DNA of 64,000 nucleotides, from assembly GCA_965249205.1 (NCBI GenBank), contig CBDFLL010000002.1, positions 170,810-234,809 of the forward strand, written 5' to 3'. Numbering within the stretch: the first letter of the stretch is position 1; every line of letters begins with the position of its first letter. The position numbers and the translations under genes are program-made. Below are positions 1 through 64,000 of the stretch, piece by piece. The stretch is from Vicinamibacterales bacterium (lineage in GTDB: Bacteria > Acidobacteriota > Vicinamibacteria > Vicinamibacterales > UBA2999). The notes below the pieces were generated by a model. That model searched no databases and was not told the DNA's origin. It saw only the letters and a program-made list of their open reading frames with translations.

Positions 1-592
1 CGACGTAGAAGCCATCGTCGCGGGGCCCGGCAAACAGGCGTACGCTCTCGAACTCCTGAATGAAGACGCCTCTGCCCAGATCGCTGTAGTCGGGGATCGA
101 GCTGACGCCGACGTTGGCAGGCATCACCGGCACGTTTTCTGCGATGAGCCGCGCGGCGCCGGTGCGGCGGGGACCTTCGACACGCGTCACGGAGTAGAAC
201 TGCCGGACGTTCAGGTCCGGGTCGTCAATTGACGAGACGGAGCCGGTGTTGTAGAGGAACGTGTTCGGATTGCGGATCTCGGTTCGGAACCGAAACTGAA
301 ACGTGATGTCCTCGACCGCGTCCCCGGTGTTGTCGATCATGATCTCGTACAGAACGTTGTCGTCGAACTTCCAGAAGTTCGGCCCGGAGCTTGGAAACTG
401 CAGCGGGATGAAATTCGAGATCAGCGCCACCCGGTCCGGGCGCTGTGGGCTGACAAACGCATACAAGTCCGTGTTGTCTGCCAGCGGATCCTGGCTGATG
501 AGCGGCGCCTCGCGGTGGCTCGAAGCGGTGATGGGCGCGATGACGATGGCGGCAGCGATGGCGATCGCGGCAACACAGATAAGCTTTTTCAC
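1..592 (-). CDS. DUF4331 domain-containing secreted protein (5' part; runs off the left edge)
   Basis: Absent from the ORF track because there is no stop inside the window. Hand translation of the minus strand from GTG at 592 gives VKKLICVAAIAIAAAIVIAPITASSHREAPLISQDPLADNTDLYAFVSPQRPDRVALISNFIPLQFPSSGPNFWKFDDNVLYEIMIDNTGD..., open to position 1. It has a signal peptide plus the SSHREAP...DLYAF start typical of DUF4331. Track ORFs 225..605(-) and 303..596(+) are shadow frames. Confidence 0.7.
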   Translation of the reverse strand, partial: MKKLICVAAIAIAAAIVIAPITASSHREAPLISQDPLADNTDLYAFVSPQRPDRVALISNFIPLQFPSSGPNFWKFDDNVLYEIMIDNTGDAVEDITFQFRFRTEIRNPNTFLYNTGSVSSIDDPDLNVRQFYSVTRVEGPRRTGAARLIAENVPVMPANVGVSSIPDYSDLGRGVFIQEFESVRLFAGPRDDGFYV

Positions 593-700
593 GTAACACC
601 TCCACGTGTATCTACGGGCGGAGGCTATGAACGGATGTATGTCGATTTCGCACCCCCCAAGATCCCCACGATCTAGTCGCTGGGTTGGAGGGGATACGGT

Positions 701-2003
701 CTAGCAGGCTGCTGAAGAACCCGGGTGATCGGGCCGTTTTCTAAGGATCATGCGAGTCACCACCGACCGACAACGGTGCGCACGGCTGTGCGCTGGCCCC
801 GATCAAGGGGCCGGCGACACGCGCGGCCGGTGATCAGGGACACCTCGCCTCCAGATTCCGCAGCCGGACCAAGTTATAGACCGTGGCGGCGAAGGTAAGC
901 TGCCAATCCACGAGGGCGACACCGCGATGCCGGAGTTTGCGCAAGCCGCCGACGGTCTTCATCCAGCCAAAGACCTGTTCTACGAGTTTCCGTTTCCGCT
1001 GACTGACGTGATAGCCCGCATGCCGCGTGGTCCGGCCATCGATCGCACTCCAGCGGACCTTCTGAGCAACGTGGGGCGTGACGGCCCGGATACGGACAGC
1101 GGCCACAAAGCTTGCCACATCGTAGCCCTTGTCCGCCCCGACCGTGCTGCCCGGCGGCGCGCTGGCCTCCAGCAACAGCGCCGCTGCCTCGCGTTCGGCG
1201 GTCCCCGTCGCGTGAGTCGCGCAGACGTTGGCGACAAGTCCCTGTCGATTGTCCAGCAGCACGTGGCCCAGATACGCCAGCTTGGCTTCCTTCCCCTGGC
1301 CCTTCCGAGGCAGCATCGCCTCCGGATCGGTCGTCGACTGGTGCGTGTCGTTGCGCCGCCGCTCCCCGTGGAAGTTGACCGTGGGATTCCCGGGGTCATC
1401 GGGCGGGTCGCTCTCCGCCGCGTCCCGGCACCGAAAGCTCTTCAGGCTGGCCCACGCTTCCAATTGGGTCCCATCCACAGTGAAGTGTTCGTCCGAGAGC
1501 AGCCCGGCCGCCCGCGCGTGGGCCTGCACCGCATCAAAGAAGGCGGCCGCGAGATCGCCCGCCAGCAGCCGGTCGCGATTCTTGGTAAACGTGGTGGGAT
1601 GCCAAACCGGGTCGTCCAAATTCAAGCCCACGAACCAGCGGAACAGCAGGTTGTAATTGAGCTCTTCCATCAGCAGCCGCTCGCTCCGCACCGTGTAGAG
1701 CACCTGCAGCAACAACGCGCGCAGCAGCTGTTCCGGCGGGATCGACGGACGCCCTGTGTTGGCGTACAGGCCGGCGAACCTGCGCGACATCGTTCTCAGC
1801 GCTTCGTCCGTCAGCGCGCGAACCGCGCGGAGCGGATGGTCGGCTGGCACGCGCTGTTCCGGCGACAGGTAGCTGAACATGTGAGTGCTTTGCTCATCGT
1901 GTCCGCGCATGATGGGGCTCCCTTCAGCGGTGTTGGGAGCATGGTAGTACGCCGGGATCGATCTGTCGATCCCATTTCACGGAGTTTTTCAGCAGCCTGC
2001 TAG
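701..2003 (-). mobile_element. IS5-family insertion sequence (~1.3 kb)
   Basis: Terminal inverted repeats: CTAGCAGGCTGCTGAAGAAC (701-720) against the reverse complement of 1984-2003 (CTAGCAGGCTGCTGAAAAAC), 19/20. A single DDE transposase ORF lies inside. The outer CTAG at each end could instead be a 4-bp target duplication, which would make the element 705..1999. Confidence 0.75.
834..1910 (-). CDS. IS5-family DDE transposase
   Basis: 358 aa. InsH-like N-terminal region (MFSYLSPEQRVPADHPLR...LLFRWFVGL) and a C-terminal DDE region (GADKGYD...GGLRKLRHRG) typical of IS5-family transposases. Confidence 0.85.
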   Translation of the reverse strand: MRGHDEQSTHMFSYLSPEQRVPADHPLRAVRALTDEALRTMSRRFAGLYANTGRPSIPPEQLLRALLLQVLYTVRSERLLMEELNYNLLFRWFVGLNLDDPVWHPTTFTKNRDRLLAGDLAAAFFDAVQAHARAAGLLSDEHFTVDGTQLEAWASLKSFRCRDAAESDPPDDPGNPTVNFHGERRRNDTHQSTTDPEAMLPRKGQGKEAKLAYLGHVLLDNRQGLVANVCATHATGTAEREAAALLLEASAPPGSTVGADKGYDVASFVAAVRIRAVTPHVAQKVRWSAIDGRTTRHAGYHVSQRKRKLVEQVFGWMKTVGGLRKLRHRGVALVDWQLTFAATVYNLVRLRNLEARCP

Positions 2004-2809
2004 AGGGCCGCGCCCGGAGCGCCGACGAGGTAAAACTGGCCGGTCGGCGCCGGCACGCCGCCATCGGGCTCGAGCGTGACTGCCACCGCGGTGGGAGGCG
2101 CGATATCCGGCGGGGTGCTGTAGAAAGCCAACCCGCCACCGAACGTATCGGGGGTCAGCAGTCCGGCGCTCACGGGCGCCGGTCCCGTCACGACCCACAC
2201 CTGATAGACCTGCCCGGCCGGGAGCGGGGGCAGGCTGGAGGCCGTGAATACGAGGCCTCGAGCCCGGCTCCAAAGAGCGCGCGCGCTGGCTTGGGGCGCT
2301 GCAGGCTGCCCAGCCAGATCGATCCGTACCAAGTCTGGCGCGGCCAGCACCCCCATTGCGGACTGGAGTTCGGCGCCCACCTGGCGGGCATCGGCCACGG
2401 CACGATCGGCGGCCGACGCCTGGACCAATGCTTGCTCGAGGCGCGCCTCAAGATCAGCCACCCGCGTCTGAAGCCGGGTGGCGTACACAGCGACGCCAAC
2501 TGTCAGAACGAGCGTCGCTGCCAGCGCCAGCCAACCTGTGCCCAGTCCGTCCAGCCGGCGGGACCCCAAGGGCGGCGTCGATGCGCGGGTCAGCGAGCCG
2601 AGCACACGCTGGCGCAGTTCCGGCCTCGGCGTCCGCTGCGGAACCGTGTGGGCCAGCGCAGCTGTCACCCTGCGGAGCGCTCGCACCTCGGCGGCGCAAT
2701 CCTCGCATCCGGCCATGTGCGCCTCGAATGCGGCGCGCTCACCGGAATCGAGGCTGCCGAGCACATACGCGCCCGCATCACCCTTCAGATCGCTGTGAGG
2801 CGAGGTCAT
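2000..2809 (-). CDS. anti-sigma factor (zf-HC2 N-terminus, RskA-like C-terminus)
   Basis: 269 aa. Contains the HMAGCEDCAAEV zinc-finger motif and a central TM helix (WLALAATLVLTVGVAVY). ATGA overlap with the upstream ECF sigma gene. Confidence 0.8.
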   Translation of the reverse strand: MTSPHSDLKGDAGAYVLGSLDSGERAAFEAHMAGCEDCAAEVRALRRVTAALAHTVPQRTPRPELRQRVLGSLTRASTPPLGSRRLDGLGTGWLALAATLVLTVGVAVYATRLQTRVADLEARLEQALVQASAADRAVADARQVGAELQSAMGVLAAPDLVRIDLAGQPAAPQASARALWSRARGLVFTASSLPPLPAGQVYQVWVVTGPAPVSAGLLTPDTFGGGLAFYSTPPDIAPPTAVAVTLEPDGGVPAPTGQFYLVGAPGAAL

Positions 2810-3417
2810 GATGATCCCTCTGCGAGCGCATCCCTGAGCTTCAGGAGGCCGAGACGAATCCGTGTCTTCACCGTCCCGAGCGGCTCCTCCAGGCGCGCGG
2901 CGACCTCGCGCTGAGTGAGCCCTTCGTAGTATGCCAACTCGATCGCGAGACGCTGGAGGAGCGGTAGCTGGTGCAGAGCCTGCTGGACCAGTCGCGCCTG
3001 CTCCGCGTCGATCAGTTCCATCGACGCGTCCGGAGTGCCGGCCGGAAGTTCGAGCATCCCGTCGTCCTCAACCGTCTGCACACTCGGCCTGGCGCGCCTG
3101 GCACGGAGCCTATCAATCGCGCGCGTGCGCGCCATCACCAGCAACCATGCGCCCACGACACCTCGCGACGCGTCGTAGCGTGCCGCCTGGCGCCATGCCT
3201 GCGCGAACACTTCCTGCACCAGGTCTTCCGCGTCGCCTTCATCCGCCACGATCCGCAGCACGAGGGAATAGACGGCCCGCGAGTGTCGATCGTACAGGCG
3301 ACCGGCGGCGTCACCATCACCCGACGCCAGCCTATGAAGGCAGTCGCGGTCATCCGCCTGGGCGTCGGCGGATTCAGCCCGAAACCCGACCACGGCGGCC
3401 AACAGCCCCATCACCAT
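2806..3417 (-). CDS. RNA polymerase ECF-type sigma-70 factor
   Basis: 203 aa. Region 2 (DAEDLVQEVFAQAWR) and region 4 HTH (LTQREVAARLEEPLGTVKTRI) are present. Translationally coupled to the anti-sigma gene. Confidence 0.9.
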   Translation of the reverse strand: MVMGLLAAVVGFRAESADAQADDRDCLHRLASGDGDAAGRLYDRHSRAVYSLVLRIVADEGDAEDLVQEVFAQAWRQAARYDASRGVVGAWLLVMARTRAIDRLRARRARPSVQTVEDDGMLELPAGTPDASMELIDAEQARLVQQALHQLPLLQRLAIELAYYEGLTQREVAARLEEPLGTVKTRIRLGLLKLRDALAEGSS

Positions 3418-3527
3418 GTTCTACGCACGTGCCACGCGGACGGATGCCTTACAGAGGAAAGAGCGCGCCATCCCTGGAACATGGAGCGATCAGGACGCCT
3501 GCTGAGCCTCGGGCACCGGACCCGGGC

Positions 3528-4220
3528 TCAACGCGCGAAGCGATCGAGCGTTTCCAACCACACCTCGACAGGCTCCGGATAATCGACGGCCGCTTCGCCG
3601 AAGACGATCTGCTGTGTCTCCAGCCGCTCGCCGTAGAAACGCTCGTTGGCATCCCGATCCTGGCGGACCGTGCTGCCGTTGACGGTGACTCCCGCAAACA
3701 GACCCCGCGCACGTGAGTAGCTGAGAATCTGCGCGCGTAACTGGATGTCGGTCGACGCCTCGACCTCGCGCCCCAGCGGGCCAGCAGCTACGGCAGCATC
3801 CGCGCCCAGCTTGAACTGATTCGACACAAGGTTCTCAAGGCCGCGTCGGTTCTTGATGACCAGGATCAGATCGACTGCCTGACCGCCGATCTGCAGGCCA
3901 AAGCTCCCACCGGTAAGCGTCAGGAACGCCGGAGCAGACCAGCCACTGTCGGTTCGCGCGCTGAGGATGCCGCGCCCGCGCATCCCACCGAAGATAAAAC
4001 CCGCCCGCACGGTGCCAGGAAAGACGGCGATCCCCTCCGCGTTCCCGAGCAACGCGTTGGGAATCGCGTCGTCTGGCGCAGTCATGATTTCGCCGAAAAC
4101 CACCGACGCCTCGCGCACGCGTCTGGCTTCATCCGACTCGTCTGAGCGCTGGGCGAGCGTCGCGGCTGGCACACCGGCCAGAACCGCCACAGCGAGCACC
4201 GATGCAATGATACGGGTCAT
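3528..4220 (-). CDS. SYLF (Ysc84/DUF500) lipid-binding domain protein, secreted
   Basis: 230 aa. Signal peptide MTRIIASVLAVAVLAGVPAATLA followed by SYLF-like blocks (GIAVFPGTVRAGFIFGGMRGRGIL...GGSFGLQIGGQ). Confidence 0.7.
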   Translation of the reverse strand: MTRIIASVLAVAVLAGVPAATLAQRSDESDEARRVREASVVFGEIMTAPDDAIPNALLGNAEGIAVFPGTVRAGFIFGGMRGRGILSARTDSGWSAPAFLTLTGGSFGLQIGGQAVDLILVIKNRRGLENLVSNQFKLGADAAVAAGPLGREVEASTDIQLRAQILSYSRARGLFAGVTVNGSTVRQDRDANERFYGERLETQQIVFGEAAVDYPEPVEVWLETLDRFAR

Positions 4221-4283
4221 TGTGTAAACCTCCGGCCAAATGATACCGACAGCGCCGGCCCTGGGGAAAGGTCTTTCGCGCGC

Positions 4284-5558
4284 TCAGATGATCGCGGGAG
4301 CGCCGGCGCGGAAATCACCGCCGAGGATGGCGACCGAGTCGGTTCCGAGCCAGCTGTCGAGAACCTTCGCATAAATCGCCCGGAAATCGGTCTCGTAGCG
4401 CACGTCCCTGCCGTTCCGCTCGAGGGCGGGATTCGCCGCGTCGGGGTCGAGCGACGCCGCGGTGCCGAAGATGCCACCCCGCACGCCGCCGCCGATGGCC
4501 ATCATCATGCCAGCCGCGCCGTGGTCCGTGCCCTCGCTGCCGCCGCTACCGTTTTCGCTGACGCGACGGCCGAACTCCGAAAACTGCAACACGAGCGTGT
4601 CGTTGAGAAGACCCTGATTCTGCAGGTCGCTGTAAAAGGCTGTGAGGCCGTCATTGAAGGTGCCCATGAGATTGCCGTGGGTCCCGGTGCCGGCGTTGCC
4701 CTGATTCGCGTGCGTGTCGAAGCCGCCGAGTTGCACCCAGTAGACATGCGTGCCGATTCCACCGGTAATCGAGCCTGCGACAGTGCGAAGGGCCTGCCCG
4801 AAACCGTTGGTTGGATACGTGACCGACGGCGCGTAGGCGTTGACCAGCGCCACACGGTCGAGTGTGTCGAAGGCCCCGAGTAGCGTCCCGTTCACAAACG
4901 ACAGATGCGGCTGGCCGGCGGTCACATGACCTGCAATACGCGTGGCGGCGAAGCGCTCGTGCGCCGCCTCGGCCTCGCCGTTCGGGCTCGACAAACTGTA
5001 GGCCTCCGCATCGGGAATCGACGGCACTGAGACCGTGCTGGCGGCCAGCGCCCGCGGCGTCCCCCGCGTGGCGTTCCACCCGGCGAGCGCATCGACGGGC
5101 GCTGGTAGCGTATCGAGGTAGCGACCGAGCCAGCCAATGCCGGAGGGTGACGCCGGATCTGCCATGCCCCAGATGTCGGTGCCCTGGAAGTGTGAGCGGC
5201 TTGAGTTTTCATACCCGGTGCGCTGCACGATCGCCAGCCGCCCCTGGTTGAAGATGTCGTGCAAACCGGTGAGCTGGGGATGAAAGCCGAGCGTCGTGCC
5301 GCTGCTGTCGCTACCGATCTGCAACACCTGCCCCGCTGGGATCGCGAGCGCCGGCCGCCGACTGAAATAGAACGGATCCTGGTACGGCACGAGGGTACTC
5401 AGCGCATCGTTGCCGCCGCCAAGATAGACCACGACGAGGTTTCGGCCGAGGGCGCCCTGGGCGCGCGCGATATCGCTGAGAAACGCGGGCGCGGCAAAGC
5501 TCACCGTGAACGCGGCAACGCCGTCGCGAATGAACTGCCGACGTGAAACCTTGGTCAT
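4284..5558 (-). CDS. DUF1501 domain-containing protein (Tat-exported, sulfatase-like fold)
   Basis: Twin-arginine signal MTKVSRRQFIRDGVAAF. C-terminal SEFGRR...GTDHG motif typical of DUF1501. ATG at 5558 is preferred over the TTG at 5579 used by the track. Confidence 0.8.
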   Translation of the reverse strand: MTKVSRRQFIRDGVAAFTVSFAAPAFLSDIARAQGALGRNLVVVYLGGGNDALSTLVPYQDPFYFSRRPALAIPAGQVLQIGSDSSGTTLGFHPQLTGLHDIFNQGRLAIVQRTGYENSSRSHFQGTDIWGMADPASPSGIGWLGRYLDTLPAPVDALAGWNATRGTPRALAASTVSVPSIPDAEAYSLSSPNGEAEAAHERFAATRIAGHVTAGQPHLSFVNGTLLGAFDTLDRVALVNAYAPSVTYPTNGFGQALRTVAGSITGGIGTHVYWVQLGGFDTHANQGNAGTGTHGNLMGTFNDGLTAFYSDLQNQGLLNDTLVLQFSEFGRRVSENGSGGSEGTDHGAAGMMMAIGGGVRGGIFGTAASLDPDAANPALERNGRDVRYETDFRAIYAKVLDSWLGTDSVAILGGDFRAGAPAII

Positions 5559-5571
5559 CTGCGAGCGTCTC

Positions 5572-7032
5572 TCACACAAACTGATAGTCGGCCGAGCCGA
5601 GGATCAGCTTCGTCAAGCCGGCTGTCTTCGTGTTGAGTTGTGTGTCCGATCCCGTCCACGCTCCACCGGCACTCAGGTACGCCAGCAGCTCGTTGTACGA
5701 CACAGTCGCATAGGGAGACGGCGACAGTTGTTGCAGAAAGAAATCCAAAAAGGCGCTTGGGCTGGCCCGGTGCGGCGCCGCGGCGGCCGCGAGATTGAAA
5801 CGCTGGTTGGACGCCAGCGACGTGGCGAAATTCACGCGCGCCAGCATCGCGCCGGTCGAAAACCATCCCTGTCCCAGGGTCCATCCAGCCACGTCCGGCG
5901 GCTCCAGCAAGGTCTGCCCCATATTCGCCAACGGCGTTCTCGCGCTATTGACCGAGAAGCCCACCCAGCCAACTTCACGAATCGCGCGCACCACGAACTC
6001 AACGGGCCACGCATAACGCGCGTAGGACCGACTCGGGTCGAGAAACCATGGGGATCCAAGGATGTACCGAACCACCGGCTTCATCTCCGTGTCGTTCTGG
6101 AGGTACACGGCGGCCACAGCCTCGACAAACGCTGGATCTGGCGCCACGAGTTCGCTCACGAAGAAGTTCCAGAGTTTCCGCGCCAGCCTGCGCGCCGTCT
6201 CGGGATGAATCGCCAGCGCGGTGATGAAGTCAACACCGTCTTGCATGCCATCGGCGGCTGCCCGCTCCGGAATCGTGGTTCCGCTGTTTCCGTAGATCGG
6301 AAACGTGAATGTCTTGGCCGTCGTGTCGTGCTGGTTGGGATTGTAGAAGAACTCAAAATACGTGTTCGGATCGTTGTTCCGACCGTCGGTCGCCTTCCGC
6401 AGATTCCACCCGGTGAACACGCGCGCCGCCGCGTAGACGTCCTCTTCGACGTAGTTGCCCACGCCGAACGTGAACAGTTCCATAATCTCGCGGCCAAAGT
6501 TTTCCTGTGGCTTCCGCTTGAAGTTTGTCCTGCCGTCGAGAAACACGACCATCGCGGGATCTCTGGCGACCTCGATCAGCAGATCGCGAAAGTTGCCGAG
6601 CGCGTACTGGCGAAACAACTCGAGCTGGCCCTGCGGCCCAGGAAGCTCGCCCGCCTTGAGCGCCAGCATCTTGGTACTTTGCACGCCCCCGACGCCCCCG
6701 GCGACCTTGGTGTAGGTCGTCGCGAAATGGTTGTGCCAGAACAGTGCCATCTTCTCTTGGAGCGGGCGCTGGGAATGCACCATCCGGAACAGCCACCGCT
6801 GCCTGGCGTCGTTGATGCGGGTGTTTGGCGAGAACTGGCCGCGCGACGTGACGCCCACGTACGCGCCCTCGCCGATCCTCGTGTCCACGTCGTCGGGCTG
6901 CTGCTCGAAGTCGACCAGGTAGGCGGCAACGGCGGCGACAGACGTGTTGGCGAAACGGACAAGATCCGTCGCATCGGGGCCGAACGCCGCCCGCCGCAAC
7001 AAATGCTCCACCTGCCAGTCGAGTCGCGCCAT
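5572..7032 (-). CDS. DUF1800 domain-containing protein
   Basis: 486 aa. Contains the HLLRRAAFGP...LFWHNHFAT motifs typical of DUF1800, and is immediately upstream of DUF1501, the canonical pairing. Confidence 0.8.
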   Translation of the reverse strand: MARLDWQVEHLLRRAAFGPDATDLVRFANTSVAAVAAYLVDFEQQPDDVDTRIGEGAYVGVTSRGQFSPNTRINDARQRWLFRMVHSQRPLQEKMALFWHNHFATTYTKVAGGVGGVQSTKMLALKAGELPGPQGQLELFRQYALGNFRDLLIEVARDPAMVVFLDGRTNFKRKPQENFGREIMELFTFGVGNYVEEDVYAAARVFTGWNLRKATDGRNNDPNTYFEFFYNPNQHDTTAKTFTFPIYGNSGTTIPERAAADGMQDGVDFITALAIHPETARRLARKLWNFFVSELVAPDPAFVEAVAAVYLQNDTEMKPVVRYILGSPWFLDPSRSYARYAWPVEFVVRAIREVGWVGFSVNSARTPLANMGQTLLEPPDVAGWTLGQGWFSTGAMLARVNFATSLASNQRFNLAAAAAPHRASPSAFLDFFLQQLSPSPYATVSYNELLAYLSAGGAWTGSDTQLNTKTAGLTKLILGSADYQFV

Positions 7033-7241
7033 ACTTGCTGACTCCTTGATCGGTCCTAGATTCTAGCCCCGCCAGTCACCAGACTGAGTGTCTCCAGGCG
7101 CATCGTGAGCCGTCCGGCGCGTCCAGTTGTGATGACGACCCCGCTATTCCGGTCGGGCAGAGGCGGGCGGTGGTAGAGATGCTGGGCGGGAGCTGCACAA
7201 TAAGTGCCAAGAAGAAGGATGTGGCACGCTGGCCGTATCGG

Positions 7242-8372
7242 CTACCCGAGGAGTTCGCTGTAGCACGCCTCGTACACAGGAACGACCCGATCGGCACAGA
7301 AATGTGTCCGCACCCGCTCGCAGGCGACCTTGGCGACACGCGCATGCAGGACTGGGTCGGTGAGCAGGCCGATGGCGCTCTCCGCCATGGGATCCAGTTG
7401 GTCCGGCGGATGCAGGAAGCCGGTGACCCCGTGCTCGATGACCTCGGGCAGCCCTCCGACCCGCGAAGCAACCACCGGCACCTCGCACGCCATGGCCTCC
7501 AACGCGGCCAGCCCGAAACTTTCCTGAGCGGAAGGGAGCAGAAAGAGGTCGCTCACCGAGAGCAACGGCACGATCTCTTCCTGCGCCCCCACGATGTCGA
7601 TCAGACCGGAGATGCCGAGTTCCCGAGCGACGCGATACGCCGTGCCCAACTCTGGTCCGTCCCCGACCAGCAGAAGCCTGGCGTGAACAGCCCGGCGAAT
7701 CCGGTCGAAAATCGCCAGCACCGCCTCGACGCGTTTCACCGGTCGAAAGTTGGATACGTGCGTGATGATTTTCACGTTGGGATCGTCGCCGCTGAAGCGC
7801 CGGCGAAGCTCCGGTGACACGTGCCGGCGATGCACGCTGCAATCCAGAAAGTTTGGAATCACGGCAATGTCACGCGTCACGCCAAGCTCCTCGCACGTGG
7901 CAGCCCGGAGACTCTCGGACACAGCGGTGACCCGGTCCGACTGTTCGATGGAGAACGCTACAATCTGGGAATATGAGGGGTCATTGCCGACCAGCGTGAT
8001 GTCGGTGCCGTGCAGCGTGGTGACGACGCGCGGTGCCGAGCCGCTCGACGCTAGCACCTGTCGCGACAGAAACGCGGCGGTCGCATGTGGCACCGCGTAG
8101 TGCGCGTGCACGACATCGAGACGGAACTCCCGCGACACCTCCACGATCTTGTTCGCGAGTGACAGGAGATACTGCGGCTCGCGAAACAGCGGATAGGTTG
8201 GGCTGAGCACCTGGTGAAACGCCAGGCCCGCCTGAAACTCTCCGAACCGGTACGGCATTTCGGTGCTGATGAAATGCACTTGATGTCCGCGGCGCGCCAA
8301 TGCCTTGCCCAGTTCAGTGGCGACGATGCCGCTGCCGCCAACCGACGCGTAACACACGAGACCGATATTCAT
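7242..8372 (-). CDS. bshA: N-acetyl-alpha-D-glucosaminyl L-malate synthase (GT4), bacillithiol biosynthesis
   Basis: [36 protein letters not shown] closely matches the BshA N-terminus. The ATG at 8372 overlaps the bshB1 stop (ATGA). Confidence 0.8.
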
Positions 8373-9151
8373 TGAGCGCCTTCGTTCGAGAGCAGACCGG
8401 GACGCTGACTCGTTGGCTGGCCGCAAGAATGGTCTGGCAGCAGGTGGGTGAGCACCACCGGGTCACGAACGACACACCCTTCGGCGAATGCAAAGCCAGC
8501 CTGCGCCCCGAATTGCGCATCGCGGCTCTCAATCAACTGCTGAAACCGCGAGCTCGTCGGTCGCGTCGCCACCGGGTCGGCGCCGGTGGGCCGGAACTGG
8601 CTGGCGTGGCACGCCAGCGCGCGCCGCTTCGTCTCGTAGTGGTCGCTCACATCGATCACAAAGGAGGGCGCCGCGGAATCGTTGATGAAGTAATAGCAGG
8701 TGACCTCCGGCTTCCACGCCGCGCCTTCAGCCGTGTAGCGCCGCAGGCCCGCGCTGAACACCGCTTCGGCGACCAGATGGCTGGCAGCGGCGTGATCCGG
8801 ATGCCGGTCGGACCAGTACGGCAGTGCCACGACACGGGGCCGCGCAAGCCGCACCAGTTCGGCAACCGTTCGAAGATGCAGAGGGTCACTGCCGATCGCG
8901 CGGTCAGGCAGCCGCAGGTTGGTCCGCCAGCGCGCGCCGAGTACCGCGCGGGCCGCCTCGGCCTCGGCCAGTCGCTCGTCGACAGTCCCGTTACTCCCCA
9001 TCTCGCCCGCGGTTAAATCGCACAGGCCGACGCTGTGTCCGAGCGCCGCATGCTTGGCGAGGATGCCGCCGCCGCCGATTTCTATGTCGTCGGGATGAGG
9101 ACCGAAGGCGAGCACATCGACGGCCTCCAGGGCCGGCGTCATCTGGTCCAA
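8369..9151 (-). CDS. bshB1: bacillithiol biosynthesis deacetylase (PIG-L/LmbE family)
   Basis: FGPHPDDIEIGGGG...GLCDLTAGEMGSNGTVDERLAEAEAA...NLRLPDRAI matches the BshB1/LmbE signature. Adjacent to and coupled with bshA. Confidence 0.8.
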   Translation of the reverse strand: MDQMTPALEAVDVLAFGPHPDDIEIGGGGILAKHAALGHSVGLCDLTAGEMGSNGTVDERLAEAEAARAVLGARWRTNLRLPDRAIGSDPLHLRTVAELVRLARPRVVALPYWSDRHPDHAAASHLVAEAVFSAGLRRYTAEGAAWKPEVTCYYFINDSAAPSFVIDVSDHYETKRRALACHASQFRPTGADPVATRPTSSRFQQLIESRDAQFGAQAGFAFAEGCVVRDPVVLTHLLPDHSCGQPTSQRPGLLSNEGAQ

Positions 9152-10350
9152 CCGAAGACACGATCCGCCTTGTCCGGGGCGCCGCGCAGCGCATCGAGCA
9201 GAATACGCGACGCCACGAAGGCGCCGGTCAGGCTGCCCGACCCGCCGAGTGCGAACAGGTGGTGCGGGTAGTTGCGATGCGCGCCGACATACATCAGGCC
9301 ATCGGACGACTCACCGTAGGTCGCGTCCCACCCGTACTCCGGCCGAAGGCCTGAAATCACCGGATAGGTCATGAGGAGCTGATACATCAGCTGCCCGGTA
9401 CGTTGTACAAGTACAGCGGGCTTGGCCCTGGCGCTCGTCTCGCGCTGGTCGGCGCCTCCGATGAGCAGTCGATCGCCGGCAACCCAGCGAATACGATGAG
9501 GCGGCGTCGCCCGATCGGCCAGAACCAGCTTCGGATCGACGAGCTGCTTTCGCACAACGGCGGAGACCGGCTCTGTCAGCACGCAGTAGGTTTCGTGCCG
9601 CGTGAAATGCCGCCGTAGCGGCTTGAATTCAGCCGTGGCGCTCCCGGTCGTGACAACCACAGTGCCGGCGCGGATTGTACCGCGCGCCGTGACGACGTCC
9701 GCCTCCTTGCGCGTGAAGCGGACCTTTGTCACCGGCGACTGCTCGAAATACGTCGCGCCCCGGCGAGCGCCGGCAGTCGCCAGGCCCAGGCAGGCGCGAT
9801 ACGGATCCACCGCGAAGCCACCCGACACTTTGATGCCTCCCGCGGCGCTCAGCTTCGTCTTCGTCAGAAGCTGCCTCGGCGTCTGCCACGCAAGCCCGAG
9901 CCCCGCAGCATGGCGCGCATCAAATTCCCGGCGAAGGTGACGCGCATCGTCATCGCGAGCAACGAGCACCGTGTCCCTCGGCGCCAACTGGCAGTAAACG
10001 CGTAGGCGACGCAACAACGCTGCCCCTTCGATCGCCCCGCGTCGCCAAGCCTGAAACACATAGCGTGCGTCGCGAAGGCCATGCGCGGCGACGATGTCTC
10101 GAAACGACGGCCCAGGATCCACGTCCAGCAACCCCGCACCTCGACCAGTGCTGCCCTGGCCGATCCGCGCCGCCTCGAGCACAACGGTGTCCAGACCTGC
10201 CTTGGCACAGGCGTAGGCAATAGCACAGCCGGTGATACCGGCGCCGACGACAACGACATCCGCAGTCCGGTCGCGACGAAACCGCGGAGAGACGGGGCGG
10301 GAGGACGCCAGCGCATGAATCCAAGGCGACGAACCGTAGCGTGTGCGCAT
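9139..10350 (-). CDS. FAD-dependent oxidoreductase (DAO family)
   Basis: Rossmann motif VVVVGAGITGCAIAYACAKAG. The start is taken at MRTRYGSSPW (10350); the track start at 10443 reads through an intergenic inverted repeat. Confidence 0.7.
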   Translation of the reverse strand: MRTRYGSSPWIHALASSRPVSPRFRRDRTADVVVVGAGITGCAIAYACAKAGLDTVVLEAARIGQGSTGRGAGLLDVDPGPSFRDIVAAHGLRDARYVFQAWRRGAIEGAALLRRLRVYCQLAPRDTVLVARDDDARHLRREFDARHAAGLGLAWQTPRQLLTKTKLSAAGGIKVSGGFAVDPYRACLGLATAGARRGATYFEQSPVTKVRFTRKEADVVTARGTIRAGTVVVTTGSATAEFKPLRRHFTRHETYCVLTEPVSAVVRKQLVDPKLVLADRATPPHRIRWVAGDRLLIGGADQRETSARAKPAVLVQRTGQLMYQLLMTYPVISGLRPEYGWDATYGESSDGLMYVGAHRNYPHHLFALGGSGSLTGAFVASRILLDALRGAPDKADRVFGWTR

Positions 10351-10411
10351 CAGCGAATTGTACCTTTGACGTTTGATCTTGCCTGAATCACCGACGATTC
10401 CTGGCCTAGGA

Positions 10412-10520
10412 CTAGTGGTCTGGTTGCGAATCAGCTTGTGCACCGAGGGCAGCGAGGCGCCAGGCGCGACGACGGGGCATGCCGGGCGACGCGCTAGCTG
10501 ATTCGCAACCAGACCACTAG
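10412..10520. repeat. 24-25 bp perfect inverted repeat with a ~60-nt spacer in a divergent intergenic region
   Basis: CTAGTGGTCTGGTTGCGAATCAGC (10412-10435) is the exact reverse complement of 10497-10520. One further flanking pair, T10436/A10496, extends the match. Confidence 0.9.
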
Positions 10521-10544
10521 GTTCCAGCTAAGATCTTCCTCACC

Positions 10545-13022
10545 ATGCGACGGCTGGTCCGGGTTGCGATTCTTGTGCTCGCCGCTCTGCTGCTGACGAC
10601 CGCAGTCGGCGCGGTGTGGTTGCGCGGGCAGGTGCGGGGCAGCCTTCCGCAACTCGAGGGCGAGCGACACATGCCGGGGCTCTCGGCAACCCTTGAGATC
10701 AGCCGGGACGAACTCGGCATCCCGACCGTGCGTGGCGTCACCCGCTTGGATGTGGCCCGGGCGACTGGGTTCCTGCACGCGCAGGACAGGTTCTTCCAGA
10801 TGGATCTCGCCAGGCGTCGCGCCGCCGGTGAGCTGGCCGCGCTCGTCGGCCCGCGCGCGGTGCCGCTCGACCGCGAGATTCGCATCCATCGATTTCGCGC
10901 CGAGGCGCACCGTGCGGTGTCACTGCTTGGCGCGCACGACCTGACACTGCTCGAGGCCTACACGCAAGGCGTGAATGCGGGACTTGAGGCACTCACCGCG
11001 CCGCCTTTCGAATACCTCCTCCTGCGGCAGGCGCCAGCGCCCTGGGCGCCGGAGGACAGCCTGCTCGTCGTCCTGTCGATGTTCGTGACGTTACAGGATT
11101 CTCGCGGCGAGTTTGAGGCGACGCTCGCGACCATGCGCGACGTCCTGCCGCCAGTGATGGTCGACTTCCTCAACCCCGAAGGCTCGGAATGGGACGCGCC
11201 GCTTCTGGGTGAACCGTTCGTGGCGGCCCCGATTCCGGAAGCAGATGTGTACGACCTTCGCGCGATGCGCGCCCGCAGACCCCGACGCACACCGCTCGGG
11301 CCGTCCGCGCTCCGCCGCGAACCGTCGGCAGCAAACGAGCCTCCCTGGGCCACCCGCCTTGATAGTCACGAAGGCGATAAGGTCGCCATCGGAAGCAATA
11401 ACTTTGCGGTGGCTGGTCACCTCACCGCCGATGGTGGCGCGCTGGTGGCCAACGACATGCACCTCAGCATTCGCGTGCCCAACACCTGGTACCGCGCGTC
11501 GCTCGAGTGGTCAGACTCGTCCAGTTCCGCCGGACCGGGGCAGATCACCGGCGTGACATTGCCAGGCGTGCCCGCGGTCGTCGTCGGTAGCAACACCTAC
11601 GTCGCGTGGGGATTCACCAATACCTACGCGGACTGGGGCGACATCGTCCTGCTCGACACGGACCCCGACCGGCCGGACAGCTATCTGACGCCCGACGGGT
11701 GGCGCGCTTTCGACGAGTACGACGAAGTGATCGACGTGGCCGGCGGGCCCGCCGAGCACCAGTCGGTGCGATGGACCATCTGGGGACCTGTGCTGGAACC
11801 AGATCACGTGGGGCGACCACGCGCCTACCGGTGGGTCGCGCATTCGGCTGAGCGGCTGGCCGCGTCGCTGACGCCGCTGGAATCCGCACGCACCATCGAC
11901 GCAGCCTTCGACGAGGCCAACGGCCTTGGTACGCCGGGGCAGAACCTCGTCGCGGCTGACCGAACGGGGCGCGTCGGATGGAGCGTGTACGGCGCGATAC
12001 CGCGGCGGCGTGGTTTCGACGGCCAGACCCCCACGTCGTGGTCAGATGGCTCGCGGGGCTGGGATGGCTGGCTGGACGACAGCGAGTACCCGCGCATCAT
12101 CGATCCGCCAGGCGGGCGCGTCTGGACGGCAAACGCGCGCGTCGCCGATGGCGAGATGCTGGCCAGGCTCGGGTACGGCAACTACGAGATCGGGTCGCGC
12201 GCACGGATCATTCGCGAGCGGTTGGCTGCCCGCGACCGCTTTTCCGCGCGCGATCTGCTCGACATCCAGCTGGACACAAGCGCGGCGTTTCTGGCGCGCT
12301 GGCGTGGGCTGCTTCTCGAGACGCTCACCGTGGACGTGGTCGGAGGAGAAGGCGAACGGGCCATGTTTCGGGACATCGTCGACGACGGCTGGTCCGGCAA
12401 GGCTGAGGCTGACTCCGCCGCGTACCGCCTGGTCCGCGAGTTCAGGAACGTCGTCTCCGAGCGGGTGATCGGGTTCGTACTCTCGGAGTGCTACGAAGCG
12501 GACCGGGCGTTCGACTACACGACGGTTCGGCGCCGAGACACACCGATCTGGATGCTGGTTACCGAGCAACCGCAGCATCTGCTCGACCCGCAGTACGCGG
12601 ACTGGAACGAGATGCTGCTCGATGCCGTCGACGCGACGATCGAGCGGGCGATGCGGGATCGCGACGGCAATCTCCGACCCGGTGATCTGCGCGACCGCGT
12701 CTGGTCCGAGTACAACGTGACCACGTACCAGCATCCGCTGTCGGGCGCCGTGCCGTTTCTCGACCGCTGGCTCGACATGCCGCGCGCAGCGCTCCCCGGC
12801 GACTTGTATTCGCCGCGCGTGCAGTCGGGGGCGCAGGGCGCGTCGGAACGCATGGTCGTCTCGCCGGGGCGTGAAGCCGACGGCATCATGCAGATGCCGA
12901 CCGGCCAGAGCGGGCATCCGCTCTCGCCGTTCTACGCCAACTCCCACGACGCCTGGCTGACGGGCGAACCGACGCCATTCTTGCCCGGGCCAACCGTGCA
13001 TACGCTGACGCTTACGCCCTGA
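10545..13022 (+). CDS. penicillin acylase family protein (Ntn hydrolase; possible AHL acylase)
   Basis: 825 aa. N-terminal TM/signal region, an internal SNNFAV nucleophile motif, and size and overall sequence typical of the peptidase S45 family. Confidence 0.8.
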   Translation: MRRLVRVAILVLAALLLTTAVGAVWLRGQVRGSLPQLEGERHMPGLSATLEISRDELGIPTVRGVTRLDVARATGFLHAQDRFFQMDLARRRAAGELAALVGPRAVPLDREIRIHRFRAEAHRAVSLLGAHDLTLLEAYTQGVNAGLEALTAPPFEYLLLRQAPAPWAPEDSLLVVLSMFVTLQDSRGEFEATLATMRDVLPPVMVDFLNPEGSEWDAPLLGEPFVAAPIPEADVYDLRAMRARRPRRTPLGPSALRREPSAANEPPWATRLDSHEGDKVAIGSNNFAVAGHLTADGGALVANDMHLSIRVPNTWYRASLEWSDSSSSAGPGQITGVTLPGVPAVVVGSNTYVAWGFTNTYADWGDIVLLDTDPDRPDSYLTPDGWRAFDEYDEVIDVAGGPAEHQSVRWTIWGPVLEPDHVGRPRAYRWVAHSAERLAASLTPLESARTIDAAFDEANGLGTPGQNLVAADRTGRVGWSVYGAIPRRRGFDGQTPTSWSDGSRGWDGWLDDSEYPRIIDPPGGRVWTANARVADGEMLARLGYGNYEIGSRARIIRERLAARDRFSARDLLDIQLDTSAAFLARWRGLLLETLTVDVVGGEGERAMFRDIVDDGWSGKAEADSAAYRLVREFRNVVSERVIGFVLSECYEADRAFDYTTVRRRDTPIWMLVTEQPQHLLDPQYADWNEMLLDAVDATIERAMRDRDGNLRPGDLRDRVWSEYNVTTYQHPLSGAVPFLDRWLDMPRAALPGDLYSPRVQSGAQGASERMVVSPGREADGIMQMPTGQSGHPLSPFYANSHDAWLTGEPTPFLPGPTVHTLTLTP

Positions 13023-13357
13023 GCCCGCTGCCAGCGAGCCCCGACGCCAGCCGGCATTGTCGTCGCGAGTCTAGTTCGTGGCCGGCTTGAAGCGCTGCAC
13101 GCGCCGGCCCGTGCCCGATTCGGCCACGTAGAGATTGCCCTGGGAGTCGATGGCGAGGCCGTGCGCCACGGTGAAGTTACCAAGCTGGTGCCCGGGACGG
13201 CCGAACGACGAGAGAATCTCGCCGCTGGCATGGTCGAACACGTGGACCTGTTCGTGACGGCCGTCGAGGACGTAGAGGTAGCGTTGACCCTCGTCGCGCG
13301 AGAACGCGAGTCCCCACACGGTGCCCCGCGTATCGGGCAGGGATGCGTTACCCGTCT

Positions 13358-14401
13358 CGTGCTTATCCGGTTGTTTCAGCAAGCCACCACCGGTAGTGTA
13401 TCGGCGTGGCGCGCCCGTCGTTTCCGAAGAATCTCCGGGAGTTTCAGCGGCAATTTGCGACCGCCGAGGCCTGTCAGGACTACTTGGCGGCGTGCCGCTG
13501 GCCGGACGGCTTTGTGTGTCCCCGGTGCCGGCACGCGCGCGGCTATCGCCTGACCACACACCGGCGCTGGCAATGTGCGGCGTGCCGGTATCAGGTGTCG
13601 CTGACCGCCGGGACGATTCTCCACAACACGAAGACGCCGCTCCTGGTGTGGTTCTGGGCGGCCTATTTGACGGTTACCGACAAGCGGGGCCTCTCGGCGC
13701 TCCTGCTGCAGCGGCAGTTGGGCCTGCGGCGGTACGAAACGGCGTGGCTGCTGTTGCACAAGCTGCGGCGCGCGATGGTGAACGCGGGGCGGGAGCCCTT
13801 GTACGGCGACGTGGAGATCGATGACACCTGGGTGGGCGCGCCCCAGGCCGGCCTGCGCGGCAGTCGCCAACTCAAGGGGCGGAAAGCCGCGCTGGTGCTG
13901 GTGGCGGTGGAACGACGCGGGGATCGGTCGGGTCGGGTCCGCATGTCCGTGATCCCGAACTTCAAACAATCGACGATGCTCGCGTTCGTCACTCACCACA
14001 TTGCGCCGGGGGCGACGGTCTACACCGACGGGCTGAAAAGTTTCGATGGGCTCCAGGCCGCTGACGTGAGACACGTCGCCCGCCCGCAACCGATCCGGAG
14101 CGCCCTGCACAGGGGGGTGCCCTCCGTCGTGCCTTTGGCCGACCGCGTCATCGGCAATTGCCAACAGTGGTTGATTGGCACGCACCACGGCGTCAGCAAG
14201 GCGCAACTACAGGTCTACCTCGATGAGTTCGTGTTTCGGCACAATCGGCGGCGGCACCCGATGGCCGCCTTTCAGACCCTGCTGGGCCTGGGGACCGGAC
14301 GGACGCCCACGCCCGCCCGACGGATTCGCGGCGCGCAGGACGTGCGCCCCCCAGGCTGATCGCAAGATATAGGGGTTAGCTGAAACAACCGGATAAGCAC
14401 G
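13358..14401 (+). mobile_element. IS1595-family insertion sequence, copy 1 (1044 bp)
   Basis: 23-bp perfect terminal inverted repeats: CGTGCTTATCCGGTTGTTTCAGC ... GCTGAAACAACCGGATAAGCACG. Perfect 8-bp target duplication ACCCGTCT (13350-13357 and 14402-14409). Confidence 0.9.
13406..14359 (+). CDS. IS1595-family transposase
   Basis: 317 aa. N-terminal zinc ribbon (CPRCRH...WQCAACRYQ) and an IS1595-type DDE domain. Confidence 0.85.
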   Translation: MARPSFPKNLREFQRQFATAEACQDYLAACRWPDGFVCPRCRHARGYRLTTHRRWQCAACRYQVSLTAGTILHNTKTPLLVWFWAAYLTVTDKRGLSALLLQRQLGLRRYETAWLLLHKLRRAMVNAGREPLYGDVEIDDTWVGAPQAGLRGSRQLKGRKAALVLVAVERRGDRSGRVRMSVIPNFKQSTMLAFVTHHIAPGATVYTDGLKSFDGLQAADVRHVARPQPIRSALHRGVPSVVPLADRVIGNCQQWLIGTHHGVSKAQLQVYLDEFVFRHNRRRHPMAAFQTLLGLGTGRTPTPARRIRGAQDVRPPG

Positions 14402-15474
14402 ACCCGTCTTGACCCAGATGTTCCGGACGAACGCGCCCTCCTTGTCGAACACCTGAACGCGCAGCCCCTCGCGGTCACAGACGTACACGAGGCCTGCGTC
14501 GCTGATCGCAACACAGTGCAGGGAATAGGTGAAGGCGCCGCCAGTGCCGGCGTGAGTCTCGTCGAGCGTCGCCTGGCGGCCCCACTGACGCAGGAAATGG
14601 CCGTCCTTGTCGAAGACGGCGATGCGTTTGTTGCCGTAGCCGTCCGCGATGTAGGCATCGCCGTTGTCGGGATCGACTGCCACGCCAGCTGGGAAGAAGA
14701 ACCGGTCGTGGCCGGCATTCAACGGTTCGCGGTTGATGGAGTTGTCGGCCGCCCGAATCGCCGTGCCGTCGGACGTGTCGACGACGCCCTTGGTACCGAT
14801 CTGAAAGAGCAGCTCGCCCTCGTGCGTGTACTTCTGGGCAATGCCGTCGTTGTTGCCCACGACCCAGATGTTGTCGTCGGAGTCGAACGCGCAACCGTGG
14901 ATGCTGTCCGGTACGCGGGAGGCGTCGCCCCACGAGTTGACGAGGTTCCCGGCCGTGTCGAACAGCAGAATCGACGCAGCCGGCCTCGAGGTCTCGGCCT
15001 CCTCGTCGGTGATGTTCTGCCGGTCGAGAACCGCGATGTGGTCGTGCGAGTCGATGCACGGGTGTCCAAGCGTCGCGTTGATCCATCCGGTCGGCAGGGG
15101 ACCAGGCCAGGAGGGATCGACGTCGAATCGTGGTCCTTCCTGTGCGGCCAGCGGAAGTAGCAGTATCCAGCAAAGCGTCAATGAGGCGGCGCATGAGGCG
15201 GCAAGGGTCCGGTGCATGGTCGGTGTCCTCATGTGATTCGGCGACCGTCAATCGCAAGCCGCGAAGTCTGGCCGGTCGTTCGCGCCAAGCCTATCCCAGC
15301 CGAGCTCTCCTGCCGATCCGAATGCTCAACGGGGGTAGTGAGCCCCTCTTGATCCGAAAGTAGCCCACTACCCTCAGTGGAAGCCCATGCGCCTCGCCAG
15401 CGCGGGCGCCCTGTGGGCTAGCAGCCCCTCAAGATCTGCGTGACGCATCCGGGTGGGTCGCGTAAACTCGCCCC

Positions 15475-16524
15475 ATGAAACCGCATCTCGCCGTCACAAG
15501 TCTGGCGCTGGCTATGGCCGTCAGCGTCGCCTCAGTCAACATTGCGGCCCAGAGCCCCGGCGCGAGGGACTTCGACGAGGAAATCAGGGCCTCGCTGCAG
15601 GCGGCCAAACGGGCGGCCGGGTTCGAGTTCCTTGGCACGCTGGTGCGGACCTGTCTGCTGCCCCAGAGCGGCGGCGAGAACACAAGCGACAACCTGCCCC
15701 GGTACATCCGGGACCCCTCCAGCGTGGCGGCGCGCGACGCCTGGTACGCCGACTCCGCGAAGGTCTTCGACAACCTCTACTTCGTTGGCGGGAAGATCCA
15801 CTCATCCTGGGCGCTGACCACGAGCGACGGCATCATCATCATCGACACGATCTATCCGTACAACTCGGAAGAACTGATTGTGGGCGGCTTGACGCGGCTC
15901 GGCCTCGACCCTGAGAACATCAAGTACGTGATCATCGCCCACGCTCACGGCGACCACATCGGCGGCTCCGAGATGCTGCAGTCGCGCTACGGCGCGCAGG
16001 TTGTCATGGGTAGCGCCGACTGGGATCTCGTCGAGAAGTATCCAAATCGGTATCAGAGCATGGCGCCCAAGCGCGACGTCGTCGCGGCCGACGGCATGCA
16101 GATCACGCTCGGCGACACATCCGTGACCTTGTGGGAGACACCGGGCCACACGCCCGGCACGCTCTCGTTCACCTTCACCGCGCTGGACAACGGCAGGCCG
16201 GTCAACGTCGCGTATTCTGGTGGCACCGGCTTCAACTTCGTCAACAACACGCCGGATCCAGGCATTCGGAACTTCGACAGCTACATCGCGTCGCAACGCC
16301 ACATGGCCGCACAGGCTGCCGCCACGGGTGCGACGGTTCTGCTCTCGAATCACTCGGAGTTCGACAACGCGGTCAGCAAGAACCGCATGCTCGCCGGTCG
16401 CGGCGACGGTTCGCATCCGTACGAGGTCGGCGCTGACTGGGTCGCGAGATATTTTCAGGTTTTGGAAAACTGTGCCCGGGCGGCACAGCTCAGGCTGGAG
16501 CAGGAGCAGGCGAACCCACATTAG
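15475..16524 (+). CDS. MBL-fold metallo-hydrolase, secreted (B3-like HxHxDH motif)
   Basis: 349 aa. Signal peptide present, plus the HAHGDHIGG metal-binding motif. Confidence 0.75.
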   Translation: MKPHLAVTSLALAMAVSVASVNIAAQSPGARDFDEEIRASLQAAKRAAGFEFLGTLVRTCLLPQSGGENTSDNLPRYIRDPSSVAARDAWYADSAKVFDNLYFVGGKIHSSWALTTSDGIIIIDTIYPYNSEELIVGGLTRLGLDPENIKYVIIAHAHGDHIGGSEMLQSRYGAQVVMGSADWDLVEKYPNRYQSMAPKRDVVAADGMQITLGDTSVTLWETPGHTPGTLSFTFTALDNGRPVNVAYSGGTGFNFVNNTPDPGIRNFDSYIASQRHMAAQAAATGATVLLSNHSEFDNAVSKNRMLAGRGDGSHPYEVGADWVARYFQVLENCARAAQLRLEQEQANPH

Positions 16525-16600
16525 CCGACGGTAGCCGGCCCGCGACTCCGGAAGCACCGGGATCGTTCTACGCGGGTCGCGGCAAGACTGAAAGACGCCA

Positions 16601-16972
16601 ATGGCAGCAGACACCCCGCGCCACGACGACCTGCACGACCTCGTGGCCACCGCTCACCGGGATCGCGACCGGCGCGCCCGCAGCTATCGAGCCCGCGCGC
16701 TGCAGTTGTTTCCGCCTGTCTGCGGCGTGTGCGGCCGCGACTTCGCCGGGGCAAAGCTTCGCGAGCTCACCGTGCACCACAAGGATCACAACCACGACAA
16801 CAACCCACCGGACGGCAGCAATTGGGAGTTGCTCTGCGTCTACTGCCACGACAATGAGCACGGTCGAAAGGACGTCGCCGACGCGTATACAGGTTCGTCT
16901 GACGCGGACGCTCCGGCGCCGTCCACCTACCAGCCATTCGCCGGTCTCGACAAGCTGTTAAAGAAACCGTAG
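16601..16972 (+). CDS. yajD: YajD-family HNH nuclease-like protein
   Basis: LRELTVHHKDHNHDNNPPDGSNWELLCVYCHDNEH closely parallels E. coli YajD (LRELTVHHIDHDHTNNPEDGSNWELLCLYCHDHEH). Confidence 0.8.
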   Translation: MAADTPRHDDLHDLVATAHRDRDRRARSYRARALQLFPPVCGVCGRDFAGAKLRELTVHHKDHNHDNNPPDGSNWELLCVYCHDNEHGRKDVADAYTGSSDADAPAPSTYQPFAGLDKLLKKP

Positions 16973-16979
16973 TCAGGAC

Positions 16980-17237
16980 CCGGTTTCATAGCCTCCAGCC
17001 AGGTCCCGTCCGCGGACAGCCCCATTCGTGGCCAGATGTGTCACCGGCCATGAGCCGCGGCACCTCCTCTGCAAACCGGCTCCGCTCGCATCACAGACGG
17101 ATCCAGGAGGGAACATCTTGCCTCGCGTCGCGGCTGGCGCCAGCCCTACGGTTTGCGCCGGAGGTGCCGCGCCTCACAGCCGGTGGTAATCACTAAGCGG
17201 TGACTCGCGGCCACCCGCAACGAGATTATGAATCCGG
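16980..17237 (+). repeat. MITE-like repeat unit, left copy (~258 bp)
   Basis: The 183-nt core 17011-17193 equals the reverse complement of 20549-20731 with 5 mismatches (hand alignment). The unit has its own terminal inverted repeats: 16980-16995 against 17222-17237, 13/16. Confidence 0.8.
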
Positions 17238-20200
17238 CTACGCCTTAGGCCGCGGCCAATGGCGTGCCGCGGCTTCGGCGTCTTCCAGTTCTTCCTTGCG
17301 TCGCCAGTAGCCATGTTTCTTGATCAGCCGACGGGCTTCGGTCAGGTCATCGCGCGGACCGCGCGCGTGGCCGTTTGGATCTGCTGGACCGGCCACAGCA
17401 CTCAGATCGGTCGCCCACGGATACGGCGTGACGGCATGGAAGAGCCTCGCGCGGTAGAGATGGATGTCGGCGAGGAAGAGGGGCATGGGGCCGCGCTCGG
17501 CGATCTCCCAAGCCTCGTCCAGGTCATTCATCGTGCTCGCCTCACCCGCCACCGCCTGCGCCTCTTGGTTGAGAAGTCTCTGCCGTGTGGCTATCGCACA
17601 GGAGCACCAGGCGCGGGTGAAGAGGCCGCGGGGAAGCTCGTCGCTCTGTCCCGCGCGGCGGAGACCGTCCACGGCGGCGATAACCTCAGTCGCCGCGGAC
17701 GTGAGCCCAACTTGATCGTCCGCGGACTCGAGTATCAACCTGTAGAGCTTGGCGCGGCCCAGGGTCAGGTGGTCGAGAGCGATGCTGAGAAGCGCGTCGC
17801 TAGGAACTCGCCATTCGAACATCTTCGCACCGCGCGCGGCGACGGCGCGACAGGAGGCCACGCTCGTCGCCGCCGCCGACCGACTGTCAGCATCCGCCGC
17901 CTCTCGTCGGCTGCCCCCAAGCAGCATGTGCCACGCGCCACGCGCCGCCTCCATCAAGAGCAGCTCGCAATATCGGAAGCCCTGCACCGAATACAGCAAC
18001 GGGTATTGAGGCTGATTCTGGGCCTGCATTTTCTCGGCCTCGCGGAAGAGCGCTTCCGCCTCGGCCCGGCGGCCCGCATGGTGCAGGGCATCGGCATGGG
18101 TCGTGCGCTTGCCCATCCGCTGAAACGCATCGCCCGTGCGATCGGCGTAGGTAACGGACTGCTCGGCGTCCTCCACCGCCCCGGCCACGTCGCCCAGCGT
18201 CAGCTCCAGTTCGCTAAGGTTGCTGGCGCTGATGGCAGCGTTTGTCCAATCCTCCTGCTTGTCCATCAAGACAACCGTTGTCCGCATCGGTTCGACGGCC
18301 TCGGTTAACCGACCCAAGCCGCGCAGAAGCACGGCGGTTGTACCCAACAGGACCCCTTGGTCATTCTCTTTGAGTGAAGGCGAGACGCGGCTCCACGGGG
18401 TCTCGAAGAAGGAGGCGACGGCCCCAAGTTCGGAACCTAAGGCGCCGAGCTTCCTGGCGCTGTAGTAATTGTTCTGTTTGCGAATGCGTTCGAACCACAC
18501 CTTGTCATGCGCCTCCTGCTGCATCCCTGCTTGGCAGCCGTGGGCGACGGCCTGGTAGAGCGGTTGGAGGTCTTTGAGTGTGGGCTCGTCGCCTTCATTT
18601 GTGGTCGCGCAGAGGTGTTCGTAGAGCCGCCGGTGCGCGGCACGCCAGGCTTCGGGTTGCTCCTTCAGGACACGCCGGGCGAAGTATTCCCGAATGAGCG
18701 GATGCGAATCGAGCGCGACGAGGCTCTTGGCCGCATCACGGTTCACGGTGAGCAGCTTCGCCTCCTCGAGCCGGGTGAGCGCGATGTTCAACTGGCTTGG
18801 CGCAATCGACTTCTTTGCTACCGTGAAGAGCGCCTCGGTCAGACCTGGGATGACGGGGCCTGTCCACAGCGCCTCCAGGCAGTCGGCGGTGGCCGGGCGG
18901 TCGAACAGGCCGAGCAACCGCAGCAGAGCGACCGCGCGCCGGCCCTTCTGATTCTCTTCCCCGGTTTTCCCTCCGGTCTCGAGTGACTGCACATACGCAT
19001 CCATGACATGGAAGGCATGGCCGCCCTGCTCCTCCGCATCCGCCTCGTCGAGCTTCACGAGGTCGCGCCGACGAATGTCTCCGGCGTGGGCGTCGCGGAG
19101 GAACGTGCCGATCAGGTTGAGCGTCAGCGCGTGGCCCTTCACATCTGCGACGAGTGCCTCGAACTCCCTTTGACGCCCAACTACGCCGAGCGTCCTGAGT
19201 AGCGCCACGCCGGCTTCCGGCAACAACCGCAGGAGTACCTCCTCTGGCGCTGTCGTCTGCCAGTAGGCGCGCAAGTCCGGGATGGAATATCGCGTGGTGA
19301 CGACGCAGAGGCCGTTGCTGGTAGCGGCCAGCCCTTTGAGCACAGCGGCAAGGCCCTGGTCCTTCAGTTCGCCCGGCGTGGGAGAGGTGGGCGCGTATTG
19401 CAGCGGCTCCAGGCCATCCAAGATGAGCAGTGCCCGCCGTTCGCCGGCGAGCTGGGCGAGCCGCCGGCCCTTGTCGAACGCGCCAGCGCTACCCTCCGCC
19501 ATCTCCGCGTCGCCGAAGAACGTGAGCGCCTTGAGAAACAGGTCGGACGACACCGCCATCTGCTCCCGCGTGCCCTGGCTGTAGAAGGACCACGCAAACA
19601 CCGCATCGCACCCCGGCCAGTCCTGATGCGCCAGCTCCGCCGCCCACTTCGCCACGAGCGACGTTTTTCCCTCGCCCCCGAGTGCGACGAAGGTGAGAAT
19701 GTGCGGTCGCTTCGTCTCGCCGCGCACCGCCTTGTCCCAGGCGTTGGCAAGGAGCTTGGTCTCGGTCTCGCGACCGATAAGTTCCGATGGTGCGTATTTG
19801 ATGATGCGTAAGATATCGACCTTCGCCGTCTGAGTGGCGGATGTTTCGCCGAAGGTAAGCGCGGTCCCTTTTCGACGATGTCTGGGCTTGAGCGCGCCGA
19901 CCGGAAGCGGCTCCACACCTGCCCGCTCCAGCAACAAATCGTAAAGGCGCTGGTAGTTACTCTCAGAGGTCAGGGAGTAGTGGCTGACCGAACGCATCGG
20001 CTCTGGGATCCAATCCTCAGTGGCGGCAGACAAGAACACCGGCACAAACTTCAGCGTATTACTGCGACTGCCGTAGATTTCTTGGGTGATGAGGGCACCC
20101 TCCCAATCGACGCCCTTGCCCTTACCGAGTTTTTCATGCCCGCGGAATCGGCGGTAGTAGGTTTCGGTGCAGACGACAAGAACGGAGCCCGCGGCATCGA

Positions 20201-20369
20201 GTTGATCGAGCATCCAGCGCGGCCAGCCCTGCTGGGGTGCGCCGTTCACGTACTGGTCAAGGAGAGTCTCGATGCCGTCCTGGCGCAGCCGTTCGGAGAG
20301 CGCAAGCACTTGTTTACTATGCTCGACGGAATCGTGGCTGTAGCTGATGAAGACCGTGTTCTGTTTCAT
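17238..20369 (-). CDS. SEFIR/TIR - NB-ARC (STAND ATPase) - TPR protein, NLR-like
   Basis: 1043 aa. N-terminus: TVFISYSHDS...VLVVCTETYY...KFVPVFL. NB-ARC motifs in order: Walker A GGEGKTS (231-237), Walker B LLILDGLE (314-321), TTR (358-360) and GHALTL (412-417). The C-terminal ~500 aa are helical repeats. Confidence 0.8.
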   Translation of the reverse strand: MKQNTVFISYSHDSVEHSKQVLALSERLRQDGIETLLDQYVNGAPQQGWPRWMLDQLDAAGSVLVVCTETYYRRFRGHEKLGKGKGVDWEGALITQEIYGSRSNTLKFVPVFLSAATEDWIPEPMRSVSHYSLTSESNYQRLYDLLLERAGVEPLPVGALKPRHRRKGTALTFGETSATQTAKVDILRIIKYAPSELIGRETETKLLANAWDKAVRGETKRPHILTFVALGGEGKTSLVAKWAAELAHQDWPGCDAVFAWSFYSQGTREQMAVSSDLFLKALTFFGDAEMAEGSAGAFDKGRRLAQLAGERRALLILDGLEPLQYAPTSPTPGELKDQGLAAVLKGLAATSNGLCVVTTRYSIPDLRAYWQTTAPEEVLLRLLPEAGVALLRTLGVVGRQREFEALVADVKGHALTLNLIGTFLRDAHAGDIRRRDLVKLDEADAEEQGGHAFHVMDAYVQSLETGGKTGEENQKGRRAVALLRLLGLFDRPATADCLEALWTGPVIPGLTEALFTVAKKSIAPSQLNIALTRLEEAKLLTVNRDAAKSLVALDSHPLIREYFARRVLKEQPEAWRAAHRRLYEHLCATTNEGDEPTLKDLQPLYQAVAHGCQAGMQQEAHDKVWFERIRKQNNYYSARKLGALGSELGAVASFFETPWSRVSPSLKENDQGVLLGTTAVLLRGLGRLTEAVEPMRTTVVLMDKQEDWTNAAISASNLSELELTLGDVAGAVEDAEQSVTYADRTGDAFQRMGKRTTHADALHHAGRRAEAEALFREAEKMQAQNQPQYPLLYSVQGFRYCELLLMEAARGAWHMLLGGSRREAADADSRSAAATSVASCRAVAARGAKMFEWRVPSDALLSIALDHLTLGRAKLYRLILESADDQVGLTSAATEVIAAVDGLRRAGQSDELPRGLFTRAWCSCAIATRQRLLNQEAQAVAGEASTMNDLDEAWEIAERGPMPLFLADIHLYRARLFHAVTPYPWATDLSAVAGPADPNGHARGPRDDLTEARRLIKKHGYWRRKEELEDAEAAARHWPRPKA

Positions 20370-20509
20370 GACTGCTGCAGTAATCCGGTCACTATAGCCG
20401 AGCTACTGAATCGTCTGGAATCAGCGCAGCGAATACTGATCTGCCTCCCCTGCTCTTGCGTGAGTTGATGAGGCGAAGCGGGTGGCGCTTGGCGCCAAGG
20501 AGACCCTTC

Positions 20510-20772
20510 TTCATAACCTCGTCGCGATTGGCCGCGATTCACCGCCTGGTGATCACCACCGGCTGTGAGGCGCGGCACCTCCGGCGCAAACCGCAGGGCT
20601 GGCGCCAGCCGCGACGCGAGGCAAGATGTTCCCTCCTGGATCCGTCTGTGATGCGAGCGGAGCCGGTTTGCAGAGGAGATGCCGCGCCTCATGGCCGGTG
20701 ACACATCTGGGCACGAATGGGGCTGTCCGCGGTCTTCCGCGGACAGGACCCGCCTGGAGGTTATGAATCCGG
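20510..20772 (-). repeat. MITE-like repeat unit, right copy (inverted relative to the left copy)
   Basis: Perfect 11-bp terminal inverted repeats TTCATAACCTC (20510-20520) and GAGGTTATGAA (20757-20767). The core 20549-20731 is ~97% identical to the left copy. Confidence 0.8.
20723..20746 (-). terminator. hairpin just downstream of the purK stop (candidate terminator, no U-tract)
   Basis: Perfect 10-bp stem CTGTCCGCGG / CCGCGGACAG with a 4-nt loop, 28 nt from the purK stop. It lies inside the right repeat unit. Confidence 0.4.
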
Positions 20773-20773
20773 T

Positions 20774-21907
20774 TTAGATCAGCAGCGCGTCGCGCGCACC
20801 GACGACGAGGTCCTGCGCCTCGTTGACTGTCGCGCCGACCGCTGTCAGATGCCCCATCTTCCGCCCCGGTCGGGGGTTGGTCTTGCCGTAAAGGTGCAGC
20901 TTGACGTCGGCGAACCGGAAGGCAGCCGCCCAGTTCGGCTCGCCGTCCACCCAGAGGTCGCCAAGCAGGTTCGCCATCGCGGCCGGGCGCGGGATCTCCG
21001 CCGACCCAAGCGGGAGACTACACACGGCGCGCACCTGCTGCTCGAACTGGCTGGTCACGGCAGCGTCGATCGTGAGGTGGCCGGAGTTATGGGGCCGCGG
21101 GGCCAGCTCGTTGACCAGCAGGTCGCCATCGGTGCTGACGAAGAACTCGACACACAGCACACCGACGTACTGCAGCTCTTCGAGAATCGTCCGCGTGATG
21201 TCGTTCGCCTGTGTCACCACGGCCGGTGGGATCGCGGCCGGCACAGTCGTGACATCGAGGATGTGATCGCGATGGCGGTTCTCGAATGGTAAGTACATGG
21301 CGATCTCGCCGTCGCCGCCCCGGGCGGCGATGATCGAGATCTCTGCCTGCAGGCTGATGAACTTTTCCACGACCGCCGCCTGGTGACCGATGGCGGTCCA
21401 GATAGGTTCTACGTCGGCCGGCGTCGCGACCTTGTGCTGCCCCTTGCCATCGTACCCAAAGGCGGCGGTCTTGATGACGGCGGGCGTTCCGACGCGGGCC
21501 ACCGCGTCCCATAACTCGTCAAAACTCTCGGCGGACGCAAACGGTACCGTCGGCACTCCGCGGTCCGCGAGAAACGTCTTCTCGCGGGCACGCTGCTGAG
21601 CGATGTGCAGCGCGACGCCAGACGGGCAGACCGGCACGAGTGCCTCCACGGCGTCGATCGCCTCGGTCGGGATGTTCTCGAACTCGAACGTGACCACGTC
21701 CACGCCGCGCGCGAACGTGCGCACCGCATCGAGGTCAGCATACGGTGCGCTCACCTCCAGGTCGGCGATCTGTCCTGCAGGTGAGTCGTCTTCGGGAGAA
21801 AACGTGTGGACGCGGTAGCCCATTCGCCTGGCGGCCATCGCGAACATGCGCCCAAGCTGGCCGCCCCCGAGCAGGCCCAGGGCCGCGCCCGGCGCCACGC
21901 GCGTCAC
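20774..21907 (-). CDS. purK: 5-(carboxyamino)imidazole ribonucleotide synthase
   Basis: ATP-grasp sequence [24 protein letters not shown]. The GTG at 21907 overlaps the purE stop (GTGA). The 493-aa track ORF carries an Arg-rich shadow extension across purE. Confidence 0.9.
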
Positions 21908-22389
21908 GGCAGCGGTACCTGCCGTACTTTCTCGGTCTGCTGGTCGCGAAAGGCGCGGAGCTTCGCCCTCAGATCCGGGCGTGAGTTGGACAGAATGGAG
22001 ACGGCAAGGAGCCCCGCGTTGGTCGAGCCTGGCTTGCCAATGGCCAACGCGCCCACTGGGATGCCGCCCGGCATCTGGGCAATCGAGAGCAGGGAGTCGA
22101 GACCCTTGAGCGCCGCGCTCTCGACAGGCACGCCGAGGACCGGCACGACAGTCAATGCGGCGACCATACCGGGCAGGTGCGCCGCGCCGCCGGCGCCGGC
22201 GATGATGACCTCGACGCCGCTGGCTTCGGCGCCCGTTGCAAACTCGGCCATCCACGCCGGTGTCCGGTGAGCCGATACGATATGGCGCTCGTAGGGCACC
22301 TCAAAGCGGTCGAGCACGTCGACCGCATGTTTCATCGTCTCCCAGTCGGATAACGACCCCATGACGACGGCGACGAGCGGCTCTGCCAT
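21904..22389 (-). CDS. purE: 5-(carboxyamino)imidazole ribonucleotide mutase
   Basis: 161 aa. [17 protein letters not shown]...SAHRTP...[14 protein letters not shown] are the classic PurE motifs. Confidence 0.95.
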
Positions 22390-22395
22390 TAGAAA

Positions 22396-23646
22396 CTACT
22401 TTGTCATCCTTGCCTTGAGTTCACCGTCGATCGCCGCCATGAACTCGTCGGTAGTCAGGTACGGCTGATCCTTGTCGATCAGGATAGCCAGATCCTTGGT
22501 CATCCGGCCCGATTCGACGACGTCCACGCACACCTGCTCCAGCGTCACTGCGAAGGTGACCACGTCCGGCGTGTCGTCGAACCGGCCGCGATACTGCAGT
22601 CCACGCGTCCACGCATAGATCGACGCGATCGGATTGGTCGACGTCGGCTTTCCCTGCTGGTGCATCCGGTAGTGGCGCGTGACCGTGCCGTGGGCGGCTT
22701 CGGCCTCCACCGACTTGCCATCGGGCGACATCAGCACCGACGTCATCAAGCCCAGCGATCCGTAGCCTTGGGCCACCGTATCGGACTGCACGTCGCCATC
22801 GTAGTTCTTGCAAGCCCACAGATAGCCACCGTCCCACTTCAGACTGGCCGCCACCATGTCGTCGATCAGGCGGTGCTCATAGGCCAGGCCCTTCGCCTCG
22901 AACGCCTGCCTAAAGTCGGCGTCGAAGACGCGCTGGAATGTGTTCTTGAACGTGCCGTCATACACCTTCAGGATCGTGTTCTTCGTCGAGAGATACACCG
23001 GGTAGTTGCGGCCGAGCGCATACGTGAAGCAGGCACGGGCGAATCCCTCAATCGAGGCGTCGAGGTTGAACATACCCATCGCGACGCCGCTGCCCGGCGT
23101 CTTGATGACTTCCCGCTCGATCGGCGCCTCTCCACTGCCGCTGGCCGGCGTCCAGCTGATCGTGATCGTGCCAGGACCCGGGAAGTGGAAATCCTGCGCA
23201 CGGTACTGATCGCCGAAGCCGTGGCGCGCAACGACCACGGGTTTGTTCCAGTGCGACACGATGCGCGGCACGTTGCGGCAGACGATCGGCTCTCGGAAGA
23301 TCGTGCCGTCAAGGATGTTCCGGATCGTGCCGTTGGGCGACCGCCACATCTGCTTGAGATTGAACTCTTTCACCCGGCCTTCGTCAGGTGTGATCGTGGC
23401 GCACTTCACCGCGACGCCGTATCGCTTGGTCGCTTCGGCCGAATCGATCGTGACCTGGTCGTCCGTCTCGTCGCGCGACTCGACGGCAAGGTCGTAGTAT
23501 TTCAAGTCGATATCGAGGTACGGCAGGATCAGCGTTTCGCGAATCTTCTGCCAGATGATCCGGGTCATTTCATCCCCGTCCATCTCGACAACCGGGTTCT
23601 TTACGTTGATCTTGCCCATCGTGCTCATGGTCTCCTGATTCGCCAC
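22396..23646 (-). CDS. icd: NADP-dependent isocitrate dehydrogenase (eukaryote-like homodimeric type)
   Basis: 416 aa. Matches the family in [16 protein letters not shown]...[10 protein letters not shown]... Confidence 0.9.
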
Positions 23647-23762
23647 CGAGGCCGGTCCCTGATTCGGTAACGCATCACCATGCGTCCACCGCGTCTATCC
23701 GTGGAAGAGAAACGGTGATTATATCGCGATGCCCCGAAGACGTCCTGCGAAGCGCCCGCCCT

Positions 23763-25472
23763 CTAGGCGCCCGCGCCGGGCGCCCTTCGCCCAAGCCCTT
23801 CCACCGCACTCACAGCCAACCCGACGATCACAACAACAGCCGCGCCGATGACGTTGTGCCAGAGAAAGGCCACGTTTGTGAAGCTTGCCGCCCAGGCCAC
23901 CGCGCCCATGCCCGCCAGCAACCCGAGAAAGGCCCCGTTGGCAGTCGCGCGGCGGAAGCCCACTGCCAGGATGAACACACCGAGGATCGAACCGTAAAAG
24001 AACGATCCAAAGCGGTTGACCACCTCGATGAGCGACCCGAGTTCGGCGGCCCAGATGGCCACGCCGCTCGCAAAGAGTCCCCAGAATCCGGTCGCGAAAC
24101 GCGACACCCACAGGTAGTGGCGATCGGTCGCGTGCCCCTTGGCAAATCGGCGGTAGAAGTCGATCACGGTGGCCGTCGAGAGCGATGCCATCTCGGCAGC
24201 GATCGTCGACATCGCGGCCGCGAAGATGGCCGCGATCAGCAAGCCGATGAGACCCACCGGCATGTGGGTCAGGATGAACGTCGGGAAGACGTAGTTCACG
24301 TCGTTGTACGACTCGTCGCCGGTCGCCTCACGCACGAGCGACAGCGCCTCACCCCGAATAGCACGAACCTCGGCTTCTCGCGCCGTGAACTCCCCCCCTG
24401 CCGCTGTGCGCGCTGTGGCATCGCCGCCGGTATCGGCCTCCGCCAGCGCCAGGCCCGCCGTCCGCCGGGCTTCGTTCGCAGCAACGAAACGGCCTTCGAG
24501 CGTCCCGTACTCGGCCGCACGCGGCCCCTCGCGCAGCTCGCGATCGTGTACCGAATTGAAGAGCATCGGCGCTGGTGTGAACAGATAGAACAGAAACATG
24601 AACACACCGACGAGCAGCACCAACGCCTGCAGCGGGATCTTCCAGTACGCGCTCATCATCAGCGATGACCGGGCCGCGCTCACAGATTTCGCGGCGAGAT
24701 ACCGCTGGACCTGACTCTGGTCGGTCCCGAAGTACGAGCAGAACAGAAAGAACGCCGCGATCGTTCCGGACCAGAAGGTGTACTGGTTCGTCAGATCGAA
24801 CGAGAAGTCGAACGTCTGCAGCCGCCCCGTGGCGCCGGCGATGCGCAACGCTTGCGGCACGCTTACCTCGGCTGGCAACCCGAGTACAAGGACCACTACG
24901 GCAGCCAGCAGGCCAAAGACGATCAGCACAACCTGCTTGACGTCGGTCCACGTCACCGCCTGGACGCCGCCAAACATCGTGTAGACGGCCGTCGGCAAGG
25001 CAATCAGTAGCGCGGTGTTGGTAACGCTGATCTCCAGCACCACCGCCAGCACGACCGCGGGCGCCGAGATCACCACACCGAGCGACATGCTGCGGGAAAA
25101 GAGAAACAGCAGGCTGGTGAAGGCGCGCGTCTTGGCGTCGAACCGCTGCTCCAGAAACTCGTACGCAGTGAAGACCCTGGCCTTGTGAAAGAACGGCACC
25201 AGCGTGACCGACAGCACGATCATCGCGAGCGGCAGCGCATAGTAAAACTGCAGAAACCGCATACCGTCCGCGTAGCCCTGGCCGGTGGTGCCGATCATCG
25301 TGATGGCGCTGAGCTGGGTTGCCATGACCGAGAGGCCGACGGCCCACCACGGCAGGCTTCGGCTGGCGAGGAAATACCCTTCGAGTTCGTGGCTGCGCTT
25401 GGTGAGGCGCAGACCGTCCCACACGATCCAGGTCAGATAGACCGCGATGATCGTCCAGTCGATCGGATGCAC
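23763..25472 (-). CDS. sodium:solute symporter family transporter
   Basis: 569 aa, multi-TM, with an SSF-type N-terminus (YFLASRSLPWWAVGLSVMATQLSAIT). GTG start. Confidence 0.85.
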   Translation of the reverse strand: MHPIDWTIIAVYLTWIVWDGLRLTKRSHELEGYFLASRSLPWWAVGLSVMATQLSAITMIGTTGQGYADGMRFLQFYYALPLAMIVLSVTLVPFFHKARVFTAYEFLEQRFDAKTRAFTSLLFLFSRSMSLGVVISAPAVVLAVVLEISVTNTALLIALPTAVYTMFGGVQAVTWTDVKQVVLIVFGLLAAVVVLVLGLPAEVSVPQALRIAGATGRLQTFDFSFDLTNQYTFWSGTIAAFFLFCSYFGTDQSQVQRYLAAKSVSAARSSLMMSAYWKIPLQALVLLVGVFMFLFYLFTPAPMLFNSVHDRELREGPRAAEYGTLEGRFVAANEARRTAGLALAEADTGGDATARTAAGGEFTAREAEVRAIRGEALSLVREATGDESYNDVNYVFPTFILTHMPVGLIGLLIAAIFAAAMSTIAAEMASLSTATVIDFYRRFAKGHATDRHYLWVSRFATGFWGLFASGVAIWAAELGSLIEVVNRFGSFFYGSILGVFILAVGFRRATANGAFLGLLAGMGAVAWAASFTNVAFLWHNVIGAAVVVIVGLAVSAVEGLGRRAPGAGA

Positions 25473-25573
25473 TACGAAAAGTATTCCTGGAAGGCGTAGA
25501 GCGCTGTGAGCGCAACCACCCAGAGGATCAACACGCGTGCGTAGCTATGGCGGGTGTCGGGCTCGGTCGTCAT
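25472..25573 (-). CDS. 33-aa single-TM small protein, translationally coupled between the M61 peptidase and the symporter
   Basis: Hand translation: MTTEPDTRHSYARVLILWVVALTALYAFQEYFS*. Its ATG overlaps the M61 stop (ATGA). Its TAG overlaps the symporter GTG by 1 nt. Confidence 0.4.
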   Translation of the reverse strand: MTTEPDTRHSYARVLILWVVALTALYAFQEYFS

Positions 25574-27420
25574 GACCCGGGCTGGAGCCACCGGTCGCGC
25601 TGCTGCTGCTGCGCGTCGGCGTTGGCCGGATCGACCTCGAGCTGCCACTCCTGCGGCGGCTCGGCGCCCAGGACCGCGTCGATCGTCCGCAATGCATCGC
25701 GTCGCGCCACGAGCAACGCCACGGCGGCGCCCGGCCGATACTGACCAAGCCTCGCGGCCAACTGGTCGGCGCGCACCCGGAAACCGTTCATCGCCAGGAT
25801 TTCGTCGTCCACGTTGAGACCGGCCTCAAATGCCGGCGTCCCGCGACGCACCTGGGTCACGACCAGCCGGCCATCGACGTTTCGCGTCGACATGCCAAGC
25901 CATGCGGGCCGAGGCCGATCGTCACGCGGCTCGTCGACGGGTCGGAACCGCAATCCGAACGCCTCGAGCGCCTCGCCGTACTCCAGTTCGGCAGTGCCCT
26001 CGATCGCGCCGTCCCAGAACAACGCGAGGCTCAGACCGCTCACCTGCTCCACCACGGCGCGGAACTCATCTGGCGTGAACCCGCGATCGCCGGAAAACCG
26101 CTCGAACGCCGTACGCATCACGTCGTCCAGGCTCCTGGCGCCTGATGTCGCCGCGCGGATCCGGCCATCCAGGAGGAATCCCAGCACGGCGCCCTTTGTG
26201 TAGTAGCTGACCGACGCGTTGACGCTGTGCTCGTCTTGGCGGTAGTAATTGATCCACGCGTCGAAGGAGGCCTCCTCCACCGACTGCACGAGCCGCCCCG
26301 GTGTCGTTTGCAGCCCCCTGATGCGGCTCGACAGCGCGTCGAGCAGCTCCGCGCGCGTCGACAGGCCGGCCCGATGGAGGGCCAACTCTCCGTAGTAGTC
26401 AGTCAACCCCTCGACCATCCAGAGGCTGCGCGTATGGACCTCGTCCTCGTAGTTGAACGGGCCCAGTTCGACCGGACGCAGTCGCTTGATGTTCCAGGCG
26501 TGGAAGAGCTCGTGACTCGCCAAGCCCAGCCAGGCGAGATACGCCCTTCTCGTGCCGGTGGCCCAGCGATTGGACATCAGCATCGTGGAGTTCTTGTGCT
26601 CCAGCCCGCCGCCACCACTCGTGGCCAAGGTCAGCATGTTGAGGAACACGAACTTGTCGTACGGCAAGGCGCCCCACATACGGCGATGCTCCCGGACGAC
26701 GAGCTCTAGATCTCTCGCCGCGCGAGCCCCGTCGAACACGCCGTCTTCGCCGACGTTCGCCAGGACATGTCTCTTGTCATCAACGGTGAACTCGTAGACG
26801 GCCGGATTGCCGATCACGATGGGCGAATCGACCAACGTGTCGAAATCAGGTGCCTGGTACCGATGGCTGCCCCCAGGGATCTCGGCCAGGCCGGTCACCG
26901 AGGCCTGCCAGCCTGGCGCCGGCTGAATGACCACCTCGTGCGGACGCCCCAGCCCATCCACCAGCGTCATGAACGTCGGGGCGCCATTCAACATCGCGAA
27001 GTCGGCTTCGACCCAATTGGTGCGCACGCTCATCTCGCGCGCGTATACGCGATAGCGCACCTCGACGGATGGCGCACCGCCAGTGGCAACCCGCCAGCGG
27101 TTCTTGTCGGACTTGGCGACCGCAAGCGCGCGCCCATCGACGCCGCTGGCGGTCACGGCCTCAACCTGCCGCGCGTACTCCCTCACCAGGTACGAACCCG
27201 GTGTCCAAACAGCCATCATCAGCTCTACCTCCGACCGCCCATCGGTCGGCACCACGACGCTCACCTCGACGTAGTGCGTCTGCGGCTCGGGAAAGCTGAC
27301 GGTGTAGCGAATGGGATCGGATCCGGGATCGGGCGCGGTCTCCGCGGAGGCAGAAAGAGGACTATGCATCATGAAAACAACCAGCAAGAGCGCGGGGATT
27401 CTTGCGACCATGGGATGCAT
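25570..27420 (-). CDS. M61 family metallopeptidase with C-terminal PDZ domain
   Basis: HELFHAWN zinc motif. The start is taken at MHPMVARIPALLLVVF (signal peptide); the track start at 27459 is an upstream GTG. Confidence 0.85.
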   Translation of the reverse strand: MHPMVARIPALLLVVFMMHSPLSASAETAPDPGSDPIRYTVSFPEPQTHYVEVSVVVPTDGRSEVELMMAVWTPGSYLVREYARQVEAVTASGVDGRALAVAKSDKNRWRVATGGAPSVEVRYRVYAREMSVRTNWVEADFAMLNGAPTFMTLVDGLGRPHEVVIQPAPGWQASVTGLAEIPGGSHRYQAPDFDTLVDSPIVIGNPAVYEFTVDDKRHVLANVGEDGVFDGARAARDLELVVREHRRMWGALPYDKFVFLNMLTLATSGGGGLEHKNSTMLMSNRWATGTRRAYLAWLGLASHELFHAWNIKRLRPVELGPFNYEDEVHTRSLWMVEGLTDYYGELALHRAGLSTRAELLDALSSRIRGLQTTPGRLVQSVEEASFDAWINYYRQDEHSVNASVSYYTKGAVLGFLLDGRIRAATSGARSLDDVMRTAFERFSGDRGFTPDEFRAVVEQVSGLSLALFWDGAIEGTAELEYGEALEAFGLRFRPVDEPRDDRPRPAWLGMSTRNVDGRLVVTQVRRGTPAFEAGLNVDDEILAMNGFRVRADQLAARLGQYRPGAAVALLVARRDALRTIDAVLGAEPPQEWQLEVDPANADAQQQQRDRWLQPGS

Positions 27421-27525
27421 TCTATAGAAACCGGCCGCGAAGGTGCTCGGCCCGGGCACAGCGGGCAGCGATTGATCGGGGTCGTCGGTACTGGTCGATT
27501 GCCTCTCTGGGCAGAGGGGCGTCAG
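27396..27525 (-). repeat. ~130-bp direct repeat, copy A (M61 5' region plus a relic TPR-gene 3' end)
   Basis: Two well-conserved blocks against 29366-29496: 42 bp at 37/42 and 33 bp at 29/33. The middle of the repeat is only weakly conserved. Confidence 0.75.
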
Positions 27526-27776
27526 AGCCCAATGGACTCAGGAGCACCCCATCCAGGTGGGCGCCACGCTCGCCTCGAGCGATTTCGTCGGCGCGGGCAA
27601 CCGCCGCGATCGGCGCAGCGCCGGACCACTAGAGCGCTTTTCAAATAGCCCTTTGTACTGACTGAGCGAGTCATGTTACTGCTGCACGCACCATTGCAAC
27701 GCGTCGGTCCCGCCGAATGCCGGAACCATTTTCGCCATTGCGGCTATTCGAACGCCACACGGTCATGAAAAGCGCT

Positions 27777-29231
27777 TTACGCGTGCTGGTCCTCCGGCAC
27801 GGGTTCAACTTCATGCATCGGCCGCAACTTCCCGCCATCTGTCATCTCCGCAAGTCCGGCCTGCAACGCTCGCTCAACGACCTGCTCCCACTCTCCCGAG
27901 AAACGGCTTCGCACCCGTGGCGGCACACGCAGGATCGCGAGATCGCGCGCCAACCCGTACTTGGCGAGCCGCTCGTCGCGTTGCTCTTCGGACATCGGCG
28001 TGAAAGCCTGGTCCCGCTCCGCTGGTCTTGCAACCACGATCAAATTGCCACGTTCGTGGGTCACGAAGACAGCTTCGAATCCCGCGGCCCCCAACCCGCG
28101 AAGCAACGAATCGCGATCGAACGCCTGCAGATGAAACGGGTTCAGGGTATTGATCATCGACTGGCCTTGTTCCAGGAACTCTGCGTCGTCGGGCTCGTTG
28201 TACAGGTACAGGTGGCCGCCCGGCGCAAGCCGCTCGCGCACCAAGTCCAGAAAATCGCGGGGCCGCACGGCGTGCGTAATCATGTGATTGGCGACCACCA
28301 AGTCGAAAGCGCCCGGATACGGAATCGAGAAGTGATCATAATCGAGCAGATGATCGACCGTGTGGCCGTACGCCTCGCGGTTGAGCAATTGCTGGCTCTC
28401 GAAAAGGGGCAATCCGTACACGTCGGCGTTCCACACCCGCTTGAGCACCGCGCCGATGGACCCGCAGCGGGGTCGGAGTTCGAGGACCCGCGGTGCTTGA
28501 AACTGCAACAGCGAGGTGAGTATCTCGACGTGCTGGCTGTTCGACAGGCGGTCTCGAAGGAGCGCCGGAAGATAGCTGTCACCGTCAAGCCCCGCATGCT
28601 CCGACACGAACACACCACGCGCCACACGCCCGCTCAGGTCCGAGCGCTCTTCGGGCGTGAGCTTCGTCGGGTTCAACATGGCGCCCTCCGGCCCCTGTTT
28701 CCCTGAGCCGGGACGCCCCGAGCGTCCGATCGTCTCGTCGAAACGCTCAACGAGCCTGGTGTACCGCGCTCCCGTCGGGCGACGTCTGGCGAAGACGACC
28801 CCGCATGCATGGCACATGGCGTAGTTATAGACACTCGCCTCCGCGTCGGGCGCGTGCTCAAGGAGGAGAAACTTGTTGTACTCACACACCTGTGTCCAGC
28901 GCGTGCCCAGACAGACCGGGCAAGAGTCGAGTTCGAGGATGTGATGAACGTCCGCGCCCTGCGTGGCAGCCGGCGGAGGACTCTCGCCATCCTCGACGGT
29001 CAACGGCACCCGAGGACCTACCTTGAGCGTCGATCGTCGCCCACTTTGCTGGGCTCCAGTTCCGTTGGCCAGGGCGGAGTCGATGCGCCGGGTCAGAAGG
29101 CGCGTTTCCAGCTGAACTTCGCGAAGCTTCTTGTGATCGGACCGCAGCTGCCCGACCATGTCCGCCGTCAGCGCAGCGACGGCCCGCCGTGCGAGTCGAA
29201 GAACGGCGCTTTTCGGGTTGAGCATGGTCAC
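27777..29231 (-). CDS. class I SAM-dependent methyltransferase with an N-terminal Cys-pair (zinc-ribbon-like) region
   Basis: 484 aa. CPVCLG...CHACG pairs are followed by a methyltransferase fold (VLELRPRCGSIG...DLVVANHMITH...LAPGGHLYL). Confidence 0.7.
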   Translation of the reverse strand: MTMLNPKSAVLRLARRAVAALTADMVGQLRSDHKKLREVQLETRLLTRRIDSALANGTGAQQSGRRSTLKVGPRVPLTVEDGESPPPAATQGADVHHILELDSCPVCLGTRWTQVCEYNKFLLLEHAPDAEASVYNYAMCHACGVVFARRRPTGARYTRLVERFDETIGRSGRPGSGKQGPEGAMLNPTKLTPEERSDLSGRVARGVFVSEHAGLDGDSYLPALLRDRLSNSQHVEILTSLLQFQAPRVLELRPRCGSIGAVLKRVWNADVYGLPLFESQQLLNREAYGHTVDHLLDYDHFSIPYPGAFDLVVANHMITHAVRPRDFLDLVRERLAPGGHLYLYNEPDDAEFLEQGQSMINTLNPFHLQAFDRDSLLRGLGAAGFEAVFVTHERGNLIVVARPAERDQAFTPMSEEQRDERLAKYGLARDLAILRVPPRVRSRFSGEWEQVVERALQAGLAEMTDGGKLRPMHEVEPVPEDQHA

Positions 29232-29365
29232 TCCTGTGTCTTCGAGCGCCGAACCATCCTAAACGTACGGAGTGATGGAGGGCGGTGTCTGCCTGGGACA
29301 ACCGGTCGGGATGACGGGACTCGCACCTGCAACTCCAGCCACGGACCCTAGCCTATCAGCTAGGT

Positions 29366-29496
29366 GGATTCTTGCGATCATGGGGCGCATTCTATGGAAC
29401 CCGGCCGAAAATAATGCCCGTCCGGAGGAGCGCGTGCAGCGGTTTATCGGTTCCCTCGATATTGGTCGATCGCCTGCCTGAGCAGAGGGGCGTCAG
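29366..29496 (-). repeat. ~130-bp direct repeat, copy B (3' end of the TPR gene plus downstream)
   Basis: See copy A. It covers the last codons ...DAPLLRQAIDQYRGNR* of the TPR gene and the following 78 nt. Confidence 0.75.
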
Positions 29497-32400
29497 CATC
29501 GCCTGGATCCAGTTCGAGCGCTCTCTCCAGGTGAGCAACGCCCTCGTCTTTGCGGTCGAGATAGTCGTAATACAGCGCTCCAAGAACCTTGTGTGCGTGC
29601 GGGTGGTTGTTGGACGCAAGGACCGTTTCGAACGCCTCAGCGGCGTCGCCGTAGAGGTCTTGCTCGATGAGGTCCGCCCCTAGATCGAAAGCTGCCTGCA
29701 GAAGCGCCGGACTCCAGGTCTCCCCATTGCCACGCCCCAGCGTCTCGAGTGCCTCCTCCCAGCGTCCCAGTCCCTGATAAACCTGCGTCAGACGGCTTCG
29801 GGGTTCCTCGTTCCCGTCGGCCAGCTGCTCGGCCCGCTCGAGATACGGCAGCGCGTCCTCGAAGTAGGGCACCGCCTCGCCCCGCTCTCCTTGCAACACG
29901 TAGGCGCGCCCAATCGCCCAGGGGACCAAACCGTCAGGCATTCGATCGCTCGTGGAGTCCAGGATCGTACCGACCATGTCCGCCATCCGGCCCGCTGTGG
30001 CGTAACCCCGGACGCGGTTCTCCAGGCCAACCTCAATGAAGTCCCGAAAGTAGTCGGCCACCCGCAGCGCGCGCCCGAACGCCTCCAGGGATTGACTGAA
30101 CTCGCCCGCGTCGAAGTAATAGTCAACGAGCAGCGACAAGCTCTCAACGTGTGCGTCATCAATCTGAAGCGAGCGCTGCAGCTGATCGATCGCCGCCTGG
30201 GTGTTTCCTGTCATGTGATGAGCGCGTGCGAGCAGTGTGTGGATCGTGACGTCGAGCGGTGCCAGCGCCAGAGCCTTCTGCAGGACCACGACCCCGCCCG
30301 ACAGGTACTGGGTATGGCCGGCCGCCGCCAGGCCAAGGTAATAGCGGCCGAGATTGGTCGCGTTGTCCGGGTTGTAGGGGTTCAGCCGCCTCGCTTCGAG
30401 CGCGAGCCTCTCCCCCTCCACCCGAGCGGACTCGCGCCGGCTCGCCTCGATGCTGCCATCACTGCTCATCGCCTGCTGGGTGATGGCGGACTCCGAGTAG
30501 TAGAACCCCTCGTCGCTGTCCAACGAACGAGCTACTTCGTGGAGGGCGAGCGCCGTCTCGTACGCGCCGACCTGCCGGTAGCGCTGGGCCTCCGTGAGGT
30601 AGACGTCCGCACGAAGCACGTTCACGTTCTTGAACCAGAACAGTCCACCAACCACGAGCACGCACGGGAGATACAGCCACAGCCGCGTGCGCCGCGCCGG
30701 CCGAAGATCCTGCGTCTGCAACCAGGTAAGCGCGGCCGCCAGCGCCAGAGCGACCAATGTGACGCAACACACGTACATGGCCACGTCGTCCGCGAGAACC
30801 GCCGCTGTTGCCACGGCTGTGTCTGGTGTGGTCACACTTCGCCAACGGGAAAGGCTGAGCCCACGCACCAGCCAAAACACGAGACTGCCACCCAGCGACG
30901 CGGCCGAATAGACGACCACCGCACTAATCTTGGCCGAAGGCGAGGCTCCGCCCGGCTCTGGCGTTTCACGCGCCGCGTCAGCAAGTAACAATGCCAGCCC
31001 GGCGAGCCAGACCGTGACGAAGAGCCACGCCACCCAGTGGCTGTTCGGCGTCCGGGGCCAGACAAGGTCCATGGTTAGGGTGACGAGTATCACCGCCACC
31101 ATGAACCCGAGGCCGGACGCCGCACGATACTCTGGCCGCAGCGGCCACGAGAGCGGGCTTGGCGGGATCTTGCTTGCACTCTTTTGCGCGCGCCCCGCGT
31201 CCTGCTCGCCCAACCTTTGATCGTGGAGGCTGACCGCGACAAGGAGTCCTGAGTAGATCCAGAAATACGTGTTGGTGGCGGCGGTCGAAAACGCGAACTG
31301 GACCGCTAGAAAATGACCGACGACACTTGCGAGGATAGCCACGCCCAGTGCCTGTCCGGTCCCATCCCGCCGCTCTACCGCCCTGCCTTGCCCCGCGCAC
31401 TGGAGGACGACGTGCGCTAACACGCCGGCAATCACCCCGAAGGGCAGCGCAAGTCCGACGAACGTGAGGACGCCGCCTGTTCGGTCCATAAAGACCGCGG
31501 CTACGACCGCGAGAGCCCCGCTCGTCACCATGATCGAGATCACGGTCCGTCGTGAGGCACGGTCGCCCACCCACCCGAGCATCGCCAGAGCGAGCGTGAA
31601 CCAGCCGATCATCAGTCCGTAGTACGCCATCACTCCCAGGAGTCCTGTCGTGACCGCAGTATCAAGGGTCTCGTTGTGCGCCCGGTCGACGCGCTCTCTC
31701 TGGCCTTCGATAACACCGACCTCCGGAGGACGGACTGCGGCCAGGACGTCCTTGCTGCTCTCCGGGCCGTACCCCACGAGCGGCCTTATGGCATGGTGGC
31801 GATCGGGGGGTGCTAGTACGTCGCCCGGAACGCCGAGCGGCTGGGTCCTCCCGAGCAGTTCGGCCGCCGCATCCCAGAGAAGAACCCGAACCCGGGAGGT
31901 GGGATCATCGGAGTCGAGAACTCTCGCGACTCGCTCGACATACGGTGCCTCTCGAATGGCCGCGAATATCGGCGACGCTGTGAGACCGGGAAGATTCACA
32001 ACGACCAGGAGCATGCCAAGGACCCCTGCTCCGATCCACGGCACTCACAACCAGTGGCGGATGCGAGGGAGCGCCACGGCTCCGGCGACGAAACCCGCGC
32101 CGGCGAGGCCCACCACCGGTCCCCGGCTGCCGCTAAAAAGAATGGCGGTTGCTTGAGCTGCCAGCACGGCGCCGTAGAACAGGGCGGCACCAACCTGCCG
32201 TCTCTTCACAGCGCCGTGATTCACGTCCGGCGCACACGAGATCACGATCCGAGCCAGCGTCAGCGGAACAACGAGGCTCAGGTATGAGGAGAGAAAAATA
32301 GGATTGCCGAGGGTTCCCGTGGCGGCGATCCCCCTGGTGGCATCCGGGTGACTGAGTCCGAGATATTGGAGGATCGCGTAGACGGCCACGGGCAGGCTAC

Positions 32401-32878
32401 TCAGGATAATCGCCGCCACCAGGCGGTCGATCTGTTCGCGGGTCCTCAGGTATCCGGCGATGAATCCGAAGAGCGCAACGTAGCAAAAAGTCGAGTACGT
32501 TCCCTGCAGTCTGTCGAACGAACCCCATACGCTGTGCGTCGGGTCAATTGAAAAGAGGGTGCTGACCGCGTAGCTCGCGGAGAAGAGAAGCACGGGCACG
32601 ACCAGCGGCAGCGCCAGCCAATGGCGCAGGCGTTTGATCACGCCGGAACCCAGCGCGGGTCGAGCCTGTTCCTCCAGGGCGAGCACGAGCCACGCCAGCG
32701 CCATCACACCGACCAGCGAGCGAAGCAAGACGACCTTGAACGGTTCGTAACCGCGGGCGGCTTGGGCGTTGAACGCCAGGGGCACGACGATCGCCGCGGT
32801 CAACCACCCCGCCTCGATGATTCCCGCACACACCGCCGACAGCCTCGTTCTCAGCGCCGCACCTCGCGACCGAAGCAT
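29444..32878 (-). pseudogene. O-antigen ligase (Wzy_C)-like polytopic membrane protein fused to TPR repeats, interrupted by one in-frame TGA
   Basis: Track ORFs 32045..32878 and 29444..32044 are in the same frame. They are separated only by TGA (32047-32045): ...LPRIRHWL*VPWIGAGVLGMLLVV... The SRG...Wzy_C-like TM region spans the stop. The C-terminal half is TPR. Confidence 0.65.
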
Positions 32879-32938
32879 GAGAGCCGCGGACGTACCCCTG
32901 GCGGCATCACGCTATGCTTTGGCGTGCTGGACGCGCTC

Positions 32939-33106
32939 ATGCGGTTCCTCAAGTACCTGTTCTCCACCGATCACAAGGTCATCGGCCTGCCCGGCGCCGT
33001 GCACGGCACCATCATGGTATTCCTCGGCGCGGTGCCGTTGGCGGTCGGCGCTTTCGGCAACTACCTGGTGCCGCCGCAAATCTGGAGGGGCAGGAGGCTG
33101 TACTGA
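32939..33106 (+). pseudogene. ctaD: relic of cytochrome c oxidase subunit I
   Basis: The 55-aa ORF MRFLKYLFSTDHKVIGLPGAVHGTIMVFLGAVPLAVGAFGNYLVPPQIW... joins two hallmark heme-copper oxidase subunit I motifs: FSTxHKxIG and HGxxMxF...GxFGNYxxP. The ~50 residues that normally separate them and all downstream sequence are missing. Confidence 0.65.
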
Positions 33107-33120
33107 CCAGTCGCATCCAG

Positions 33121-34651
33121 GTGCAGTCGCCGAAGGCGCGAACCGCCCCGCCCATCGAGACAAGCCCGGATCTTTTACACGCTTTCCTGCGGGACGCCGC
33201 GCACGTGCCAGGCGGAACCGCCACGGGTGTGGCGACGCCTCGCAGCGCCGACGATGTTCCCTCTCTCGTGCGAGCCGCCCGGCGCATCCTCCCGATCGGT
33301 GCAGCAATCGTCGCTGACGGGTGGCGCCACGCCGCGGGGCGATCTGCTGATCAGCACGCGGGCACTCACCGGCGTTTCCTTGCTTCCGGGCCGGAAGGTT
33401 CGCGTTGGCGCGGGTGTGCCCCTCGCCGCACTCCAGCGGGCACTGGCAGCCGATGGCCTGTACTATCCGCCGGTCCCCACCTACGACGGAGCGTTCGTCG
33501 GTGGCACGATCGCCACCAACGCCGCTGGAGCCGCGACGTTCAAATACGGAAGTACCCGCCGCTGGGTCGACGCGTTGAGCGTCGTGCTGGCCGATGGATC
33601 ACTGATCGAGGTCCAACGCGGAGAGGTCATAGCGTCACCAGACGGCTGGTTCGAGCTCCAGGCAGCCACCGGCGACATCATCCGCGTACCAATCCCGACG
33701 TATGTCGTGCCCGACGTCGTGAAGCTGTCGGCTGGCTACTTCGCCCGCCCTGGCATGGATCTCATCGATCTCTTCATCGGGTCGGAAGGCACGCTCGGGA
33801 TCGTGACCGCCGCGACGCTGCGCGTGATTCCACTGCCACGGCGATGCTCCGTGCTGGTGACCTGCACCTCCGACAACCAGGCCCTCGCGGTCACGTCGGC
33901 ACTCAGGCAAGAGGCCATGGCGAGCTGGCGCGGCGACGGACCGTTGGACGTCTCCGCGATCGAGTTCATGGATAGTCGCGCACTGGCCTTCGCCCCGAAC
34001 GAGGTGATCGCCCGGGCGGGCGTTCAACGACCCGTGGGCCCAACGGTGCTCCTGCTGGTGCAGCTCGACATAGTGGAGCGGGAAGATGAGGCGCTCGCTC
34101 GCCTGAGCGCTGTGCTGGACATATGCGGCGTCACCGTCGATCCGCAGGTGGCGCCAGCCGGCGACGATCGAGGCGCCGCCCGACTGTTCGAGCTGCGGGA
34201 GGCAGTGCCTGCCGGGGTCAACGCGGCGGTAGGCGCCGCCAAGAACCGCGTGCATCCCGACATCGAAAAGGTGGCCGGCGATCTCGTCGTCCCGTTCGAG
34301 CGGCAGCAAGAGGCGCTCGCGCTGTACCGCGGGACGTTCGAGCGACACGGGTTGCAGTACGCCATCTGGGGCCACGTCTCCGACGGCAACATGCACCCCA
34401 ATGTCGTGCCCCGTTCGCTCGCGGATGTAGAGCGGGGCAACGCGGCGATCCTCGAGATCGCCAGGCGTGTTGTGGCGATGGGTGGCGCGCCCCTGGCCGA
34501 GCACGGCGTCGGCCGCAGCGCACTCAAGCAGCAGCTGCTTCGCGAGTTGTACGGCGATCAGGGGATCGACCAGATGCGGGCGGTCAAGCGAGCGCTGGAC
34601 TCGGAGTGGAAGCTCGCGGCCGGCGTGTTGTTCCCGGAACCAGAACCGTGA
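33121..34651 (+). pseudogene. FAD-linked oxidase (GlcD/D-lactate dehydrogenase-like) with a frameshift near 33300
   Basis: The N-terminal homology (LLHAFLRDAAHVPGGTATGVATPRSADDVPSLVRAARRILPIG) is in frame 1. Continuation from 33302 (QQSSLTGGATPRGDLLIS...AGVPLAALQ...) is in frame 2. The start at 33121 is uncertain. Confidence 0.7.
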
Positions 34652-34677
34652 CTGGAGACGCCACCGATCAGCGAGGC

Positions 34678-37600
34678 CTACCGGCGAGCGAAGAGATCCG
34701 GACCGTCGGCCGACATGCTGGACGACTGGCTACTCTGCAGGGCCTGCCCCATTCCTCCTGATGGGAGCGGCACACCGTGCGGAGCCTCCACGCCCGACAG
34801 GTCGTCGGGCCGGACATCGCTAAACAGCCGGGTCACCGCTGCCGGAATGCCTCTGACATCCTCGAGAATCACGTAGCTGACGGGGACCAACAACAGCGTC
34901 ACCACGGTCGCAAAGAGCACGCCGAATGCCAGCGACACCGCCATCGGAATCAGGAACTGTGCCTGCATGCTCCGCTCGAGCATGAGGGGCGCGAGCCCCG
35001 CGAAGGTCGTCAGCGATGTCAGGATGATTGGCCGGAAGCGCGCCGCCCCCGCCTCGCGCACCGCGGTCACCAGGTCTACATGCTCGAGTCGACGCTGATT
35101 GATGAAGTGCACCATGACGAGACTGTCGTTCACCACCACACCCGTTAAGGCGACCATGCCGAACATCGACATGATGGTCAGGATGTTGCCGGTCATGATG
35201 TGACCCCAGAACGCACCCACGAGGCCGAACGGAATCGCCAGCATGATGATGACCGGCTGCACGTAGGACCGGAGTGGAATCGCCAGCAGTGCGAAGATCG
35301 CGAACAGCGCGAGCGTAAAGCCGCTTTGGAGCCCCCCGATCGCGTCCCGCTGCTGCGACTGCATCCCTTCAAACGTGAAGTGCACGTCGGGATGACCGAT
35401 GAGTAGCTCAGGAATCACCCGCGCATCAAGGTCGCTGATCACGTCTCCCGCCGCCACCACGTCGCTATCGACCGTTGCGGTCACATTGACTGCGCGTCGC
35501 CGGTCGACGCGCGCAATCGAGGCATAGCCGCGCCCCTCGTCGACGACAGCCACCTGTCCAAACGGTACCTCGACGCCTGCTGGCGTCCTGACGCGCATGT
35601 TTTCGAGATCACCGATGGAACCGCGCTCGTCCCTCGGATAGCGCACCATGACCCGCACGTCGTCGCGGCCCCGCTGAATCCGTTGGGCCTCCTCGCCGTA
35701 GAAAGCCTGTCGCACCTGCCTCGCTAGATCGCGGAGCGAGAGCCCGAGCGTTTCGGCGGCCGGCTTGATTCCCAGCGCCACCTCGGCCTTGCCCTCGCGA
35801 AATGAATCGGAGATCTCGGACACACCGGAATAGTCTGCGAGTCGTGCCTTGATATCGTCGGCGACCGACCGCAACTCGTCGACGTCCGGTCCAGTCAGCT
35901 GCACATCGACGTCGGCACCGCCCCCGAACAGCGAAGCACCAAAGCTCACGTCGACCGCCTCGGGGATCGTTCCCGTCAGGTCGCGCCAGCGTTCGGCAAG
36001 TGCATCGCTGCCGACGTTTCGGTCTTCAGATGGCGCCAACTCGATGGTCACCTCTCCCAGATGGCTGCCGGATCCTGCCCCGGCATTCCCAGTAGGCAGC
36101 GGCCCTGCACCCGCCTGCGGTTGCTCGCCGACCGCCGAATACAGATGCTGATATAGCTCGCCCTGGCCTTCTTCGCGCATTTCGGCCCGCAGGCGCTCCG
36201 CGCCTTCTTCGAGCTGCCGCACGGCGGCTGTCGTGACTGAGGCGGGTGTGCCTTGCGGCATCGTGAGGGCCACAGACATCACATCAGCCTCGACCGCGGG
36301 GAAGAACTGAAACGCCAAGATCCCGGCGCCGACCATCCCGATCGTGACCATCAGCGTCGCCACGCCCAGGGCGAGCGACACATACCGCCACCGGAGCCCC
36401 AACTCCAGCGTGGGTTGGTAGGCCCGGCGGATGAACCACTGCAGCGAGCTGGCCACGCGGCTCTGGAAGCGATGCCACGGCCCGGGATGCTCCGGCGGGG
36501 ACGGCGCGTGCGACAGGTGCGCCGGCAGAATCCAGAGCGACTCGATCAGCGAAAACAGGAGACACGGGATCACGATCAGCGGAATCGACCGCATGATCTT
36601 ACCCATCGTCCCAGGCACCACCAGTAGCGGGGCGAACGCGGCGACCGTCGTGAGCACGGCAAACACCACCGGGACCGCGATCTCGCGCGTTCCCTCAATC
36701 GCGCCCTTGAGGCCATCTCCATGGCGTCGCTGATGGGTGTACACGTTTTCACCCACGACGATCGCGTCATCCACAACGATGCCAAGCACCAGGATGAACG
36801 CGAAGAGGGTAATCATGTTCAGCGTGACATCGAGGCCCGGGAGCATCCACAACGCCCCGAGGAACGAGATCGGTATGCCCAAGCTGACCCAGAAGGCGAG
36901 ACGGAGCTGGATGAAGAGCGCGAGTACGAGAAACACGAGCGCGAAGCCAGTTGCTCCGTTGCGCAACAAGAGGCTCAGGCGATCAGCCAGGAGACGAGAC
37001 TGGTCCTGCCAGACCGTCAGTGAGACGCCTTCAGGCAGACCCGCCTGCGCGTCTTCAACGTAGGCGCGCACGTGTTCAGCGATCTCGATGACGCTCTCGT
37101 TTCCAGCGCTGTACACCGAGAGCCGCACGGCCGGTTGGCCATCGAAGCGCCCGAACTGGTCGGTCTCCGCGAACCCATCCACGACCTCCGCCACGTCGCC
37201 CAGGAGAATCCGTGACCCATCCGGACGGGTCCACAACACCAGGCTCTCGTAGTCGTCGCCTCGATAGGCCTGTCCTTTCGTGCGTAACAGGATCTCGCCG
37301 CCTTCGCTCTTGACCGATCCACCCGGCAGATCGAGCGACGACCGGCGAACTGCGTCGGCGACCTGGTCGAAGGTCAGCCCATGCCGGCGAAGCATGCCCT
37401 CCGACACCTCGATGGCGATCTCGTACGGGCGCGCGTTGGTCACCTCGACCTGCGTGATCTCGGGAATGGCGGCCAGATCGTCCCTCACCCGCTCCGCGAG
37501 CAACTTGAGCGTCAACTCGTCTGAGTCGCCGGCCACCGCGATGTCGATCACCTGATTGCGACTCGTGAGCTCCCGAACGATCGGCTTTTCCGTCTCGTCT

Positions 37601-37959
37601 GGAAACGTGTCGATGGCGTCGACGCGGCTCTTGACGTCGTCAACGACCTTGCGCGCATCCGCGCCAAGCTCGAGTTCGACCTGTACCGCTCCTCGACCTT
37701 CGGACGCCGTCGACGTCACCTTCCTGATGCCATCGATGCCCTCAATCGCCTCCTCGATCCGGATCGAGACCGCCTGCTCCACCTCTTCGGGAGCGGCGCC
37801 AAGGTACTCGACCTCGATCAAAATCATGTCGAGGTCGACCTCTGGCATCACCTCCAACTTGATCGATGAGATCGACAGCACGCCTCCCGCGATGATGATG
37901 AACATCATCAGATTGGCCGCGACTGAGTTTCGAGCGAACCATTCGATGGCGCGATTCAT
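34678..37959 (-). CDS. efflux RND transporter permease subunit (AcrB/HAE family)
   Basis: 1093 aa with a typical AcrB-like N-terminus (IEWFARNSVAANLMMFIIIAGG) and 12-TM architecture. Confidence 0.9.
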   Translation of the reverse strand: MNRAIEWFARNSVAANLMMFIIIAGGVLSISSIKLEVMPEVDLDMILIEVEYLGAAPEEVEQAVSIRIEEAIEGIDGIRKVTSTASEGRGAVQVELELGADARKVVDDVKSRVDAIDTFPDETEKPIVRELTSRNQVIDIAVAGDSDELTLKLLAERVRDDLAAIPEITQVEVTNARPYEIAIEVSEGMLRRHGLTFDQVADAVRRSSLDLPGGSVKSEGGEILLRTKGQAYRGDDYESLVLWTRPDGSRILLGDVAEVVDGFAETDQFGRFDGQPAVRLSVYSAGNESVIEIAEHVRAYVEDAQAGLPEGVSLTVWQDQSRLLADRLSLLLRNGATGFALVFLVLALFIQLRLAFWVSLGIPISFLGALWMLPGLDVTLNMITLFAFILVLGIVVDDAIVVGENVYTHQRRHGDGLKGAIEGTREIAVPVVFAVLTTVAAFAPLLVVPGTMGKIMRSIPLIVIPCLLFSLIESLWILPAHLSHAPSPPEHPGPWHRFQSRVASSLQWFIRRAYQPTLELGLRWRYVSLALGVATLMVTIGMVGAGILAFQFFPAVEADVMSVALTMPQGTPASVTTAAVRQLEEGAERLRAEMREEGQGELYQHLYSAVGEQPQAGAGPLPTGNAGAGSGSHLGEVTIELAPSEDRNVGSDALAERWRDLTGTIPEAVDVSFGASLFGGGADVDVQLTGPDVDELRSVADDIKARLADYSGVSEISDSFREGKAEVALGIKPAAETLGLSLRDLARQVRQAFYGEEAQRIQRGRDDVRVMVRYPRDERGSIGDLENMRVRTPAGVEVPFGQVAVVDEGRGYASIARVDRRRAVNVTATVDSDVVAAGDVISDLDARVIPELLIGHPDVHFTFEGMQSQQRDAIGGLQSGFTLALFAIFALLAIPLRSYVQPVIIMLAIPFGLVGAFWGHIMTGNILTIMSMFGMVALTGVVVNDSLVMVHFINQRRLEHVDLVTAVREAGAARFRPIILTSLTTFAGLAPLMLERSMQAQFLIPMAVSLAFGVLFATVVTLLLVPVSYVILEDVRGIPAAVTRLFSDVRPDDLSGVEAPHGVPLPSGGMGQALQSSQSSSMSADGPDLFARR

Positions 37960-39218
37960 GACTGCCCCCGGTGTGCGAAGAGGAACTGCTGTCCCACTTC
38001 GGTCAGAGGCGCCGGCGGAGCAACCGTTGACCGCTGCGACGACGCGGCGTCCTTCGCGACCTGTACCCGCATCCCATCGGTGACGGCTTCAATAGGGGAG
38101 AGAATGACCCGCTCCCCAGCCGCGAGCCCACCGGAGATCACGACGTCCCGACTCGTCGATCGCAACACATCGACCGTCCGGATGCGAATTCGATCCTCGT
38201 CGTCAACCACGAGCACCTGGTCTCGTCCGCGCAACGCGGCCCGAGGAAGAACGACCACCTGGTCGGCGACCTGCCCTTCGATCTCCGCTTCGACGAACAT
38301 ACCCACCGCGAGTGGAGGACGCCTGGGATCGCTCCCGGGTGCATACGGGTCATTTACCTGGGCAATGACATTGACCATGCGACTCACCGGATCGATCTCC
38401 GCCTCGGTCCTGACGATCCGGCCCTCCCAGGCGTAGGACTCCCCGGCGAACTCGGCTCGCAGCGTCACGCGGGGACCGACTCGCTCCTCACGCCCGCGGT
38501 AGGCCAGCGGCACGTCCAGGTACGCCAGTTCTGCGTCCGGCAGCGGCAACCGCACCTCTGCGGCGTCAACGGCATACAGCGTGGCCACCGGGCTCCCGAC
38601 GGTCACGAACTGGCCGACATCGACGCTCTTCTGCCGGACTCGCCCCGCAAACGGGGCCGTCACTTCTGAGCGGTCGAGGTCCCGCTGCGCTCTCTCCAGA
38701 TTCGACTCGGCGGCCATGACCGACGCCCGGGCATCCTCGAGCTGCGGTTCGCGGAGCGTCAGCGCCGTGGCATCGCCTCGCCCGAGGTCGTCCCATTCGC
38801 GATGCGCGACGGCGGCTTCCGCTTCCTCCTGCGCGAGCCGAAGCCGACTCTGCGCCACCTGGGAGCGGGCGGCGATGACCGCCTGCTGGTAGTTGTACGG
38901 ATCGATCCGCAGAAGGGCGTCCCCTTCCTCGAAGAATCCTCCGGACGCGAAGGACGGCGATGCCCACATCACGCGCCCGGCGATCTCCGGAACCAACTGG
39001 CTCTCGACCCTGGGGCTGACCGTGCCCTGACTGACCACCGTCATCGGCAGGTCCTGTACGACAACCGTCTTGACCCTCACGCTCGGCAGCTCGACAGGTC
39101 GGGCCTGCGTCGGCACCTCGGGACGACTGCGAAACAGTGCGATGGTCGCCAACGCGGCTATCCCGATCACGACCAGCGGCAGTAGCACGCGAAGCGCAGT
39201 CTTGATGTGTGGCATCAC
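37956..39218 (-). CDS. efflux RND transporter periplasmic adaptor subunit
   Basis: 420 aa, HlyD/MFP-like, overlapping its neighbours by 4 nt on both sides. Confidence 0.85.
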   Translation of the reverse strand: MMPHIKTALRVLLPLVVIGIAALATIALFRSRPEVPTQARPVELPSVRVKTVVVQDLPMTVVSQGTVSPRVESQLVPEIAGRVMWASPSFASGGFFEEGDALLRIDPYNYQQAVIAARSQVAQSRLRLAQEEAEAAVAHREWDDLGRGDATALTLREPQLEDARASVMAAESNLERAQRDLDRSEVTAPFAGRVRQKSVDVGQFVTVGSPVATLYAVDAAEVRLPLPDAELAYLDVPLAYRGREERVGPRVTLRAEFAGESYAWEGRIVRTEAEIDPVSRMVNVIAQVNDPYAPGSDPRRPPLAVGMFVEAEIEGQVADQVVVLPRAALRGRDQVLVVDDEDRIRIRTVDVLRSTSRDVVISGGLAAGERVILSPIEAVTDGMRVQVAKDAASSQRSTVAPPAPLTEVGQQFLFAHRGQS

Positions 39219-40750
39219 TGGGGTTCACTCGATACGGTTACGGGGTCACGGTCCACCTGGAGCAACACCGGGGCCTCCAACTCATGGAAACCTCCACCGA
39301 GCGCCAGATACAAATCCACGCGGTTCTCGAGCAGCAGCCGACGAGCCGCGATCAGCTCACCGTCAGCCTGTAGCGCCAAGCGCTGCGACTCGAGCACCGT
39401 CACAAAATCTTCGAGCCCGGATCGATACCGGTCTTCGGCAAGTACCACCGCCGAGCGGGATTGCTCTGCAGACACTGCCAGGTAGCCAAGCCGCTCCTGG
39501 AAGAAGGCCTCTGCGGCAAGCGCGGCCTCCACCTCGGCATAGGCCTGCAGCGCGGCGGCGGCGTACGTCGCCAGCGACTCATCGACGCGCGCCTCTGCTC
39601 GATCGACGCCGGCCCGGAGCCGACCACCTTGAAAGATCGGTTGCAGGAGGCTCCCGGCGAAGCTCCACACCGAGAAGGCGGGATCGAGCAAGCTCTTGAG
39701 TGCGCCACTGGCAGTACCGGTGCTCCCAGTCAGGCTGATCCTCGGATAGAGATCGCGCTCGGCCACGACGAGTTGCTGATTGACCGCAGCCAGTCTCCGC
39801 TCGGCGGCCACCAGGTCGGGCCGGCGGCGCACCAGATCAGCGGGCAGACCCGCCGGCACAGCGGCCGGCACATCGGGCAGCTCGGAGGCGATCGGGAAGC
39901 CCACTCTGGAGTACTGCCCCAAGAGCACACCTAGCTGTCGCTCGGTCGCGTCGAGCTGCTGGCGTCGCTGTTGGAGCAAGGCCTCGGCGCCAGCCAGGCT
40001 GGACAGCGACAGGCGGACGTCGAGCGACGACCGAAGGCCGCTCTCGAAGCGGGCGCGCACCTGTTCGGACGAGGCTCGAAAGCTGACGACCGTCGCTTCG
40101 GCCAACGAAATCTGCTGGCGGGCCTCGACGGCGGCCAGCCACGCTTTGACGGCCTGTCCCGCGATCGACAACTGTGCACCGCGGTAGTCGGCAGCGGTGG
40201 CTTGCAGATCGGCCAGCGATGCCCTTGCGCCGGCTCTCAGCCGACCCCATAAATCCGCCTCCCAGGTGGTGTCGAGCGACACTCCCATGTTCGCCGACAC
40301 GGTACTCAGAACAGCCCCGGCGCTCCCAGGAATCGGAAAGCCAATGAAATTTTGCCTCCGTCGCGACCCGTTGAAGCTCGCCTGCACAGTCGGCAGCAGA
40401 CCAGAACCGGCGATGCGGGAATCTGCGGCTGCCTGCTCCAGTCGCGAGGCCGCGGCCAAGAGATCGCGGTTCTGCTCGAGCGCCCGCTGAACCACCTGGT
40501 CGAGTGCCGGATCCCCGAAGGCCGTCCACCAGTCCGGGGCAAGTCCTTCTGCGTTGTCTGCGTCCAGCTCGTCCCCGGGAGCCAACTCTGTTGCTGGTAA
40601 CTCGGGCGTCGTCCACGCTTCTGGCACCGCTACACCGATGTCCGGCTGCTCCACGGCGGGGGCCGTTGCCCCCATAGACGCGCATGAGACCGATCCCAGC
40701 GCGGACGCCAACACGACAGAGGCTAGCGGCAGACGAGACGCCGCCATCAT
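39215..40750 (-). CDS. efflux transporter outer membrane factor (TolC/NodT family)
   Basis: 511 aa. Signal sequence with a possible lipobox (GSVSC) and two OEP-type repeats. Confidence 0.85.
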   Translation of the reverse strand: MMAASRLPLASVVLASALGSVSCASMGATAPAVEQPDIGVAVPEAWTTPELPATELAPGDELDADNAEGLAPDWWTAFGDPALDQVVQRALEQNRDLLAAASRLEQAAADSRIAGSGLLPTVQASFNGSRRRQNFIGFPIPGSAGAVLSTVSANMGVSLDTTWEADLWGRLRAGARASLADLQATAADYRGAQLSIAGQAVKAWLAAVEARQQISLAEATVVSFRASSEQVRARFESGLRSSLDVRLSLSSLAGAEALLQQRRQQLDATERQLGVLLGQYSRVGFPIASELPDVPAAVPAGLPADLVRRRPDLVAAERRLAAVNQQLVVAERDLYPRISLTGSTGTASGALKSLLDPAFSVWSFAGSLLQPIFQGGRLRAGVDRAEARVDESLATYAAAALQAYAEVEAALAAEAFFQERLGYLAVSAEQSRSAVVLAEDRYRSGLEDFVTVLESQRLALQADGELIAARRLLLENRVDLYLALGGGFHELEAPVLLQVDRDPVTVSSEPQ

Positions 40751-41388
40751 CGGCTCACCGCCGCCGACTGACGGGAGGGCGCCGCCATGCCAGCCACGCC
40801 AAACTGCACGAGCGCGTCCAACAACGCGTCGGCATCACAAGGCTGACCCGTACCGAACATCTCACTCCCGCTCCACGTCATCGTGTTGATCAGCGCACTC
40901 ATCAGAAAAAAGATGCGCAACGCGACCTCTTCGGCTTCGAGATGCGGAAGGGCTCGCTGAAACGCTGGGACAAAGCGCTCGAAGACCTCGGCGAACTGCG
41001 TCTTCATGATCGACCGTACCAGTGTGTGGGGAACCCCGTGGAGCCGGCCGATCAACTGGAGAAACTTGGTCCCCTGCTCATCCCACTCGCGCCGCTGCTG
41101 AAAGACCGGGGCCAGGAGCGCATGCACGACCCCCTCGACGGAAGGTCCTTTGGCGGGGTCAGCCTCCAGTTGCGTCAACAACGCCAGGCGCGCCTGATTG
41201 ACCGGCCCGAACCGCCGCTTCAAGACAGACGCCAGGAGCGCCTCTTTGGAGCCAAAGTGGTAGTTGACCGATGCGAGATTGACTCCAGCTTTGGCCGTGA
41301 TATCCCGCAGAGACGTTGCAGCAAACCCATGCTCCGCAAACAAAGACTCCGCGGCGTCGAGAATCTTCACGCTTGTGGCGTGAGACAT
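40747..41388 (-). CDS. TetR/AcrR family transcriptional regulator
   Basis: ILDAAESLFAEHGFAATSLRDITAKAGVNLASVNYHFGSKEAL is the TetR HTH. It is the first gene of the RND operon. Confidence 0.9.
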   Translation of the reverse strand: MSHATSVKILDAAESLFAEHGFAATSLRDITAKAGVNLASVNYHFGSKEALLASVLKRRFGPVNQARLALLTQLEADPAKGPSVEGVVHALLAPVFQQRREWDEQGTKFLQLIGRLHGVPHTLVRSIMKTQFAEVFERFVPAFQRALPHLEAEEVALRIFFLMSALINTMTWSGSEMFGTGQPCDADALLDALVQFGVAGMAAPSRQSAAVSR

Positions 41389-41415
41389 AAGTCAGGGTCC
41401 CCCAGATCGCTTACT

Positions 41416-41442
41416 TAAACGTTCGTTTGAATCATACGTTTA
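41416..41442. promoter_or_regulatory. candidate TetR operator/promoter palindrome
   Basis: TAAACGT-N13-ACGTTTA in an unusually AT-rich stretch, 28-54 nt upstream of the tetR start. Confidence 0.35.
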
Positions 41443-41466
41443 TATACCTCCAAGAGCAAGGCGACC

Positions 41467-42510
41467 CGTGCTTATCCGGTTGTTTCAGCAAGCCACCACC
41501 GGTAGTGTATCGGCGTGGCGCGCCCGTCGTTTCCGAAGAATCTCCGGGAGTTTCAGCGGCAATTTGCGACCGCCGAGGCCTGTCAGGACTACTTGGCGGC
41601 GTGCCGCTGGCCGGACGGCTTTGTGTGTCCCCGGTGCCGGCACGCGCGCGGCTATCGCCTGACCACACACCGGCGCTGGCAATGTGCGGCGTGCCGGTAT
41701 CAGGTGTCGCTGACCGCCGGGACGATTCTCCACAACACGAAGTCGCCGCTCCTGGTGTGGTTCTGGGCGGCCTATTTGACGGTTACCGACAAGCGGGGCC
41801 TCTCGGCGCTCCTGCTGCAGCGGCAGTTGGGCCTGCGGCGGTACGAAACGGCGTGGCTGCTGTTGCACAAGCTGCGGCGCGCGATGGTGAACGCGGGGCG
41901 GGAGCCCTTGTACGGCGACGTGGAGATCGATGACACCTGGGTGGGCGCGCCCCAGGCCGGCCTGCGCGGCAGTCGCCAACTCAAGGGGCGGAAAGCCGCG
42001 CTGGTGCTGGTGGCGGTGGAACGACGCGGGGATCGGTCGGGTCGGGTCCGCATGTCCGTGATCCCGAACTTCAAACAATCGACGATGCTCGCGTTCGTCA
42101 CTCACCACATTGCGCCGGGGGCGACGGTCTACACCGACGGGCTGAAAAGTTTCGATGGGCTCCAGGCCGCTGACGTGAGACACGTCGCCCGCCCGCAACC
42201 GATCCGGAGCGCCCTGCACAGGGGGGTGCCCTCCGTCGTGCCTTTGGCCGACCGCGTCATCGGCAATTGCCAACAGTGGTTGATTGGCACGCACCACGGC
42301 GTCAGCAAGGCGCAACTACAGGTCTACCTCGATGAGTTCGTGTTTCGGCACAATCGGCGGCGGCACCCGATGGCCGCCTTTCAGACCCTGCTGGGCCTGG
42401 GGACCGGACGGACGCCCACGCCCGCCCGACGGATTCGCGGCGTGCAGGACGTGCGCCCCCCAGGCTGATCGCAAGATATAGGGGTTAGCTGAAACAACCG
42501 GATAAGCACG
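41467..42510 (+). mobile_element. IS1595-family insertion sequence, copy 2 (1044 bp)
   Basis: Same ends as copy 1. I found only 2 substitutions against copy 1: A13634/T41743 and C14334/T42443. The flanking 8-mers match only 6/8 (AGGCGACC left, AGGCGAGG right). Confidence 0.9.
41515..42468 (+). CDS. IS1595-family transposase
   Basis: 317 aa, differing from copy 1 at 2 residues (T->S, A->V). Confidence 0.85.
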   Translation: MARPSFPKNLREFQRQFATAEACQDYLAACRWPDGFVCPRCRHARGYRLTTHRRWQCAACRYQVSLTAGTILHNTKSPLLVWFWAAYLTVTDKRGLSALLLQRQLGLRRYETAWLLLHKLRRAMVNAGREPLYGDVEIDDTWVGAPQAGLRGSRQLKGRKAALVLVAVERRGDRSGRVRMSVIPNFKQSTMLAFVTHHIAPGATVYTDGLKSFDGLQAADVRHVARPQPIRSALHRGVPSVVPLADRVIGNCQQWLIGTHHGVSKAQLQVYLDEFVFRHNRRRHPMAAFQTLLGLGTGRTPTPARRIRGVQDVRPPG

Positions 42511-42558
42511 AGGCGAGGAGTGCGACCGTGAAGTCGAGCGTGTGTTGTGAAGAGGGCG

Positions 42559-43233
42559 TCAGGCGAAGATGAGCCGCCCGAAACGCTCAGGGGCGTGAAA
42601 GTTCAGCACTTCGCCAATTGGGGACCATGAAGCCCAATGTGGCTGTGACGTCTCGTCGCCACACTTGTAGAAATTCCCGGTCCAGGCTTCGGAGGCTATC
42701 GGCCGCCCGTGGCCGGTCACGTCCGCAAACAAGGACCAGGGAATCGTGTACTGGATGCTCCACGTCACGGGACGCGCAATCTCTGGATCGATGCGCTCCG
42801 GCAGGTTATGGAAACGCCGAATGCGATCATTCCACTGTGTTTCGAGTAGGCGGCAACGCCGGAAGCCCTCTGGTGTGCGGGTCCAGTCTTCGATGAACGA
42901 CGCCAACAGCGAACCGCCCGCGCTCATTTCAAAATTCAGATAGCCACCGGCCCCACCGGGGCGGACGAAAAACTCCGCGCACGAATCCTTGTGCACCTGC
43001 GCCTGAAACCCGACATTGGTCACGCGCACGTAACGGTCCATCACGCGGAAATGAACGTGAATGCCTTCCTCGCTATGCGCCACCTTGGCCTCGGTGAGTG
43101 GGCGGTGCGTCGAACTGCGTGAGTGAAAGTGCGAGACCGCGACCGGAGCGACCGCGCGCCAGTCCGCCGAACTCCAGCCGCTCTCAGGCGCGGGCGGACG
43201 TGCTGCGCGGGCAATCGTGTAGCTGTGTTCCAT
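42559..43233 (-). CDS. carbohydrate-binding family 9-like (DOMON-like) protein
   Basis: 224 aa. Resembles CBM9_2-type proteins (IHVHFRVMDRYV...DSCAEFFVRP...YLNFEMSAGG). The call is from memory of the family. Confidence 0.5.
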   Translation of the reverse strand: MEHSYTIARAARPPAPESGWSSADWRAVAPVAVSHFHSRSSTHRPLTEAKVAHSEEGIHVHFRVMDRYVRVTNVGFQAQVHKDSCAEFFVRPGGAGGYLNFEMSAGGSLLASFIEDWTRTPEGFRRCRLLETQWNDRIRRFHNLPERIDPEIARPVTWSIQYTIPWSLFADVTGHGRPIASEAWTGNFYKCGDETSQPHWASWSPIGEVLNFHAPERFGRLIFA

Positions 43234-43287
43234 GACCTCGCTACGGAGATCAGCCGCGAGAGCACAGCATCACGAATAGGGCTCCGC

Positions 43288-43758
43288 TCACCGGCGCTTT
43301 CGGCCCAGGCGAACCACGATGTCGTACTCAGCTTTGGTGACGGGCTGAACGGAAAGGCGGCTGCCCTTCTGCGTGACCTTCATCTTCTCGAGCCCTGGCG
43401 TGGTCTTCAGTGTCTCCAGCGCGATCGTGTTCTTGAACGCTTCCACAAACGCGATGTCCACCATGTACCAGGTCGGCTTCGCCTTGTCGCTCGAATCATC
43501 GAAATACTTGTGGCCCTTCTTCCAGGCGAATTGATCAGGGTACCCGGCACGGGCAATCGTGGCCAGGCCCGTCACCCCGGACGGTTCGGCATTTGACGCG
43601 TAGAACAGCACTGCGTCGCCGATTCGCATGTCGTCGCGCATGAAGTTTCGGGCCTGGTAGTTGCGGACGCCTTCCCAACTCGTCTCTCTATCCCGCTGAA
43701 GATCGAGGATGGTGTACGCGGCAGGCTCGCACTTCATCAGCCAGTACTTTTTCGCCAT
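43288..43758 (-). CDS. EVE (PUA-like) domain-containing protein
   Basis: MAKKYWLMKCEPAAYTILDL...WEGVRNYQARNFMRD.MRIGDAVLFYAS is the canonical EVE/DUF55 start. The ATG at 43758 is preferred. Confidence 0.8.
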   Translation of the reverse strand: MAKKYWLMKCEPAAYTILDLQRDRETSWEGVRNYQARNFMRDDMRIGDAVLFYASNAEPSGVTGLATIARAGYPDQFAWKKGHKYFDDSSDKAKPTWYMVDIAFVEAFKNTIALETLKTTPGLEKMKVTQKGSRLSVQPVTKAEYDIVVRLGRKRR

Positions 43759-43796
43759 GGGCACAGGATACAACGCGCGGTCGCTCGGCTCCGGCT

Positions 43797-43853
43797 GCAG
43801 GCGTTGCGCCTGCAACCGGTCACGATGAATTAGCGCGCAGGCGTTGCGCCTGC
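43797..43853 (-). terminator. two copies of a 17-nt hairpin-forming repeat downstream of the M61 gene
   Basis: GCAGGCGTTGCGCCTGC occurs at 43797-43813 and 43837-43853. Each forms a 7-bp stem with a 3-nt loop. No U-tract. Confidence 0.3.
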
Positions 43854-43876
43854 GTTCCGCCGCGACGGGCTGGCAG

Positions 43877-45799
43877 CTAGGGTGCGGGCGAGTTCAGCCA
43901 GGCATCTCGAAACTGCCGCTGGCCTGCCGTCAGCGTCTGGCCCGCATCCTCGGCCCGCACGATTTCGATCTCGGGGCGCTCAGCGAGTCGCAGCACGCTG
44001 GTGACCCGCTCTCCGCGACGCTCGAACACCAGCGCAACCTCGTCGCCCGGCGCGCGCCCATCGATCGCTCGACCGAAGTCGGCGGCACTGGTAACACCCA
44101 GGCCCGCGACCGCCAGGATCACGTCATCCCGCTCAAGACCCGCCAGATACGCCGGCGAGCCGAACCGCACGGCCCCCGCCACGCGCGGTCTGCCCTGCGC
44201 ATCCTGAAGTCTGAGCTCTCCTGCGAACGCGCGAGCCGGGAACACCCGTCGAAGCAGGAGTCCCGCACGCGCGAGCAGCGGTTCATAGTTCACAACCTCG
44301 TGGCCCTGGACGTACCGCGCGAAAAACTCGTCCGCGAACGCCGCGTCGCCGGACACGACGGCGAGTGCCTGCCTGAGGTCGGCCATCGTGTACGGACGGT
44401 CGACATAGCCGGGCTGGCTGCCACCAGGTTTGCCATGGGCTTCCCAGAGCGCGCGCATGTAGTCGTCGAGGGTGACCTGGCCGTCGGTCCGATCGCGAAG
44501 CGTGAGATCCAGGCCGAGCCCAATCGCGGCGCCCCACGTGTAGTACGAGATGAACGTGTTGTCGACGCTGGTCCGATCGATCGGAGCGGCGGCGTCGACA
44601 AACGGCGCGAATCGGCTCATCTCCTCCGCGCTTCGCAGGCTGCGACCCGGACTCATCTGCACGCGGTTGATGTTCGACGCCAGCCCGGCCAGATAATCGC
44701 CCGTGTCGCGCAGGCCGGCGCGGTGGATGATGAGCGGCCCGTAGTAGCTGGTAAACCCCTCGGCCAGCCACAGCTCACCGGACATGTTGGCGCGCTCGAA
44801 ATCGAACGGCTCGAGCGATCGTGGACGGATGCGCTCCACATTCCACGCGTGAAAGAACTCGTGCGCCGCCGTGTCGAGAAGGCCTGCCCGGTTGGTGCGG
44901 ATTGAGCTGGCGCTGGTCAGAATCGTGCTGTTCCGATGTTCCATGCCGTCGCCGTTTGCCCTTGGCAGGTAATCGGCGATAAAGGTATAGGCGTTGCCGT
45001 CAAACGACGGGTACTCGCCATACACGTGTCGGGCCTCCCGGACGATCCGTTCCACGTCCGCGGCAAAGCCGTCGAGGTCACCGTCCGTGCCTGCATGGTG
45101 CACGACGAGACGGACCACCGGAGACGCGGGTGCGTCCTCCAGCGTGAACGTCCGCAGACTGAAGTCGCTGAACTCGGTCGGGCTGTCCATGAGGTACTGC
45201 AGATTCGGCGCGGTGAACGTCCCCGCCTCGTCACCCGGCACGAGTTGCGTCCCCACGCGCCAATCGGCGCCGCTGGGCGCCTCGAACTGAAGAGTGACCG
45301 GCCGGTCGTCGAAACCACGGGCCCACATGAGCGCCGCCGGCATGTTGATGTGCGCGTGCGTACTGTCGACCGCGAGATACGTACCATCTATGCGGTCGCC
45401 AAAAATTCGGTATGACACACGTACCGTGCTGGCATCTCCAGCAACGCTCCACGCATGCGGGTCCGGCCGCGTGACCGGCAGTGCAATACCCTCGCCGTCA
45501 GTGACTTGCACATCAAAGACATTCTTGGCGAACTCGTGTAATGCGTAGCGTCCCGGCGAGGATCGGCTCATGCGAAGTTCAAGCGGTCCCGCCGGAACGT
45601 CACGAAAAGTGATCGCCACATCCATCAACCGGTGTTCCGGCTCGCTGAATGACAGCCGGTACTCTACGGGCGCCTGGGCTGCGGCGAGTGCCGGTATGCC
45701 CAGGAGGCACAGGAGTACTAGCAGCGAGCAGGCGCGGCGTGTCGGAGGTAGGCGTTTGACGGACGGCCCTGGTTCGAAACAGCGTGTCATTGCGAGCAT
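43877..45799 (-). CDS. M61 family metallopeptidase with PDZ domain (paralogue)
   Basis: 640 aa with a signal peptide, an HEFFHAWN zinc motif and a C-terminal PDZ domain. Confidence 0.85.
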   Translation of the reverse strand: MLAMTRCFEPGPSVKRLPPTRRACSLLVLLCLLGIPALAAAQAPVEYRLSFSEPEHRLMDVAITFRDVPAGPLELRMSRSSPGRYALHEFAKNVFDVQVTDGEGIALPVTRPDPHAWSVAGDASTVRVSYRIFGDRIDGTYLAVDSTHAHINMPAALMWARGFDDRPVTLQFEAPSGADWRVGTQLVPGDEAGTFTAPNLQYLMDSPTEFSDFSLRTFTLEDAPASPVVRLVVHHAGTDGDLDGFAADVERIVREARHVYGEYPSFDGNAYTFIADYLPRANGDGMEHRNSTILTSASSIRTNRAGLLDTAAHEFFHAWNVERIRPRSLEPFDFERANMSGELWLAEGFTSYYGPLIIHRAGLRDTGDYLAGLASNINRVQMSPGRSLRSAEEMSRFAPFVDAAAPIDRTSVDNTFISYYTWGAAIGLGLDLTLRDRTDGQVTLDDYMRALWEAHGKPGGSQPGYVDRPYTMADLRQALAVVSGDAAFADEFFARYVQGHEVVNYEPLLARAGLLLRRVFPARAFAGELRLQDAQGRPRVAGAVRFGSPAYLAGLERDDVILAVAGLGVTSAADFGRAIDGRAPGDEVALVFERRGERVTSVLRLAERPEIEIVRAEDAGQTLTAGQRQFRDAWLNSPAP

Positions 45800-45844
45800 A
45801 CGATACTCAAATCTGGGCCCAACGCCCAGTGAACAGCGCGGTTG

Positions 45845-46825
45845 TCAGCGCGCTACGATCGGTAGCGGCCGTCCGTGCTCGCACCGCTGGATCGTGCGCA
45901 GCACGACATCGGCCATCATCTCGATGAAGCGCTCGTCATCGTTGACCGCCTCGGCGCGCACCATCGGAAGGCCCAGCTCTCGGCATACGGCGGCCGCCTC
46001 GTGGTCCAGGTCGTAGAGCACCTCGATGTGGTCGCAGACAAAGCCGATGGGACAAATCACGACGGCCTGGAGGTCGGCTGCGTGTTCGCGCCGCAGGTAA
46101 TCACACACGTCCGGTTCGAGCCACGGGTCCCCAGGTCGGCCGCTTCGGCTCTGGTAGACCAGTGCCCAGTCGCTGATGCCGACCTGCTGCGCCACAAGAC
46201 CAGCCGATTCCAGGAGCTGCTCTCGATAGCGCGACGACTCGGCCATCGACATCGGAATACTGTGTGCTGTGAAGACCAGTCGCACGGCGCCGCGCAGGTG
46301 CGCTGGAAGTGCGGCGAGCGCTTCTCGAACGTGGCCGGCATTGGCCTCAATAAAAAGCGGGTGGTCGAACCAACTGTTCGTGAAGGTGATGTCGATATCT
46401 CCGCCCGCGCTGGCGCGTAGCGCCTCGCGCGCGTCCCGAACGTTCTCGCGGTACTGCTCACAGCTTGAGTAGCTGTGGTGCGCGGCGGTGATGAAGCCGA
46501 TCGCGCGCCGCGCGCCGGACGCATGCATCTCGGCGAGCGTGTCGGCGAGCAATGGGTGCCAATTTCGCATGCCGATATACACCGGCAGCGGATAACCGGC
46601 GACAGCGAGCCGCTGCTTGAGTCCCTCGCCCTGCCGCTTTGTGAACTCTGTGATCGGCGACACCCCACCAAACAATTCGTAGTGGTGCGCCACTTCCTCG
46701 ACCCGCTCCGGGGACACGCGGCGCCCTCGCAGCACCCGCTCCAGAAACGGCCGGATGTCCTCGGGGCCCTGTGGTCCGCCGAACGACACGAGCAAGACGG
46801 AATCGAACGGCTGCACCGTTCTCAC
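45845..46825 (-). CDS. hemH: ferrochelatase
   Basis: 326 aa. VLLVSFGGPQGPEDIRPFL...HYELFGGVSPI is typical of ferrochelatase. Confidence 0.9.
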   Translation of the reverse strand: MRTVQPFDSVLLVSFGGPQGPEDIRPFLERVLRGRRVSPERVEEVAHHYELFGGVSPITEFTKRQGEGLKQRLAVAGYPLPVYIGMRNWHPLLADTLAEMHASGARRAIGFITAAHHSYSSCEQYRENVRDAREALRASAGGDIDITFTNSWFDHPLFIEANAGHVREALAALPAHLRGAVRLVFTAHSIPMSMAESSRYREQLLESAGLVAQQVGISDWALVYQSRSGRPGDPWLEPDVCDYLRREHAADLQAVVICPIGFVCDHIEVLYDLDHEAAAVCRELGLPMVRAEAVNDDERFIEMMADVVLRTIQRCEHGRPLPIVAR

Positions 46826-47982
46826 ACCTCGCTACTGGTCAGGAAAATCGGCAACCCCAGCATGTCGGCATACTTTGGCCGATAGCGCGCCACGTTGTAC
46901 AGCGAGTCGACATCGACCTTGCGCGGCCCCAGCATCGGGTCGGGAAGCGACGCCAACGTGTAGTTGCCGCTGACCAGCGCCGTCATGACGCCGTGCTTGC
47001 CGGCCAGAATTGCGTCGGTGGCGATGTTTCCGAACGTCGTCGCCACCAACTTGTCCACGAAGTCCGGCTCTCCGCTTCGCAGCTCGTAGGTGAGATCACT
47101 GGCGTTGCTCTCCTCGCCCAGGCGCTCCGCTATCTCGGTCTTGAGAGCCTCGGCAATGCTGGGTGGCCGCAGGTGACCGGACGCATCGTATCGCTCAAAC
47201 GCCGGCACGTACCCCTGCCACTTCGCGCCCTCCGACAGGACCAACAACGCGTAATTGCTCGGCGTGTTGCGCTTCTCCTCGGCGAGCAGCTCAAGGAGTC
47301 GGTCGAGCGACACGTCGTACTCCGGAATACAACATCGAATCGACGTCGTGTACGCGGAATACAGCGCCGTGAATCCGGATTCACGCCCAAAAATGCGGAA
47401 CAAGCCGTAGCGTTCATGTGAACCGACCGTCGTCCGCTGCCGTTGAATGGAGTCTGTCGCGCGCGTGATCGCCGTCGAAAATCCGATGCAGTACTCGGTG
47501 TTGCGCACGTCGTTGTCCATCGTCTTGGGAATGCCGAGCACTTTCACGCCTAGCCTCTCGACACTCGGCGTCGTCGCCAGCGTGCCGTCGCCGCCGATCG
47601 CGATCAGATATTCGATTCCCAGCCGGTCCAGGTTGTGCACCGCATGCTGCGTGAGGTCGAACCATTCCCCGTTTCGCGGAACGCCCTCCGCGCTCATGAA
47701 CTCCGGGAGTCGGCTGATGCGCGACGGACTGACACGGCTGGTGTGCAGCACCGTGCCGCCGGAGCGGTCGATAGTTCGGGTGTTTGTTCGGTCCAAGGGC
47801 CAGATGTATTTCGCTTTGCTGGCAGGGTCGTCCAGGTTGCAATGCGTGAGGCCCTCCCATCCCTTGCGAATGCCGATGACCTCACAGTGGTTCTGCGTGG
47901 CGCGGTAGACGACACTCTTGATGACGGAGTTGAGACCCGGAACATCCCCTCCTCCAGTGAGGATACCGATGCGCTTGCTCAT
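46822..47982 (-). CDS. pfk: 6-phosphofructokinase (phosphoryl donor not assignable)
   Basis: GILTGGGDVPGLN, IGGDGT and GIPKTMDND motifs are present. The G104-like plus K124-like combination leaves ATP versus PPi ambiguous. Confidence 0.85.
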   Translation of the reverse strand: MSKRIGILTGGGDVPGLNSVIKSVVYRATQNHCEVIGIRKGWEGLTHCNLDDPASKAKYIWPLDRTNTRTIDRSGGTVLHTSRVSPSRISRLPEFMSAEGVPRNGEWFDLTQHAVHNLDRLGIEYLIAIGGDGTLATTPSVERLGVKVLGIPKTMDNDVRNTEYCIGFSTAITRATDSIQRQRTTVGSHERYGLFRIFGRESGFTALYSAYTTSIRCCIPEYDVSLDRLLELLAEEKRNTPSNYALLVLSEGAKWQGYVPAFERYDASGHLRPPSIAEALKTEIAERLGEESNASDLTYELRSGEPDFVDKLVATTFGNIATDAILAGKHGVMTALVSGNYTLASLPDPMLGPRKVDVDSLYNVARYRPKYADMLGLPIFLTSSEV

Positions 47983-48146
47983 GCTTCATTGTGCTGTATC
48001 CGGACGACGCAGCGTCCGCGGAGCCAGGTTGGCGGTTCGGCGTCATCGGCCGCCCGGTGTCCGTCTCTGTCCAACGCATGACGTCGTCCGCTCGCCACCT
48101 GCGCAATGACCCGCCCCCGCTGCTCTCGTAGGTCAGGGCCGATAAG

Positions 48147-48166
48147 AACCATGGTTATGGTAGTAT
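48147..48166 (+). promoter_or_regulatory. candidate vapBC operator palindrome plus -10 element
   Basis: The 10-bp palindrome AACCATGGTT (48147-48156) is followed by TAGTAT (48161-48166), 9 nt before the vapB ATG. This implies a very short or absent leader. Confidence 0.3.
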
Positions 48167-48175
48167 TACCCAAGT

Positions 48176-48457
48176 ATGGTTCGAGCTACATTCTCGCTGG
48201 ACGAAGCCACCATAGCCGAGATCAAGCGCACGGCTGCGCGGCTACGCAAGCCCCAGAGCCATGTGGTGCGCGACGCAGTGGTTGACTATGCGGCCCGCAC
48301 CGACCGCCTGAGCGAGCGGGAGCGGTTGCATTTGATGGGGGTGCTCGAAGGGCTGCGCCACAAGAGACCGACGCGCCAGGCAACGGCCGTGGATGCCGAA
48401 CTGAGGTCCTTGCGCTCCGCAAGGCGTGATGGGGGGCGCCGGCACAAGTCAGCATGA
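48176..48457 (+). CDS. vapB: type II antitoxin, ribbon-helix-helix (VapB/CopG-like)
   Basis: 93 aa with an RHH-like N-terminus (ATFSLDEATIAEIKRTAARL). Overlaps the PIN gene by 4 nt. Confidence 0.75.
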   Translation: MVRATFSLDEATIAEIKRTAARLRKPQSHVVRDAVVDYAARTDRLSERERLHLMGVLEGLRHKRPTRQATAVDAELRSLRSARRDGGRRHKSA

Positions 48458-48828
48458 TTGTTCACATTGATACCAGTGCACTGGTCGACGCCCTGACCGG
48501 CCCTCGCCGATCTCTCGAGACACTGATCAGCCTGACTGACCAGGGCCATCGCCTGGCGCTCTCGACAATCGTCCTCTACGAATGGCTGCGGGGGCCGCGG
48601 ACCAGGGCCGATCTGTCGGCGCAGGAGGCCCTGCTCCCCTCCGAGCACGCGATTGGTTTCGGACCAGCCGAAGCCGCCCTCGCGGCCCGCCTGTACAAGC
48701 AGGTGGCGCGCCCCCGCGGGCGCGAAGTTCATCTGGCCGTGGCCGCGGCCGCAATCGAGCATGGTGCCGCCATCTGGACGCTCGACTCGGGCGACTTTCG
48801 CGACATCCCCGAGTTGCGTCTGGTGTGA
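48454..48828 (+). CDS. vapC: type II toxin, PIN domain ribonuclease (VapC)
   Basis: 124 aa, with MIVHIDTSAL (D6), E43 and TLDSGDF. Confidence 0.8.
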   Translation: MIVHIDTSALVDALTGPRRSLETLISLTDQGHRLALSTIVLYEWLRGPRTRADLSAQEALLPSEHAIGFGPAEAALAARLYKQVARPRGREVHLAVAAAAIEHGAAIWTLDSGDFRDIPELRLV

Positions 48829-48918
48829 TTGTGAAGCCCCGGAACACCGGTAGCGGATCTCGTTCTTCTCTTCGGATTTCACAGTTACCCATGTCCCCGG
48901 AATGGACCCTCTGTAGGG

Positions 48919-49011
48919 TGGCGGTGAGGCAGGGATTCGAACCCTGGGTAGGGGTTTAAGCCCTACAACGGTTTAGCAAACCGCCGCCTTCAGCCTCTCG
49001 GCCACCTCACC
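48919..49011 (-). tRNA. tRNA-Ser (anticodon GCU)
   Basis: Hand-folded 93 nt. Acceptor GGTGAGG/CCTCACC, anticodon loop TTGCTAA, long variable arm GTAGGG/CCCTAC, T-arm CAGGG-TTCGAAT-CCCTG, encoded CCA. Confidence 0.9.
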
Positions 49012-49134
49012 GTATAGGGGTTGCCGTCTGTGGACGCTCGCAAACGGCCTCGCTCCCAACATTATAGCGATCGTCGGCGCGCGCCGTTTCAGGACGGTGC
49101 ATCGCCACCGGGCCTCGGGGATAATGCGTGCGAC

Positions 49135-50181
49135 ATGCCCGCACCCGAGCCGTACATGACGATTCGGGCCGTTCGGCCGCTCGCGTCGGGCCTGCAGGCG
49201 CTGGGCCACGATCCCGCCCCCTTTCTGGCCGCCGAAGGGATCGACGCAGCGATGCTCGGGGACCCGGATGCCCGTGTGCCGTGGGGCTCGGTCCTGTCGC
49301 TGATCGCACGTGCGATCGACGTCACGGGCGATTCCAACCTCGGGCTTCACATCGCCGAACACGCCGAACCGGGATCGCTCGACGTGCACTTCTATGCGCT
49401 GCTCTCAAGCCAGACGCTCGGCGACGGCTACCAGTGCCTCTGCCGCTACCAGCGCCTCGTCCATGAGACGACGCGCATCGAGCTCACCGTAGATGGCGAG
49501 CACGCGACGTTGCGCCATGTCATGCCTGGCGGCGTCGCGGCGCCGCGACACAGCGCTGAGTTTCTGCTGGCGATCTGGGTGCGCGGCGGTCGAATGGCCA
49601 CCGGCACCGACTGGGCACCGACCGAAGTCCGGTTCGCGCATCCGCAGCCGCAGGATTCGAGCGACCATCGTCGATTCTTCGCGGCCCCGGTGCGGTTCTC
49701 CACGGCAGAGAACGCCCTCGTCCTGCCGGCGGCGCTGCTCGAAACGCCCTGCCAACGCGCAGACGCGGCACTCCTGGCTGTGCTGGACAGGTATGCGGCG
49801 GATCGGCTCCAGCGGACTCCTGAGACCACCGGCTTCGCCGACCGCGCACGCGCCGCGCTGCTGGAAGAGCTGCGAGCGGGCGAGCCGAGCGCGGCACGAC
49901 TCGCGACGCGGCTCAAGACCAGCGTGCGAACGCTGAACCGCACGCTCGCCAGCGAGAATCTCTCCTACCGACAGCTGCTCGACCACCTCCGCCATGAGCA
50001 AGCCTGCCGACAGCTTGCCGACGGGCGCGTCGCGATCGCCGAGATCGCCTTCCTCCTCGGATTCTCGGAGTTGAGCGCGTTCTATCGGGCGTTCAAGCGG
50101 TGGACCGGACAGACACCGGCTGAGTTCCGCGGCGACCGCACAGCGCTCCACGCAACGAGCAAACGAGATGCACTCGGGTAA
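49135..50181 (+). CDS. AraC family transcriptional regulator
   Basis: The C-terminal HTH_18 region (VAIAEIAFLLGFSELSAFYRAFKRWTGQTPAEFR) is typical. The start is moved to 49135 to clear the tRNA. Confidence 0.85.
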   Translation: MPAPEPYMTIRAVRPLASGLQALGHDPAPFLAAEGIDAAMLGDPDARVPWGSVLSLIARAIDVTGDSNLGLHIAEHAEPGSLDVHFYALLSSQTLGDGYQCLCRYQRLVHETTRIELTVDGEHATLRHVMPGGVAAPRHSAEFLLAIWVRGGRMATGTDWAPTEVRFAHPQPQDSSDHRRFFAAPVRFSTAENALVLPAALLETPCQRADAALLAVLDRYAADRLQRTPETTGFADRARAALLEELRAGEPSAARLATRLKTSVRTLNRTLASENLSYRQLLDHLRHEQACRQLADGRVAIAEIAFLLGFSELSAFYRAFKRWTGQTPAEFRGDRTALHATSKRDALG

Positions 50182-50220
50182 CCCCATTCAAGCCGTGGGT
50201 GATCCCAACGAGCGTGGCAC

Positions 50221-51267
50221 GTGACTCAACAGCGGCGTTGGCGCTCGTTGTTGCCACTGAAACCGCCACGGAGCACGGTGCTCAAGGAAGCTGGCTATCA
50301 GCCCGCGTCAGACCGGGAGCCGTGGGACCTCTGGCTGTGGCAGAGCCGATCCGCCGACATGCGATCTCGCACGCAGGCACTGATGAGTGGCGGCGGCCTG
50401 GAACGTCGGCTGGCAACGCTCCAACCGCCAGATCCTCTCGCTGTGGTCGGGGCGATCCCGGGCGGGTTGGCGCTGTCCAACAAGCGCAGCCTCTGGATTC
50501 GACTGGTGAAAGCCTATGGGCGCGCACGGGCAGAGACGATCGCCCCGGCAACCTGGCTACCAGATTTCCCCGCTGACCGCCGTCTCCTTGAGGCGCGTCG
50601 AGGCTCGGATGCCCTGTATCTGTTGAAGGACTCGTCCAAGAACCGCCGCAAGGGGCTGACGGTCACCAGGGATCCTCTGATCGGCGGCAGTTCCCGGCAC
50701 GTCGTGCAGGCCATGGTGCCGGATCAGCTATTGATCTCAGGGCATCGATGCAGCCTCAGATGCTGGGTTGTGCTGGTGCGGCACCAAGGAGTCCTCAGTG
50801 CCCATCTGTATCGCGAGGGCATCGTCATGTACGTCCCGGGCGGCTCGGCCGTCGAAGACCAGTGGATTACCCGACAGCAGAAGCACATCGGGCCGGCTGG
50901 CGCCCCGCAGCGACTGTCTACTTTGTGTTCAACGCTCGCGGTCGAGCGCGCGGACCCCGGCACCTTGCACGCCGGTATCGTCCGGGCCGTACGAGGCGCC
51001 GTCAACGCCTCCCTGGGCGATCTGAGAGGAAGCGTGCTCAGCAGTCACCGCTGCTTTGAGCTGCTGGGCGCGGACTTCGTCGTCGACCGGCATCTGAAGC
51101 CGTGGCTGCTGGAACTGAACCGGATGCCGAGCCTCGAGTCCAGGCAGGAATCGGAGCGTCCGCTCCGGTCAGCGATGCTGAGGTCAGCCTTCGCTTGTGG
51201 AGGTGTAGCTGGGTTCAGCCCGGACGATGAGTGCCCGGAAGTGGGGCGCTGGGCCATCCAGCTATAG
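50221..51267 (+). CDS. tubulin-tyrosine ligase (TTL/TTLL)-like ATP-grasp protein
   Basis: HVVQAMVPDQLLISGHRCSLRCWVVLV...HLYREGIV and CFELLGADFVVDRHLKPWLLELNRMPSLE parallel the TTL blocks YVAQKYI.NPLLI.G.KFDLRIYVLVT..LYKEG and CFEILGFDILLD..LKPWLLEVN.SPS. Confidence 0.8.
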   Translation: MTQQRRWRSLLPLKPPRSTVLKEAGYQPASDREPWDLWLWQSRSADMRSRTQALMSGGGLERRLATLQPPDPLAVVGAIPGGLALSNKRSLWIRLVKAYGRARAETIAPATWLPDFPADRRLLEARRGSDALYLLKDSSKNRRKGLTVTRDPLIGGSSRHVVQAMVPDQLLISGHRCSLRCWVVLVRHQGVLSAHLYREGIVMYVPGGSAVEDQWITRQQKHIGPAGAPQRLSTLCSTLAVERADPGTLHAGIVRAVRGAVNASLGDLRGSVLSSHRCFELLGADFVVDRHLKPWLLELNRMPSLESRQESERPLRSAMLRSAFACGGVAGFSPDDECPEVGRWAIQL

Positions 51268-51487
51268 GTACGGTGTGCACAACGTTCCTCAGCGGGCCCG
51301 GCAGGTCGACGGACCCGCAAGTTTCATCTACCGCGGCGGATCAGAACTAAGGGGTATAGTTGGCAGCATCGGTCACCCCCCCTTGGGCTTCGCAGATTTC
51401 GCGTTCAGGTTGTCGGCACGTAAACACGGATACGTCTTTCAGAGCACTCGCGCGAGGGTGGTGTGATTCGACGGGAATGAGGCATCA

Positions 51488-52420
51488 ATGAAACATGTTA
51501 TTGCGGTGGTCCTGGTGACCGCGCTCTGCGCGGCCGTTTGGGTTGCACCGGCATACGCGCGGCAAAACGGCAAGAAGAACACGAACGCGCCGGACAATGG
51601 CCCCAACAACCAGAATTGGAACACGGTCGTGACCGGCGCGACGACCGACGCATCGCAAACAACGCTCTTCCTCGTCGGGGACGACTTCTCGCCGGATGCG
51701 GCCGTCTACATCGCCGGTTTCCAGTTGGGTAATGTCATGGTCGATGCGTCGAGGACGTCGCTGACGGCGATGATGCCAGCAGGCGGGTTCGTCCCAGGCA
51801 GCTACCTGGTTCGCGTGGTGGCCGGCACCTCTGAGCAGAAGAACGTCAGCTTCGAGATGACCATCGGAGCTGCTGGTCCAACAGGTGCCGCCGGAACCGA
51901 CGGCGTTGACGGTCTCAATGGCATCAACGGTATCAACGGCACCAATGGTACCAACGGCGTTGATGGCACCAATGGTATTGATGGGGTCGTTATTGGCCAC
52001 TACCGGACGTTGGGCGACGACGCGAACAACTACACGGTGATCCCCAACAATTCGTCGGGAGTGAGGATCACGAATTGCGATCCGGGAGATGTCGCTGTGG
52101 GCGGTGGGCACCTCATTGACGGCATCGGATCTTTGTCGGCGCCGGCAATCCTCGCCAGTGTTCCCTGGCAGAGTGCGGAATCGTGGCTGGTCCAGGCGGT
52201 GGGGACCGGTAGCTACGGGAATTTCACGCTCTACACCGTCGTTCGGTGTGCTGATTACGCTCTGATTCACGTGGGTGGCATGGACGAGATGGAGTTCACC
52301 GAAGCCGAGTCCAACCTAAACGACCTGGTCTCTGAATATCAGCAATACGAGGACGCGACTGCAGAAGACGAGGAGTTTGAGGACGAGGAAGAAGACGGGG
52401 AAGACGAAGAAGAACTCTGA
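51488..52420 (+). CDS. secreted IPT/TIG-like + collagen-triplet-repeat protein with a polyacidic C-terminal tail
   Basis: Signal peptide [24 protein letters not shown]. 13 G-X-Y triplets (aa 127-166). Final 23 aa: [23 protein letters not shown] (17/23 acidic). Confidence 0.75.
51866..51985 (+). repeat. collagen-like G-X-Y coding repeat (13 triplets, 9-bp periodicity)
   Basis: [40 protein letters not shown]. The DNA shows the ggNatcaac / ggNaccaaY periodicity. Confidence 0.85.
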
Positions 52421-52442
52421 TCGTGTGTCTCGCGGCTGATCT

Positions 52443-52475
52443 GAGAGCCCATCTCTCTTTGAGGGACGGGCTCTC
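52443..52475. terminator. candidate bidirectional terminator hairpin between convergent genes
   Basis: GAGAGCCC (52443-52450) pairs with GGGCTCTC (52468-52475), followed by a T-rich GTCATTTGT. The loop is large at 17 nt. Confidence 0.3.
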
Positions 52476-52490
52476 GTCATTTGTGACCGC

Positions 52491-53666
52491 TCAGAACGAG
52501 CCCTCCAGAGACGATTCTTGGCCAGCCGCCCCCGGATCGCGGGTCGTATGCGCCAGCGCTGCCTCGATCTCCTCAAGGACCCAGGCGTCTGACTCGCGCT
52601 GGTGGCGCGCCTGTAGCGCCGCACGCGCCCCGGCATCGTCGAAGCGTCCCAGTGCCCAGGCGCAGTGGCCGCGGACCAACGCAGACTCGTGCTGCAGTCT
52701 CGATGTCAGCGCCGACACCGCACGCGGATGATCGCTATTGCCCAGCGCCACGGCGACGTTCCGCAGGAAGCCCTGATATTTGGCGCGCCTCACCGGGCTC
52801 CCGCGGAACAGCGTCTTGAATCCCTCCTCGTCCAGCGCGAGGAGGTCCACGAGATCAGGCGCCCGGAGCTCCTCGCGAGCCGCGAAGGCCGACGCCGCTG
52901 CCCCGACCTGGGCGAAGCGGTTCCACGGACAGACGTCCTGGCACTCATCACAGCCAAAGATGCGATTGCCTACGCCCGCCCGTAGTTCGCGCGGGATCGG
53001 GCCACGGTTCTCGATCGTCAGATAGGAGATGCAACGCCTCGCGTCAACAACGTAGGGAGCGACAATCGCCTGCGTCGGGCACACGTCGATACATGCCGTG
53101 CAGCTTCCGCACTGGTCGGCAACCGGCTCTCCGTACGCAAGCTCGCAATCGAGTACGATGGCGCCGAGGAAGAACCACGAGCCCACCCCGGCGGTGATGA
53201 GGTTCGAGTGTTTACCGATCCAGCCCAGGCCGGCAAGTTCCGCCCAGGCCTTCTCCAGCACGGGGCCGGTGTCGATGTAGTAGCGCCCCACGACGCCGGG
53301 CGCGATCTCCTGTATGCGCTGATACAGGTCGCCAAGCGCGCTGCCGAGCACGTCGTGGTATTCGCCCCCCCACGCGTAGCGGGAAATCCGGGCGCGGGAC
53401 GCATCGGTGCTCGCTTCCTCGCCGGTCCAGTAACTTCGCGTGACGATCAGGACCGACCGCGCCGCCGGCACCACGAGCCCCGGATCGGCGCGCCTGCCGG
53501 CGCTGCGCTCCATCCACTGCATGCTCCCGTGCATGCCGAGCGCGAGCCACTCGCGAAGACGCGGGGCCGCATCCAACGCGCCCACAGGCGCAGCCTCGCA
53601 GCGATCGAACCCCAGGCCGGTCGCCGCCGATTGGATGGCACGCGTCCGCTCATGGAGGGGGCTCAT
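52491..53666 (-). CDS. queG: tRNA epoxyqueuosine(34) reductase
   Basis: 4Fe-4S motifs CGSCTACIDVCP and CDECQDVCPWN are present, with a HEAT-like C-terminus. The start is MSPLHERTRAI (53666); the track ORF has a 267-nt Arg-rich extension. Confidence 0.85.
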   Translation of the reverse strand: MSPLHERTRAIQSAATGLGFDRCEAAPVGALDAAPRLREWLALGMHGSMQWMERSAGRRADPGLVVPAARSVLIVTRSYWTGEEASTDASRARISRYAWGGEYHDVLGSALGDLYQRIQEIAPGVVGRYYIDTGPVLEKAWAELAGLGWIGKHSNLITAGVGSWFFLGAIVLDCELAYGEPVADQCGSCTACIDVCPTQAIVAPYVVDARRCISYLTIENRGPIPRELRAGVGNRIFGCDECQDVCPWNRFAQVGAAASAFAAREELRAPDLVDLLALDEEGFKTLFRGSPVRRAKYQGFLRNVAVALGNSDHPRAVSALTSRLQHESALVRGHCAWALGRFDDAGARAALQARHQRESDAWVLEEIEAALAHTTRDPGAAGQESSLEGSF

Positions 53667-53761
53667 GGCGCGCAGTCTAGCAGCCCGTGGTGCCGTGAAC
53701 CGACTTGCCACTCTTTGAAGGTGCCGCGGCGCACGCCGATCGCAGCCGGGGCTTCGCCGCC

Positions 53762-54286
53762 CTAACGAAAAATCGTGGCGCCGGCCATGGTGTTGGGAAT
53801 GACGGCCCCGGTCGCGAGCTGGTAGAGCGTGCCGCTCCCGTTGGTAGCGAAGGACCGCTGCCCAGTGCTGCCAATCGAGGACGGCTCGGTGTGCGCGTGG
53901 AAGCTCGCGACCGTATCGGCCCCGCCGTTGCACGTCGCGGCGCTGAGAGTCATGACGGTTGGATCAGTGCCCGCCGCCACCGCCACACCGTAGCCGCTCT
54001 TGACCACGCCTGTCGTGGAGAGGTCGGAGGTGATGAACGCCGAGCCACCGCCCACCGGGGCCAACGCAAGATCCTCCAGCGAGGGCGCGTATCCACCGCC
54101 GCATGTCGACGCGTAGCTGGCCTCCGCGCTGCTGATGATGCGAAGTGAACCGACGGCCGAGGCCTCGTTGCCCGACTGGCGTGCGCGCAGCAGGCCGGGG
54201 ATAGCGACGGCAGAGACGATGCCGATGAGCGCCACGCTAATCAACAGCTCGATCAGCGTAAATCCCCTGGCGTCCTCCGTCGTCAT
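53762..54286 (-). CDS. prepilin-type N-terminal cleavage/methylation domain protein (type IV pilin-like)
   Basis: The GFTLIELLISVALIGIVSAVAIPGLL class III signal follows a short leader (MTTEDAR). Confidence 0.8.
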   Translation of the reverse strand: MTTEDARGFTLIELLISVALIGIVSAVAIPGLLRARQSGNEASAVGSLRIISSAEASYASTCGGGYAPSLEDLALAPVGGGSAFITSDLSTTGVVKSGYGVAVAAGTDPTVMTLSAATCNGGADTVASFHAHTEPSSIGSTGQRSFATNGSGTLYQLATGAVIPNTMAGATIFR

Positions 54287-54543
54287 TCGATTGGTCCTCA
54301 CTCGTCGCTTCGCCCCTGTCAGGCACCGGCCCGTGGTGACCAAACGAGAGGCGCCCCAGTATGTGGCACCTCGGTTGGGCCCGGCACGCAGAGACATTGT
54401 ACGTATCACCGCCACACATCGCCTAAGCGAATGGCGCAATCAGGCAAACGATTCGTCCTCTACGGTCAAAGTCACGTGCGGGCTGCTTCGGTATAACAAC
54501 ACAAGACTGCCAATCACGGCAGTCATCGCGAAAGGAGCCCACG

Positions 54544-55056
54544 ATGGACAGAACCTCACAAACGGCGCAGGAACACCGGGACGCGGGACGCGGACGCAAG
54601 GCATTCTGGGTGGCGGTCGCGCTCGGCGCGCTGTTCGCCGTCGTCTGGCTGACACCGACCCGAGCCCAGCGGCCGCACGGACCGGGCGGGTTCTTCCACG
54701 GCCAACGCGGCGATGCTCATTCGTTGGCGACACTCGGCGCAGAACTCAGGGAACATGCCGGTCTGCTGGCGTACGCGGGCCTGACCGAGCCCCAAGTGGC
54801 GCGCATCGCCGACGCGTTCGACGAGCGCATCGCAGTGTTCGCTGAACTGGAATCAGGCCGTGCTGCGATCGAAGGGCGAGTGGCCGACGCGGTAGCGGCC
54901 GAGAACCTTGACCCTACTGAGCTCGCCGTCACACTCGGCGAGGCGAGAGAGCTCGCAGAGCGGACCCTTGACGAATCGTTCGACCTGATCGCGGCCGTCG
55001 CCAGCGAGCTGACGCCCGCGCAGCGCGCGGATCTGGTCAGACACTGGAGAGACTGA
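54544..55056 (+). CDS. Spy/CpxP-family periplasmic protein (LTXXQ motifs)
   Basis: 170 aa with a signal/TM region and LTEPQ and LTPAQ motifs. Confidence 0.6.
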   Translation: MDRTSQTAQEHRDAGRGRKAFWVAVALGALFAVVWLTPTRAQRPHGPGGFFHGQRGDAHSLATLGAELREHAGLLAYAGLTEPQVARIADAFDERIAVFAELESGRAAIEGRVADAVAAENLDPTELAVTLGEARELAERTLDESFDLIAAVASELTPAQRADLVRHWRD

Positions 55057-55826
55057 TGAAACCGCGTCGCTTCGGGTCGGAATCACGCGTGGTTGGTGGC
55101 TCGCTCGCCGTCAGCCACAACCCGGGCGGGCCGACGACGTCACGCCCGCCCCTCGCCGCACCCGGTCGACCCCTTCGGTCCGTCCGCGCCTGGCTCGTCG
55201 GACAGTTCGGCCACCCGAGAGGCGTGTCCGGGCGGTTGGCCGGCTGGATCATGGCGCATCGCCCGTCCAATCGCCGGCGCAACGCCTGGGCCGTCGATCT
55301 GCTGAATGTGCAGCCGGGATGGCGCGTCCTTGAGATCGGTTTCGGCCCGGGCCTGTCGCTTCACCAGCTCGCATCACGCGTGGGACCAAAGGGGCTGGTG
55401 GCAGGCATCGACGTCTCCGCGACGATGCTGCGCCAGGCGCGACACCGCAATCGTGCGGCGGTCGCATCGGGAAGGATGGACCTGCGCCAGGCGTCGGTTA
55501 CCGATCTTCCGAGCTTCGGCGAGGCGTTCGACGCGATACTAGCTGTCAACACCGTGGGGTTCTGGCCAGACCGACCCGCCCAGTTTAGGGCTATTCGGGC
55601 TGAACTCGTGCCCGGAGGACTCTTCGCCGTCACCGTACAGCCCCGATCAAGGGGTGCGACCGCGGCAACGACCGCACGGATTCAGGGCGAGATCGAGGCG
55701 GATCTCTATGGCGCGGGCTTCGGGAGTGTGGTCAGCCACACGCTCGAGCTGGACCCTCCGGCGGCCTGCGTCATCGCGCGCGGAGTGCAGACACTACGCC
55801 AGTCGATCCGTAGCCTCGTCCTATAG
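55056..55826 (+). CDS. class I SAM-dependent methyltransferase
   Basis: VLEIGFGPGLSL motif I is present. The true start is probably downstream, for example GTG at 55182. Confidence 0.75.
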   Translation: MKPRRFGSESRVVGGSLAVSHNPGGPTTSRPPLAAPGRPLRSVRAWLVGQFGHPRGVSGRLAGWIMAHRPSNRRRNAWAVDLLNVQPGWRVLEIGFGPGLSLHQLASRVGPKGLVAGIDVSATMLRQARHRNRAAVASGRMDLRQASVTDLPSFGEAFDAILAVNTVGFWPDRPAQFRAIRAELVPGGLFAVTVQPRSRGATAATTARIQGEIEADLYGAGFGSVVSHTLELDPPAACVIARGVQTLRQSIRSLVL

Positions 55827-55841
55827 ACGAGGTCTCTGACG

Positions 55842-56501
55842 CTACTCGGGCTTCTTCGCGTGCTCGTCGAACTGGTGGGTCCAGTGCGCGCCACTGCAGA
55901 ACGGCTTGTTCGTGCTGTGGCCACACCGGCATAACGCGAAGCGCCTCGTCGACGCGCCTTCACCTTGCGGAACCTCCTTGAGCGCGGCGGCGCCTCCGCG
56001 CACGACGTACGGACCGTTGGGAACGTAGCCGACCACTGGCTCCCCGCCGCCGTCGCCGTGTTCAACACCGTCGATCGAGTAACTGAGCGCGCCTGAGGGG
56101 CACGTGTCGATCACAGCCGCAATCTGCTCGGCCGATGCCGCCGTCGCCAGGACGAACGGTTCCTCCCTCAAACGGAAAACCTCCTTGAGGCCGTCGGTAC
56201 ATCGACCGGCGTGCGCGCAGATGCCGCGGTTGTCATGGATCGTAATCGCCTCGGCCACGTAGTCCTCACGCTTGTAGGGGACCCGGTCCGGGGCCTTCGC
56301 ATCGCTGAAGCCGTTGGTCCGGTGGCTGCCGTCGCAGAAGGGCTTGTTCTTCGAGCCGCCGCACCGACAGAGCTTGGTCACCGCCTGCGTCTGATGCGCC
56401 GCCGCACCGTACAGACCCTCAAGCGAGGTGAGGTTCGTGACGCGATACGGTCCGTTTGGCATCAGCGAAATCTCGGGAACGGTCTTCGGGCCATCAGACA
56501 T
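55842..56501 (-). CDS. CDGSH iron-sulfur domain-containing protein (two CDGSH-type motifs)
   Basis: CRCGGSKNKPFCDGSH and CRCGHSTNKPFCSGAH. The ATG at 56501 is preceded by AAGGAGA (56513-56507). Confidence 0.8.
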   Translation of the reverse strand: MSDGPKTVPEISLMPNGPYRVTNLTSLEGLYGAAAHQTQAVTKLCRCGGSKNKPFCDGSHRTNGFSDAKAPDRVPYKREDYVAEAITIHDNRGICAHAGRCTDGLKEVFRLREEPFVLATAASAEQIAAVIDTCPSGALSYSIDGVEHGDGGGEPVVGYVPNGPYVVRGGAAALKEVPQGEGASTRRFALCRCGHSTNKPFCSGAHWTHQFDEHAKKPE

Positions 56502-56533
56502 GCTGCTCTCCTTCACTAGGGGGGGCGTCGCTG

Positions 56534-57517
56534 TCAACGCGCGGATGCAAGCGTCAGCGCGAAGCCGTCATCCGACCACTGGCTCGTGGTGAGGAAGCCA
56601 GCCCGCTCCACCATCGCCACGATTTGCTCGGCGCCGTACTTGTACGAACTCTCGGTCCAGATCGTCTCACCGGCGTCGAACATGATGTCGAGATCCGCGG
56701 ACGGCACACGCACACGCTGCCGGCACTCACTCACCAGGTGCATCTCGATGCGCGAGGCTTCGGCGTTCCAGACCGCGCGATGACTGAACCTCGCCAGATC
56801 GAAATCGGCGTCGAGCTCGCTGTTGGCTCGTACGAGCAGGTTCCTGTTAAAGGCCGCTGTCACGCCGAGCGGATCGTCGTAGGCAAGCAGCAGCTCGGCT
56901 TCCGGCTTCAGGAGATCCGCACCAAGAAGCAGTGAGTCGCCCACCGACATCGCTGTTCGGATGTTGTGAAGAAAGGCAGCCGCGCCGGGCGGATCGAAGT
57001 TGCCGATATTCGAGCCGAGAAAGAGCGTCAGCGTCCGCCCTGTCGCGCGCCTGCTGCTCGCGATCTCGGTAAGCCCGGCCTCGTAGGTGGCCTCGTGGGC
57101 TACGACGACGAGGTCGATGTCACTCGCCAGGGCGCGTCCGGCCGCCTCGAGCGCAGCGCCCGACACGTCCACTAGGTGCACGGTCAGTGGGCCAGCCGGA
57201 CGAGCCGAGAGGAGCGTGGCAAGCTTCAAGCCGCTACCTGGCCCCAGCTCGACAATGGTCGAAATGGGGGCGACGCGCGAGACGATGTCGCTCGCAACAC
57301 GTTCAAGCAGGCGTTGCTCGGCCCTCGTGATGCCGTACCAGGGCAGGCGGCAAATCGCCTCGAACAGCTCCGATCCCAACTCGTCGTACAGGTGTTCGGA
57401 CGGCAGCTGACGCGGTGTCTGCGACAGGTAGTACGCGACGTCGACGGCGAAACGGCTACGCGCCGTTGTGGTCTTTGGCACAGCGGAACGTCGCATAGAC
57501 ATAGGGGTAGCGCGCAC
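56534..57517 (-). CDS. egtD: L-histidine N(alpha)-methyltransferase (ergothioneine biosynthesis)
   Basis: LPSEHLYDELGSELFEAICRLPWYGITRAEQRLL parallels EgtD ([30 protein letters not shown]). The start is ambiguous (57517, 57502 or 57496); all three overlap the egtB 3' end. Confidence 0.85.
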   Translation of the reverse strand: MRATPMSMRRSAVPKTTTARSRFAVDVAYYLSQTPRQLPSEHLYDELGSELFEAICRLPWYGITRAEQRLLERVASDIVSRVAPISTIVELGPGSGLKLATLLSARPAGPLTVHLVDVSGAALEAAGRALASDIDLVVVAHEATYEAGLTEIASSRRATGRTLTLFLGSNIGNFDPPGAAAFLHNIRTAMSVGDSLLLGADLLKPEAELLLAYDDPLGVTAAFNRNLLVRANSELDADFDLARFSHRAVWNAEASRIEMHLVSECRQRVRVPSADLDIMFDAGETIWTESSYKYGAEQIVAMVERAGFLTTSQWSDDGFALTLASAR

Positions 57518-58790
57518 GAAACCAGTTCCGGAATGTCGGTCGCAACAACGCGCGAGCCGTCGCCGGAGACGCGCCCTTTATGACCATGTGCTGGTTGTCG
57601 AAGAAGTCCGCCGAGTATTCCGGATAGGACGCCATCGGTCGAAAACCAGGAAATGGCCCGAAGGGCGTGCTCGTCCACTCCCAACCGTTGCCTACGAGAT
57701 CCTCCACACCCCACGTACTCGCGCCAGCCGGGTGGCTGCCGACAGGCCAGGGATCCCAACTCGAGAAATCGAACACACCGCGTTCAACCGACGGCTCATC
57801 AGAACCCCAGGGATACTGGCGCTCGCCGGCCGGCGAGCCGTACGTGGCGCGCTGAAACTCAGCCTCCGTTGGCAGCCGCGCCCCACACCAGCGCGTGAAG
57901 GCCGAGGCTTCCGCATGGCTGAGGTAGACGGGCCACGCCAGCGGCAACGGTAGCAACTCGAACATGCCGCGCCACCACCACGCGTCACCATTGCGCTCCC
58001 AGAACAACGGGTGGGCCATGCCTTCCTGCTGAACCCACAGCCAGTCCTCCGCCGTCCACCAGCGCGCGTCTCGATAGCCGCCGGCCTCGACGAACTCCAG
58101 GAATCGGCTGTTCGTGACATCGTGGCGCTCAATGGCGAACGCCCCGACGTCTTCAGTACGCGCCGGAAACTCGTTGTCCCATCCAAACCGCACGGTGTCT
58201 CTGTCGACACCCAAGGTGGCGCGACCCGCCGGCACGGTGATCCATTCGGCAGATGGTGAGGTGTTCTTCGTCTGCGGATGGTAACCGGCCGGTCGCTGTT
58301 TGAGCGCGAACGGCAGCCGATGCCACATGTACAGCAGCGTCTCGTGGTGCAGCGCTTCGTGCTCGATGATGCAAAAGGCCGCTTCGGCTCGATCGAGCAA
58401 CGGATGCCCAGGCCGATCGAGCTCGCCGGAGGCCAGCACTTCCTCGATCTGTTTGTCGGCGTCAGCTGCAAAGGCGCGGACCACATCCCGGGATGGCCAC
58501 ACCGACTCGGCACTCGCCGCTGCCCCTTCGGCGGCAGATGACTCATGCGGGTCGATGCCTCGGGCGAAGAGGTCCTCGAGACGCGCATCGATGCTCGGGT
58601 GACCCAACGCCTTCTTCATGAGGGAGTTGAAACTGAAACCCGGAAGGTGCCCTTCGTAGAACACGATCGGATGGCGCAGCGCGATCGGCTGGGAGTAGTA
58701 GGCCTCGTTGGTGAGCACGTCGAACAACTCGCGCGACCGTGCGCGGCTGCGTTGATAGCTACTGAGCGTCTCACTCTGCAGTGTGTCCAT
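57456..58790 (-). CDS. egtB: ergothioneine biosynthesis sulfoxide synthase (DinB_2 + FGE-sulfatase domains)
   Basis: RHPIVFYEGHLPGF (DinB-like) and GNGWEWTSTPFGPFPGF...VIKGASPAT (FGE-like) are both present. Confidence 0.85.
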   Translation of the reverse strand: MDTLQSETLSSYQRSRARSRELFDVLTNEAYYSQPIALRHPIVFYEGHLPGFSFNSLMKKALGHPSIDARLEDLFARGIDPHESSAAEGAAASAESVWPSRDVVRAFAADADKQIEEVLASGELDRPGHPLLDRAEAAFCIIEHEALHHETLLYMWHRLPFALKQRPAGYHPQTKNTSPSAEWITVPAGRATLGVDRDTVRFGWDNEFPARTEDVGAFAIERHDVTNSRFLEFVEAGGYRDARWWTAEDWLWVQQEGMAHPLFWERNGDAWWWRGMFELLPLPLAWPVYLSHAEASAFTRWCGARLPTEAEFQRATYGSPAGERQYPWGSDEPSVERGVFDFSSWDPWPVGSHPAGASTWGVEDLVGNGWEWTSTPFGPFPGFRPMASYPEYSADFFDNQHMVIKGASPATARALLRPTFRNWFRARYPYVYATFRCAKDHNGA

Positions 58791-58966
58791 CGGGCTCCTC
58801 TGCGGCGACCGGCGTTCGGAAGGCTCATTGAACTACATCTCGCGTGATATCGCGAGCCGACGACGGCGCGCGCCCCATGTCGACGGCACTGCGGATGGGG
58901 CGGACTCGGCCGTCGGCATGCGGGAATGCGCAAGAGCCCGCCGGATCTCCGTGGAATAATGCCGCC

Positions 58967-60448
58967 GTGGTTCCACGTGTTCGTTTCGCCCCCTCCCCGA
59001 CCGGGTATCTTCACGTCGGCGGCGCCCGTACGGCACTGTTCAACTGGCTCTACGCGCGCCGGCACGGTGGTACCTTTGTCCTGCGCATCGAGGACACCGA
59101 CGTCGAGCGTTCGTCGGCCGAAATGATCGACGGCATCCTCGATGGCCTGCGCTGGCTCGGTCTCGACTGGGACGAAGGCCCGGAGGTGGGCGGACCGCGC
59201 GGTCCCTACTTCCAGTCGGAGCGCCTTGATCGCTACCGGCAGGCAGTCGAACGACTCGTCGCGGAGGGCCGAGCCTACTACTGCTACTGCACGCCTGAGA
59301 GGCTGCGGCAGGAAAGGGAACTGGCGGAAGGTCGCGGGGAGGCCTGGCAGTACGACAAGGCGTGTCTGGCGCTGTCGCCTGAGCGCGCCACCGAACTCGA
59401 AGGCGACAGAACGCCACGTACGGTTCGATTCAAAGTTCCGCCCACTCAGACGGGGTTCGACGACCGCGTACGCGGGCGCATCGAGTTCGACTCGCGCCAT
59501 CTCGAGGACTTCGTCGTGCTGCGTTCCGACCAGCACCCGACGTACCACCTCTCAGTCGTCGTGGATGACCTCGATATGGGGATTACGCATGTCATCCGCG
59601 GCGATGACCACATCTCCAACACGCCGAAGCATCTGCTGCTGTTCGAGGCGTTCGGCGCCGCGCCGCCCGTGTTTGCGCATGTCCCACTGATTCTGGGGGC
59701 CGACAAGAAGCGGCTGAGCAAACGGCATGGCGCGACGTCGGTCACCGAGTACCGGGAGCAGGGTTATCTGCCCGACGCCATGATCAACTTCCTGGCGCTG
59801 CTCGGCTGGTCGCCGGGTGACGACACTGAGCTGATGTCCACCGACGATCTTGTCGAGCGCTTCTCGCTCCGCGGGATCGGGGGCGGCAACGCCGTGTTCG
59901 ACACAACGAAGCTCGACTGGATGAACGGGCAGTACATCGCAAGACTGCCCGTCGGGGAGTTGGCGATGGCTGTCGAGCCGCTGCTCGCTGCTGCGGGTCT
60001 GGCACAGGCTGCCGGGGTGCTCACTCAGGAGGGTGACGACAACGGCGGTCCATGGCTCCATCAGCTCCTGGATCTGCTGCGCCCGCGAGCAAAGCGATTG
60101 ACTGATTTCGTCGATCAGGCGAGGCCATTTATCGTCGAGTCGGTCGAGTACGAATCCGAGGCGGTCGCCAAGTACCTGTCATCGCCTGGCCTGAGCGATC
60201 ACGTCGCCGCGCTGGCCACCGCACTGGGTGGGCTCGATCCCTTCGATGAGGCGCAGGTGGAAGCGGCGGTGCGCGGAACCGCCGCCGCGCGCGGCGTCAA
60301 GGCCGGAGCCCTGATCCATGCGACGCGAGTGGCCGTCACCGGCAGAACAACGAGTCCAGGGATCTTCGAGGTGCTGGTGTTGCTTGGTCGCGCACGGAGC
60401 GTAGCGCGACTGAAGCAACTGGTCGCTTTTCTAAACGGCAGGAGCTAA
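58967..60448 (+). CDS. gltX: glutamate--tRNA ligase
   Basis: VRFAPSPTGYLHVGGARTALFNWLYARRHGGTFVLRIEDTD (HIGH region) and KLSKRHG (KMSKS) are present. The GTG at 58967 gives a canonical N-terminus. Confidence 0.9.
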   Translation: MVPRVRFAPSPTGYLHVGGARTALFNWLYARRHGGTFVLRIEDTDVERSSAEMIDGILDGLRWLGLDWDEGPEVGGPRGPYFQSERLDRYRQAVERLVAEGRAYYCYCTPERLRQERELAEGRGEAWQYDKACLALSPERATELEGDRTPRTVRFKVPPTQTGFDDRVRGRIEFDSRHLEDFVVLRSDQHPTYHLSVVVDDLDMGITHVIRGDDHISNTPKHLLLFEAFGAAPPVFAHVPLILGADKKRLSKRHGATSVTEYREQGYLPDAMINFLALLGWSPGDDTELMSTDDLVERFSLRGIGGGNAVFDTTKLDWMNGQYIARLPVGELAMAVEPLLAAAGLAQAAGVLTQEGDDNGGPWLHQLLDLLRPRAKRLTDFVDQARPFIVESVEYESEAVAKYLSSPGLSDHVAALATALGGLDPFDEAQVEAAVRGTAAARGVKAGALIHATRVAVTGRTTSPGIFEVLVLLGRARSVARLKQLVAFLNGRS

Positions 60449-60551
60449 TTGCGACCGCCCTCGGCCTCCCGCTGCAATCAGCGTTTGCCCGGACGAAGGC
60501 TTTCTCTGTACAATCGGAGGTTCCAGCCTCGGTTTCTCGCGAAGCCAGCAC

Positions 60552-60625
60552 TGGGAGGTCGTTCAACGGTAGGACACCTGCCTCTGGAGCAGGTTATCGG
60601 GGTTCGAATCCCTGCCTCCCAGCCA
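60552..60625 (+). tRNA. tRNA-Gln (anticodon CUG)
   Basis: Hand-folded 74 nt. Acceptor TGGGAGG/CCTCCCA, anticodon stem CCTGC/GCAGG with loop CTCTGGA, T-loop TTCGAAT, encoded CCA. Confidence 0.9.
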
Positions 60626-61000
60626 AATCTCTCTTTTCGCTAGATCTAGCGTCGTCTGAGCTTTCGACTTGCGCGCATGTGCTTGCTTGTTCTTCGCAGG
60701 GTCTTCTCCTGCGTGTGACAAGTGGTTGAGCATCGCGTTGCGACGACCTTTGGCATCAAACGCTTCATCCGACAGAGCGTCGATGATTGCAGACCCCTCA
60801 GTCAGCTTGACGACCACAGAGGTATTCGCGTCCGTCGCAGTGACGAGGACATGATCAGGCGCCGACGACTCGACCTCATACACGCCGGCCAGCAGCATGT
60901 TCTTCGACAGAGGATCCCCCGAGCCGGATGAAGGGAAGTGACGATCTGGGATCGTCGCAGAAGTTAGAAACTTTCCGGCGACCCTGTGGCTCTCCGACAT
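60563..61000 (-). CDS. hypothetical protein (doubtful; the 3' end runs antisense through tRNA-Gln)
   Basis: A 145-aa ORF in a visibly lower-GC stretch with no recognisable domain. The last 63 nt overlap the tRNA on the opposite strand. Confidence 0.2.
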   Translation of the reverse strand: MSESHRVAGKFLTSATIPDRHFPSSGSGDPLSKNMLLAGVYEVESSAPDHVLVTATDANTSVVVKLTEGSAIIDALSDEAFDAKGRRNAMLNHLSHAGEDPAKNKQAHARKSKAQTTLDLAKREIWLGGRDSNPDNLLQRQVSYR

Positions 61001-61197
61001 CGCCCAACATGCGCGATGGCTGCACGGTCACAGAAGTCGACGTGGGGACACTCTTCAGATCGCTTGGAGGTGCTCGACAACTTTCGTAAGCTATCTCTGG
61101 AACGGGGCCTCACGGAGCTACGCAAGCGGTACGGCTAAGAATGCCGGACCTGGCGATCTGACCTACGAGCGCCCTGCTGTTCGCGCTCTCCAGCGAA

Positions 61198-61770
61198 TCA
61201 TCCTCTGATCTGGGAACATGTCGGTTCGAGAGTCCGCGAATAGGGTGAGGTGTCATGCGTCGAGGCGCCTGGCCCGTCACCCTCGTCCAGCATCCCAAAC
61301 GATACCAGCGCAGCCTCGATGCCTTTCCCCAGTAACCGGTACCCCGCTGGCGTGTTGTGGCGATCGAGCTGCCAGTAGTACTCCCAGACGTTGCCCTCCG
61401 TGACTCCCCCCTCGACCAGAAAATACTCGAGCAGGTCTACAACGTAGATGTCGGTATTGGCACAGAGGCGGTCGAGGAGCCCGGGCAAGACGTACTGTTG
61501 CGGATTACCGAGCTGCTCCGCGTTCATCACTTCCCATGCGTGCGGATGGACGACGACCATCAGACGGAAGCCATACTGCGACGACAAGGCCCAAAACTTC
61601 GACACGCTTTCGGCGATATCATCGATCGCCTCCTGGGTGTGATCGTCCCAGCGGTCTTCTCTCACCAAATCTTGGTTGTACCCGAGCAGGGAGTGGGCCA
61701 CGAGTCGTACGATGTGACTCGGTAGATGGCCAACCGATCGGCGACGACGAGCTTCAGGAAGTAACCCCAC
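61198..61770 (-). pseudogene. C-terminal fragment of an SGNH/AlgJ-like acyl-hydrolase (tentative)
   Basis: 190-aa ORF with no N-terminal GDS block. It contains LDRHNTPAGYRLLGKGI, which resembles the terminal Asp/His block. It begins out of frame inside the truncated MBOAT gene. Confidence 0.35.
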
Positions 61771-62360
61771 AGTATCAACCTGAGGCCGCTCGAGATCGCC
61801 TCATAGTCGAGCACACACCGGCGACGCAGTTGCGGCAACAAGTGTGACGGTCGCTCGATCGGACCGGCCACAAGTTGCGGGAAGAACGCGACGTAGAGCG
61901 CGAAGTACCCCAGATGCCGCTCGGGTTCGGTGCGCCCACGATAGAGTTCGATCGTGTAGCTCATCGACTGGAACGTGTAGAACGAGATCCCGACCGGCAG
62001 CAACAGGTTGAATGCGGGAACATTCGCCAGCACGTTGAAGCTCTCGAACAGCGCGTTCAGAGACGAGCCCGCAAAGTCCGCGTACTTGAACGAGAACAAC
62101 AACCCCAGGTTCGTGACGACGCTCAGGATGAGGTACTTGCGCCGGGCCTCCTTCGTCGAGACGCGGGCCATGCGTAATCCGCAGCCGTAGTCGACAAGCG
62201 TGCTGAAGATGATGAGAAGCAGATACTCCACTCGCCACGACGCGTAGAAGTAGTAGCTCGCGCCGAGAAGGAACGCCCAGCGCGCTTTGTGAGGCAACGC
62301 GTAGTACGCGATCACGACCAACGGGAGGAAGAGCGCGAAATGGAGTGAGTTGAACAGCAC
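61662..62360 (-). pseudogene. MBOAT family (AlgI/DltB-like) O-acyltransferase, N-terminal half only
   Basis: MLFNSLHFALFLPLVVIAYY...ISFYTFQSMSYTIELYRG...FFPQLVAGPIERP...LKLVVADRLAIY then diverges and stops at 232 aa. Full-length members are around 450-500 aa. Confidence 0.7.
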
Positions 62361-62375
62361 CGTCAGCGGGGCGAA

Positions 62376-63632
62376 TCAGCGGCCCAGAACATCAGCATAG
62401 ACCGAAGCCACTGAACGGGCCATGGCTGACGTGGTGAAAACGCTCGCGGCTCTGCTCTGCCCGGCCCGGCCCATACTGGACCTCTTGTCCGAATCGTTCA
62501 GAAGTGTCATCAGCGCCGCCGCAAGGTCCGTCGGACGGCCTGGCTCGACCAGCAGTCCGGTGACCCCGTCGTCGATGACCTCTGGAATCCCTCCAACCCT
62601 GGAACCTACGCACGGCAGGCCCGAGGCCATCGCCTCTGCCATGACGAGCCCGAGCGCTTCCGCTCGCCCCTGAGCATCGACCACGCCGGGGTGCACGAAG
62701 AGATCGGCGTCGGCCATGAGACCGGCGACTTCATCACGAGCCAGGGCACCCAGGAAATGGATCCGATCGCCCCCGGGTATCTCAACAGCCATCGCCCTGA
62801 GCTCCTCGCGGAGGGGGCCGTCACCCGCGATCATGAAATGGATGGCGGCTCCCGTGCTCAGGACGGTGGCAGCCGCCTTCAGAAGCACGTCGAGCCCCTT
62901 GACCGGAATCATGCGCGCCACCGCGACGACGAGTAGCGCGTCGGCGGAAAGTCCCAGTCGAGCGCGAATACCGCCGGGTTGGTGAGCGCCGTGAAACAGC
63001 GCGTCATCGATGCCCTGATAGCAGACCTGGCCCCGAAGTCGGCAACCCTGCTGCTCGACCTGATTCATGGTGAAACGGCTGATGAACAAGACCCGGTCTG
63101 CCGAACTGAGCGCCCGCCTGTGAAACCACCGAAGCCGGGGAGGCGCCGAGGGTACCGACAGCACGAGCGGCCGTCGCGAGACCGCGTTCGCCGCGCCGGC
63201 TATGAACCCTACCTCGATCCAATGCGCGTGTAGCAGATCGCACTTTGGCAGCATCCGCAACACATTCCAGCCCATGGCCCCGACGAGACCTGGCACTTGT
63301 CGTCGCGCACCCTGCACTCGACGTAGGTTGTCCGGAATGCCATAGCCGTAGGCGAGGCACTGACGGTCCGCCCGAAGAGCGTATTGGAACCTCCGGACGT
63401 TTACGCCCCGAAAGTGTTCCTCGCGAGCCAGACCATGCTCATGAGGCGCGATGACGGTGACCTCAATTCCGTGATCGGCGTGCAGCTTCTCCGCCAGGTC
63501 AGCAACAAAGTGAGGGGTATGGTCCCCGTCGAATCTCGGATACGTCGTCGCGACAAAGGTCACGCGAAGCCCCCTGAGATCCCTCTCCGGATGGATGTGG
63601 GAATCGGCCTGCGGCTCGGTACTCGACGGCAT
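62376..63632 (-). CDS. glycosyltransferase family 4
   Basis: 418 aa with a C-terminal GT1/GT4 EX7E-type region (EALGLVMAEAMASGLPCVGSRVGGIPEVI). Confidence 0.85.
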   Translation of the reverse strand: MPSSTEPQADSHIHPERDLRGLRVTFVATTYPRFDGDHTPHFVADLAEKLHADHGIEVTVIAPHEHGLAREEHFRGVNVRRFQYALRADRQCLAYGYGIPDNLRRVQGARRQVPGLVGAMGWNVLRMLPKCDLLHAHWIEVGFIAGAANAVSRRPLVLSVPSAPPRLRWFHRRALSSADRVLFISRFTMNQVEQQGCRLRGQVCYQGIDDALFHGAHQPGGIRARLGLSADALLVVAVARMIPVKGLDVLLKAAATVLSTGAAIHFMIAGDGPLREELRAMAVEIPGGDRIHFLGALARDEVAGLMADADLFVHPGVVDAQGRAEALGLVMAEAMASGLPCVGSRVGGIPEVIDDGVTGLLVEPGRPTDLAAALMTLLNDSDKRSSMGRAGQSRAASVFTTSAMARSVASVYADVLGR

Positions 63633-63820
63633 CAGCCGCCCTTCTGGTTCAGACGCGAATGGATCATGTACTTTCGTTCGGGTCGATGATTCCTACCACA
63701 ACTTCGGGGATGTTGATCCCGCGACTCCCGCGCGCCGCTGATCGTAGCCGATGCACGTAACTGGCTCGAACGGAGATTCGCAGCTTGCAAGTACCCTACA
63801 AGGCAACAGACCTACTGAAT

Positions 63821-64000
63821 ATGAGCGCTGATAGCCTGCCTCCGCCCGACGTGTCGGTCGTCATTCCCTGTTACAACGGACTGTCAACCATCGAACCGTG
63901 CCTGGATAGCGTCCGTCAGGCGGTGGACGGCAGACACGCCGAAACCATTCTGATCGACAGCTCGGAGGATGGCACCGACCAATTCGTCGCGACCAACTAC
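63821..64000 (+). CDS. glycosyltransferase family 2 (5' part; runs off the right edge)
   Basis: MSADSLPPPDVSVVIPCYNGLSTIEPCLDSV...ILIDSSEDGT is a typical GT2 N-terminus. Confidence 0.75.
   Translation, partial: MSADSLPPPDVSVVIPCYNGLSTIEPCLDSVRQAVDGRHAETILIDSSEDGTDQFVATNY

Follow-up and report, generated by a model that had tools for sequence, protein, structure and literature searches.

In the 64-kb window analyzed here, which is the whole stretch of acidobacterial DNA under study, the gap between the convergent genes yajD and purK holds a single gene lying between two inverted copies of a ~260-bp repeat. This raises the question of whether the 3.8-kb block is, as originally predicted, cargo delimited by its repeats that can move or invert as a unit, or whether the repeat has a different history and role. 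The answer that we favor, and to which we give an even chance of being correct, is that the gap is an accessory-gene hotspot in which two inverted copies of a rare MITE-like foldback element, both of them old and diverged from each other, enclose a bSEFIR-STAND-TPR gene, with vertical inheritance of the arrangement and selection on the core of the element.

The repeat pair and the gene between its copies

A script recount confirmed that positions 17011-17193 are the reverse complement of 20549-20731 over 183 nt, with 5 mismatches (17031, 17055, 17063, 17148, and 17188) and no indels. An inverted-repeat search extended the match to arms of 223 nt (17010-17232 and 20510-20732; 95% complementary), across which copies A and B differ by 12 mismatches, and to outer arms of 37 nt (16980-17016 and 20736-20772; 86%) that are shifted by a 10-nt indel. 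A stretch of 10 nt (CCGCGGAAGA) that the other copies retain has been deleted from copy A. The full extent of both copies (Table 1) and their predicted boundaries were also upheld: the left copy begins at 16980, following a yajD stop that ends at 16972; the right copy ends at 20772, next to the purK stop codon at 20774-20776; and the stop codon of the cargo gene (17238-17240) abuts the inner end of the left copy at 17237. Both copies have one orientation relative to the outside gene, and each lies directly 3' of the stop codon of that gene, at a distance of 1 to 8 nt.

Table 1. Coordinates of the features at the yajD-purK locus, as positions in the window
Feature	Position	Strand	Description
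yajD, YajD-family HNH nuclease	16601..16972	+	Left core flank; Pfam HNH 3.3e-12; NCBIfam NF008448 YajD equivalog 5.6e-44
Repeat copy A (yajD side), 258 bp	16980..17237	+	Foldback, outer end to inner end; nhmmer profile 1.2e-87
Conserved core of copy A	17042..17185	.	Imperfect 37-nt stem around 70-nt center
Cargo gene, 1043 aa	17238..20369	-	N-terminal bSEFIR/TIR-like domain, STAND (NACHT/AAA_16-like) NTPase, C-terminal TPR sensor
Hypervariable cargo part	17780..18680	-	C-terminal sensor region; by identity to L004
Unique 140-nt spacer, copy B to cargo start codon	20370..20509	-	Presumed cargo promoter and 5' UTR
Repeat copy B (purK side), 263 bp	20510..20772	-	Inverted relative to copy A; nhmmer 2.1e-93
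purK	20774..21892	-	Right core flank; Pfam ATP-grasp, PurK_C, preATP-grasp; start codon approximate

The repeat is genuine, and chance is excluded as its source. Independent metagenome contigs from ENA, at least five in number, carry the repeat-cargo-repeat structure, and an assembly artifact is therefore ruled out. All other long inverted repeats in the 64-kb window are IS ends, and the block shows no compositional anomaly (GC contents of 65.9% for the repeat, 63.9% for the cargo, and 64.7% for the window). A larger duplicated unit was not detected; the inner flanks of copies A and B share no homology past the repeat, with a score below the shuffled mean, and the 140-nt spacer shows no homology to the inner flank of copy A or to the upstream region of the homolog at locus L008.

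Each copy is a foldback by itself, with terminal inverted repeats CCGGTTTCATAGCCTC ... GAGATTATGAATCCGG. By manual count, CCGGTTTCATAGCCTC agrees with the reverse complement of the inner end, CCGGATTCATAATCTC, at 13 of 16 positions, and the inner terminal repeat of copy B is eroded, reading GAAGAAGG where GAATCCGG is expected. The internal stem of copy A pairs 37 nt (17042-17078 with 17149-17185), and in an alignment of five distinct copies the core is the least variable segment. The copies (258 to 269 bp) are non-coding and contain only short arginine-rich ORFs, which are not kept as ORFs: the TTG start is gone in the copy at L012, and the yajD-side copy of the sister strain L004 is split at its center by a 108-nt nested insertion. 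A 23-codon micro-ORF behind an AGGAGG motif at the element center was rejected on the same two grounds, having lost its start in L012 and being split in L004.

The cargo protein matches Pfam SEFIR (1.1e-15), TIR_2 (4.1e-9), AAA_16, NACHT, and TPR_12, and over residues 5-138 SEFIR (58.6 bits) scores above TIR_2 (37.4 bits). The PADLOC bSEFIR model also matches (4.1e-42, 143 bits), over residues 1-171 only. The protein has more than 4000 homologs. By analogy with defense proteins of the bSEFIR and STAND types, it would sense phage through its TPR part, oligomerize through its NTPase, and fire its SEFIR effector. The sensor part differs by 25 to 40% between strains that share 97% identity in the flanks; to L004, of the same species, the hypervariable stretch has 57 to 81% nucleotide identity, compared with ~97% in the flanks.

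Turnover of the purK-yajD gap and divergence of the copies

yajD is syntenic across all related loci, and PurK has 97% amino acid identity to P0123 and 83 to 93% to other Acidobacteria. The cargo gene lies downstream of purK on the same strand. In the same species from other samples (L003 to L007), the arrangement and orientation are identical, with flanks ~97% identical. In related Acidobacteria the gap is empty (93 nt in L014 and 153 nt in L016 and L017), filled by giant HYR surface proteins (L012/13, L015, and L018 to L024), or occupied by an IS630-like insertion (L011). The gap shows six content states among lineages that are 3.5 to 13% diverged in icd, purE, and purK, and sister lineages in a tree can differ in content, as do L014 (empty) and L015 (filled) at 5% divergence and L012 and L019 at 9%. 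That the gap is empty, HYR-filled, or furnished with a single repeat copy in related species marks it as a turnover hotspot for accessory genes. The original prediction that the 3.8-kb block is accessory cargo is thus borne out, as orthologous gaps are empty or otherwise filled, and so is its observation that the block contains neither a transposase nor a recombinase. It had also named an outcome that would count against it, namely, a repeat restricted to this locus and vertically conserved with no empty sites among relatives. The first part of this description essentially applies, in that the repeat is locus-bound and vertical within the species; the second does not, since sister species have empty sites.

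Locus L012 carries a solo repeat copy beside a ~40-nt (35- to 45-nt) relic of the 3' end of the SEFIR gene. The relic reads RDWPPSKT* and directly adjoins the solo copy, and the gene in L004 ends in RDWPRPKA*; by blastn the match is short (35 nt at 83%, E value of 0.001). The cargo stop thus abuts the element in two non-sister lineages.

Orthologous copies are 95 to 96% identical, paralogous copies are 91 to 93% identical, and the L012 copy is 87 to 89% identical to all four. Orthologs are thus closer than paralogs; the copies show no concerted evolution, and recombination between them is therefore rare. Between strains the repeat is 93 to 96% identical, and the neighboring 140-nt spacer, which is 84 to 85% identical to that of L004, thus diverges faster than the repeat. 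In the comparison with L012, the repeat retains its 87 to 89% identity, compared with 60 to 71% at four-fold sites. Overall, the repeat core diverges ~3-fold more slowly than the adjacent non-coding spacer and the four-fold sites, although this high conservation could instead stem from recent horizontal spread. The copy tree is unrootable, and copies A and B may have arrived either together or in succession.

Alternative explanations for the repeat

The position and conservation of the copies invite a reading that we consider unlikely, namely, that they are selectively kept structured elements (RNA 3'-end or insulator hairpins or protein-binding DNA) whose MITE-like look is incidental and which were duplicated as the defense gene needs insulation from purEK read-through and convergent yajD transcription. 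Their like-facing placement just past the stop codons and the slow divergence of the core agree with this, as does the strong fold of copy A as RNA (-125.4 kcal/mol with a z score of -4.0 for the plus strand; -143.4 kcal/mol with a z score of -4.2 for the minus strand). The main stem in L012 also shows one clean compensatory change from G-C to C-G. However, covariation is statistically empty over the five sequences, with 2 of 90 pairs compensatory and an unfavorable covariation term, which is too sparse to back an RNA structure. The wobble pairs of the main stem (a single G-U when read on one strand, two when read on the opposite strand, the minus strand folding slightly better) favor neither strand as the RNA strand. 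Scanning for promoter and terminator consensus sequences gave no relevant match, neither a terminator-like U-tract nor a sigma-70 consensus. Rfam 15 holds no family for the repeat and, at the gathering score, identifies only two tRNAs in the window; at E values up to 10, the copies yield weak generic hairpin-type matches only, such as miRNA precursors. Moreover, most related species lack the element, and their purK and yajD manage without it, and the split copy of the sister strain has not been lost.

We regard it as distinctly unlikely that two non-autonomous MITE copies, mobilized in trans by a transposase encoded elsewhere, inserted the SEFIR-STAND cargo into the gap as one unit. One cargo gene does lie between two full-length copies with terminal inverted repeats, which together with it take up exactly the space of the gap, empty sites are known, and the cargo stop adjoins the element in both of the non-sister lineages. 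MITE pairs acting like composite transposons in Acinetobacter provide a precedent (PMC6382973). One further copy, with a different flank, was inferred from the spurious ORF P0243, for which a look-up gave no contig; exact look-ups of proteins encoded in the window likewise gave no record. Nevertheless, no target-site duplication flanks copy A, copy B, or the whole block: copy A lies between GTCAGGAC and CTACGCC and copy B between CTAAA and GTCTCC, with no direct repeat, although the age of the insertion could have erased a duplication. In the alignment of copies, conservation is lowest at the termini, the opposite of what is expected for an active MITE. The repeat is also absent at the SEFIR-STAND homologs nearest to the cargo at other loci (L008 to L010 and L025; 68 to 70% amino acid identity). 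The DNA homology of the cargo to L008 and L009 (77%) is confined to the coding sequence and so gives no information on boundaries.

Searches for further copies bear on the same reading. An nhmmer profile run on the window and 25 loci found copies only at the purK-yajD locus, and ~350 kb of partly overlapping related sequence contained no repeat outside it; a block at one locus only is what flank-mediated exchange predicts, not transposition. Two core 20-mers were searched in the GTDB representative set of 185,579 genomes. The first, ATCCAGGAGGGAACATCTTG, had no match; as it varies in the sister strain, a second scan used CTCGCATCACAGACGGATCC, a 20-mer that does not vary among the copies, and this too had no match. 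A scan of the JGI metagenomes with one 20-mer, ATCCAGGAGGGAACATCTTG, gave two matches, both to an unrelated low-GC toxin-antitoxin locus, which we attribute to chance. A 24-mer of the repeat had no match in IMG/VR, and BLAST searches with the repeat gave no match in plasmids or phages. Two other small repeat families of the host genome turned up dispersed in the same sample. From these sequence searches, the copy number of the element looks very low, P0243 being the sole sign of a copy elsewhere.

A parent element with matching ends was not found among the insertion sequences at hand. The only IS in the window, of the IS1595 family (13358-14403 and 41467-42512), has ends (CGTGCTTATCCGGTTGTTTCAGC) that differ from those of the repeat and was rejected as its parent, and the IS630-like insertion in L011, which starts ACCCCAGAGATC beside purK, has ends unlike those of the repeat. 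Since the known copies are those at the purK-yajD locus and P0243, membership of the element among MITEs is unproven. A low-copy MITE-like element pair around hotspot cargo is real, and its movement as a unit is unproven. The suggestion that the block is a repeat-delimited mobile unit is not supported: no duplication is visible, homologous cargo elsewhere lacks the repeat, and the unit is found only between purK and yajD.

It is very doubtful, in our judgment, that the foldback represents a novel structured module, kept by selection, that accompanies single-gene STAND defense cassettes as they move and does real work. One possibility would be a recombination handle by which cassettes enter core-gene hotspots without a transposase or integrase; another would be that the inverted copies pair the ends of the defense transcript or of the convergent purK and yajD transcripts in a ~260-bp duplex, gating expression of a toxic effector. 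Three results are compatible with this reading: the core diverges slowly, the cargo stop abuts the element in the two non-sister lineages, and the P0243 copy is differently flanked. The block alone reveals no new mobility or defense mechanism.

Finally, it is extremely improbable that recombination of the 260-bp inverted repeats flips the intervening 3.3-kb segment as an invertible switch, because, although long inverted repeats of ~93% identity are adequate substrates for homologous recombination and the cargo would retain its own upstream spacer either way round, the window and five displayed contigs of other samples have a single orientation and none of the variants foreseen, no recombinase gene was found in or beside the block, and the independent divergence of the copies argues against frequent exchange.

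Proposed history and comparison with known systems

We return to our preferred reading, of a hotspot whose cargo lies between old copies of a foldback element. The SEFIR gene and the element would already have been linked when the gene arrived in the hotspot, because its stop codon abuts the inner end of the element in both lineages. The second copy would predate the split of the two strains, and the block would now be vertically inherited. Gain, loss, and overwriting would result from illegitimate deletions and from homologous recombination within the flanking purK and yajD sequences, and the pair would not have transposed. The element core is probably under purifying selection. The likeliest reason for this selection is that the long hairpin would serve as a 3'-end insulator or terminator for the purK and yajD transcripts on the two sides of a potentially toxic defense gene, a role suggested by position and conservation.

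If this is true, the locus provides a clean natural example, in a poorly studied phylum, of a defense gene lodged and overwritten in an integrase-free core-gene hotspot, along with a foldback element not catalogued before, whose evolution is slower than that of the neighboring non-coding DNA. It would also offer a small testable system for whether the hairpins are insulators of a toxic defense gene or leftovers of a delivery vehicle, and for where in the gene diversifying pressure acts.

Defense or integration hotspots flanked by core genes have been described for E. coli and Pseudomonas, and the occupants of most hotspots described are islands or satellites that carry an integrase. The purK-yajD gap resembles them in its fixed core flanks, content that varies among close relatives, empty sites, and defense gene. 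Unlike most of them, it lacks an integrase, and what occupies it most often is not a defense gene but a giant HYR surface protein. Repeats of the REP, BIME, and ERIC families number tens to hundreds per genome. The repeat shares with them its non-coding, hairpin-forming nature and its position just past stop codons between convergent genes, but it is present in two copies in 64 kb, at one locus. In Acinetobacter, a 439-bp MITE pair surrounds class 1 integrons and MITE-297 surrounds a mer region (PMC6382973), and here, too, two short non-coding copies with terminal inverted repeats bracket transposase-free cargo. The Acinetobacter MITEs are near-identical and occur at several locations and on plasmids, in units that carry target-site duplications (PMC6382973), whereas the copies described here are ~7% diverged, show no visible duplication, occupy one chromosomal locus, and have termini less conserved than the core. 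The bSEFIR anti-phage system was demonstrated experimentally in Bacillus, with a homolog from Bacillus sp. NIO-1130 (Millman et al., bioRxiv 10.1101/2022.05.11.491447). The cargo gene resembles this single-gene system in standing alone, in its N-terminal SEFIR domain scoring above TIR, and in its PADLOC match. Unlike the part covered by the bSEFIR model, however, the rest of the protein consists of a STAND NTPase and TPRs, like Avs/NLR-type sensors.

The repeat pair and its cargo

The inverted repeat that the original prediction placed around the STAND gene is real, and its coordinates proved accurate by inverted-repeat search and direct count. Copy A starts 8 nt past the yajD stop, copy B ends 1 base short of the purK stop codon, and the stop of the minus-strand 1043-aa gene (17238-17240) abuts the inner end of copy A, all as described. 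Segments 17011-17193 and 20549-20731 differ by the 5 mismatches and 0 indels first counted; direct count over the full 223-nt arms gave 12 mismatches. One copy starts immediately 3' of each of the purK and yajD stop codons, both are oriented alike relative to the outside gene, and comparison of the inner flanks shows that homology ends at 17237 and 20510. A search of the whole window found no further long inverted repeats besides IS ends.

Each copy (258 or 263 bp) is a foldback by itself, with terminal inverted repeats (outer, CCGGTTTCATAGCCTC; inner, GAGATTATGAATCCGG) and an internal stem. The predicted fold energy is -125.4 kcal/mol on the plus strand and -143.4 on the minus strand (z about -4 for both against shuffled controls). 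The ORFs inside the copies are short, arginine rich, and unpreserved from copy to copy. No Rfam family matched the copies at the gathering score, with weak generic hairpin-type matches only at E values up to 10. GC content does not stand out (repeat, 65.9%; cargo, 63.9%; window, 64.7%).

On its domain content, the cargo is best described as a bSEFIR-type STAND protein, with Pfam matches to SEFIR (1.1e-15), TIR_2 (4.1e-9), AAA_16, NACHT, and TPR_12 and a PADLOC bSEFIR match over residues 1-171 (4e-42). A protein homology search returned more than 4000 homologues, among them Acidobacteria and Gallionella proteins. Defence islands are enriched in bSEFIR proteins, and a Bacillus member confers protection from phage phi29 (bioRxiv 10.1101/2022.05.11.491447). 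The upstream purK shares the strand of the cargo, and domain matches identify the yajD product as a YajD-family HNH nuclease. As originally stated, no transposase or recombinase lies inside the block, according to a domain search that included overlapping ORFs.

Features of the block, of the purK-yajD gap, and of related loci (L003-L025, loci compared with the window; L004, same-species sister strain)
Feature	Locus	Position	Description
Block	Window	16980-20772	Copy A, cargo, spacer, copy B
Copy A	Window	16980-17237	yajD side
Cargo ORF	Window	17238-20369	Minus strand; N-terminal SEFIR/TIR-like domain, STAND NTPase signature, C-terminal TPR repeats
Spacer	Window	20370-20509	Upstream of cargo
Copy B	Window	20510-20772	purK side, inverted relative to A
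Arms	Window	17010-17232 / 20510-20732	223 nt, 95% complementary (inverted-repeat search)
Outer arms	Window	16980-17016 / 20736-20772	37 nt, 86%, shifted by 10-nt indel (inverted-repeat search, alignment)
Internal stem	Window	17042-17078 / 17149-17185	37 nt, imperfect, around 70-nt centre
Cargo sensor part	Window	17780-18680	C-terminal
purE patch	Window	22200-22330	
IS1595-family IS	Window	13358-14403; 41467-42512	1046 bp, 3 bases different
130-nt direct repeats	Window	27396-27525 / 29366-29496	77% identical, intergenic, about 2 kb apart
Extra purE-purK stretch	L004	8211-8480	About 255-270 nt; missing in window at about 21896
Recurring parts of that stretch	L015; L014; L008	2536-2642, 5827-5910; 2647-2746; 13851-13938	Intergenic
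108-nt element	L004	13235-13341	Also in L003, L005-L007
Relatives of 108-nt element	Window; L004	27634-27779; 2329-2473, 19097-19141	
Tandem duplication	L003	13716-14230	About 515 nt
Solo repeat copy	L012	16710-16955	Downstream of yajD
Start of empty-site spacer	L016	9138-9160	Past purK stop
Nearest outside-species SEFIR-STAND homologues	L008, L009/L010; L025	10001-13090; 1622-4612	
Gap state: empty	L014		93 nt
Gap state: empty	L016/L017		153 nt; NCBI GCA_027622905.1
Gap state: giant protein	L015		2477 aa
Gap state: HYR-domain protein	L018-L024		845 aa; longer versions on other group contigs
Gap state: two proteins, then one repeat copy	L012/L013		341 aa, and 2096 aa (HYR); IS630-like insertion in L011
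Gap state: SEFIR block	This species		

Variation and turnover at the purK-yajD gap

The names of purK matches mark the organism as an Acidobacterium. The closest SEFIR-STAND protein, P0002 (80% amino acid identity to the cargo product), is on record in six ENA contigs, and five of these places from different samples (L003-L007) were compared. Their gene order (icd, purE, purK, cargo, yajD, metallo-beta-lactamase-fold gene) is uniform and as in the window, with both repeat copies at unchanged positions and orientation. Between the window and L004, identity is about 97% in flanking DNA, 93-96% in the repeats, and merely 84-85% in the 140-nt spacer. The cargo sensor part has 57-81% DNA identity to the same-species allele. 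Such a steep local rise in diversity is characteristic of immune sensors under diversifying selection or undergoing allele exchange.

Several smaller differences were also observed. A patch of purE (82-90% identity to the sister strain amid a 97-100% background) looks like a small recombination tract. The extra stretch between purE and purK in L004 is another dispersed intergenic repeat family. The 108-nt element, whose ends are short and inverted (GCGCTTTTC), splits the yajD-side repeat copy of the sister strain exactly at its centre and is a member of one of the genome's dispersed small-repeat families. On one low-coverage (4x) L003 contig, a tandem duplication covers half the repeat, the 108-nt insert, and the yajD 3' end, with a truncated yajD call, and reflects either genuine rearrangement at the foldback or faulty assembly.

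Orthologous loci located via purK homologues showed six states of the gap, including, as anticipated, empty sites in related lineages. These lineages lie 3.5-13% apart in an icd, purE, and purK tree, in which the sister lineages L014 (empty) and L015 (filled) are 5% divergent and L012 and L019, with unlike gap contents, 9%. Comparison of these loci indicates that the gap is a hotspot. The empty-site spacer of L016 begins CCGGTTCAGCG, similar to the repeat terminus CCGGTTTCATAG, which could be chance or an old footprint; a profile search of that spacer found no more repeat similarity.

The single repeat copy of L012, a related lineage, occupies the orthologous position and is 87-89% identical to the window copies. 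Immediately inside it, about 35-45 nt show homology to the 3' end of the SEFIR-STAND coding sequence (blastn, 35 nt, 83%, E 0.001), and the encoded C-termini read RDWPPSKT* (L012), RHWPRPKA* (window), and RDWPRPKA* (L004). Since repeat-less homologues at other loci end KHWPGSPK*, the HWP motif belongs to the gene itself. The L012 lineage therefore appears to have formerly had a SEFIR gene fused likewise to the element. This is good but, because the relic is short, not conclusive evidence that the solo copy is a relic of a SEFIR block mostly replaced later by HYR cargo.

Age and constraint of the copies

Identity is 95-96% for orthologous copies of the window and L004 and 91-93% for paralogous ones, and the L012 copy matches each of the four at 87-89%. 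The second copy was therefore already in place when the two strains diverged, and the lack of homogenisation between the copies speaks against their often recombining or mediating inversion. From strain to strain, the adjacent spacer diverges about three times as fast as the repeat. Comparison of the window with L012 gives identities of 60-71% at four-fold degenerate sites in purK, purE, and icd, 80% at third positions of the yajD 3' end, and more than 90% in the repeat core as judged by eye on alignments. These values suggest either purifying selection on the repeat core or exchange of the locus more recently than the genome average. Elsewhere in the window, the 130-nt direct repeats are a possible common regulatory or leader element; their first 42-44 nt are conserved at matching places in several relatives of other species.

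It is unlikely that the repeat is a purpose-built regulatory or insulator element. Such a function would suit a conserved, strongly folding core; in an alignment of the five copies, 2 of 90 predicted pairs showed a compensatory change, and the covariation term was unfavourable, too sparse a signal to speak for or against an RNA structure.

Origin of the block

Our preferred reading, to which we give about an even chance, is that this is hotspot cargo between two old copies of a rare, MITE-like foldback. The cargo and at least one element copy would have come in already joined, and the block would now be inherited vertically. Its gain, loss, and overwriting would proceed through illegitimate deletions and through recombination within the flanking purK and yajD regions. 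The hairpin core would probably be kept as a transcript-end or insulator structure flanking a defence gene that may be toxic.

A true MITE-pair composite transposon, moving as the repeat-delimited unit first proposed, is improbable. It would account for the empty sites, for a cargo-element junction common to two non-sister lineages, and for a further repeat copy. An exhaustive phmmer search with the spurious ORF through copy B had a sole match, P0243 (116 aa; encoded on an NCBI/ENA contig of 267,302 bp), whose residues 1-64 are repeat (88% identity) and whose tail is unlike any flank compared; therefore, at least one additional copy lies in a different context. Against such a transposon, the target-site duplications expected of it were absent at both copies and at the whole block. 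SEFIR-STAND homologues (68-70% identity) occur at other loci without the repeat, between an RND pump and ParE/Phd in L008-L010 and among toxin-antitoxin genes in L025. As to copy number, P0243 aside, a five-copy nhmmer profile matched nothing else in the window and 25 loci, a sample in which two other small repeat families of the genome came up as dispersed. Two invariant-core 20-mers were absent from 185,579 GTDB representative genomes, and plasmids, phages, and IMG/VR held no match. In copy alignments the element is conserved least at its termini, unlike an active MITE. The ends of the sole nearby IS, of the IS1595 family, differ from the repeat ends, which rules it out as the parent. Because a target-site duplication and a parent IS are both missing, we call the element MITE-like rather than a MITE.

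The toxin-antitoxin neighbours of these homologues are ParE/PhdYeFM, PemK, and BrnT, and in L009/L010 a frameshift or premature stop divides the gene into a SEFIR fragment of 46 aa and a 965-aa remainder. The IS1595-family element encodes a Zn-ribbon and ISXO2-like DDE transposase; its copy at 13358-14403 is bounded by an 8-bp target duplication (ACCCGTCT) and was inserted recently, since L004 lacks the IS at that site.

That the segment is invertible by recombination, as also first suggested, is very improbable given its single orientation across the window and L003-L007 and its unhomogenised copies.

Nothing in the preferred reading of a foldback-bracketed hotspot cargo is categorically new, and the element family is uncatalogued. 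Core-gene-flanked defence hotspots are described in enterobacteria and Pseudomonas, and this locus resembles them but lacks an integrase. Among known systems, the nearest parallel is with the MITE pairs around integrons and mer regions in Acinetobacter, which, unlike the pair described here, have near-identical copies, duplications, and several locations (PMC6382973).

Follow-up and report, generated by a model that had tools for sequence, protein, structure and literature searches.

The question raised by this locus of a Vicinamibacterales bacterium is what a solitary, NLR-like gene is doing among housekeeping genes. The window, meaning the whole stretch of 64,000 nucleotides that was analysed, had been the subject of an earlier note that read the gene as a single-gene SEFIR/TIR - NB-ARC - TPR module and a candidate anti-phage sensor. 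The open reading frame named there is genuine: the complete gene lies at 17238..20369 on the minus strand, begins with an ATG, and by the ORF list and its translation encodes 1043 aa plus a stop. Each motif that had been quoted was found at its residues, namely TVFISYSHDS... (aa 5-39), SVLVVCTETYY (62-72), LKFVPVFL (106-113), GGEGKTS (231-237), LLILDGLE (314-321), TTR (358-360), GHALTL (412-417), and GVDWEG, which includes E90. In an alignment of 51 family sequences K235, D318, E321, R360, H413, and H556 are invariant. The full-length AF2 model has a pLDDT of 81.6 and a pTM of 0.71. The gene is intact and of the bacterial NLR-like type, its product carrying a SEFIR head, then a STAND ATPase switch, and a sensor of helical repeats; the single-gene module stands as read, whereas the NB-ARC label and the idea of a family-wide cassette do not. 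More than 4000 homologues were found, the best 120 listed being 56–80% identical and nearly all full length, and the nearest named genome, a Vicinamibacterales MAG, holds a homologue with 69% identity. No experimental work on this clade was found in the literature. The grounds for a defence role are computed ones: the bSEFIR profile match of the head, the interchange of about 27 heads on one chassis, the lack of a conserved neighbour across 78 loci, and the polymorphism of the locus in close relatives. A single-protein anti-phage sensor, belonging to a very widespread clade, is the most likely identity of the gene product, and every computational test run was consistent with a candidate sensor of this kind acting through NAD+.

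The first 146 residues (19932..20369, minus strand) form a SEFIR domain, a predicted NAD+-cleaving effector, as indicated by Pfam, PADLOC, the family profile, and the fold. Both profiles proposed for the head do match, Pfam SEFIR (PF08357, STIR clan) with 58.6 bits against a cut-off of 23 and TIR_2 with 37.4 bits; SEFIR, not canonical TIR, is the right name for the head. The PADLOC bSEFIR profile matched with E=4e-42, but the match covers only positions 35-212 of the 412 in the model and the first 171 of the 1043 residues. Searches of PDB sequences with the family profile recovered BcSEFIR (5y8e, 1.8e-16) and the human Act1 SEFIR (9e-7). The model of the domain has a pLDDT of 78, and Foldseek ranks 1-7 are all SEFIR structures (Act1, IL-17RA, BcSEFIR), with IL-17RB at rank 13 and the TIR NADases SARM1, SPARTA, and AbTir from rank 8 on. 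D38 is invariant and E90 is kept in 50 of the 51 family sequences; going by this conservation, E90 is a candidate catalytic Glu. The head is followed by a low-confidence linker (aa 147-185; 19815..19931, minus strand), in which pLDDT falls below 50 at aa 150-179 of the AF2 model. The linker ends in a conserved D-I-S-R-I junction where alternative heads join, and the N-terminal heads of other family members likewise end at ...DISRI.

bSEFIR (Millman et al. 2022; PADLOC PDLC03957) is a validated single-gene defence in which the SEFIR domain depletes NAD+. The gene studied here resembles bSEFIR in its N-terminal SEFIR domain, in scoring higher with the SEFIR than with the TIR profile, and in being a single gene without partners, and cleavage of NAD+ to ADPR and nicotinamide would be its expected output. 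It differs in that less than half of the bSEFIR profile is covered and the C-terminal 860 residues, the STAND module and solenoid, match nothing in PADLOC. A second reading keeps the same receptor but has the SEFIR domain make a signalling nucleotide, or recruit another SEFIR/TIR protein, encoded elsewhere, as a homotypic adaptor. Eukaryotic SEFIR domains are adaptors, and the best fold matches of the head are the Act1 and IL-17RA/RB assemblies. Yang et al. reportedly proposed protein-protein interaction for bacterial SEFIR, and signalling instead of depletion is known from some TIR systems. Bacteria commonly encode short SEFIR proteins that stand alone, and no others were returned when homologues of the BcSEFIR crystal sequence were searched. 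This reading is nonetheless decidedly improbable, as the sole bacterial SEFIR to have been tested depletes NAD+, E90 is nearly invariant, no conserved partner gene stands beside the family, and the heads that replace SEFIR are mostly self-sufficient enzymes (NADases, nucleases, PNP, proteases).

The heads of the family are exchanged on a common chassis. A search with this chassis (aa 181-1043) returned 6,768 clusters (50% identity), and for 2,696 the match has E<1e-30. Among the top matches, whose chassis is 40–73% identical to residues 181-1043, the N-termini fall into about 27 groups. SEFIR (31), DUF4062 (21), and TIR_2 (15) were counted among these, and other heads include Cap4- or Mrr-like nucleases, PNP_UDP_1, metallophosphatase, SMEK, CHAT, trypsin-like, and kinase domains. 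Such interchange of heads on one NTPase-sensor chassis is modularity typical of immune STANDs. The family occurs in at least 534 species genomes and in thousands of protein clusters, and its clade is dominant in soil and water Acidobacteriota, Verrucomicrobiota, Planctomycetota, and Proteobacteria. Neither plasmid nor phage collections contain the family in full length; only its SEFIR head occurs in them, on other proteins. Residues 181-1043, together with two siblings carrying other heads, gave no match at E<=10 to the 5,027 models of PADLOC-DB v2, including those for Avs and bNACHT.

The middle part of the protein is a STAND NTPase. The nucleotide-binding domain (aa 186-378; 19236..19814, minus strand) was recognized from invariant motif residues, sub-threshold AAA_16 and NACHT scores, and Foldseek matches, and it contains the Walker A GGEGKTS (19659-19679, minus strand), the Walker B LLILDGLE (19407-19430, minus strand), and the sensor-1 TTR (aa 358-360). 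Helical domain 1 (aa 379-448, with GHALTL) and a winged-helix domain (aa 449-572) follow at 18654..19235 on the minus strand, as shown by AF2 secondary structure, the invariant H413 and H556, and matches to the STAND NOD fold. His556 lies in LDSHPLIREY, at the MHD-like position of the winged-helix domain. The features of a STAND protein are therefore all present, that is Walker A, Walker B, a sensor-1 Arg, a helical domain, and a winged helix with a conserved His, and the model runs NBD-HD1-WHD and then solenoid. Foldseek matched the model to 6mfv, Apaf-1, CED-4, ZAR1, Avs3, and NLRPs; the matches of Apaf-1, CED-4, and plant-receptor type to the NOD module have E values of 2e-10 to 1e-7. The best match over NOD and TPR was 6mfv (E=3.8e-12, 862 aligned columns, 13% identity). 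No STAND protein was matched by the family profile among PDB sequences.

The finer label of NB-ARC, which the earlier note had given to this part, was not upheld. Pfam NB-ARC (PF00931) gave no match at E<=1, and a precomputed PF00931 match exists in one of the best 120 homologues listed. The hhhhDD type of kinase-2/Walker B, which reportedly defines AP-ATPases, is not present, the sequence being LLILDGLE. Instead D318-G319-x-E321 is invariant, with a tiny residue after the Asp and an acidic residue two further on, an arrangement said to mark the Walker B of NACHT proteins. NACHT (PF05729) scored 19.6 bits in the gene product against a cut-off of 26.7, and thus below threshold, and AAA_16 reached 21.5 bits, also sub-threshold. 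A tandem paralogue at one other family locus (L088) passes the NACHT threshold with 29.3 bits, and about 10 of the best 120 homologues listed carry a precomputed NACHT match. The fold search alone favours Apaf-1 and CED-4, which rank above the NLRPs, with Avs3 at rank 18 (TM 0.16). STAND NTPase is therefore the safe label, without assignment to a finer clade.

Residues 573-1043 (17241..18653, minus strand) form an alpha-solenoid, presumed to be the ligand sensor, which is all-helical with high pLDDT and resembles the TPR part of 6mfv and the TPR subunits of the APC/C in Foldseek. Pfam TPR models remained below threshold (TPR_12 19.8 bits against 30.1; TPR_10 17.3), as did DUF3856. The helical repeats proposed for the C-terminus are thus borne out by the AF2 model and the fold search but not by Pfam, and because no TPR profile exceeds its threshold while the all-helical solenoid has TPR fold matches, TPR-like is the right term. 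Much of the solenoid is 60–70% conserved across phyla. Such conservation exceeds that of many immune sensors and may reflect a ligand that is itself conserved, horizontal transfer in the recent past, or a ligand unrelated to immunity. Within the solenoid a hypervariable segment (aa 601-900; 17670..18569, minus strand) was identified by the drop in DNA identity to the syntenic allele, which is 63–74% in the segment, 85–96% in the rest of the gene, and 97–99% in the flanks. The segment differs from the syntenic allele with a dS of 0.5–1.0 and an amino-acid identity of 62–65%. At 63%, the syntenic allele is no closer in this segment than unrelated family members (62–63%). By analogy with other receptors, aa 601-900 probably sets recognition specificity.

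The reading held to be rather probable is that of an NLR-like (STAND) anti-phage receptor in one protein, which would kill or arrest the infected cell by destroying NAD+. At rest the TPR-like solenoid would be folded back on an ADP-bound NTPase module, and the protein would be monomeric. A phage protein would bind the solenoid, with aa 601-900 probably giving specificity, and autoinhibition would be released. The NBD-HD1-WHD module could then exchange or bind nucleotide through K235, D318/E321, R360, and H556 and assemble into an oligomer. The oligomer would gather the N-terminal SEFIR domains and complete a composite NADase site, with E90 as the candidate catalytic Glu. [quoted passage not shown] Each of these steps is drawn by analogy. 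The domain identities, motif conservation, modular exchange of heads, lack of partner genes, and accessory, polymorphic locus are established here. Against an anti-phage role speak the housekeeping surroundings of the gene, the unremarkable neighbourhoods of several homologues, the failure of the chassis to match any PADLOC model, and the conservation of much of the solenoid across phyla.

Several known systems share parts of this design. Avs/AVAST proteins are reportedly defence STAND NTPases. Like them and other defence STANDs, the gene product joins an effector, a STAND NTPase, and a TPR-like sensor in a single protein with interchangeable heads, and, as in those systems, it would be expected to recognize a phage protein directly and then to oligomerise; it differs in matching no PADLOC Avs model and in its weak fold similarity to Avs3. 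Bacterial NACHT proteins (bNACHT) have reportedly been described as well; the likeness to these lies in the D-G-x-E Walker B and the NACHT score of the tandem paralogue, and the difference in a gene product below the NACHT gathering score, again with no PADLOC match. With Apaf-1, CED-4, and the plant TIR-NB-ARC-LRR receptors the gene product shares a three-part logic, in which a STAND switch links a death or TIR-type head to a repeat sensor, as well as the GxP-like GHALTL and the winged-helix His, but it has a SEFIR head, a TPR-like sensor in place of WD40 or LRR, no Pfam NB-ARC, and no hhhhDD. The PH0952-type archaeal STAND (PDB 6mfv) is the best structural match over NOD and TPR, but it lacks an effector head, is only 13% identical, and is not known as a defence protein. 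DUF4062 has been described as a TIR-like NADase in defence that is activated by phage portal, from tests of a Klebsiella protein (Swarozyc, PMC13174449). Siblings of the gene product, up to 63% identical to it in the chassis, carry DUF4062 instead of SEFIR; the tested Klebsiella protein differs from it in the head domain. Lee et al. have sorted effector-STAND-TPR receptors into 589 clades and mapped many of the triggers (Lee et al. 2026, PMC13581612); SEFIR is absent from the main text of that paper. The proposed mechanism introduces no new concept, because both of its halves, SEFIR NADase defence and effector-STAND-TPR sensors, are already established. If the function is confirmed, one protein would combine a SEFIR NADase head of IL-17/Act1 type with a STAND switch, making it the direct bacterial equivalent of the plant TIR-NLRs, and a very large clade would gain a function in groups in which almost no defence systems have been tested.

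The surroundings of the gene bear on its role and its history. Upstream of the gene are purE and purK, and downstream is an HNH (YajD-like) gene in convergent orientation; the window around them is ordinary housekeeping DNA and not a defence island. Among close relatives, the slot from purK to HNH is either empty (L091) or occupied, by an unrelated HYR-repeat gene (L092) or by an allele 80% identical to the gene (L001-L005). The locus is thus accessory and polymorphic. Between the alleles dS is 0.40 for the gene and about 1.0 for the sensor segment, against 0.03–0.05 for the flanking genes. The gene gives a dN/dS of 0.31 against the syntenic allele, and values of 0.2–0.47 indicate that it is functional. 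The deep divergence of the two alleles at a single syntenic locus amounts to a natural specificity-swap experiment. The third codon positions had been described as more A/T-rich than those of the neighbours, and this proved correct: GC3 is 0.775 for the gene and 0.72 for the SEFIR part, and 0.80–0.85 for 10 neighbouring genes, a gap that is small but real. The statement that there are no helper genes also agrees with the wider comparison, since even the commonest neighbour family is present at no more than 6 of 78 family loci and contexts vary from locus to locus; tandem paralogue pairs are frequent. Some homologues adjoin toxin-antitoxin pairs, DruA, MADS, AriA or DRT genes, or IS elements, and several lie in unremarkable neighbourhoods. 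PADLOC reported mad3, mad8, AriA, DRT, and CARF among 131 ORFs neighbouring the family, and PtuA-like and QatD-like matches among 68 ORFs around purK controls too, so that enrichment of the family near defence genes is suggestive only.

These surroundings also invite the reading that the STAND switch answers a cue other than phage, for instance a self-derived signal of stress or damage, a different mobile element, or conflict with kin or competitors, and leads to dormancy or programmed death. The position among housekeeping genes, the high conservation of the solenoid across phyla, and the abundance of the family in soil and freshwater Acidobacteriota, Verrucomicrobiota, and Planctomycetota, groups without phage data, would suit such a role, and defence and non-defence clades are interspersed in the STAND tree of Lee et al. 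(PMC13581612). A non-phage role is nevertheless considered unlikely, as the head repertoire is that of anti-phage systems and the protein has no DNA-binding output domain. Presence/absence polymorphism, deep allelic divergence, and swapping of the sensor segment are moreover hallmarks of host-parasite conflict.

The gene had been placed in a repeat-bounded cassette, and inverted repeats do flank it. An inverted-repeat search and alignment located a palindromic upstream copy of 258–263 nt at 20510..20772, which begins 1 nt past the purK stop codon, and a downstream copy in inverted orientation at 16980..17237, which begins directly after the stop codon of the gene and ends 7 nt from the HNH stop. 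The arms of 258–263 nt are 90–95% alike, where none is expected by chance, and they are the only two copies in the 64-kb window. RNA folding gave -148 kcal/mol (z = -6.8) for the upstream and -141.5 kcal/mol (z = -5.5) for the downstream copy; Rfam contains no known RNA family at these repeats. The gene-less L091 site keeps only a 65-nt hairpin that equals the outer ~30 nt of both copies joined.

Such repeats raise the possibility that the gene is cargo of a non-autonomous mobile element with 258-nt terminal inverted repeats, present through spread of the element and not through selection for function. The repeats directly adjoin two stop codons, that of purK and the gene's own; this, the hairpin left in L091, and the slightly low GC3 fit such an origin. 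It is given little weight, as the gene is under purifying selection, the unit contains no transposase, and there is no target-site duplication (the flanks are CAGGAC and TTTAGA). Comparable flanks occur at none of 60 other family loci, nor was the repeat present at any further locus fetched from outside the lineage, so that the 258-nt inverted repeats belong to this lineage and not to the family. An extra repeat copy in L001 was considered as a transposition and rejected, being part of a local tandem duplication of ~510 bp, and a nearby IS1595 was rejected as mobiliser because its 29-nt inverted repeats are unrelated. The mobile-element reading bears on how the gene arrived and not on what it does. 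It is likewise doubtful that the 3.8-kb unit 16980-20772 is a non-autonomous immune-gene cassette, inserted into or grown from a palindromic terminator between convergent housekeeping genes, with old alleles kept at this fixed slot by balancing selection and new specificities gained by swapping aa 601-900 with distant members. If true, uncultured soil phyla would have in the cassette a new kind of vehicle for single-gene defence systems.

Between the upstream repeat and the ATG lies an untranslated stretch of 140 nt (20370..20509, minus strand) that is conserved in relatives and is presumed to be the gene's own promoter region. A consensus promoter scan reported no promoter-like site, and a terminator scan found terminator-like sites no more often than in shuffles; a TATAGT is located ~21 nt before the ATG.

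The best-supported reading of the SEFIR-STAND gene (17238..20369, minus strand) is that it encodes a putative single-protein abortive-infection sensor. The open reading frame is real, with an ATG start and a product of 1043 residues, and the motif strings quoted in an earlier note were each found at the residue numbers given there. An alignment of 51 family sequences showed no variation at K235 (Walker A), D318 and E321 (Walker B), R360 (sensor 1), H413 or H556, and E90 was kept in 50 of the 51. The flanking purEK and yajD named in that note were confirmed: purE (21904-22389) and purK (20774-about 21913) share the gene's strand and lie upstream, and an HNH/YajD-like gene (16601-16972), convergent with the gene, lies downstream, followed by a metallo-beta-lactamase-fold (MBL) gene, an NHL-repeat gene, an IS1595 insertion and a penicillin amidase gene. 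The remaining window is ordinary chromosomal DNA, including an RND efflux operon, M61 peptidases, QueG and glycosyltransferases. The noted shift in third-codon composition is true, yet small: GC3 was 0.775 for the gene and 0.72 for its SEFIR part, against 0.80-0.85 for ten neighbours.

Residues 5-138 scored 58.6 bits against Pfam SEFIR (cut-off 23) and 37.4 bits against TIR_2, and PADLOC bSEFIR matched residues 1-171 (E=4e-42), covering only positions 35-212 of the 412 in that model. Searched against PDB sequences, the family profile retrieved the Bacillus cereus SEFIR crystal structure (1.8e-16) and human Act1 SEFIR (9e-7), and nothing else informative. An AF2 model of residues 1-180 alone (pLDDT 78) had Act1, IL-17RA and BcSEFIR as its top seven fold matches, with the TIR NADases SARM1, SPARTA and AbTir ranking after the SEFIR structures. 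On these results the head is a SEFIR domain and not a canonical TIR.

The full-length AF2 model (pLDDT 81.6, pTM 0.71) resolved an NBD (residues 186-378), HD1 (379-448) and WHD (449-572), followed by an all-helical solenoid to about residue 1035. Its best Foldseek match was the archaeal STAND-TPR protein 6mfv (3.8e-12), followed by Apaf-1, CED-4 and ZAR1, with Avs3 and NLRPs ranking lower. The switch proposed as NB-ARC is a STAND NTPase; the NB-ARC label itself could not be confirmed. The finer clade name, NB-ARC or NACHT, is withheld because Pfam NB-ARC gave no match in the gene product, NACHT (19.6 bits) and AAA_16 (21.5 bits) were both sub-threshold, the Walker B is of the NACHT-type signature (D-G-L-E), and a tandem paralogue from another genome scores 29.3 bits with Pfam NACHT, above the cut-off. 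Similarly, the proposed TPR C-terminus holds as a helical solenoid in the AF2 model and not as a profile match; Pfam TPR profiles were sub-threshold there, and 'TPR-like solenoid' is therefore the accurate term.

More than 4000 homologues of the full-length protein were found, and the best 120 of these share 56-80% identity, almost always across the whole length. At least 534 species-representative genomes, nearly all MAGs, encode a relative, and they belong to the Acidobacteriota, Proteobacteria, Verrucomicrobiota, Planctomycetota, Bacillota and other phyla; the closest named genome is a Vicinamibacterales MAG (69% identity). Many MAG copies are broken into two or three ORFs by frameshifts or assembly errors. 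A search with the chassis, i.e., the STAND NTPase and solenoid (residues 181-1043), returned 6,768 clusters (50% identity), of which 2,696 had E-values below 1e-30. The distance from N-terminus to Walker A varied from 0 to 913 residues across these matches, and their N-termini fell into about 27 unrelated groups, including SEFIR (n=31), DUF4062 (n=21), TIR_2 (n=15), Cap4-like nuclease (n=7), PNP_UDP_1, metallophosphatase and SMEK_N (n=3 each), and cyclase-like, HTH, CHAT, trypsin-like, Mrr_cat, protein kinase and several unknown heads. A conserved D-I-S-R-I junction links every head to the chassis, and such head exchange on one chassis is the hallmark of immune STANDs. TIR-superfamily NADase-type domains make up about 60% of the heads; recent work on the Swarozyc defence system showed DUF4062 to be a TIR-like NADase (PMC13174449). 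Neither the chassis nor its siblings with DUF4062 or TIR heads matched any of 5,027 PADLOC models, Avs and bNACHT included. In plasmid and phage collections the full-length family was not found, and SEFIR heads occurred only on other proteins. These included a 1544-aa SEFIR domain-containing protein on the mobilizable plasmid p057_F of Nostoc sp. C057 (L172, 5910-10544), whose STAND-like NTPase is of another kind (weak nSTAND, NACHT and AAA_16 matches), and short SEFIR/TIR genes on conjugative plasmids of E. coli and in phage records of Klebsiella and E. coli.

From validated SEFIR defence, Avs biochemistry (PMC13581612) and TIR NADase structures, we infer that the solenoid would hold the ADP-bound NTPase closed until a phage protein binds it, with residues 601-900 as the likely specificity determinant. 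[quoted passage not shown] Alternatively, the SEFIR head might signal or recruit instead of depleting NAD+, or the trigger might be something other than phage. As an NAD+-depleting defence effector, SEFIR is established. Effector-STAND-TPR receptors are likewise an established class, with 589 clades recently catalogued, 198 of them defence-associated, and triggers mapped for Avs7-21 in a paper whose main text does not mention SEFIR (PMC13581612). Since both effector and receptor class were established beforehand, a specialist would not be surprised by the finding. A literature search found no experimental work on SEFIR-STAND-TPR proteins, in agreement with the earlier note, and the anti-phage sensor proposed there is well supported, though only as a candidate.

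The neighbourhoods of family members agree with the view that the gene has no helper genes: the commonest neighbour family occurs in no more than six of 78 loci with flanks, and the most recurrent ones trace to syntenic Pyrinomonadaceae genomes. The gene that does recur is another member of the family, adjacent in tandem (L006, L007, L013, L067, L078, L088), in head-to-tail pairs of paralogues that in some cases have overlapping stop and start codons. Contexts vary by locus, from ParE/Phd and PemK toxin-antitoxin pairs with ISL3 (L086) or DruA, IS66 and a group II intron (L089) to unremarkable genes (L087). Among 131 neighbour ORFs PADLOC matched MADS, AriA, DRT and CARF genes, and a purK-centred control set also gave generic matches; any enrichment is suggestive at most.

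The comparison with close relatives was the most informative: on five metagenome contigs (L001-L005) whose flanking genes share 97-99% identity with the window, precisely the corresponding site is occupied by an allele (P0002) that is 80% identical to the gene. Against these relatives, dS was 0.03-0.05 in distant flanks, 0.13-0.28 in purE, purK, HNH and MBL genes, 0.25-0.33 in most of the gene and about 1.0 in residues 601-800, with dN/dS of 0.2-0.47 along the whole gene. Against L004 (window 15475-22389), values were 0.28 for purE, 0.13 for purK, 0.27 for HNH and 0.15 for MBL. Genes adjoining the immune gene thus have a dS 3-8 times that of outer genes, a pattern resembling that of an old haplotype, or of a recombination tract with the gene at its centre. 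Within the sensor segment, residues 601-900 of the solenoid, the syntenic allele is 63% identical and members from other phyla 62-63%; outside it the syntenic allele is clearly closest (86-88%). Together, dS, dN/dS and identities show that the gene is functional, that the two alleles long predate the genome around them, and that the sensor segment was replaced or diverged beyond recognition. The purK-HNH slot is variable across the lineage. In two somewhat more distant relatives, it either lacks the immune gene, with HNH 80 bp after purK and a 65-nt hairpin only (L091), or is filled by an unrelated, surface-protein-like 959-residue HYR/TSP3-repeat protein (L092, 1058-3937); the gene is therefore accessory in the lineage. 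The relatives also have a purE-purK gap of about 270 nt (L004, about 8200-8470), and in the window these ORFs abut or overlap (21876-21906).

The gene is bounded by repeats, as previously suggested: inverted copies of a 258-263-nt element lie directly past its stop codon (16980-17237) and between purK and the gene, 1 nt past the purK stop codon (20510-20772). Similarity between the copies is 90% over their whole length and 95% across the central 223 nt, and each has CCGGATTCATAA-type ends and a long hairpin fold (z-scores -5.5 and -6.8). The arrangement is the same in L001-L005, where the downstream copy has a 108-nt central-loop insertion (L002, 13234-13342) that the window copy lacks. The L091 hairpin (within 1547-1628) is made up of the ~30 nt at the outer end of each copy; either the unit arose from or inserted into this palindrome, or L091 holds a minimal derivative of the unit. 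The gene might also be mere cargo of a mobile unit. An active transposable cassette is disfavoured because neither a transposase nor a target-site duplication was found for the unit, no further copies occur within the 64 kb, similar flanks were absent from all 60 other family loci compared, the ends of the neighbouring IS1595 are unrelated, the additional copy in L001 arose by tandem duplication in place, and Rfam gave no match at the repeats. The abortive-infection sensor remains the best-supported reading of the putative product.

The IS1595-family element (13357-14402), between the penicillin amidase and NHL genes, has 29-nt inverted ends and a 317-aa transposase (13406-14359), and is missing from this position in L002-L004, which are syntenic relatives. 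A further ORF of 317 aa (41515-42468) has the same layout as this transposase gene. The window also contains two M61 glycyl-aminopeptidase paralogues with PDZ domains, 18 kb apart (25570-27459 and 43877-45799), and tRNA genes at 48922-49011 and 60552-60622.

What the first reader, a model, noticed from the sequence alone, without database searches (positions are those of the whole stretch)
50221..52420. Bacterial tubulin-tyrosine-ligase-like enzyme next to a protein with a tubulin-like polyacidic C-terminal tail
Seen: the 348-aa protein carries the two most diagnostic TTL-family blocks (see feature). The next gene on the same strand, 220 nt downstream, ends ...[28 protein letters not shown]. 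That is 17 of the last 23 residues acidic.

Established: eukaryotic TTL/TTLL enzymes act on the Glu-rich C-terminal tails of tubulins (alpha-tubulin ends ...GEEEGEE(Y)). They add Tyr, polyGlu or polyGly. The ATP-grasp enzyme RimK extends the acidic C-terminus of ribosomal protein S6.

Inference: this may be an enzyme-substrate pair for C-terminal amino-acid ligation or polyglutamylation in a bacterium. An AraC regulator lies directly upstream on the same strand.

Caveat: the putative substrate has a Sec-type signal peptide, so any modification would have to occur before export.
Basis: partly seen in the sequence, partly recalled or inferred. Interest (0 to 1): 0.7.

Follow-up and report, generated by a model that had tools for sequence, protein, structure and literature searches.

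The report
Bacterial tubulin-tail mimic with its ligase
A soil-type bacterium encodes a tubulin-modifying-type enzyme next to an exported protein whose end is a near-exact copy of the tail of eukaryotic beta-tubulin, and the same copied tail turns up on secreted proteins of many bacterial phyla, which suggests an undescribed way for bacteria to imitate the eukaryotic cytoskeleton.

Summary
ORF A (50221-51267) belongs to the TTL/TTLL family by Pfam, fold and catalytic residues. ORF B (51488-52420) has a signal peptide, a collagen-like stalk and a tail that is more than acidic: its last 48 residues copy eukaryotic beta-tubulin helix H12 plus the C-terminal tail (residues 401-445, E~1e-13). The variable part matches one group of environmental eukaryotic beta-tubulins.

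The linkage recurs. Two diverged relatives of the enzyme (51% and 40% identity) sit beside signal-peptide proteins ending in an ALPHA-tubulin tail (...GEEY). A beta-tail protein elsewhere lies 71 bp from a TTL fragment. The tail module is also portable: it occurs, usually with no TTL gene nearby, on unrelated exported carriers in MAGs labelled Fibrobacteres, Bacteroidota, Bacteriovoracaceae, Deltaproteobacteria and others. The peptide stays invariant while third-codon GC tracks host GC (0.36 to 1.00). That rules out assembly chimeras and shows strong selection.

Best reading (about 0.5): the ligase modifies its neighbour's grafted tail before export, and the exported protein acts as a tubulin-tail decoy toward eukaryotes. 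No modification has been shown. I found no prior description.

The parts
48919..49011 (-). tRNA-Ser (GCT); left boundary of the three-gene insert
   Evidence: ARAGORN. The same tRNA region and queG flank the decayed version of the cassette in the syntenic relative L082.
49021..50181 (+). AraC-family transcriptional regulator (the true start is probably a little downstream of 49021)
   Evidence: Pfam Arabinose_bd E 2.8e-50 and HTH_18 E 1.7e-20; NCBIfam QhpR/GliR-like, below cutoffs. Its body (window 49189-50098) is deleted in L082, together with the two downstream genes.
50221..51267 (+). TTL/TTLL-family ATP-grasp amino-acid ligase, 348 aa (a gene caller's alternative start gives 329 aa, P0001); minimal core, no signal peptide, pI 10.3
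   Evidence: Pfam TTL 76.7 bits. Family profile against the PDB: TTLL6 E 3.6e-22 over the whole core, TTLL7 4.6e-17, TTL about 1e-11. AF2 model pLDDT 80, pTM 0.83. Foldseek best match TTLL6, TM 0.69-0.73. K136, R142/143, G145, Q163, R180, D285, E298 and N300 are invariant in the family.
51268..51487 (+). 220-nt intergenic spacer between the ligase gene and ORF B
   Evidence: No terminator-like or sigma-70-like site found here. GAGG lies about 8 nt before the ATG. Co-transcription is neither shown nor excluded.
51488..51559 (+). ORF B signal peptide (aa 1-24, AYA|R)
   Evidence: Hydrophobic h-region, hydropathy 3.18; helix 2-27 in the AF2 model. Heuristic only.
51560..51865 (+). ORF B N-terminal domain (aa 25-126), shared with P0058, P0130, P0138 and P0150
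   Evidence: 27% identity over 86% coverage to P0058. Relatives found and read. Weak NCBIfam 'choice-of-anchor Z' repeat hit, aa 51-116, E 2e-4.
51866..51991 (+). ORF B collagen-like Gly-X-Y repeat (14 triplets, aa 127-168)
   Evidence: Pfam Collagen 28.1 bits against a cutoff of 27.2; run of 14 GXY triplets.
51992..52273 (+). ORF B middle region (aa 169-262), beta-rich, no family assigned
   Evidence: No Pfam hit. Strands in the low-confidence AF2 model.
52274..52420 (+). Tubulin C-terminus module: beta-tubulin helix H12 plus C-terminal tail (aa 263-310) and the stop codon
   Evidence: Aligns to beta-tubulin 401-445, E 7.8e-14. The variable tail [14 protein letters not shown]...EEL matches environmental eukaryotic beta-tubulins P0016, P0013, P0018 and L097. 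GC3 is 0.65 against 0.73 for the rest of the gene; 12 synonymous against 5 non-synonymous differences from L082.

Best explanation
The locus is a small island of three genes between tRNA-Ser and queG, in a probable Acidobacteriota chromosome. It comprises an AraC regulator, a TTL/TTLL-type ligase and an exported fibre-like protein.

Shown: the ligase has the full TTL core and an intact active site. The neighbouring protein ends in a copy of eukaryotic beta-tubulin helix H12 plus the C-terminal tail. This enzyme clade recurs next to alpha- or beta-tubulin-tail proteins. The tail module is a portable unit, under strong purifying selection, on Sec-exported or surface-type proteins of several bacterial phyla.

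Inferred mechanism:
1. The cytoplasmic, ATP-dependent ligase recognises the grafted tail of its neighbour, as eukaryotic TTL recognises a bare 'Tub-tag'.
2. It adds one or more amino acids. Glutamate on a side chain is the most likely addition, because the enzyme resembles TTLL6/7 more than TTL and has Arg at the initiase-type position.
3. This happens before the C-terminus, the last part to be translocated, leaves through Sec.
4. The collagen-like stalk then presents the (modified) tubulin tail outside the cell. There it acts as a molecular mimic or decoy for eukaryotic proteins that read or edit tubulin tails (motors, CAP-Gly proteins, severing enzymes, TTLLs, carboxypeptidases) during contact with a fungus or protist.
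For: Enzyme identity:
- Pfam TTL above cutoff.
- Family profile hits TTLL6 at E 3.6e-22 across the core.
- AF2 model pLDDT 80; Foldseek best match TTLL6, TM about 0.7.
- Catalytic K/D/E/N residues invariant.
- Basic protein (pI 10.3) with no signal peptide.

Substrate identity:
- The tail equals beta-tubulin 401-445.
- The lineage-specific variable tail is copied as well.

Linkage:
- Window: beta tail, 220 nt downstream.
- L001-L004: an alpha H12 + tail ending GEEY lies between two TTL genes.
- L006: an alpha tail ending VEEY lies immediately upstream on the same strand.
- P0267: a beta tail lies 71 bp from a TTL fragment.
- L005: an 87% relative shows the start of an ORF B homologue downstream.
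- L082: in this syntenic relative, AraC, the ligase and ORF B have all decayed together.

Feasibility: eukaryotic TTL modifies any protein carrying the 14-aa tubulin tail at its C-terminus (PMC5418632).

Chemistry hint: a conserved Arg sits at the TTLL6 Q180-equivalent position, which segregates initiases from elongases.

Real and selected, not artefact: the 25-aa H12 peptide is invariant while its GC3 follows host GC from 0.36 to 1.00. The same genes were recovered from several independent samples.

Export: every tail protein has a signal-peptide-like or lipoprotein-like N-terminus. One copy lies inside a giant adhesin-like protein.

Eukaryote-directed context: ankyrin, Fibrinogen_C, Methyltransf_16, patatin and M36 genes lie near related loci.
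Against: - No modification has been observed; everything about the chemistry is inference.
- Enzyme and substrate are predicted to end up in different compartments, so timing before export has to be assumed.
- Most tail-bearing genes found (L073, L084, L085, L086, L088, L093, L100, L120) have no TTL-like gene within the 5-10 kb of flank available. The mimic clearly works without an adjacent ligase. The first genome scan also found no clade-type TTL in any species-representative genome.
- A second bacterial TTL-like clade has no tail partner nearby.
- The alpha-type tails already end in a genetically encoded -EEY, so tyrosination is unnecessary for them.
- Tubulin-tail readers are cytosolic, and how an exported bacterial protein would meet them is unknown. 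The window shows no secretion system and no obvious host-associated lifestyle.
- The enzyme lacks the cationic microtubule-binding domain of the autonomous TTLL glutamylases.
Confidence: 0.5

Rival explanations
1. Two separate anti-eukaryote tools share one island. The TTL-like enzyme is delivered into a eukaryotic cell, where ATP is available, and rewrites the host's own tubulin tails. The exported tail protein independently acts as a decoy for host tubulin-binding proteins. They are neighbours because they serve the same interaction and share regulation, not because one modifies the other.
For: The mimic is usually encoded without any ligase nearby, so its function does not depend on one. 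The two proteins have opposite predicted topologies. The variable tail copies a specific eukaryotic lineage, which suits host-directed mimicry. Other eukaryote-type domains lie nearby in related loci. L001 has two different TTL paralogues, as expected for a toolkit of tubulin writers.
Against: There is no recognisable secretion signal on the enzyme and no secretion system in the window. The enzyme lacks the microtubule-binding domain that TTLL glutamylases use on polymerised tubulin (alignment ends at the core). Tight adjacency recurs with different carriers and both tail types, and is most simply explained by direct interaction.
Confidence: 0.27
2. A purely bacterial tagging system. The tubulin-derived tail was co-opted as a convenient handle for its ligase. 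The enzyme builds a poly-amino-acid (for example polyglutamate) extension on exported surface proteins for a physical purpose such as cation or mineral binding, adhesion or matrix formation. No eukaryotic partner is involved, as with RimK extending ribosomal protein S6.
For: Enzyme next to substrate is the usual bacterial layout for ATP-grasp peptide modification. RimK/S6 is a precedent for C-terminal glutamate addition in bacteria (established knowledge; PMC11957791 listed). The carriers look like surface fibres or adhesins.
Against: A mere handle would not need 25 of 25 residues of helix H12 kept identical to eukaryotic tubulin across phyla while synonymous sites are saturated. It would not need to copy a lineage-specific variable tail or to end in -EEY. 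Most tail carriers have no ligase nearby.
Confidence: 0.12
3. Artefact or debris. The tubulin-like ends are assembly chimeras with abundant eukaryotic tubulin reads, or recently transferred non-functional fragments, and the adjacency to TTL is coincidental.
For: Many bacterial genome records do contain contaminating eukaryotic tubulin fragments, and even intron-split tubulin genes on large contigs (L083, L087, L090, L101, L116, L118).
Against: The block's GC3 matches each host genome (0.36 to 1.00) while the peptide is invariant. The fusions are in frame behind signal peptides and end at the natural tubulin stop. The same genes recur in independent samples. Window versus L082 shows 12 synonymous against 5 non-synonymous changes. 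Adjacency to TTL recurs in at least four diverged loci.
Confidence: 0.02

Closest known systems
Eukaryotic TTL / TTLL enzymes acting on alpha- and beta-tubulin C-terminal tails (TTL, TTLL6, TTLL7, TTLL11)
   Same: Same Pfam family, same three-domain ATP-grasp fold and same catalytic K/D/E/N residues. The neighbouring protein carries exactly the sequence these enzymes act on, the tubulin C-terminal tail preceded by helix H12.
   Different: The host is bacterial. The enzyme is a minimal core of about 330-350 aa without the cationic microtubule-binding domain. Identity to TTLL6 is about 19%. The putative substrate is not a tubulin but a Sec-exported chimeric protein, and there is no microtubule.
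Tub-tag technology (TTL plus a 14-aa alpha-tubulin tail grafted onto any protein)
   Same: A tubulin tail fused to the C-terminus of an unrelated protein is enough for recognition by TTL (PMC5418632). The loci described here look like a natural version of that design. L001's tail ...[16 protein letters not shown] resembles VDSVEGEGEEEGEE(Y).
   Different: Tub-tag is an engineered laboratory tool using vertebrate TTL. The natural modules also keep helix H12 and include beta-type tails.
RimK and ribosomal protein S6 (bacterial C-terminal polyglutamylation)
   Same: A bacterial ATP-grasp ligase that extends the acidic C-terminus of a specific protein.
   Different: A different ATP-grasp family: there is no RimK Pfam hit, only TTL. 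S6 is a cytoplasmic housekeeping protein with no eukaryotic mimicry, and the rimK and rpsF genes are not a mobile cassette.
BtubA/BtubB (+Bklc) of Prosthecobacter: eukaryote-type tubulin genes in bacteria
   Same: Tubulin sequence of eukaryotic type is resident in bacterial genomes, apparently by horizontal transfer (PMC5372463, listed).
   Different: Btub proteins are full-length, polymerising tubulins that act inside the bacterium. Here only the last ~45 residues of tubulin are present, grafted onto exported carriers. ORF B has no tubulin GTPase domain.
Eukaryote-like proteins and short-motif mimicry by host-associated bacteria (for example Listeria ActA and Legionella effectors)
   Same: A bacterial protein carries a copy of a eukaryotic interaction surface and is exported. 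Ankyrin, fibrinogen-like and Lys-methyltransferase genes lie near related loci.
   Different: I found no described case of tubulin-tail mimicry. Here the mimic comes with a cognate eukaryote-type 'writer' enzyme, and it occurs in environmental, apparently free-living lineages.
Legionella SidJ (bacterial protein glutamylase)
   Same: A bacterial enzyme that glutamylates a protein in the context of a eukaryotic host.
   Different: SidJ has a kinase fold and is calmodulin-activated (10.1101/2021.04.13.439722). It is unrelated in sequence and fold to the TTL family and has no tubulin-tail partner.

Membership tests
TTL/TTLL family (Pfam PF03133) - ORF A | Sequence match to the family model above the curated threshold | tested here: met
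   76.7 bits against a cutoff of 20.1, E 2.4e-21. The family profile hits TTLL6 at E 3.6e-22 over chain residues 24-345.
TTL/TTLL family (Pfam PF03133) - ORF A | Three-domain TTL-type ATP-grasp fold | tested here: met
   AF2 model pLDDT 80.3, pTM 0.83. The top 50 Foldseek matches are all TTLL6, TTLL7, TTLL11 or TTL, with TM 0.62-0.73.
TTL/TTLL family (Pfam PF03133) - ORF A | ATP/Mg2+ catalytic residues (Lys of the central domain; Asp, Glu and Asn of the C-domain; TTL D318/E331/N333) | tested here: met
   K136, D285, E298 and N300 are invariant in 5-8 family members. They align to GFDILLD...LLEVN of TTLL6 and, by offset, to TTL 318/331/333.
Autonomous TTLL glutamylases (TTLL4/5/6/7/11/13 type) - ORF A | Cationic microtubule-binding domain C-terminal to the core | tested here: not met
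   The protein ends about 25 residues after the last core motif, and the alignment to TTLL6 stops at the end of the core. That this domain defines the group is from established knowledge of TTLL7/TTLL6 structures.
TTL/TTLL family (Pfam PF03133) - ORF A | Ligation of an amino acid to a tubulin-type C-terminal tail | not testable with these tools
   Needs biochemistry. The only hint is a conserved Arg at the TTLL6 Q180-equivalent (initiase-type) position.
Tubulin (alpha/beta) - ORF B | Tubulin/FtsZ GTPase domain (PF00091) and tubulin C-terminal domain (PF03953) | tested here: not met
   There is no Pfam tubulin hit. Only the Collagen family matches. Similarity to tubulin is confined to aa 263-310, equal to tubulin 401-445.
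Tubulin (alpha/beta) - ORF B | Helix H12 plus acidic C-terminal tail | tested here: met
   E 7.8e-14 to beta-tubulin 401-445. Predicted helix at 267-292.
Bacterial collagen-like proteins - ORF B | Uninterrupted Gly-X-Y repeats | tested here: met
   14 consecutive triplets, aa 127-168. Pfam Collagen 28.1 bits against a cutoff of 27.2, which is marginal.
RimK-type ATP-grasp ligases - ORF A | Match to the RimK / ATP-grasp_3-type family models | tested here: not met
   Only TTL passes its cutoff. ATPgrasp_YheCD and ATPgrasp_ST match weakly, below their cutoffs, on a 30-residue stretch. No NCBIfam model matches.
Sec-exported protein - ORF B and all other tail carriers | N-terminal signal peptide (n-, h- and c-regions) | tested here: inconclusive
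   Hydrophobic N-terminal stretches (hydropathy 2.0-3.4) with AXA-like or lipobox sites occur in all carriers and are absent from the enzymes. No dedicated predictor or experiment was available.
Known anti-phage defence systems | Match to any PADLOC model | tested here: not met
   No hit for the enzyme, ORF B, AraC, or the L001 TTL paralogue and tail protein.

The most novel reading that the evidence does not exclude
Bacteria from several phyla display a near-perfect copy of the alpha- or beta-tubulin C-terminus (helix H12 plus tail) on exported or surface proteins. They use it to imitate microtubule surfaces toward eukaryotic motors, CAP-Gly proteins, severing enzymes or tail-editing enzymes. 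One lineage has added its own TTLL-type 'writer', so that the decoy carries a chosen tubulin-code mark. This would be a bacterial tubulin-code mimicry system with no described precedent.
Probability: 0.4. Interest if true: 0.92.

Novelty: new variant of a known kind. Interest (0 to 1): 0.85.

Why it matters
Tubulin tails and the TTL/TTLL enzymes that decorate them (the 'tubulin code') are regarded as a eukaryotic invention. A bacterial ligase of this family next to a grafted tubulin tail offers three things:

- **A minimal model system.** The enzyme-substrate pair is small, soluble and genetically tractable, and could be used to study how TTL-family enzymes recognise tails and choose their chemistry. 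It amounts to a natural Tub-tag system and may be useful for protein labelling.
- **A new kind of mimicry.** Secreted bacterial proteins in several phyla keep tubulin's helix H12 and tail invariant. This points to an unrecognised form of molecular mimicry aimed at the microtubule machinery of fungi, protists or animals.
- **Evolutionary evidence.** It bears on whether TTL enzymes arose in bacteria (as proposed in PMC3495828) or were taken back from eukaryotes together with their substrate.

There is also a practical point for curation: a tubulin-like hit in a bacterial genome is not always contamination.

Tried and rejected
- **Species-representative genomes scanned with the TTL-like alignment:** no relative found. 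The clade is rare and absent from that collection.
- **Distant TTL-like loci from the metagenome scan:**
  - L016 and L052-54 are high-GC eukaryotes (Sec23-like gene, a 989-aa TTLL).
  - L044 is a eukaryotic contig with a genuine 424-aa tubulin.
  - L007-L042 are giant-virus-like.
  - None has an acidic-tail ORF within 6 kb, so they say nothing about the bacterial system.
- **First acidic-tail screen:** too strict, since it missed the known cases; repeated with a looser threshold.
- **AF2 of ORF B without an alignment:** unusable, pLDDT 35, so no fold search was run on it.
- **Fungal donor for the tail:** I first thought the tail came from Mortierellomycota fungi, because P0018's 90% cluster contains their beta-tubulins. 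Their own tails differ, so I withdrew that claim. The donor remains an unnamed environmental eukaryote.
- **Genome hits on tiny contigs or with intron-split tubulin genes:** set aside as contamination or mis-binning.
- **Viral contigs:** neither the tail module nor the bacterial-type TTL is present.
- **Other searches with no result:** PADLOC gave no defence-system match. Pfam gave no family for the small ICH...AHGD carrier domain. The promoter/terminator scan was uninformative. Literature searches for bacterial TTL plus tubulin-tail mimicry, for the H12 peptide, and for the assembly accessions found nothing relevant.
- **Not retrievable:** the contigs of P0004 (a 122-aa gene immediately upstream of its TTL) and of P0267 returned no DNA.
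Full report
**1. The observation**

The two ORFs are exactly as described. ORF A (50221-51267, +) is 348 aa. ORF B (51488-52420, +) is 310 aa and starts 220 nt downstream. It ends ...[28 protein letters not shown], with 17 of the last 23 residues acidic. An AraC-family regulator lies directly upstream on the same strand (49021-50181; Arabinose_bd E 2.8e-50, HTH_18 E 1.7e-20). ORF B starts with a signal-peptide-like sequence ([24 protein letters not shown]|RQ, hydropathy 3.18). ORF A has no such sequence.

**2. What the enzyme is**

- ORF A matches Pfam TTL (PF03133) at 76.7 bits against a cutoff of 20.1.
- A profile of eight family members aligns over the whole catalytic core of TTLL6 (E 3.6e-22). 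It scores less well against TTLL7 (4.6e-17) and TTL proper (about 1e-11).
- An AlphaFold2 model built on that alignment is confident (pLDDT 80.3, pTM 0.83). Its best structural matches are TTLL6, TTLL7, TTLL11 and TTL (TM 0.62-0.73).
- K136, D285, E298 and N300 are invariant in the family. They align with the ATP/Mg2+ residues of TTLL6 and, by offset, with TTL D318/E331/N333.
- The protein is basic (pI 10.3). It ends just after the core, so it lacks the cationic microtubule-binding domain of the autonomous TTLL glutamylases.
- A conserved Arg (R142/R143) sits at the position of TTLL6 Q180. That residue 'segregates between initiases and elongases', with Arg in initiases (10.1101/2020.06.07.139295). 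This is a weak hint about chemistry, nothing more.

**3. What the neighbour is**

The tail is literal tubulin sequence and not just acidic.

- ORF B residues 263-310 align to beta-tubulin residues 401-445, which are helix H12 plus the C-terminal tail (E 7.8e-14 against the PDB). They also hit hundreds of eukaryotic beta-tubulins at about 93% identity.
- The variable part of the tail is copied too. [21 protein letters not shown] matches the tails of a specific group of environmental eukaryotic beta-tubulins, for example P0016 (...[22 protein letters not shown]), P0013, P0018 and L097.
- Those tubulins are unnamed. P0018's 90% cluster includes Mortierellomycota beta-tubulins, but their tails differ, so the donor lineage is unresolved.
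- Upstream of the module, ORF B has an N-terminal domain shared with P0058, 14 Gly-X-Y triplets (Pfam Collagen, marginal) and an unassigned beta-rich region.
- ORF B is not a tubulin, since it has no GTPase domain.

**4. Is the linkage conserved?**

From the enzyme side, relatives fall into two bacterial clades.

*Clade I (at least 40% identity):*
- The window.
- An 87% relative (L005) whose downstream sequence begins an ORF B homologue.
- P0003/L001-L004 (51% identity).
- L006 (40% identity).
- P0004 (48% identity; no DNA retrievable, but a 122-aa gene lies immediately upstream).

In L001, a 144-aa signal-peptide protein lies between two TTL-family genes. It ends ...[39 protein letters not shown], which is ALPHA-tubulin 410-452 including the terminal EEY (E 5e-10). 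In L006, a homologous small protein ending ...DYEEVGAESADVEGEEDVEEY lies directly upstream of the TTL gene on the same strand.

*Clade II (30-36% identity; L008, L076, L079, L080):* this clade has its own conserved neighbourhood and no tubulin-like or acidic tail within 3-6 kb.

More distant TTL-like loci from the metagenome scan are eukaryotic or giant-virus-like and have no tail partner.

From the tail side, P0267 (small carrier plus beta tail) lies 71 bp from a gene fragment that hits Pfam TTL. P0193 (beta tail) comes from the same NCBI assembly as a clade II TTL gene.

In L082, a syntenic close relative of the window (84-86% nucleotide identity, same tRNA and queG flanks), the AraC body and a 1.7-kb segment covering most of the ligase gene and ORF B are deleted. 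Only a 55-aa remnant is left: [55 protein letters not shown]. The three genes therefore decayed as a unit.

**5. The tail is a portable module found in many bacteria**

An exhaustive search with P0058 and a scan of species-representative genomes with an alignment of the tails found the same beta H12 + tail block on unrelated exported carriers:

| Carrier | Where found |
|---|---|
| N-terminal domain shared with ORF B, plus a Cys-rich region | P0058 (575-kb bacterial contig, three samples); P0130 |
| Small ICHxxGNG...AHxAHGD domain, the same carrier as the alpha-tail proteins | P0267; P0193; P0151 = Bacteriovoracaceae MAG L086; Prolixibacteraceae L085; high-GC proteobacterial MAGs L088 and L093; Fibrobacteres lipoprotein L084 (with a long coiled-coil spacer) |
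| PKD-domain carrier | P0192 |
| Internal to a >2262-aa adhesin-like protein | Cyclobacteriaceae MAG L100 |

Several beta-type tails end in -EEY, -EQY or -EVY. Some copies keep more tubulin sequence upstream: RKAFLHWYTGE in L093 and NWYTGE in L088 and L082. None of these loci has a TTL-like gene within the 5-10 kb of flank available, and their neighbourhoods are unrelated to one another.

**6. Not an artefact**

Contaminating eukaryotic tubulin fragments are common in bacterial assemblies, so I tested this directly.

- The 25-residue H12 peptide is essentially invariant in all bacterial copies. The third-codon-position GC of the DNA encoding it follows each host: 0.36 in GC 0.36-0.37 hosts, 0.56 in GC 0.44-0.52 hosts, 0.76-0.80 in the window lineage, and 0.96-1.00 in GC 0.68-0.77 hosts. 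Pairwise nucleotide identity falls as low as 0.67.
- The window and L082 tails differ by 12 synonymous and 5 non-synonymous codons out of 47.
- The module is therefore resident, ameliorated to host codon usage and under very strong purifying selection for identity with eukaryotic tubulin.

**7. Genomic setting and organism**

The cassette lies between tRNA-Ser(GCT) (48919-49011) and queG (52491-53933). The rest of the window is ordinary bacterial chromosome, including PurK, GltX, M61 peptidases, an RND-type pump region, a VapBC-like pair and an IS1595 transposase. No secretion system is present. The window's phosphofructokinase clusters at 90% or more with a protein named 'MAG... [Acidobacteria bacterium]', so the organism is probably an Acidobacteriota member. 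Related loci carry eukaryote-type domains nearby:
- Fibrinogen_C, patatin-like and M36 proteins in L001.
- A 2056-aa ankyrin protein beside P0267.
- A Methyltransf_16 lysine methyltransferase beside P0193.

**8. How it most likely works**

*Shown:*
- The enzyme belongs to the TTL family and has an intact active site.
- The neighbour ends in a tubulin H12 + tail module.
- The two are repeatedly adjacent in one enzyme clade.
- The module is selected and attached to exported proteins.

*Established elsewhere:* eukaryotic TTL will modify any protein that carries the bare alpha-tubulin tail at its C-terminus (Tub-tag; PMC5418632). A grafted tail is thus a sufficient recognition element.

*Inferred:* the cytoplasmic ligase adds amino acid(s) to its neighbour's tail before the C-terminus is exported. 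The exported fibre then displays the (modified) tail as a decoy for eukaryotic proteins that read or edit tubulin tails.

I put about 0.5 on this reading. About 0.27 goes to the rival in which enzyme and decoy act separately on a eukaryotic partner. About 0.12 goes to a purely bacterial tagging role, which fits poorly with the invariance of H12. About 0.02 goes to artefact or debris. The main weaknesses are these:
- No modification has been observed.
- Enzyme and substrate are predicted to end up in different compartments.
- Most mimic genes have no ligase nearby.
- It is unknown how an exported bacterial protein would meet cytosolic tubulin-tail readers.

**9. Comparison with what is known**

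The enzyme passes the TTL-family tests for sequence, fold and catalytic residues. It lacks the microtubule-binding domain of the autonomous TTLL glutamylases. It is not RimK-like. ORF B is not a tubulin and is not BtubA/B-like. A bacterial origin for TTL-type ATP-grasp domains has been proposed (PMC3495828). I found no report of tubulin-tail modules on bacterial proteins or of their linkage to TTL genes. The searchable library excludes most subscription journals, so absence there is not proof of novelty. I rate this a new variant of known kinds (TTL with a tubulin tail; eukaryote-like mimicry). The most novel reading that the evidence still allows is a bacterial tubulin-code mimicry system.

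**10. Verdict**

Interest is high.

Noticed in passing
L114 (2424-5065), L115 (8777-11527), L119 (8795-11426): MAG contigs labelled Myxococcales, Gammaproteobacteria (1.2-Mb scaffold) and Nannocystaceae each carry a tandem pair of divergent full-length tubulin genes (48-51% and 30-36% identity to beta-tubulin). They resemble BtubA/BtubB operons outside Prosthecobacter. The first L115 copy ends in an acidic tail...EEEEEEDY.
   Followed up: partly
L101 (7622-10114), L116 (8129-9398), L118 (5400-10054): Intron-split, near-canonical eukaryotic beta-tubulin genes sit on 0.4-1.6-Mb contigs of species-representative 'bacterial' MAGs (Nitrospiraceae, a delta proteobacterium, an unclassified bacterium). 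This suggests mis-binned or chimeric contigs in the reference collection.
   Followed up: partly
L007-L042 (e.g. L015 9758-10900, L029 9752-10840): Very low-GC (0.15-0.35), gene-dense contigs encode TTL-family proteins (Pfam E 1e-23 to 1e-26) with an N-terminal transmembrane-like segment. Their neighbours (SNF2 helicase, ERCC4, RNase H with Cauli_VI domain, RING finger, GT29) look like giant-virus genes. No acidic-tail partner is nearby.
   Followed up: partly
L082 (2108-2798) versus window 49189-50098 and 50525-52227: A close relative of the window organism has lost the AraC body and most of the ligase gene and ORF B through two deletions. A 55-aa ORF remains that still encodes the tubulin module, with extra tubulin residues (NWYTGE) that the window copy has lost.
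   Followed up: yes
L100 (ORF 5633-12418, module at ~9980-10140): In a Cyclobacteriaceae MAG the beta H12 + tail module ([45 protein letters not shown]) is inserted inside a >2262-aa repeat-rich adhesin-like protein and not at a C-terminus.
   Followed up: partly
L076 5635-10383; L079 2451-6947; L080 270-5227; L008: The second bacterial TTL-like clade has its own conserved neighbourhood: a ~120-aa lipoprotein upstream, a 152-167-aa membrane/TPR-like protein, a 392-422-aa protein without a family and a ~150-174-aa secreted protein. Its substrate is unknown.
   Followed up: partly
L001 2793-5669, 10850-11872, 11882-13933; P0267 contig; L120 1570-2229: Eukaryote-type or host-interaction-type genes cluster near the tail and TTL genes of relatives: a Fibrinogen_C-domain protein, a patatin-like protein, an M36 fungalysin-like peptidase, a 2056-aa ankyrin-repeat protein and a Methyltransf_16 lysine methyltransferase.
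   Followed up: partly
window 48176-48828: An RHH (CopG-like) plus PIN-domain gene pair with overlapping stop and start codons, typical of a VapBC toxin-antitoxin module, lies just upstream of the tRNA-Ser that borders the cassette.
   Followed up: no
window 17238-20369 (-): A 1043-aa protein with an N-terminal SEFIR/TIR domain and a long uncharacterised remainder.
   Followed up: no
window 41515-42468 (+): An IS1595-family transposase (DDE_Tnp_IS1595 plus zinc ribbon) lies about 7 kb from the cassette.
   Followed up: no
L044 (4487-5761 and 7075-8543): On a eukaryotic contig with CA-microsatellites (GC 0.54), a divergent 424-aa tubulin gene and a TTL-family gene lie about 2 kb apart. I used it only as a control.
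   Followed up: no
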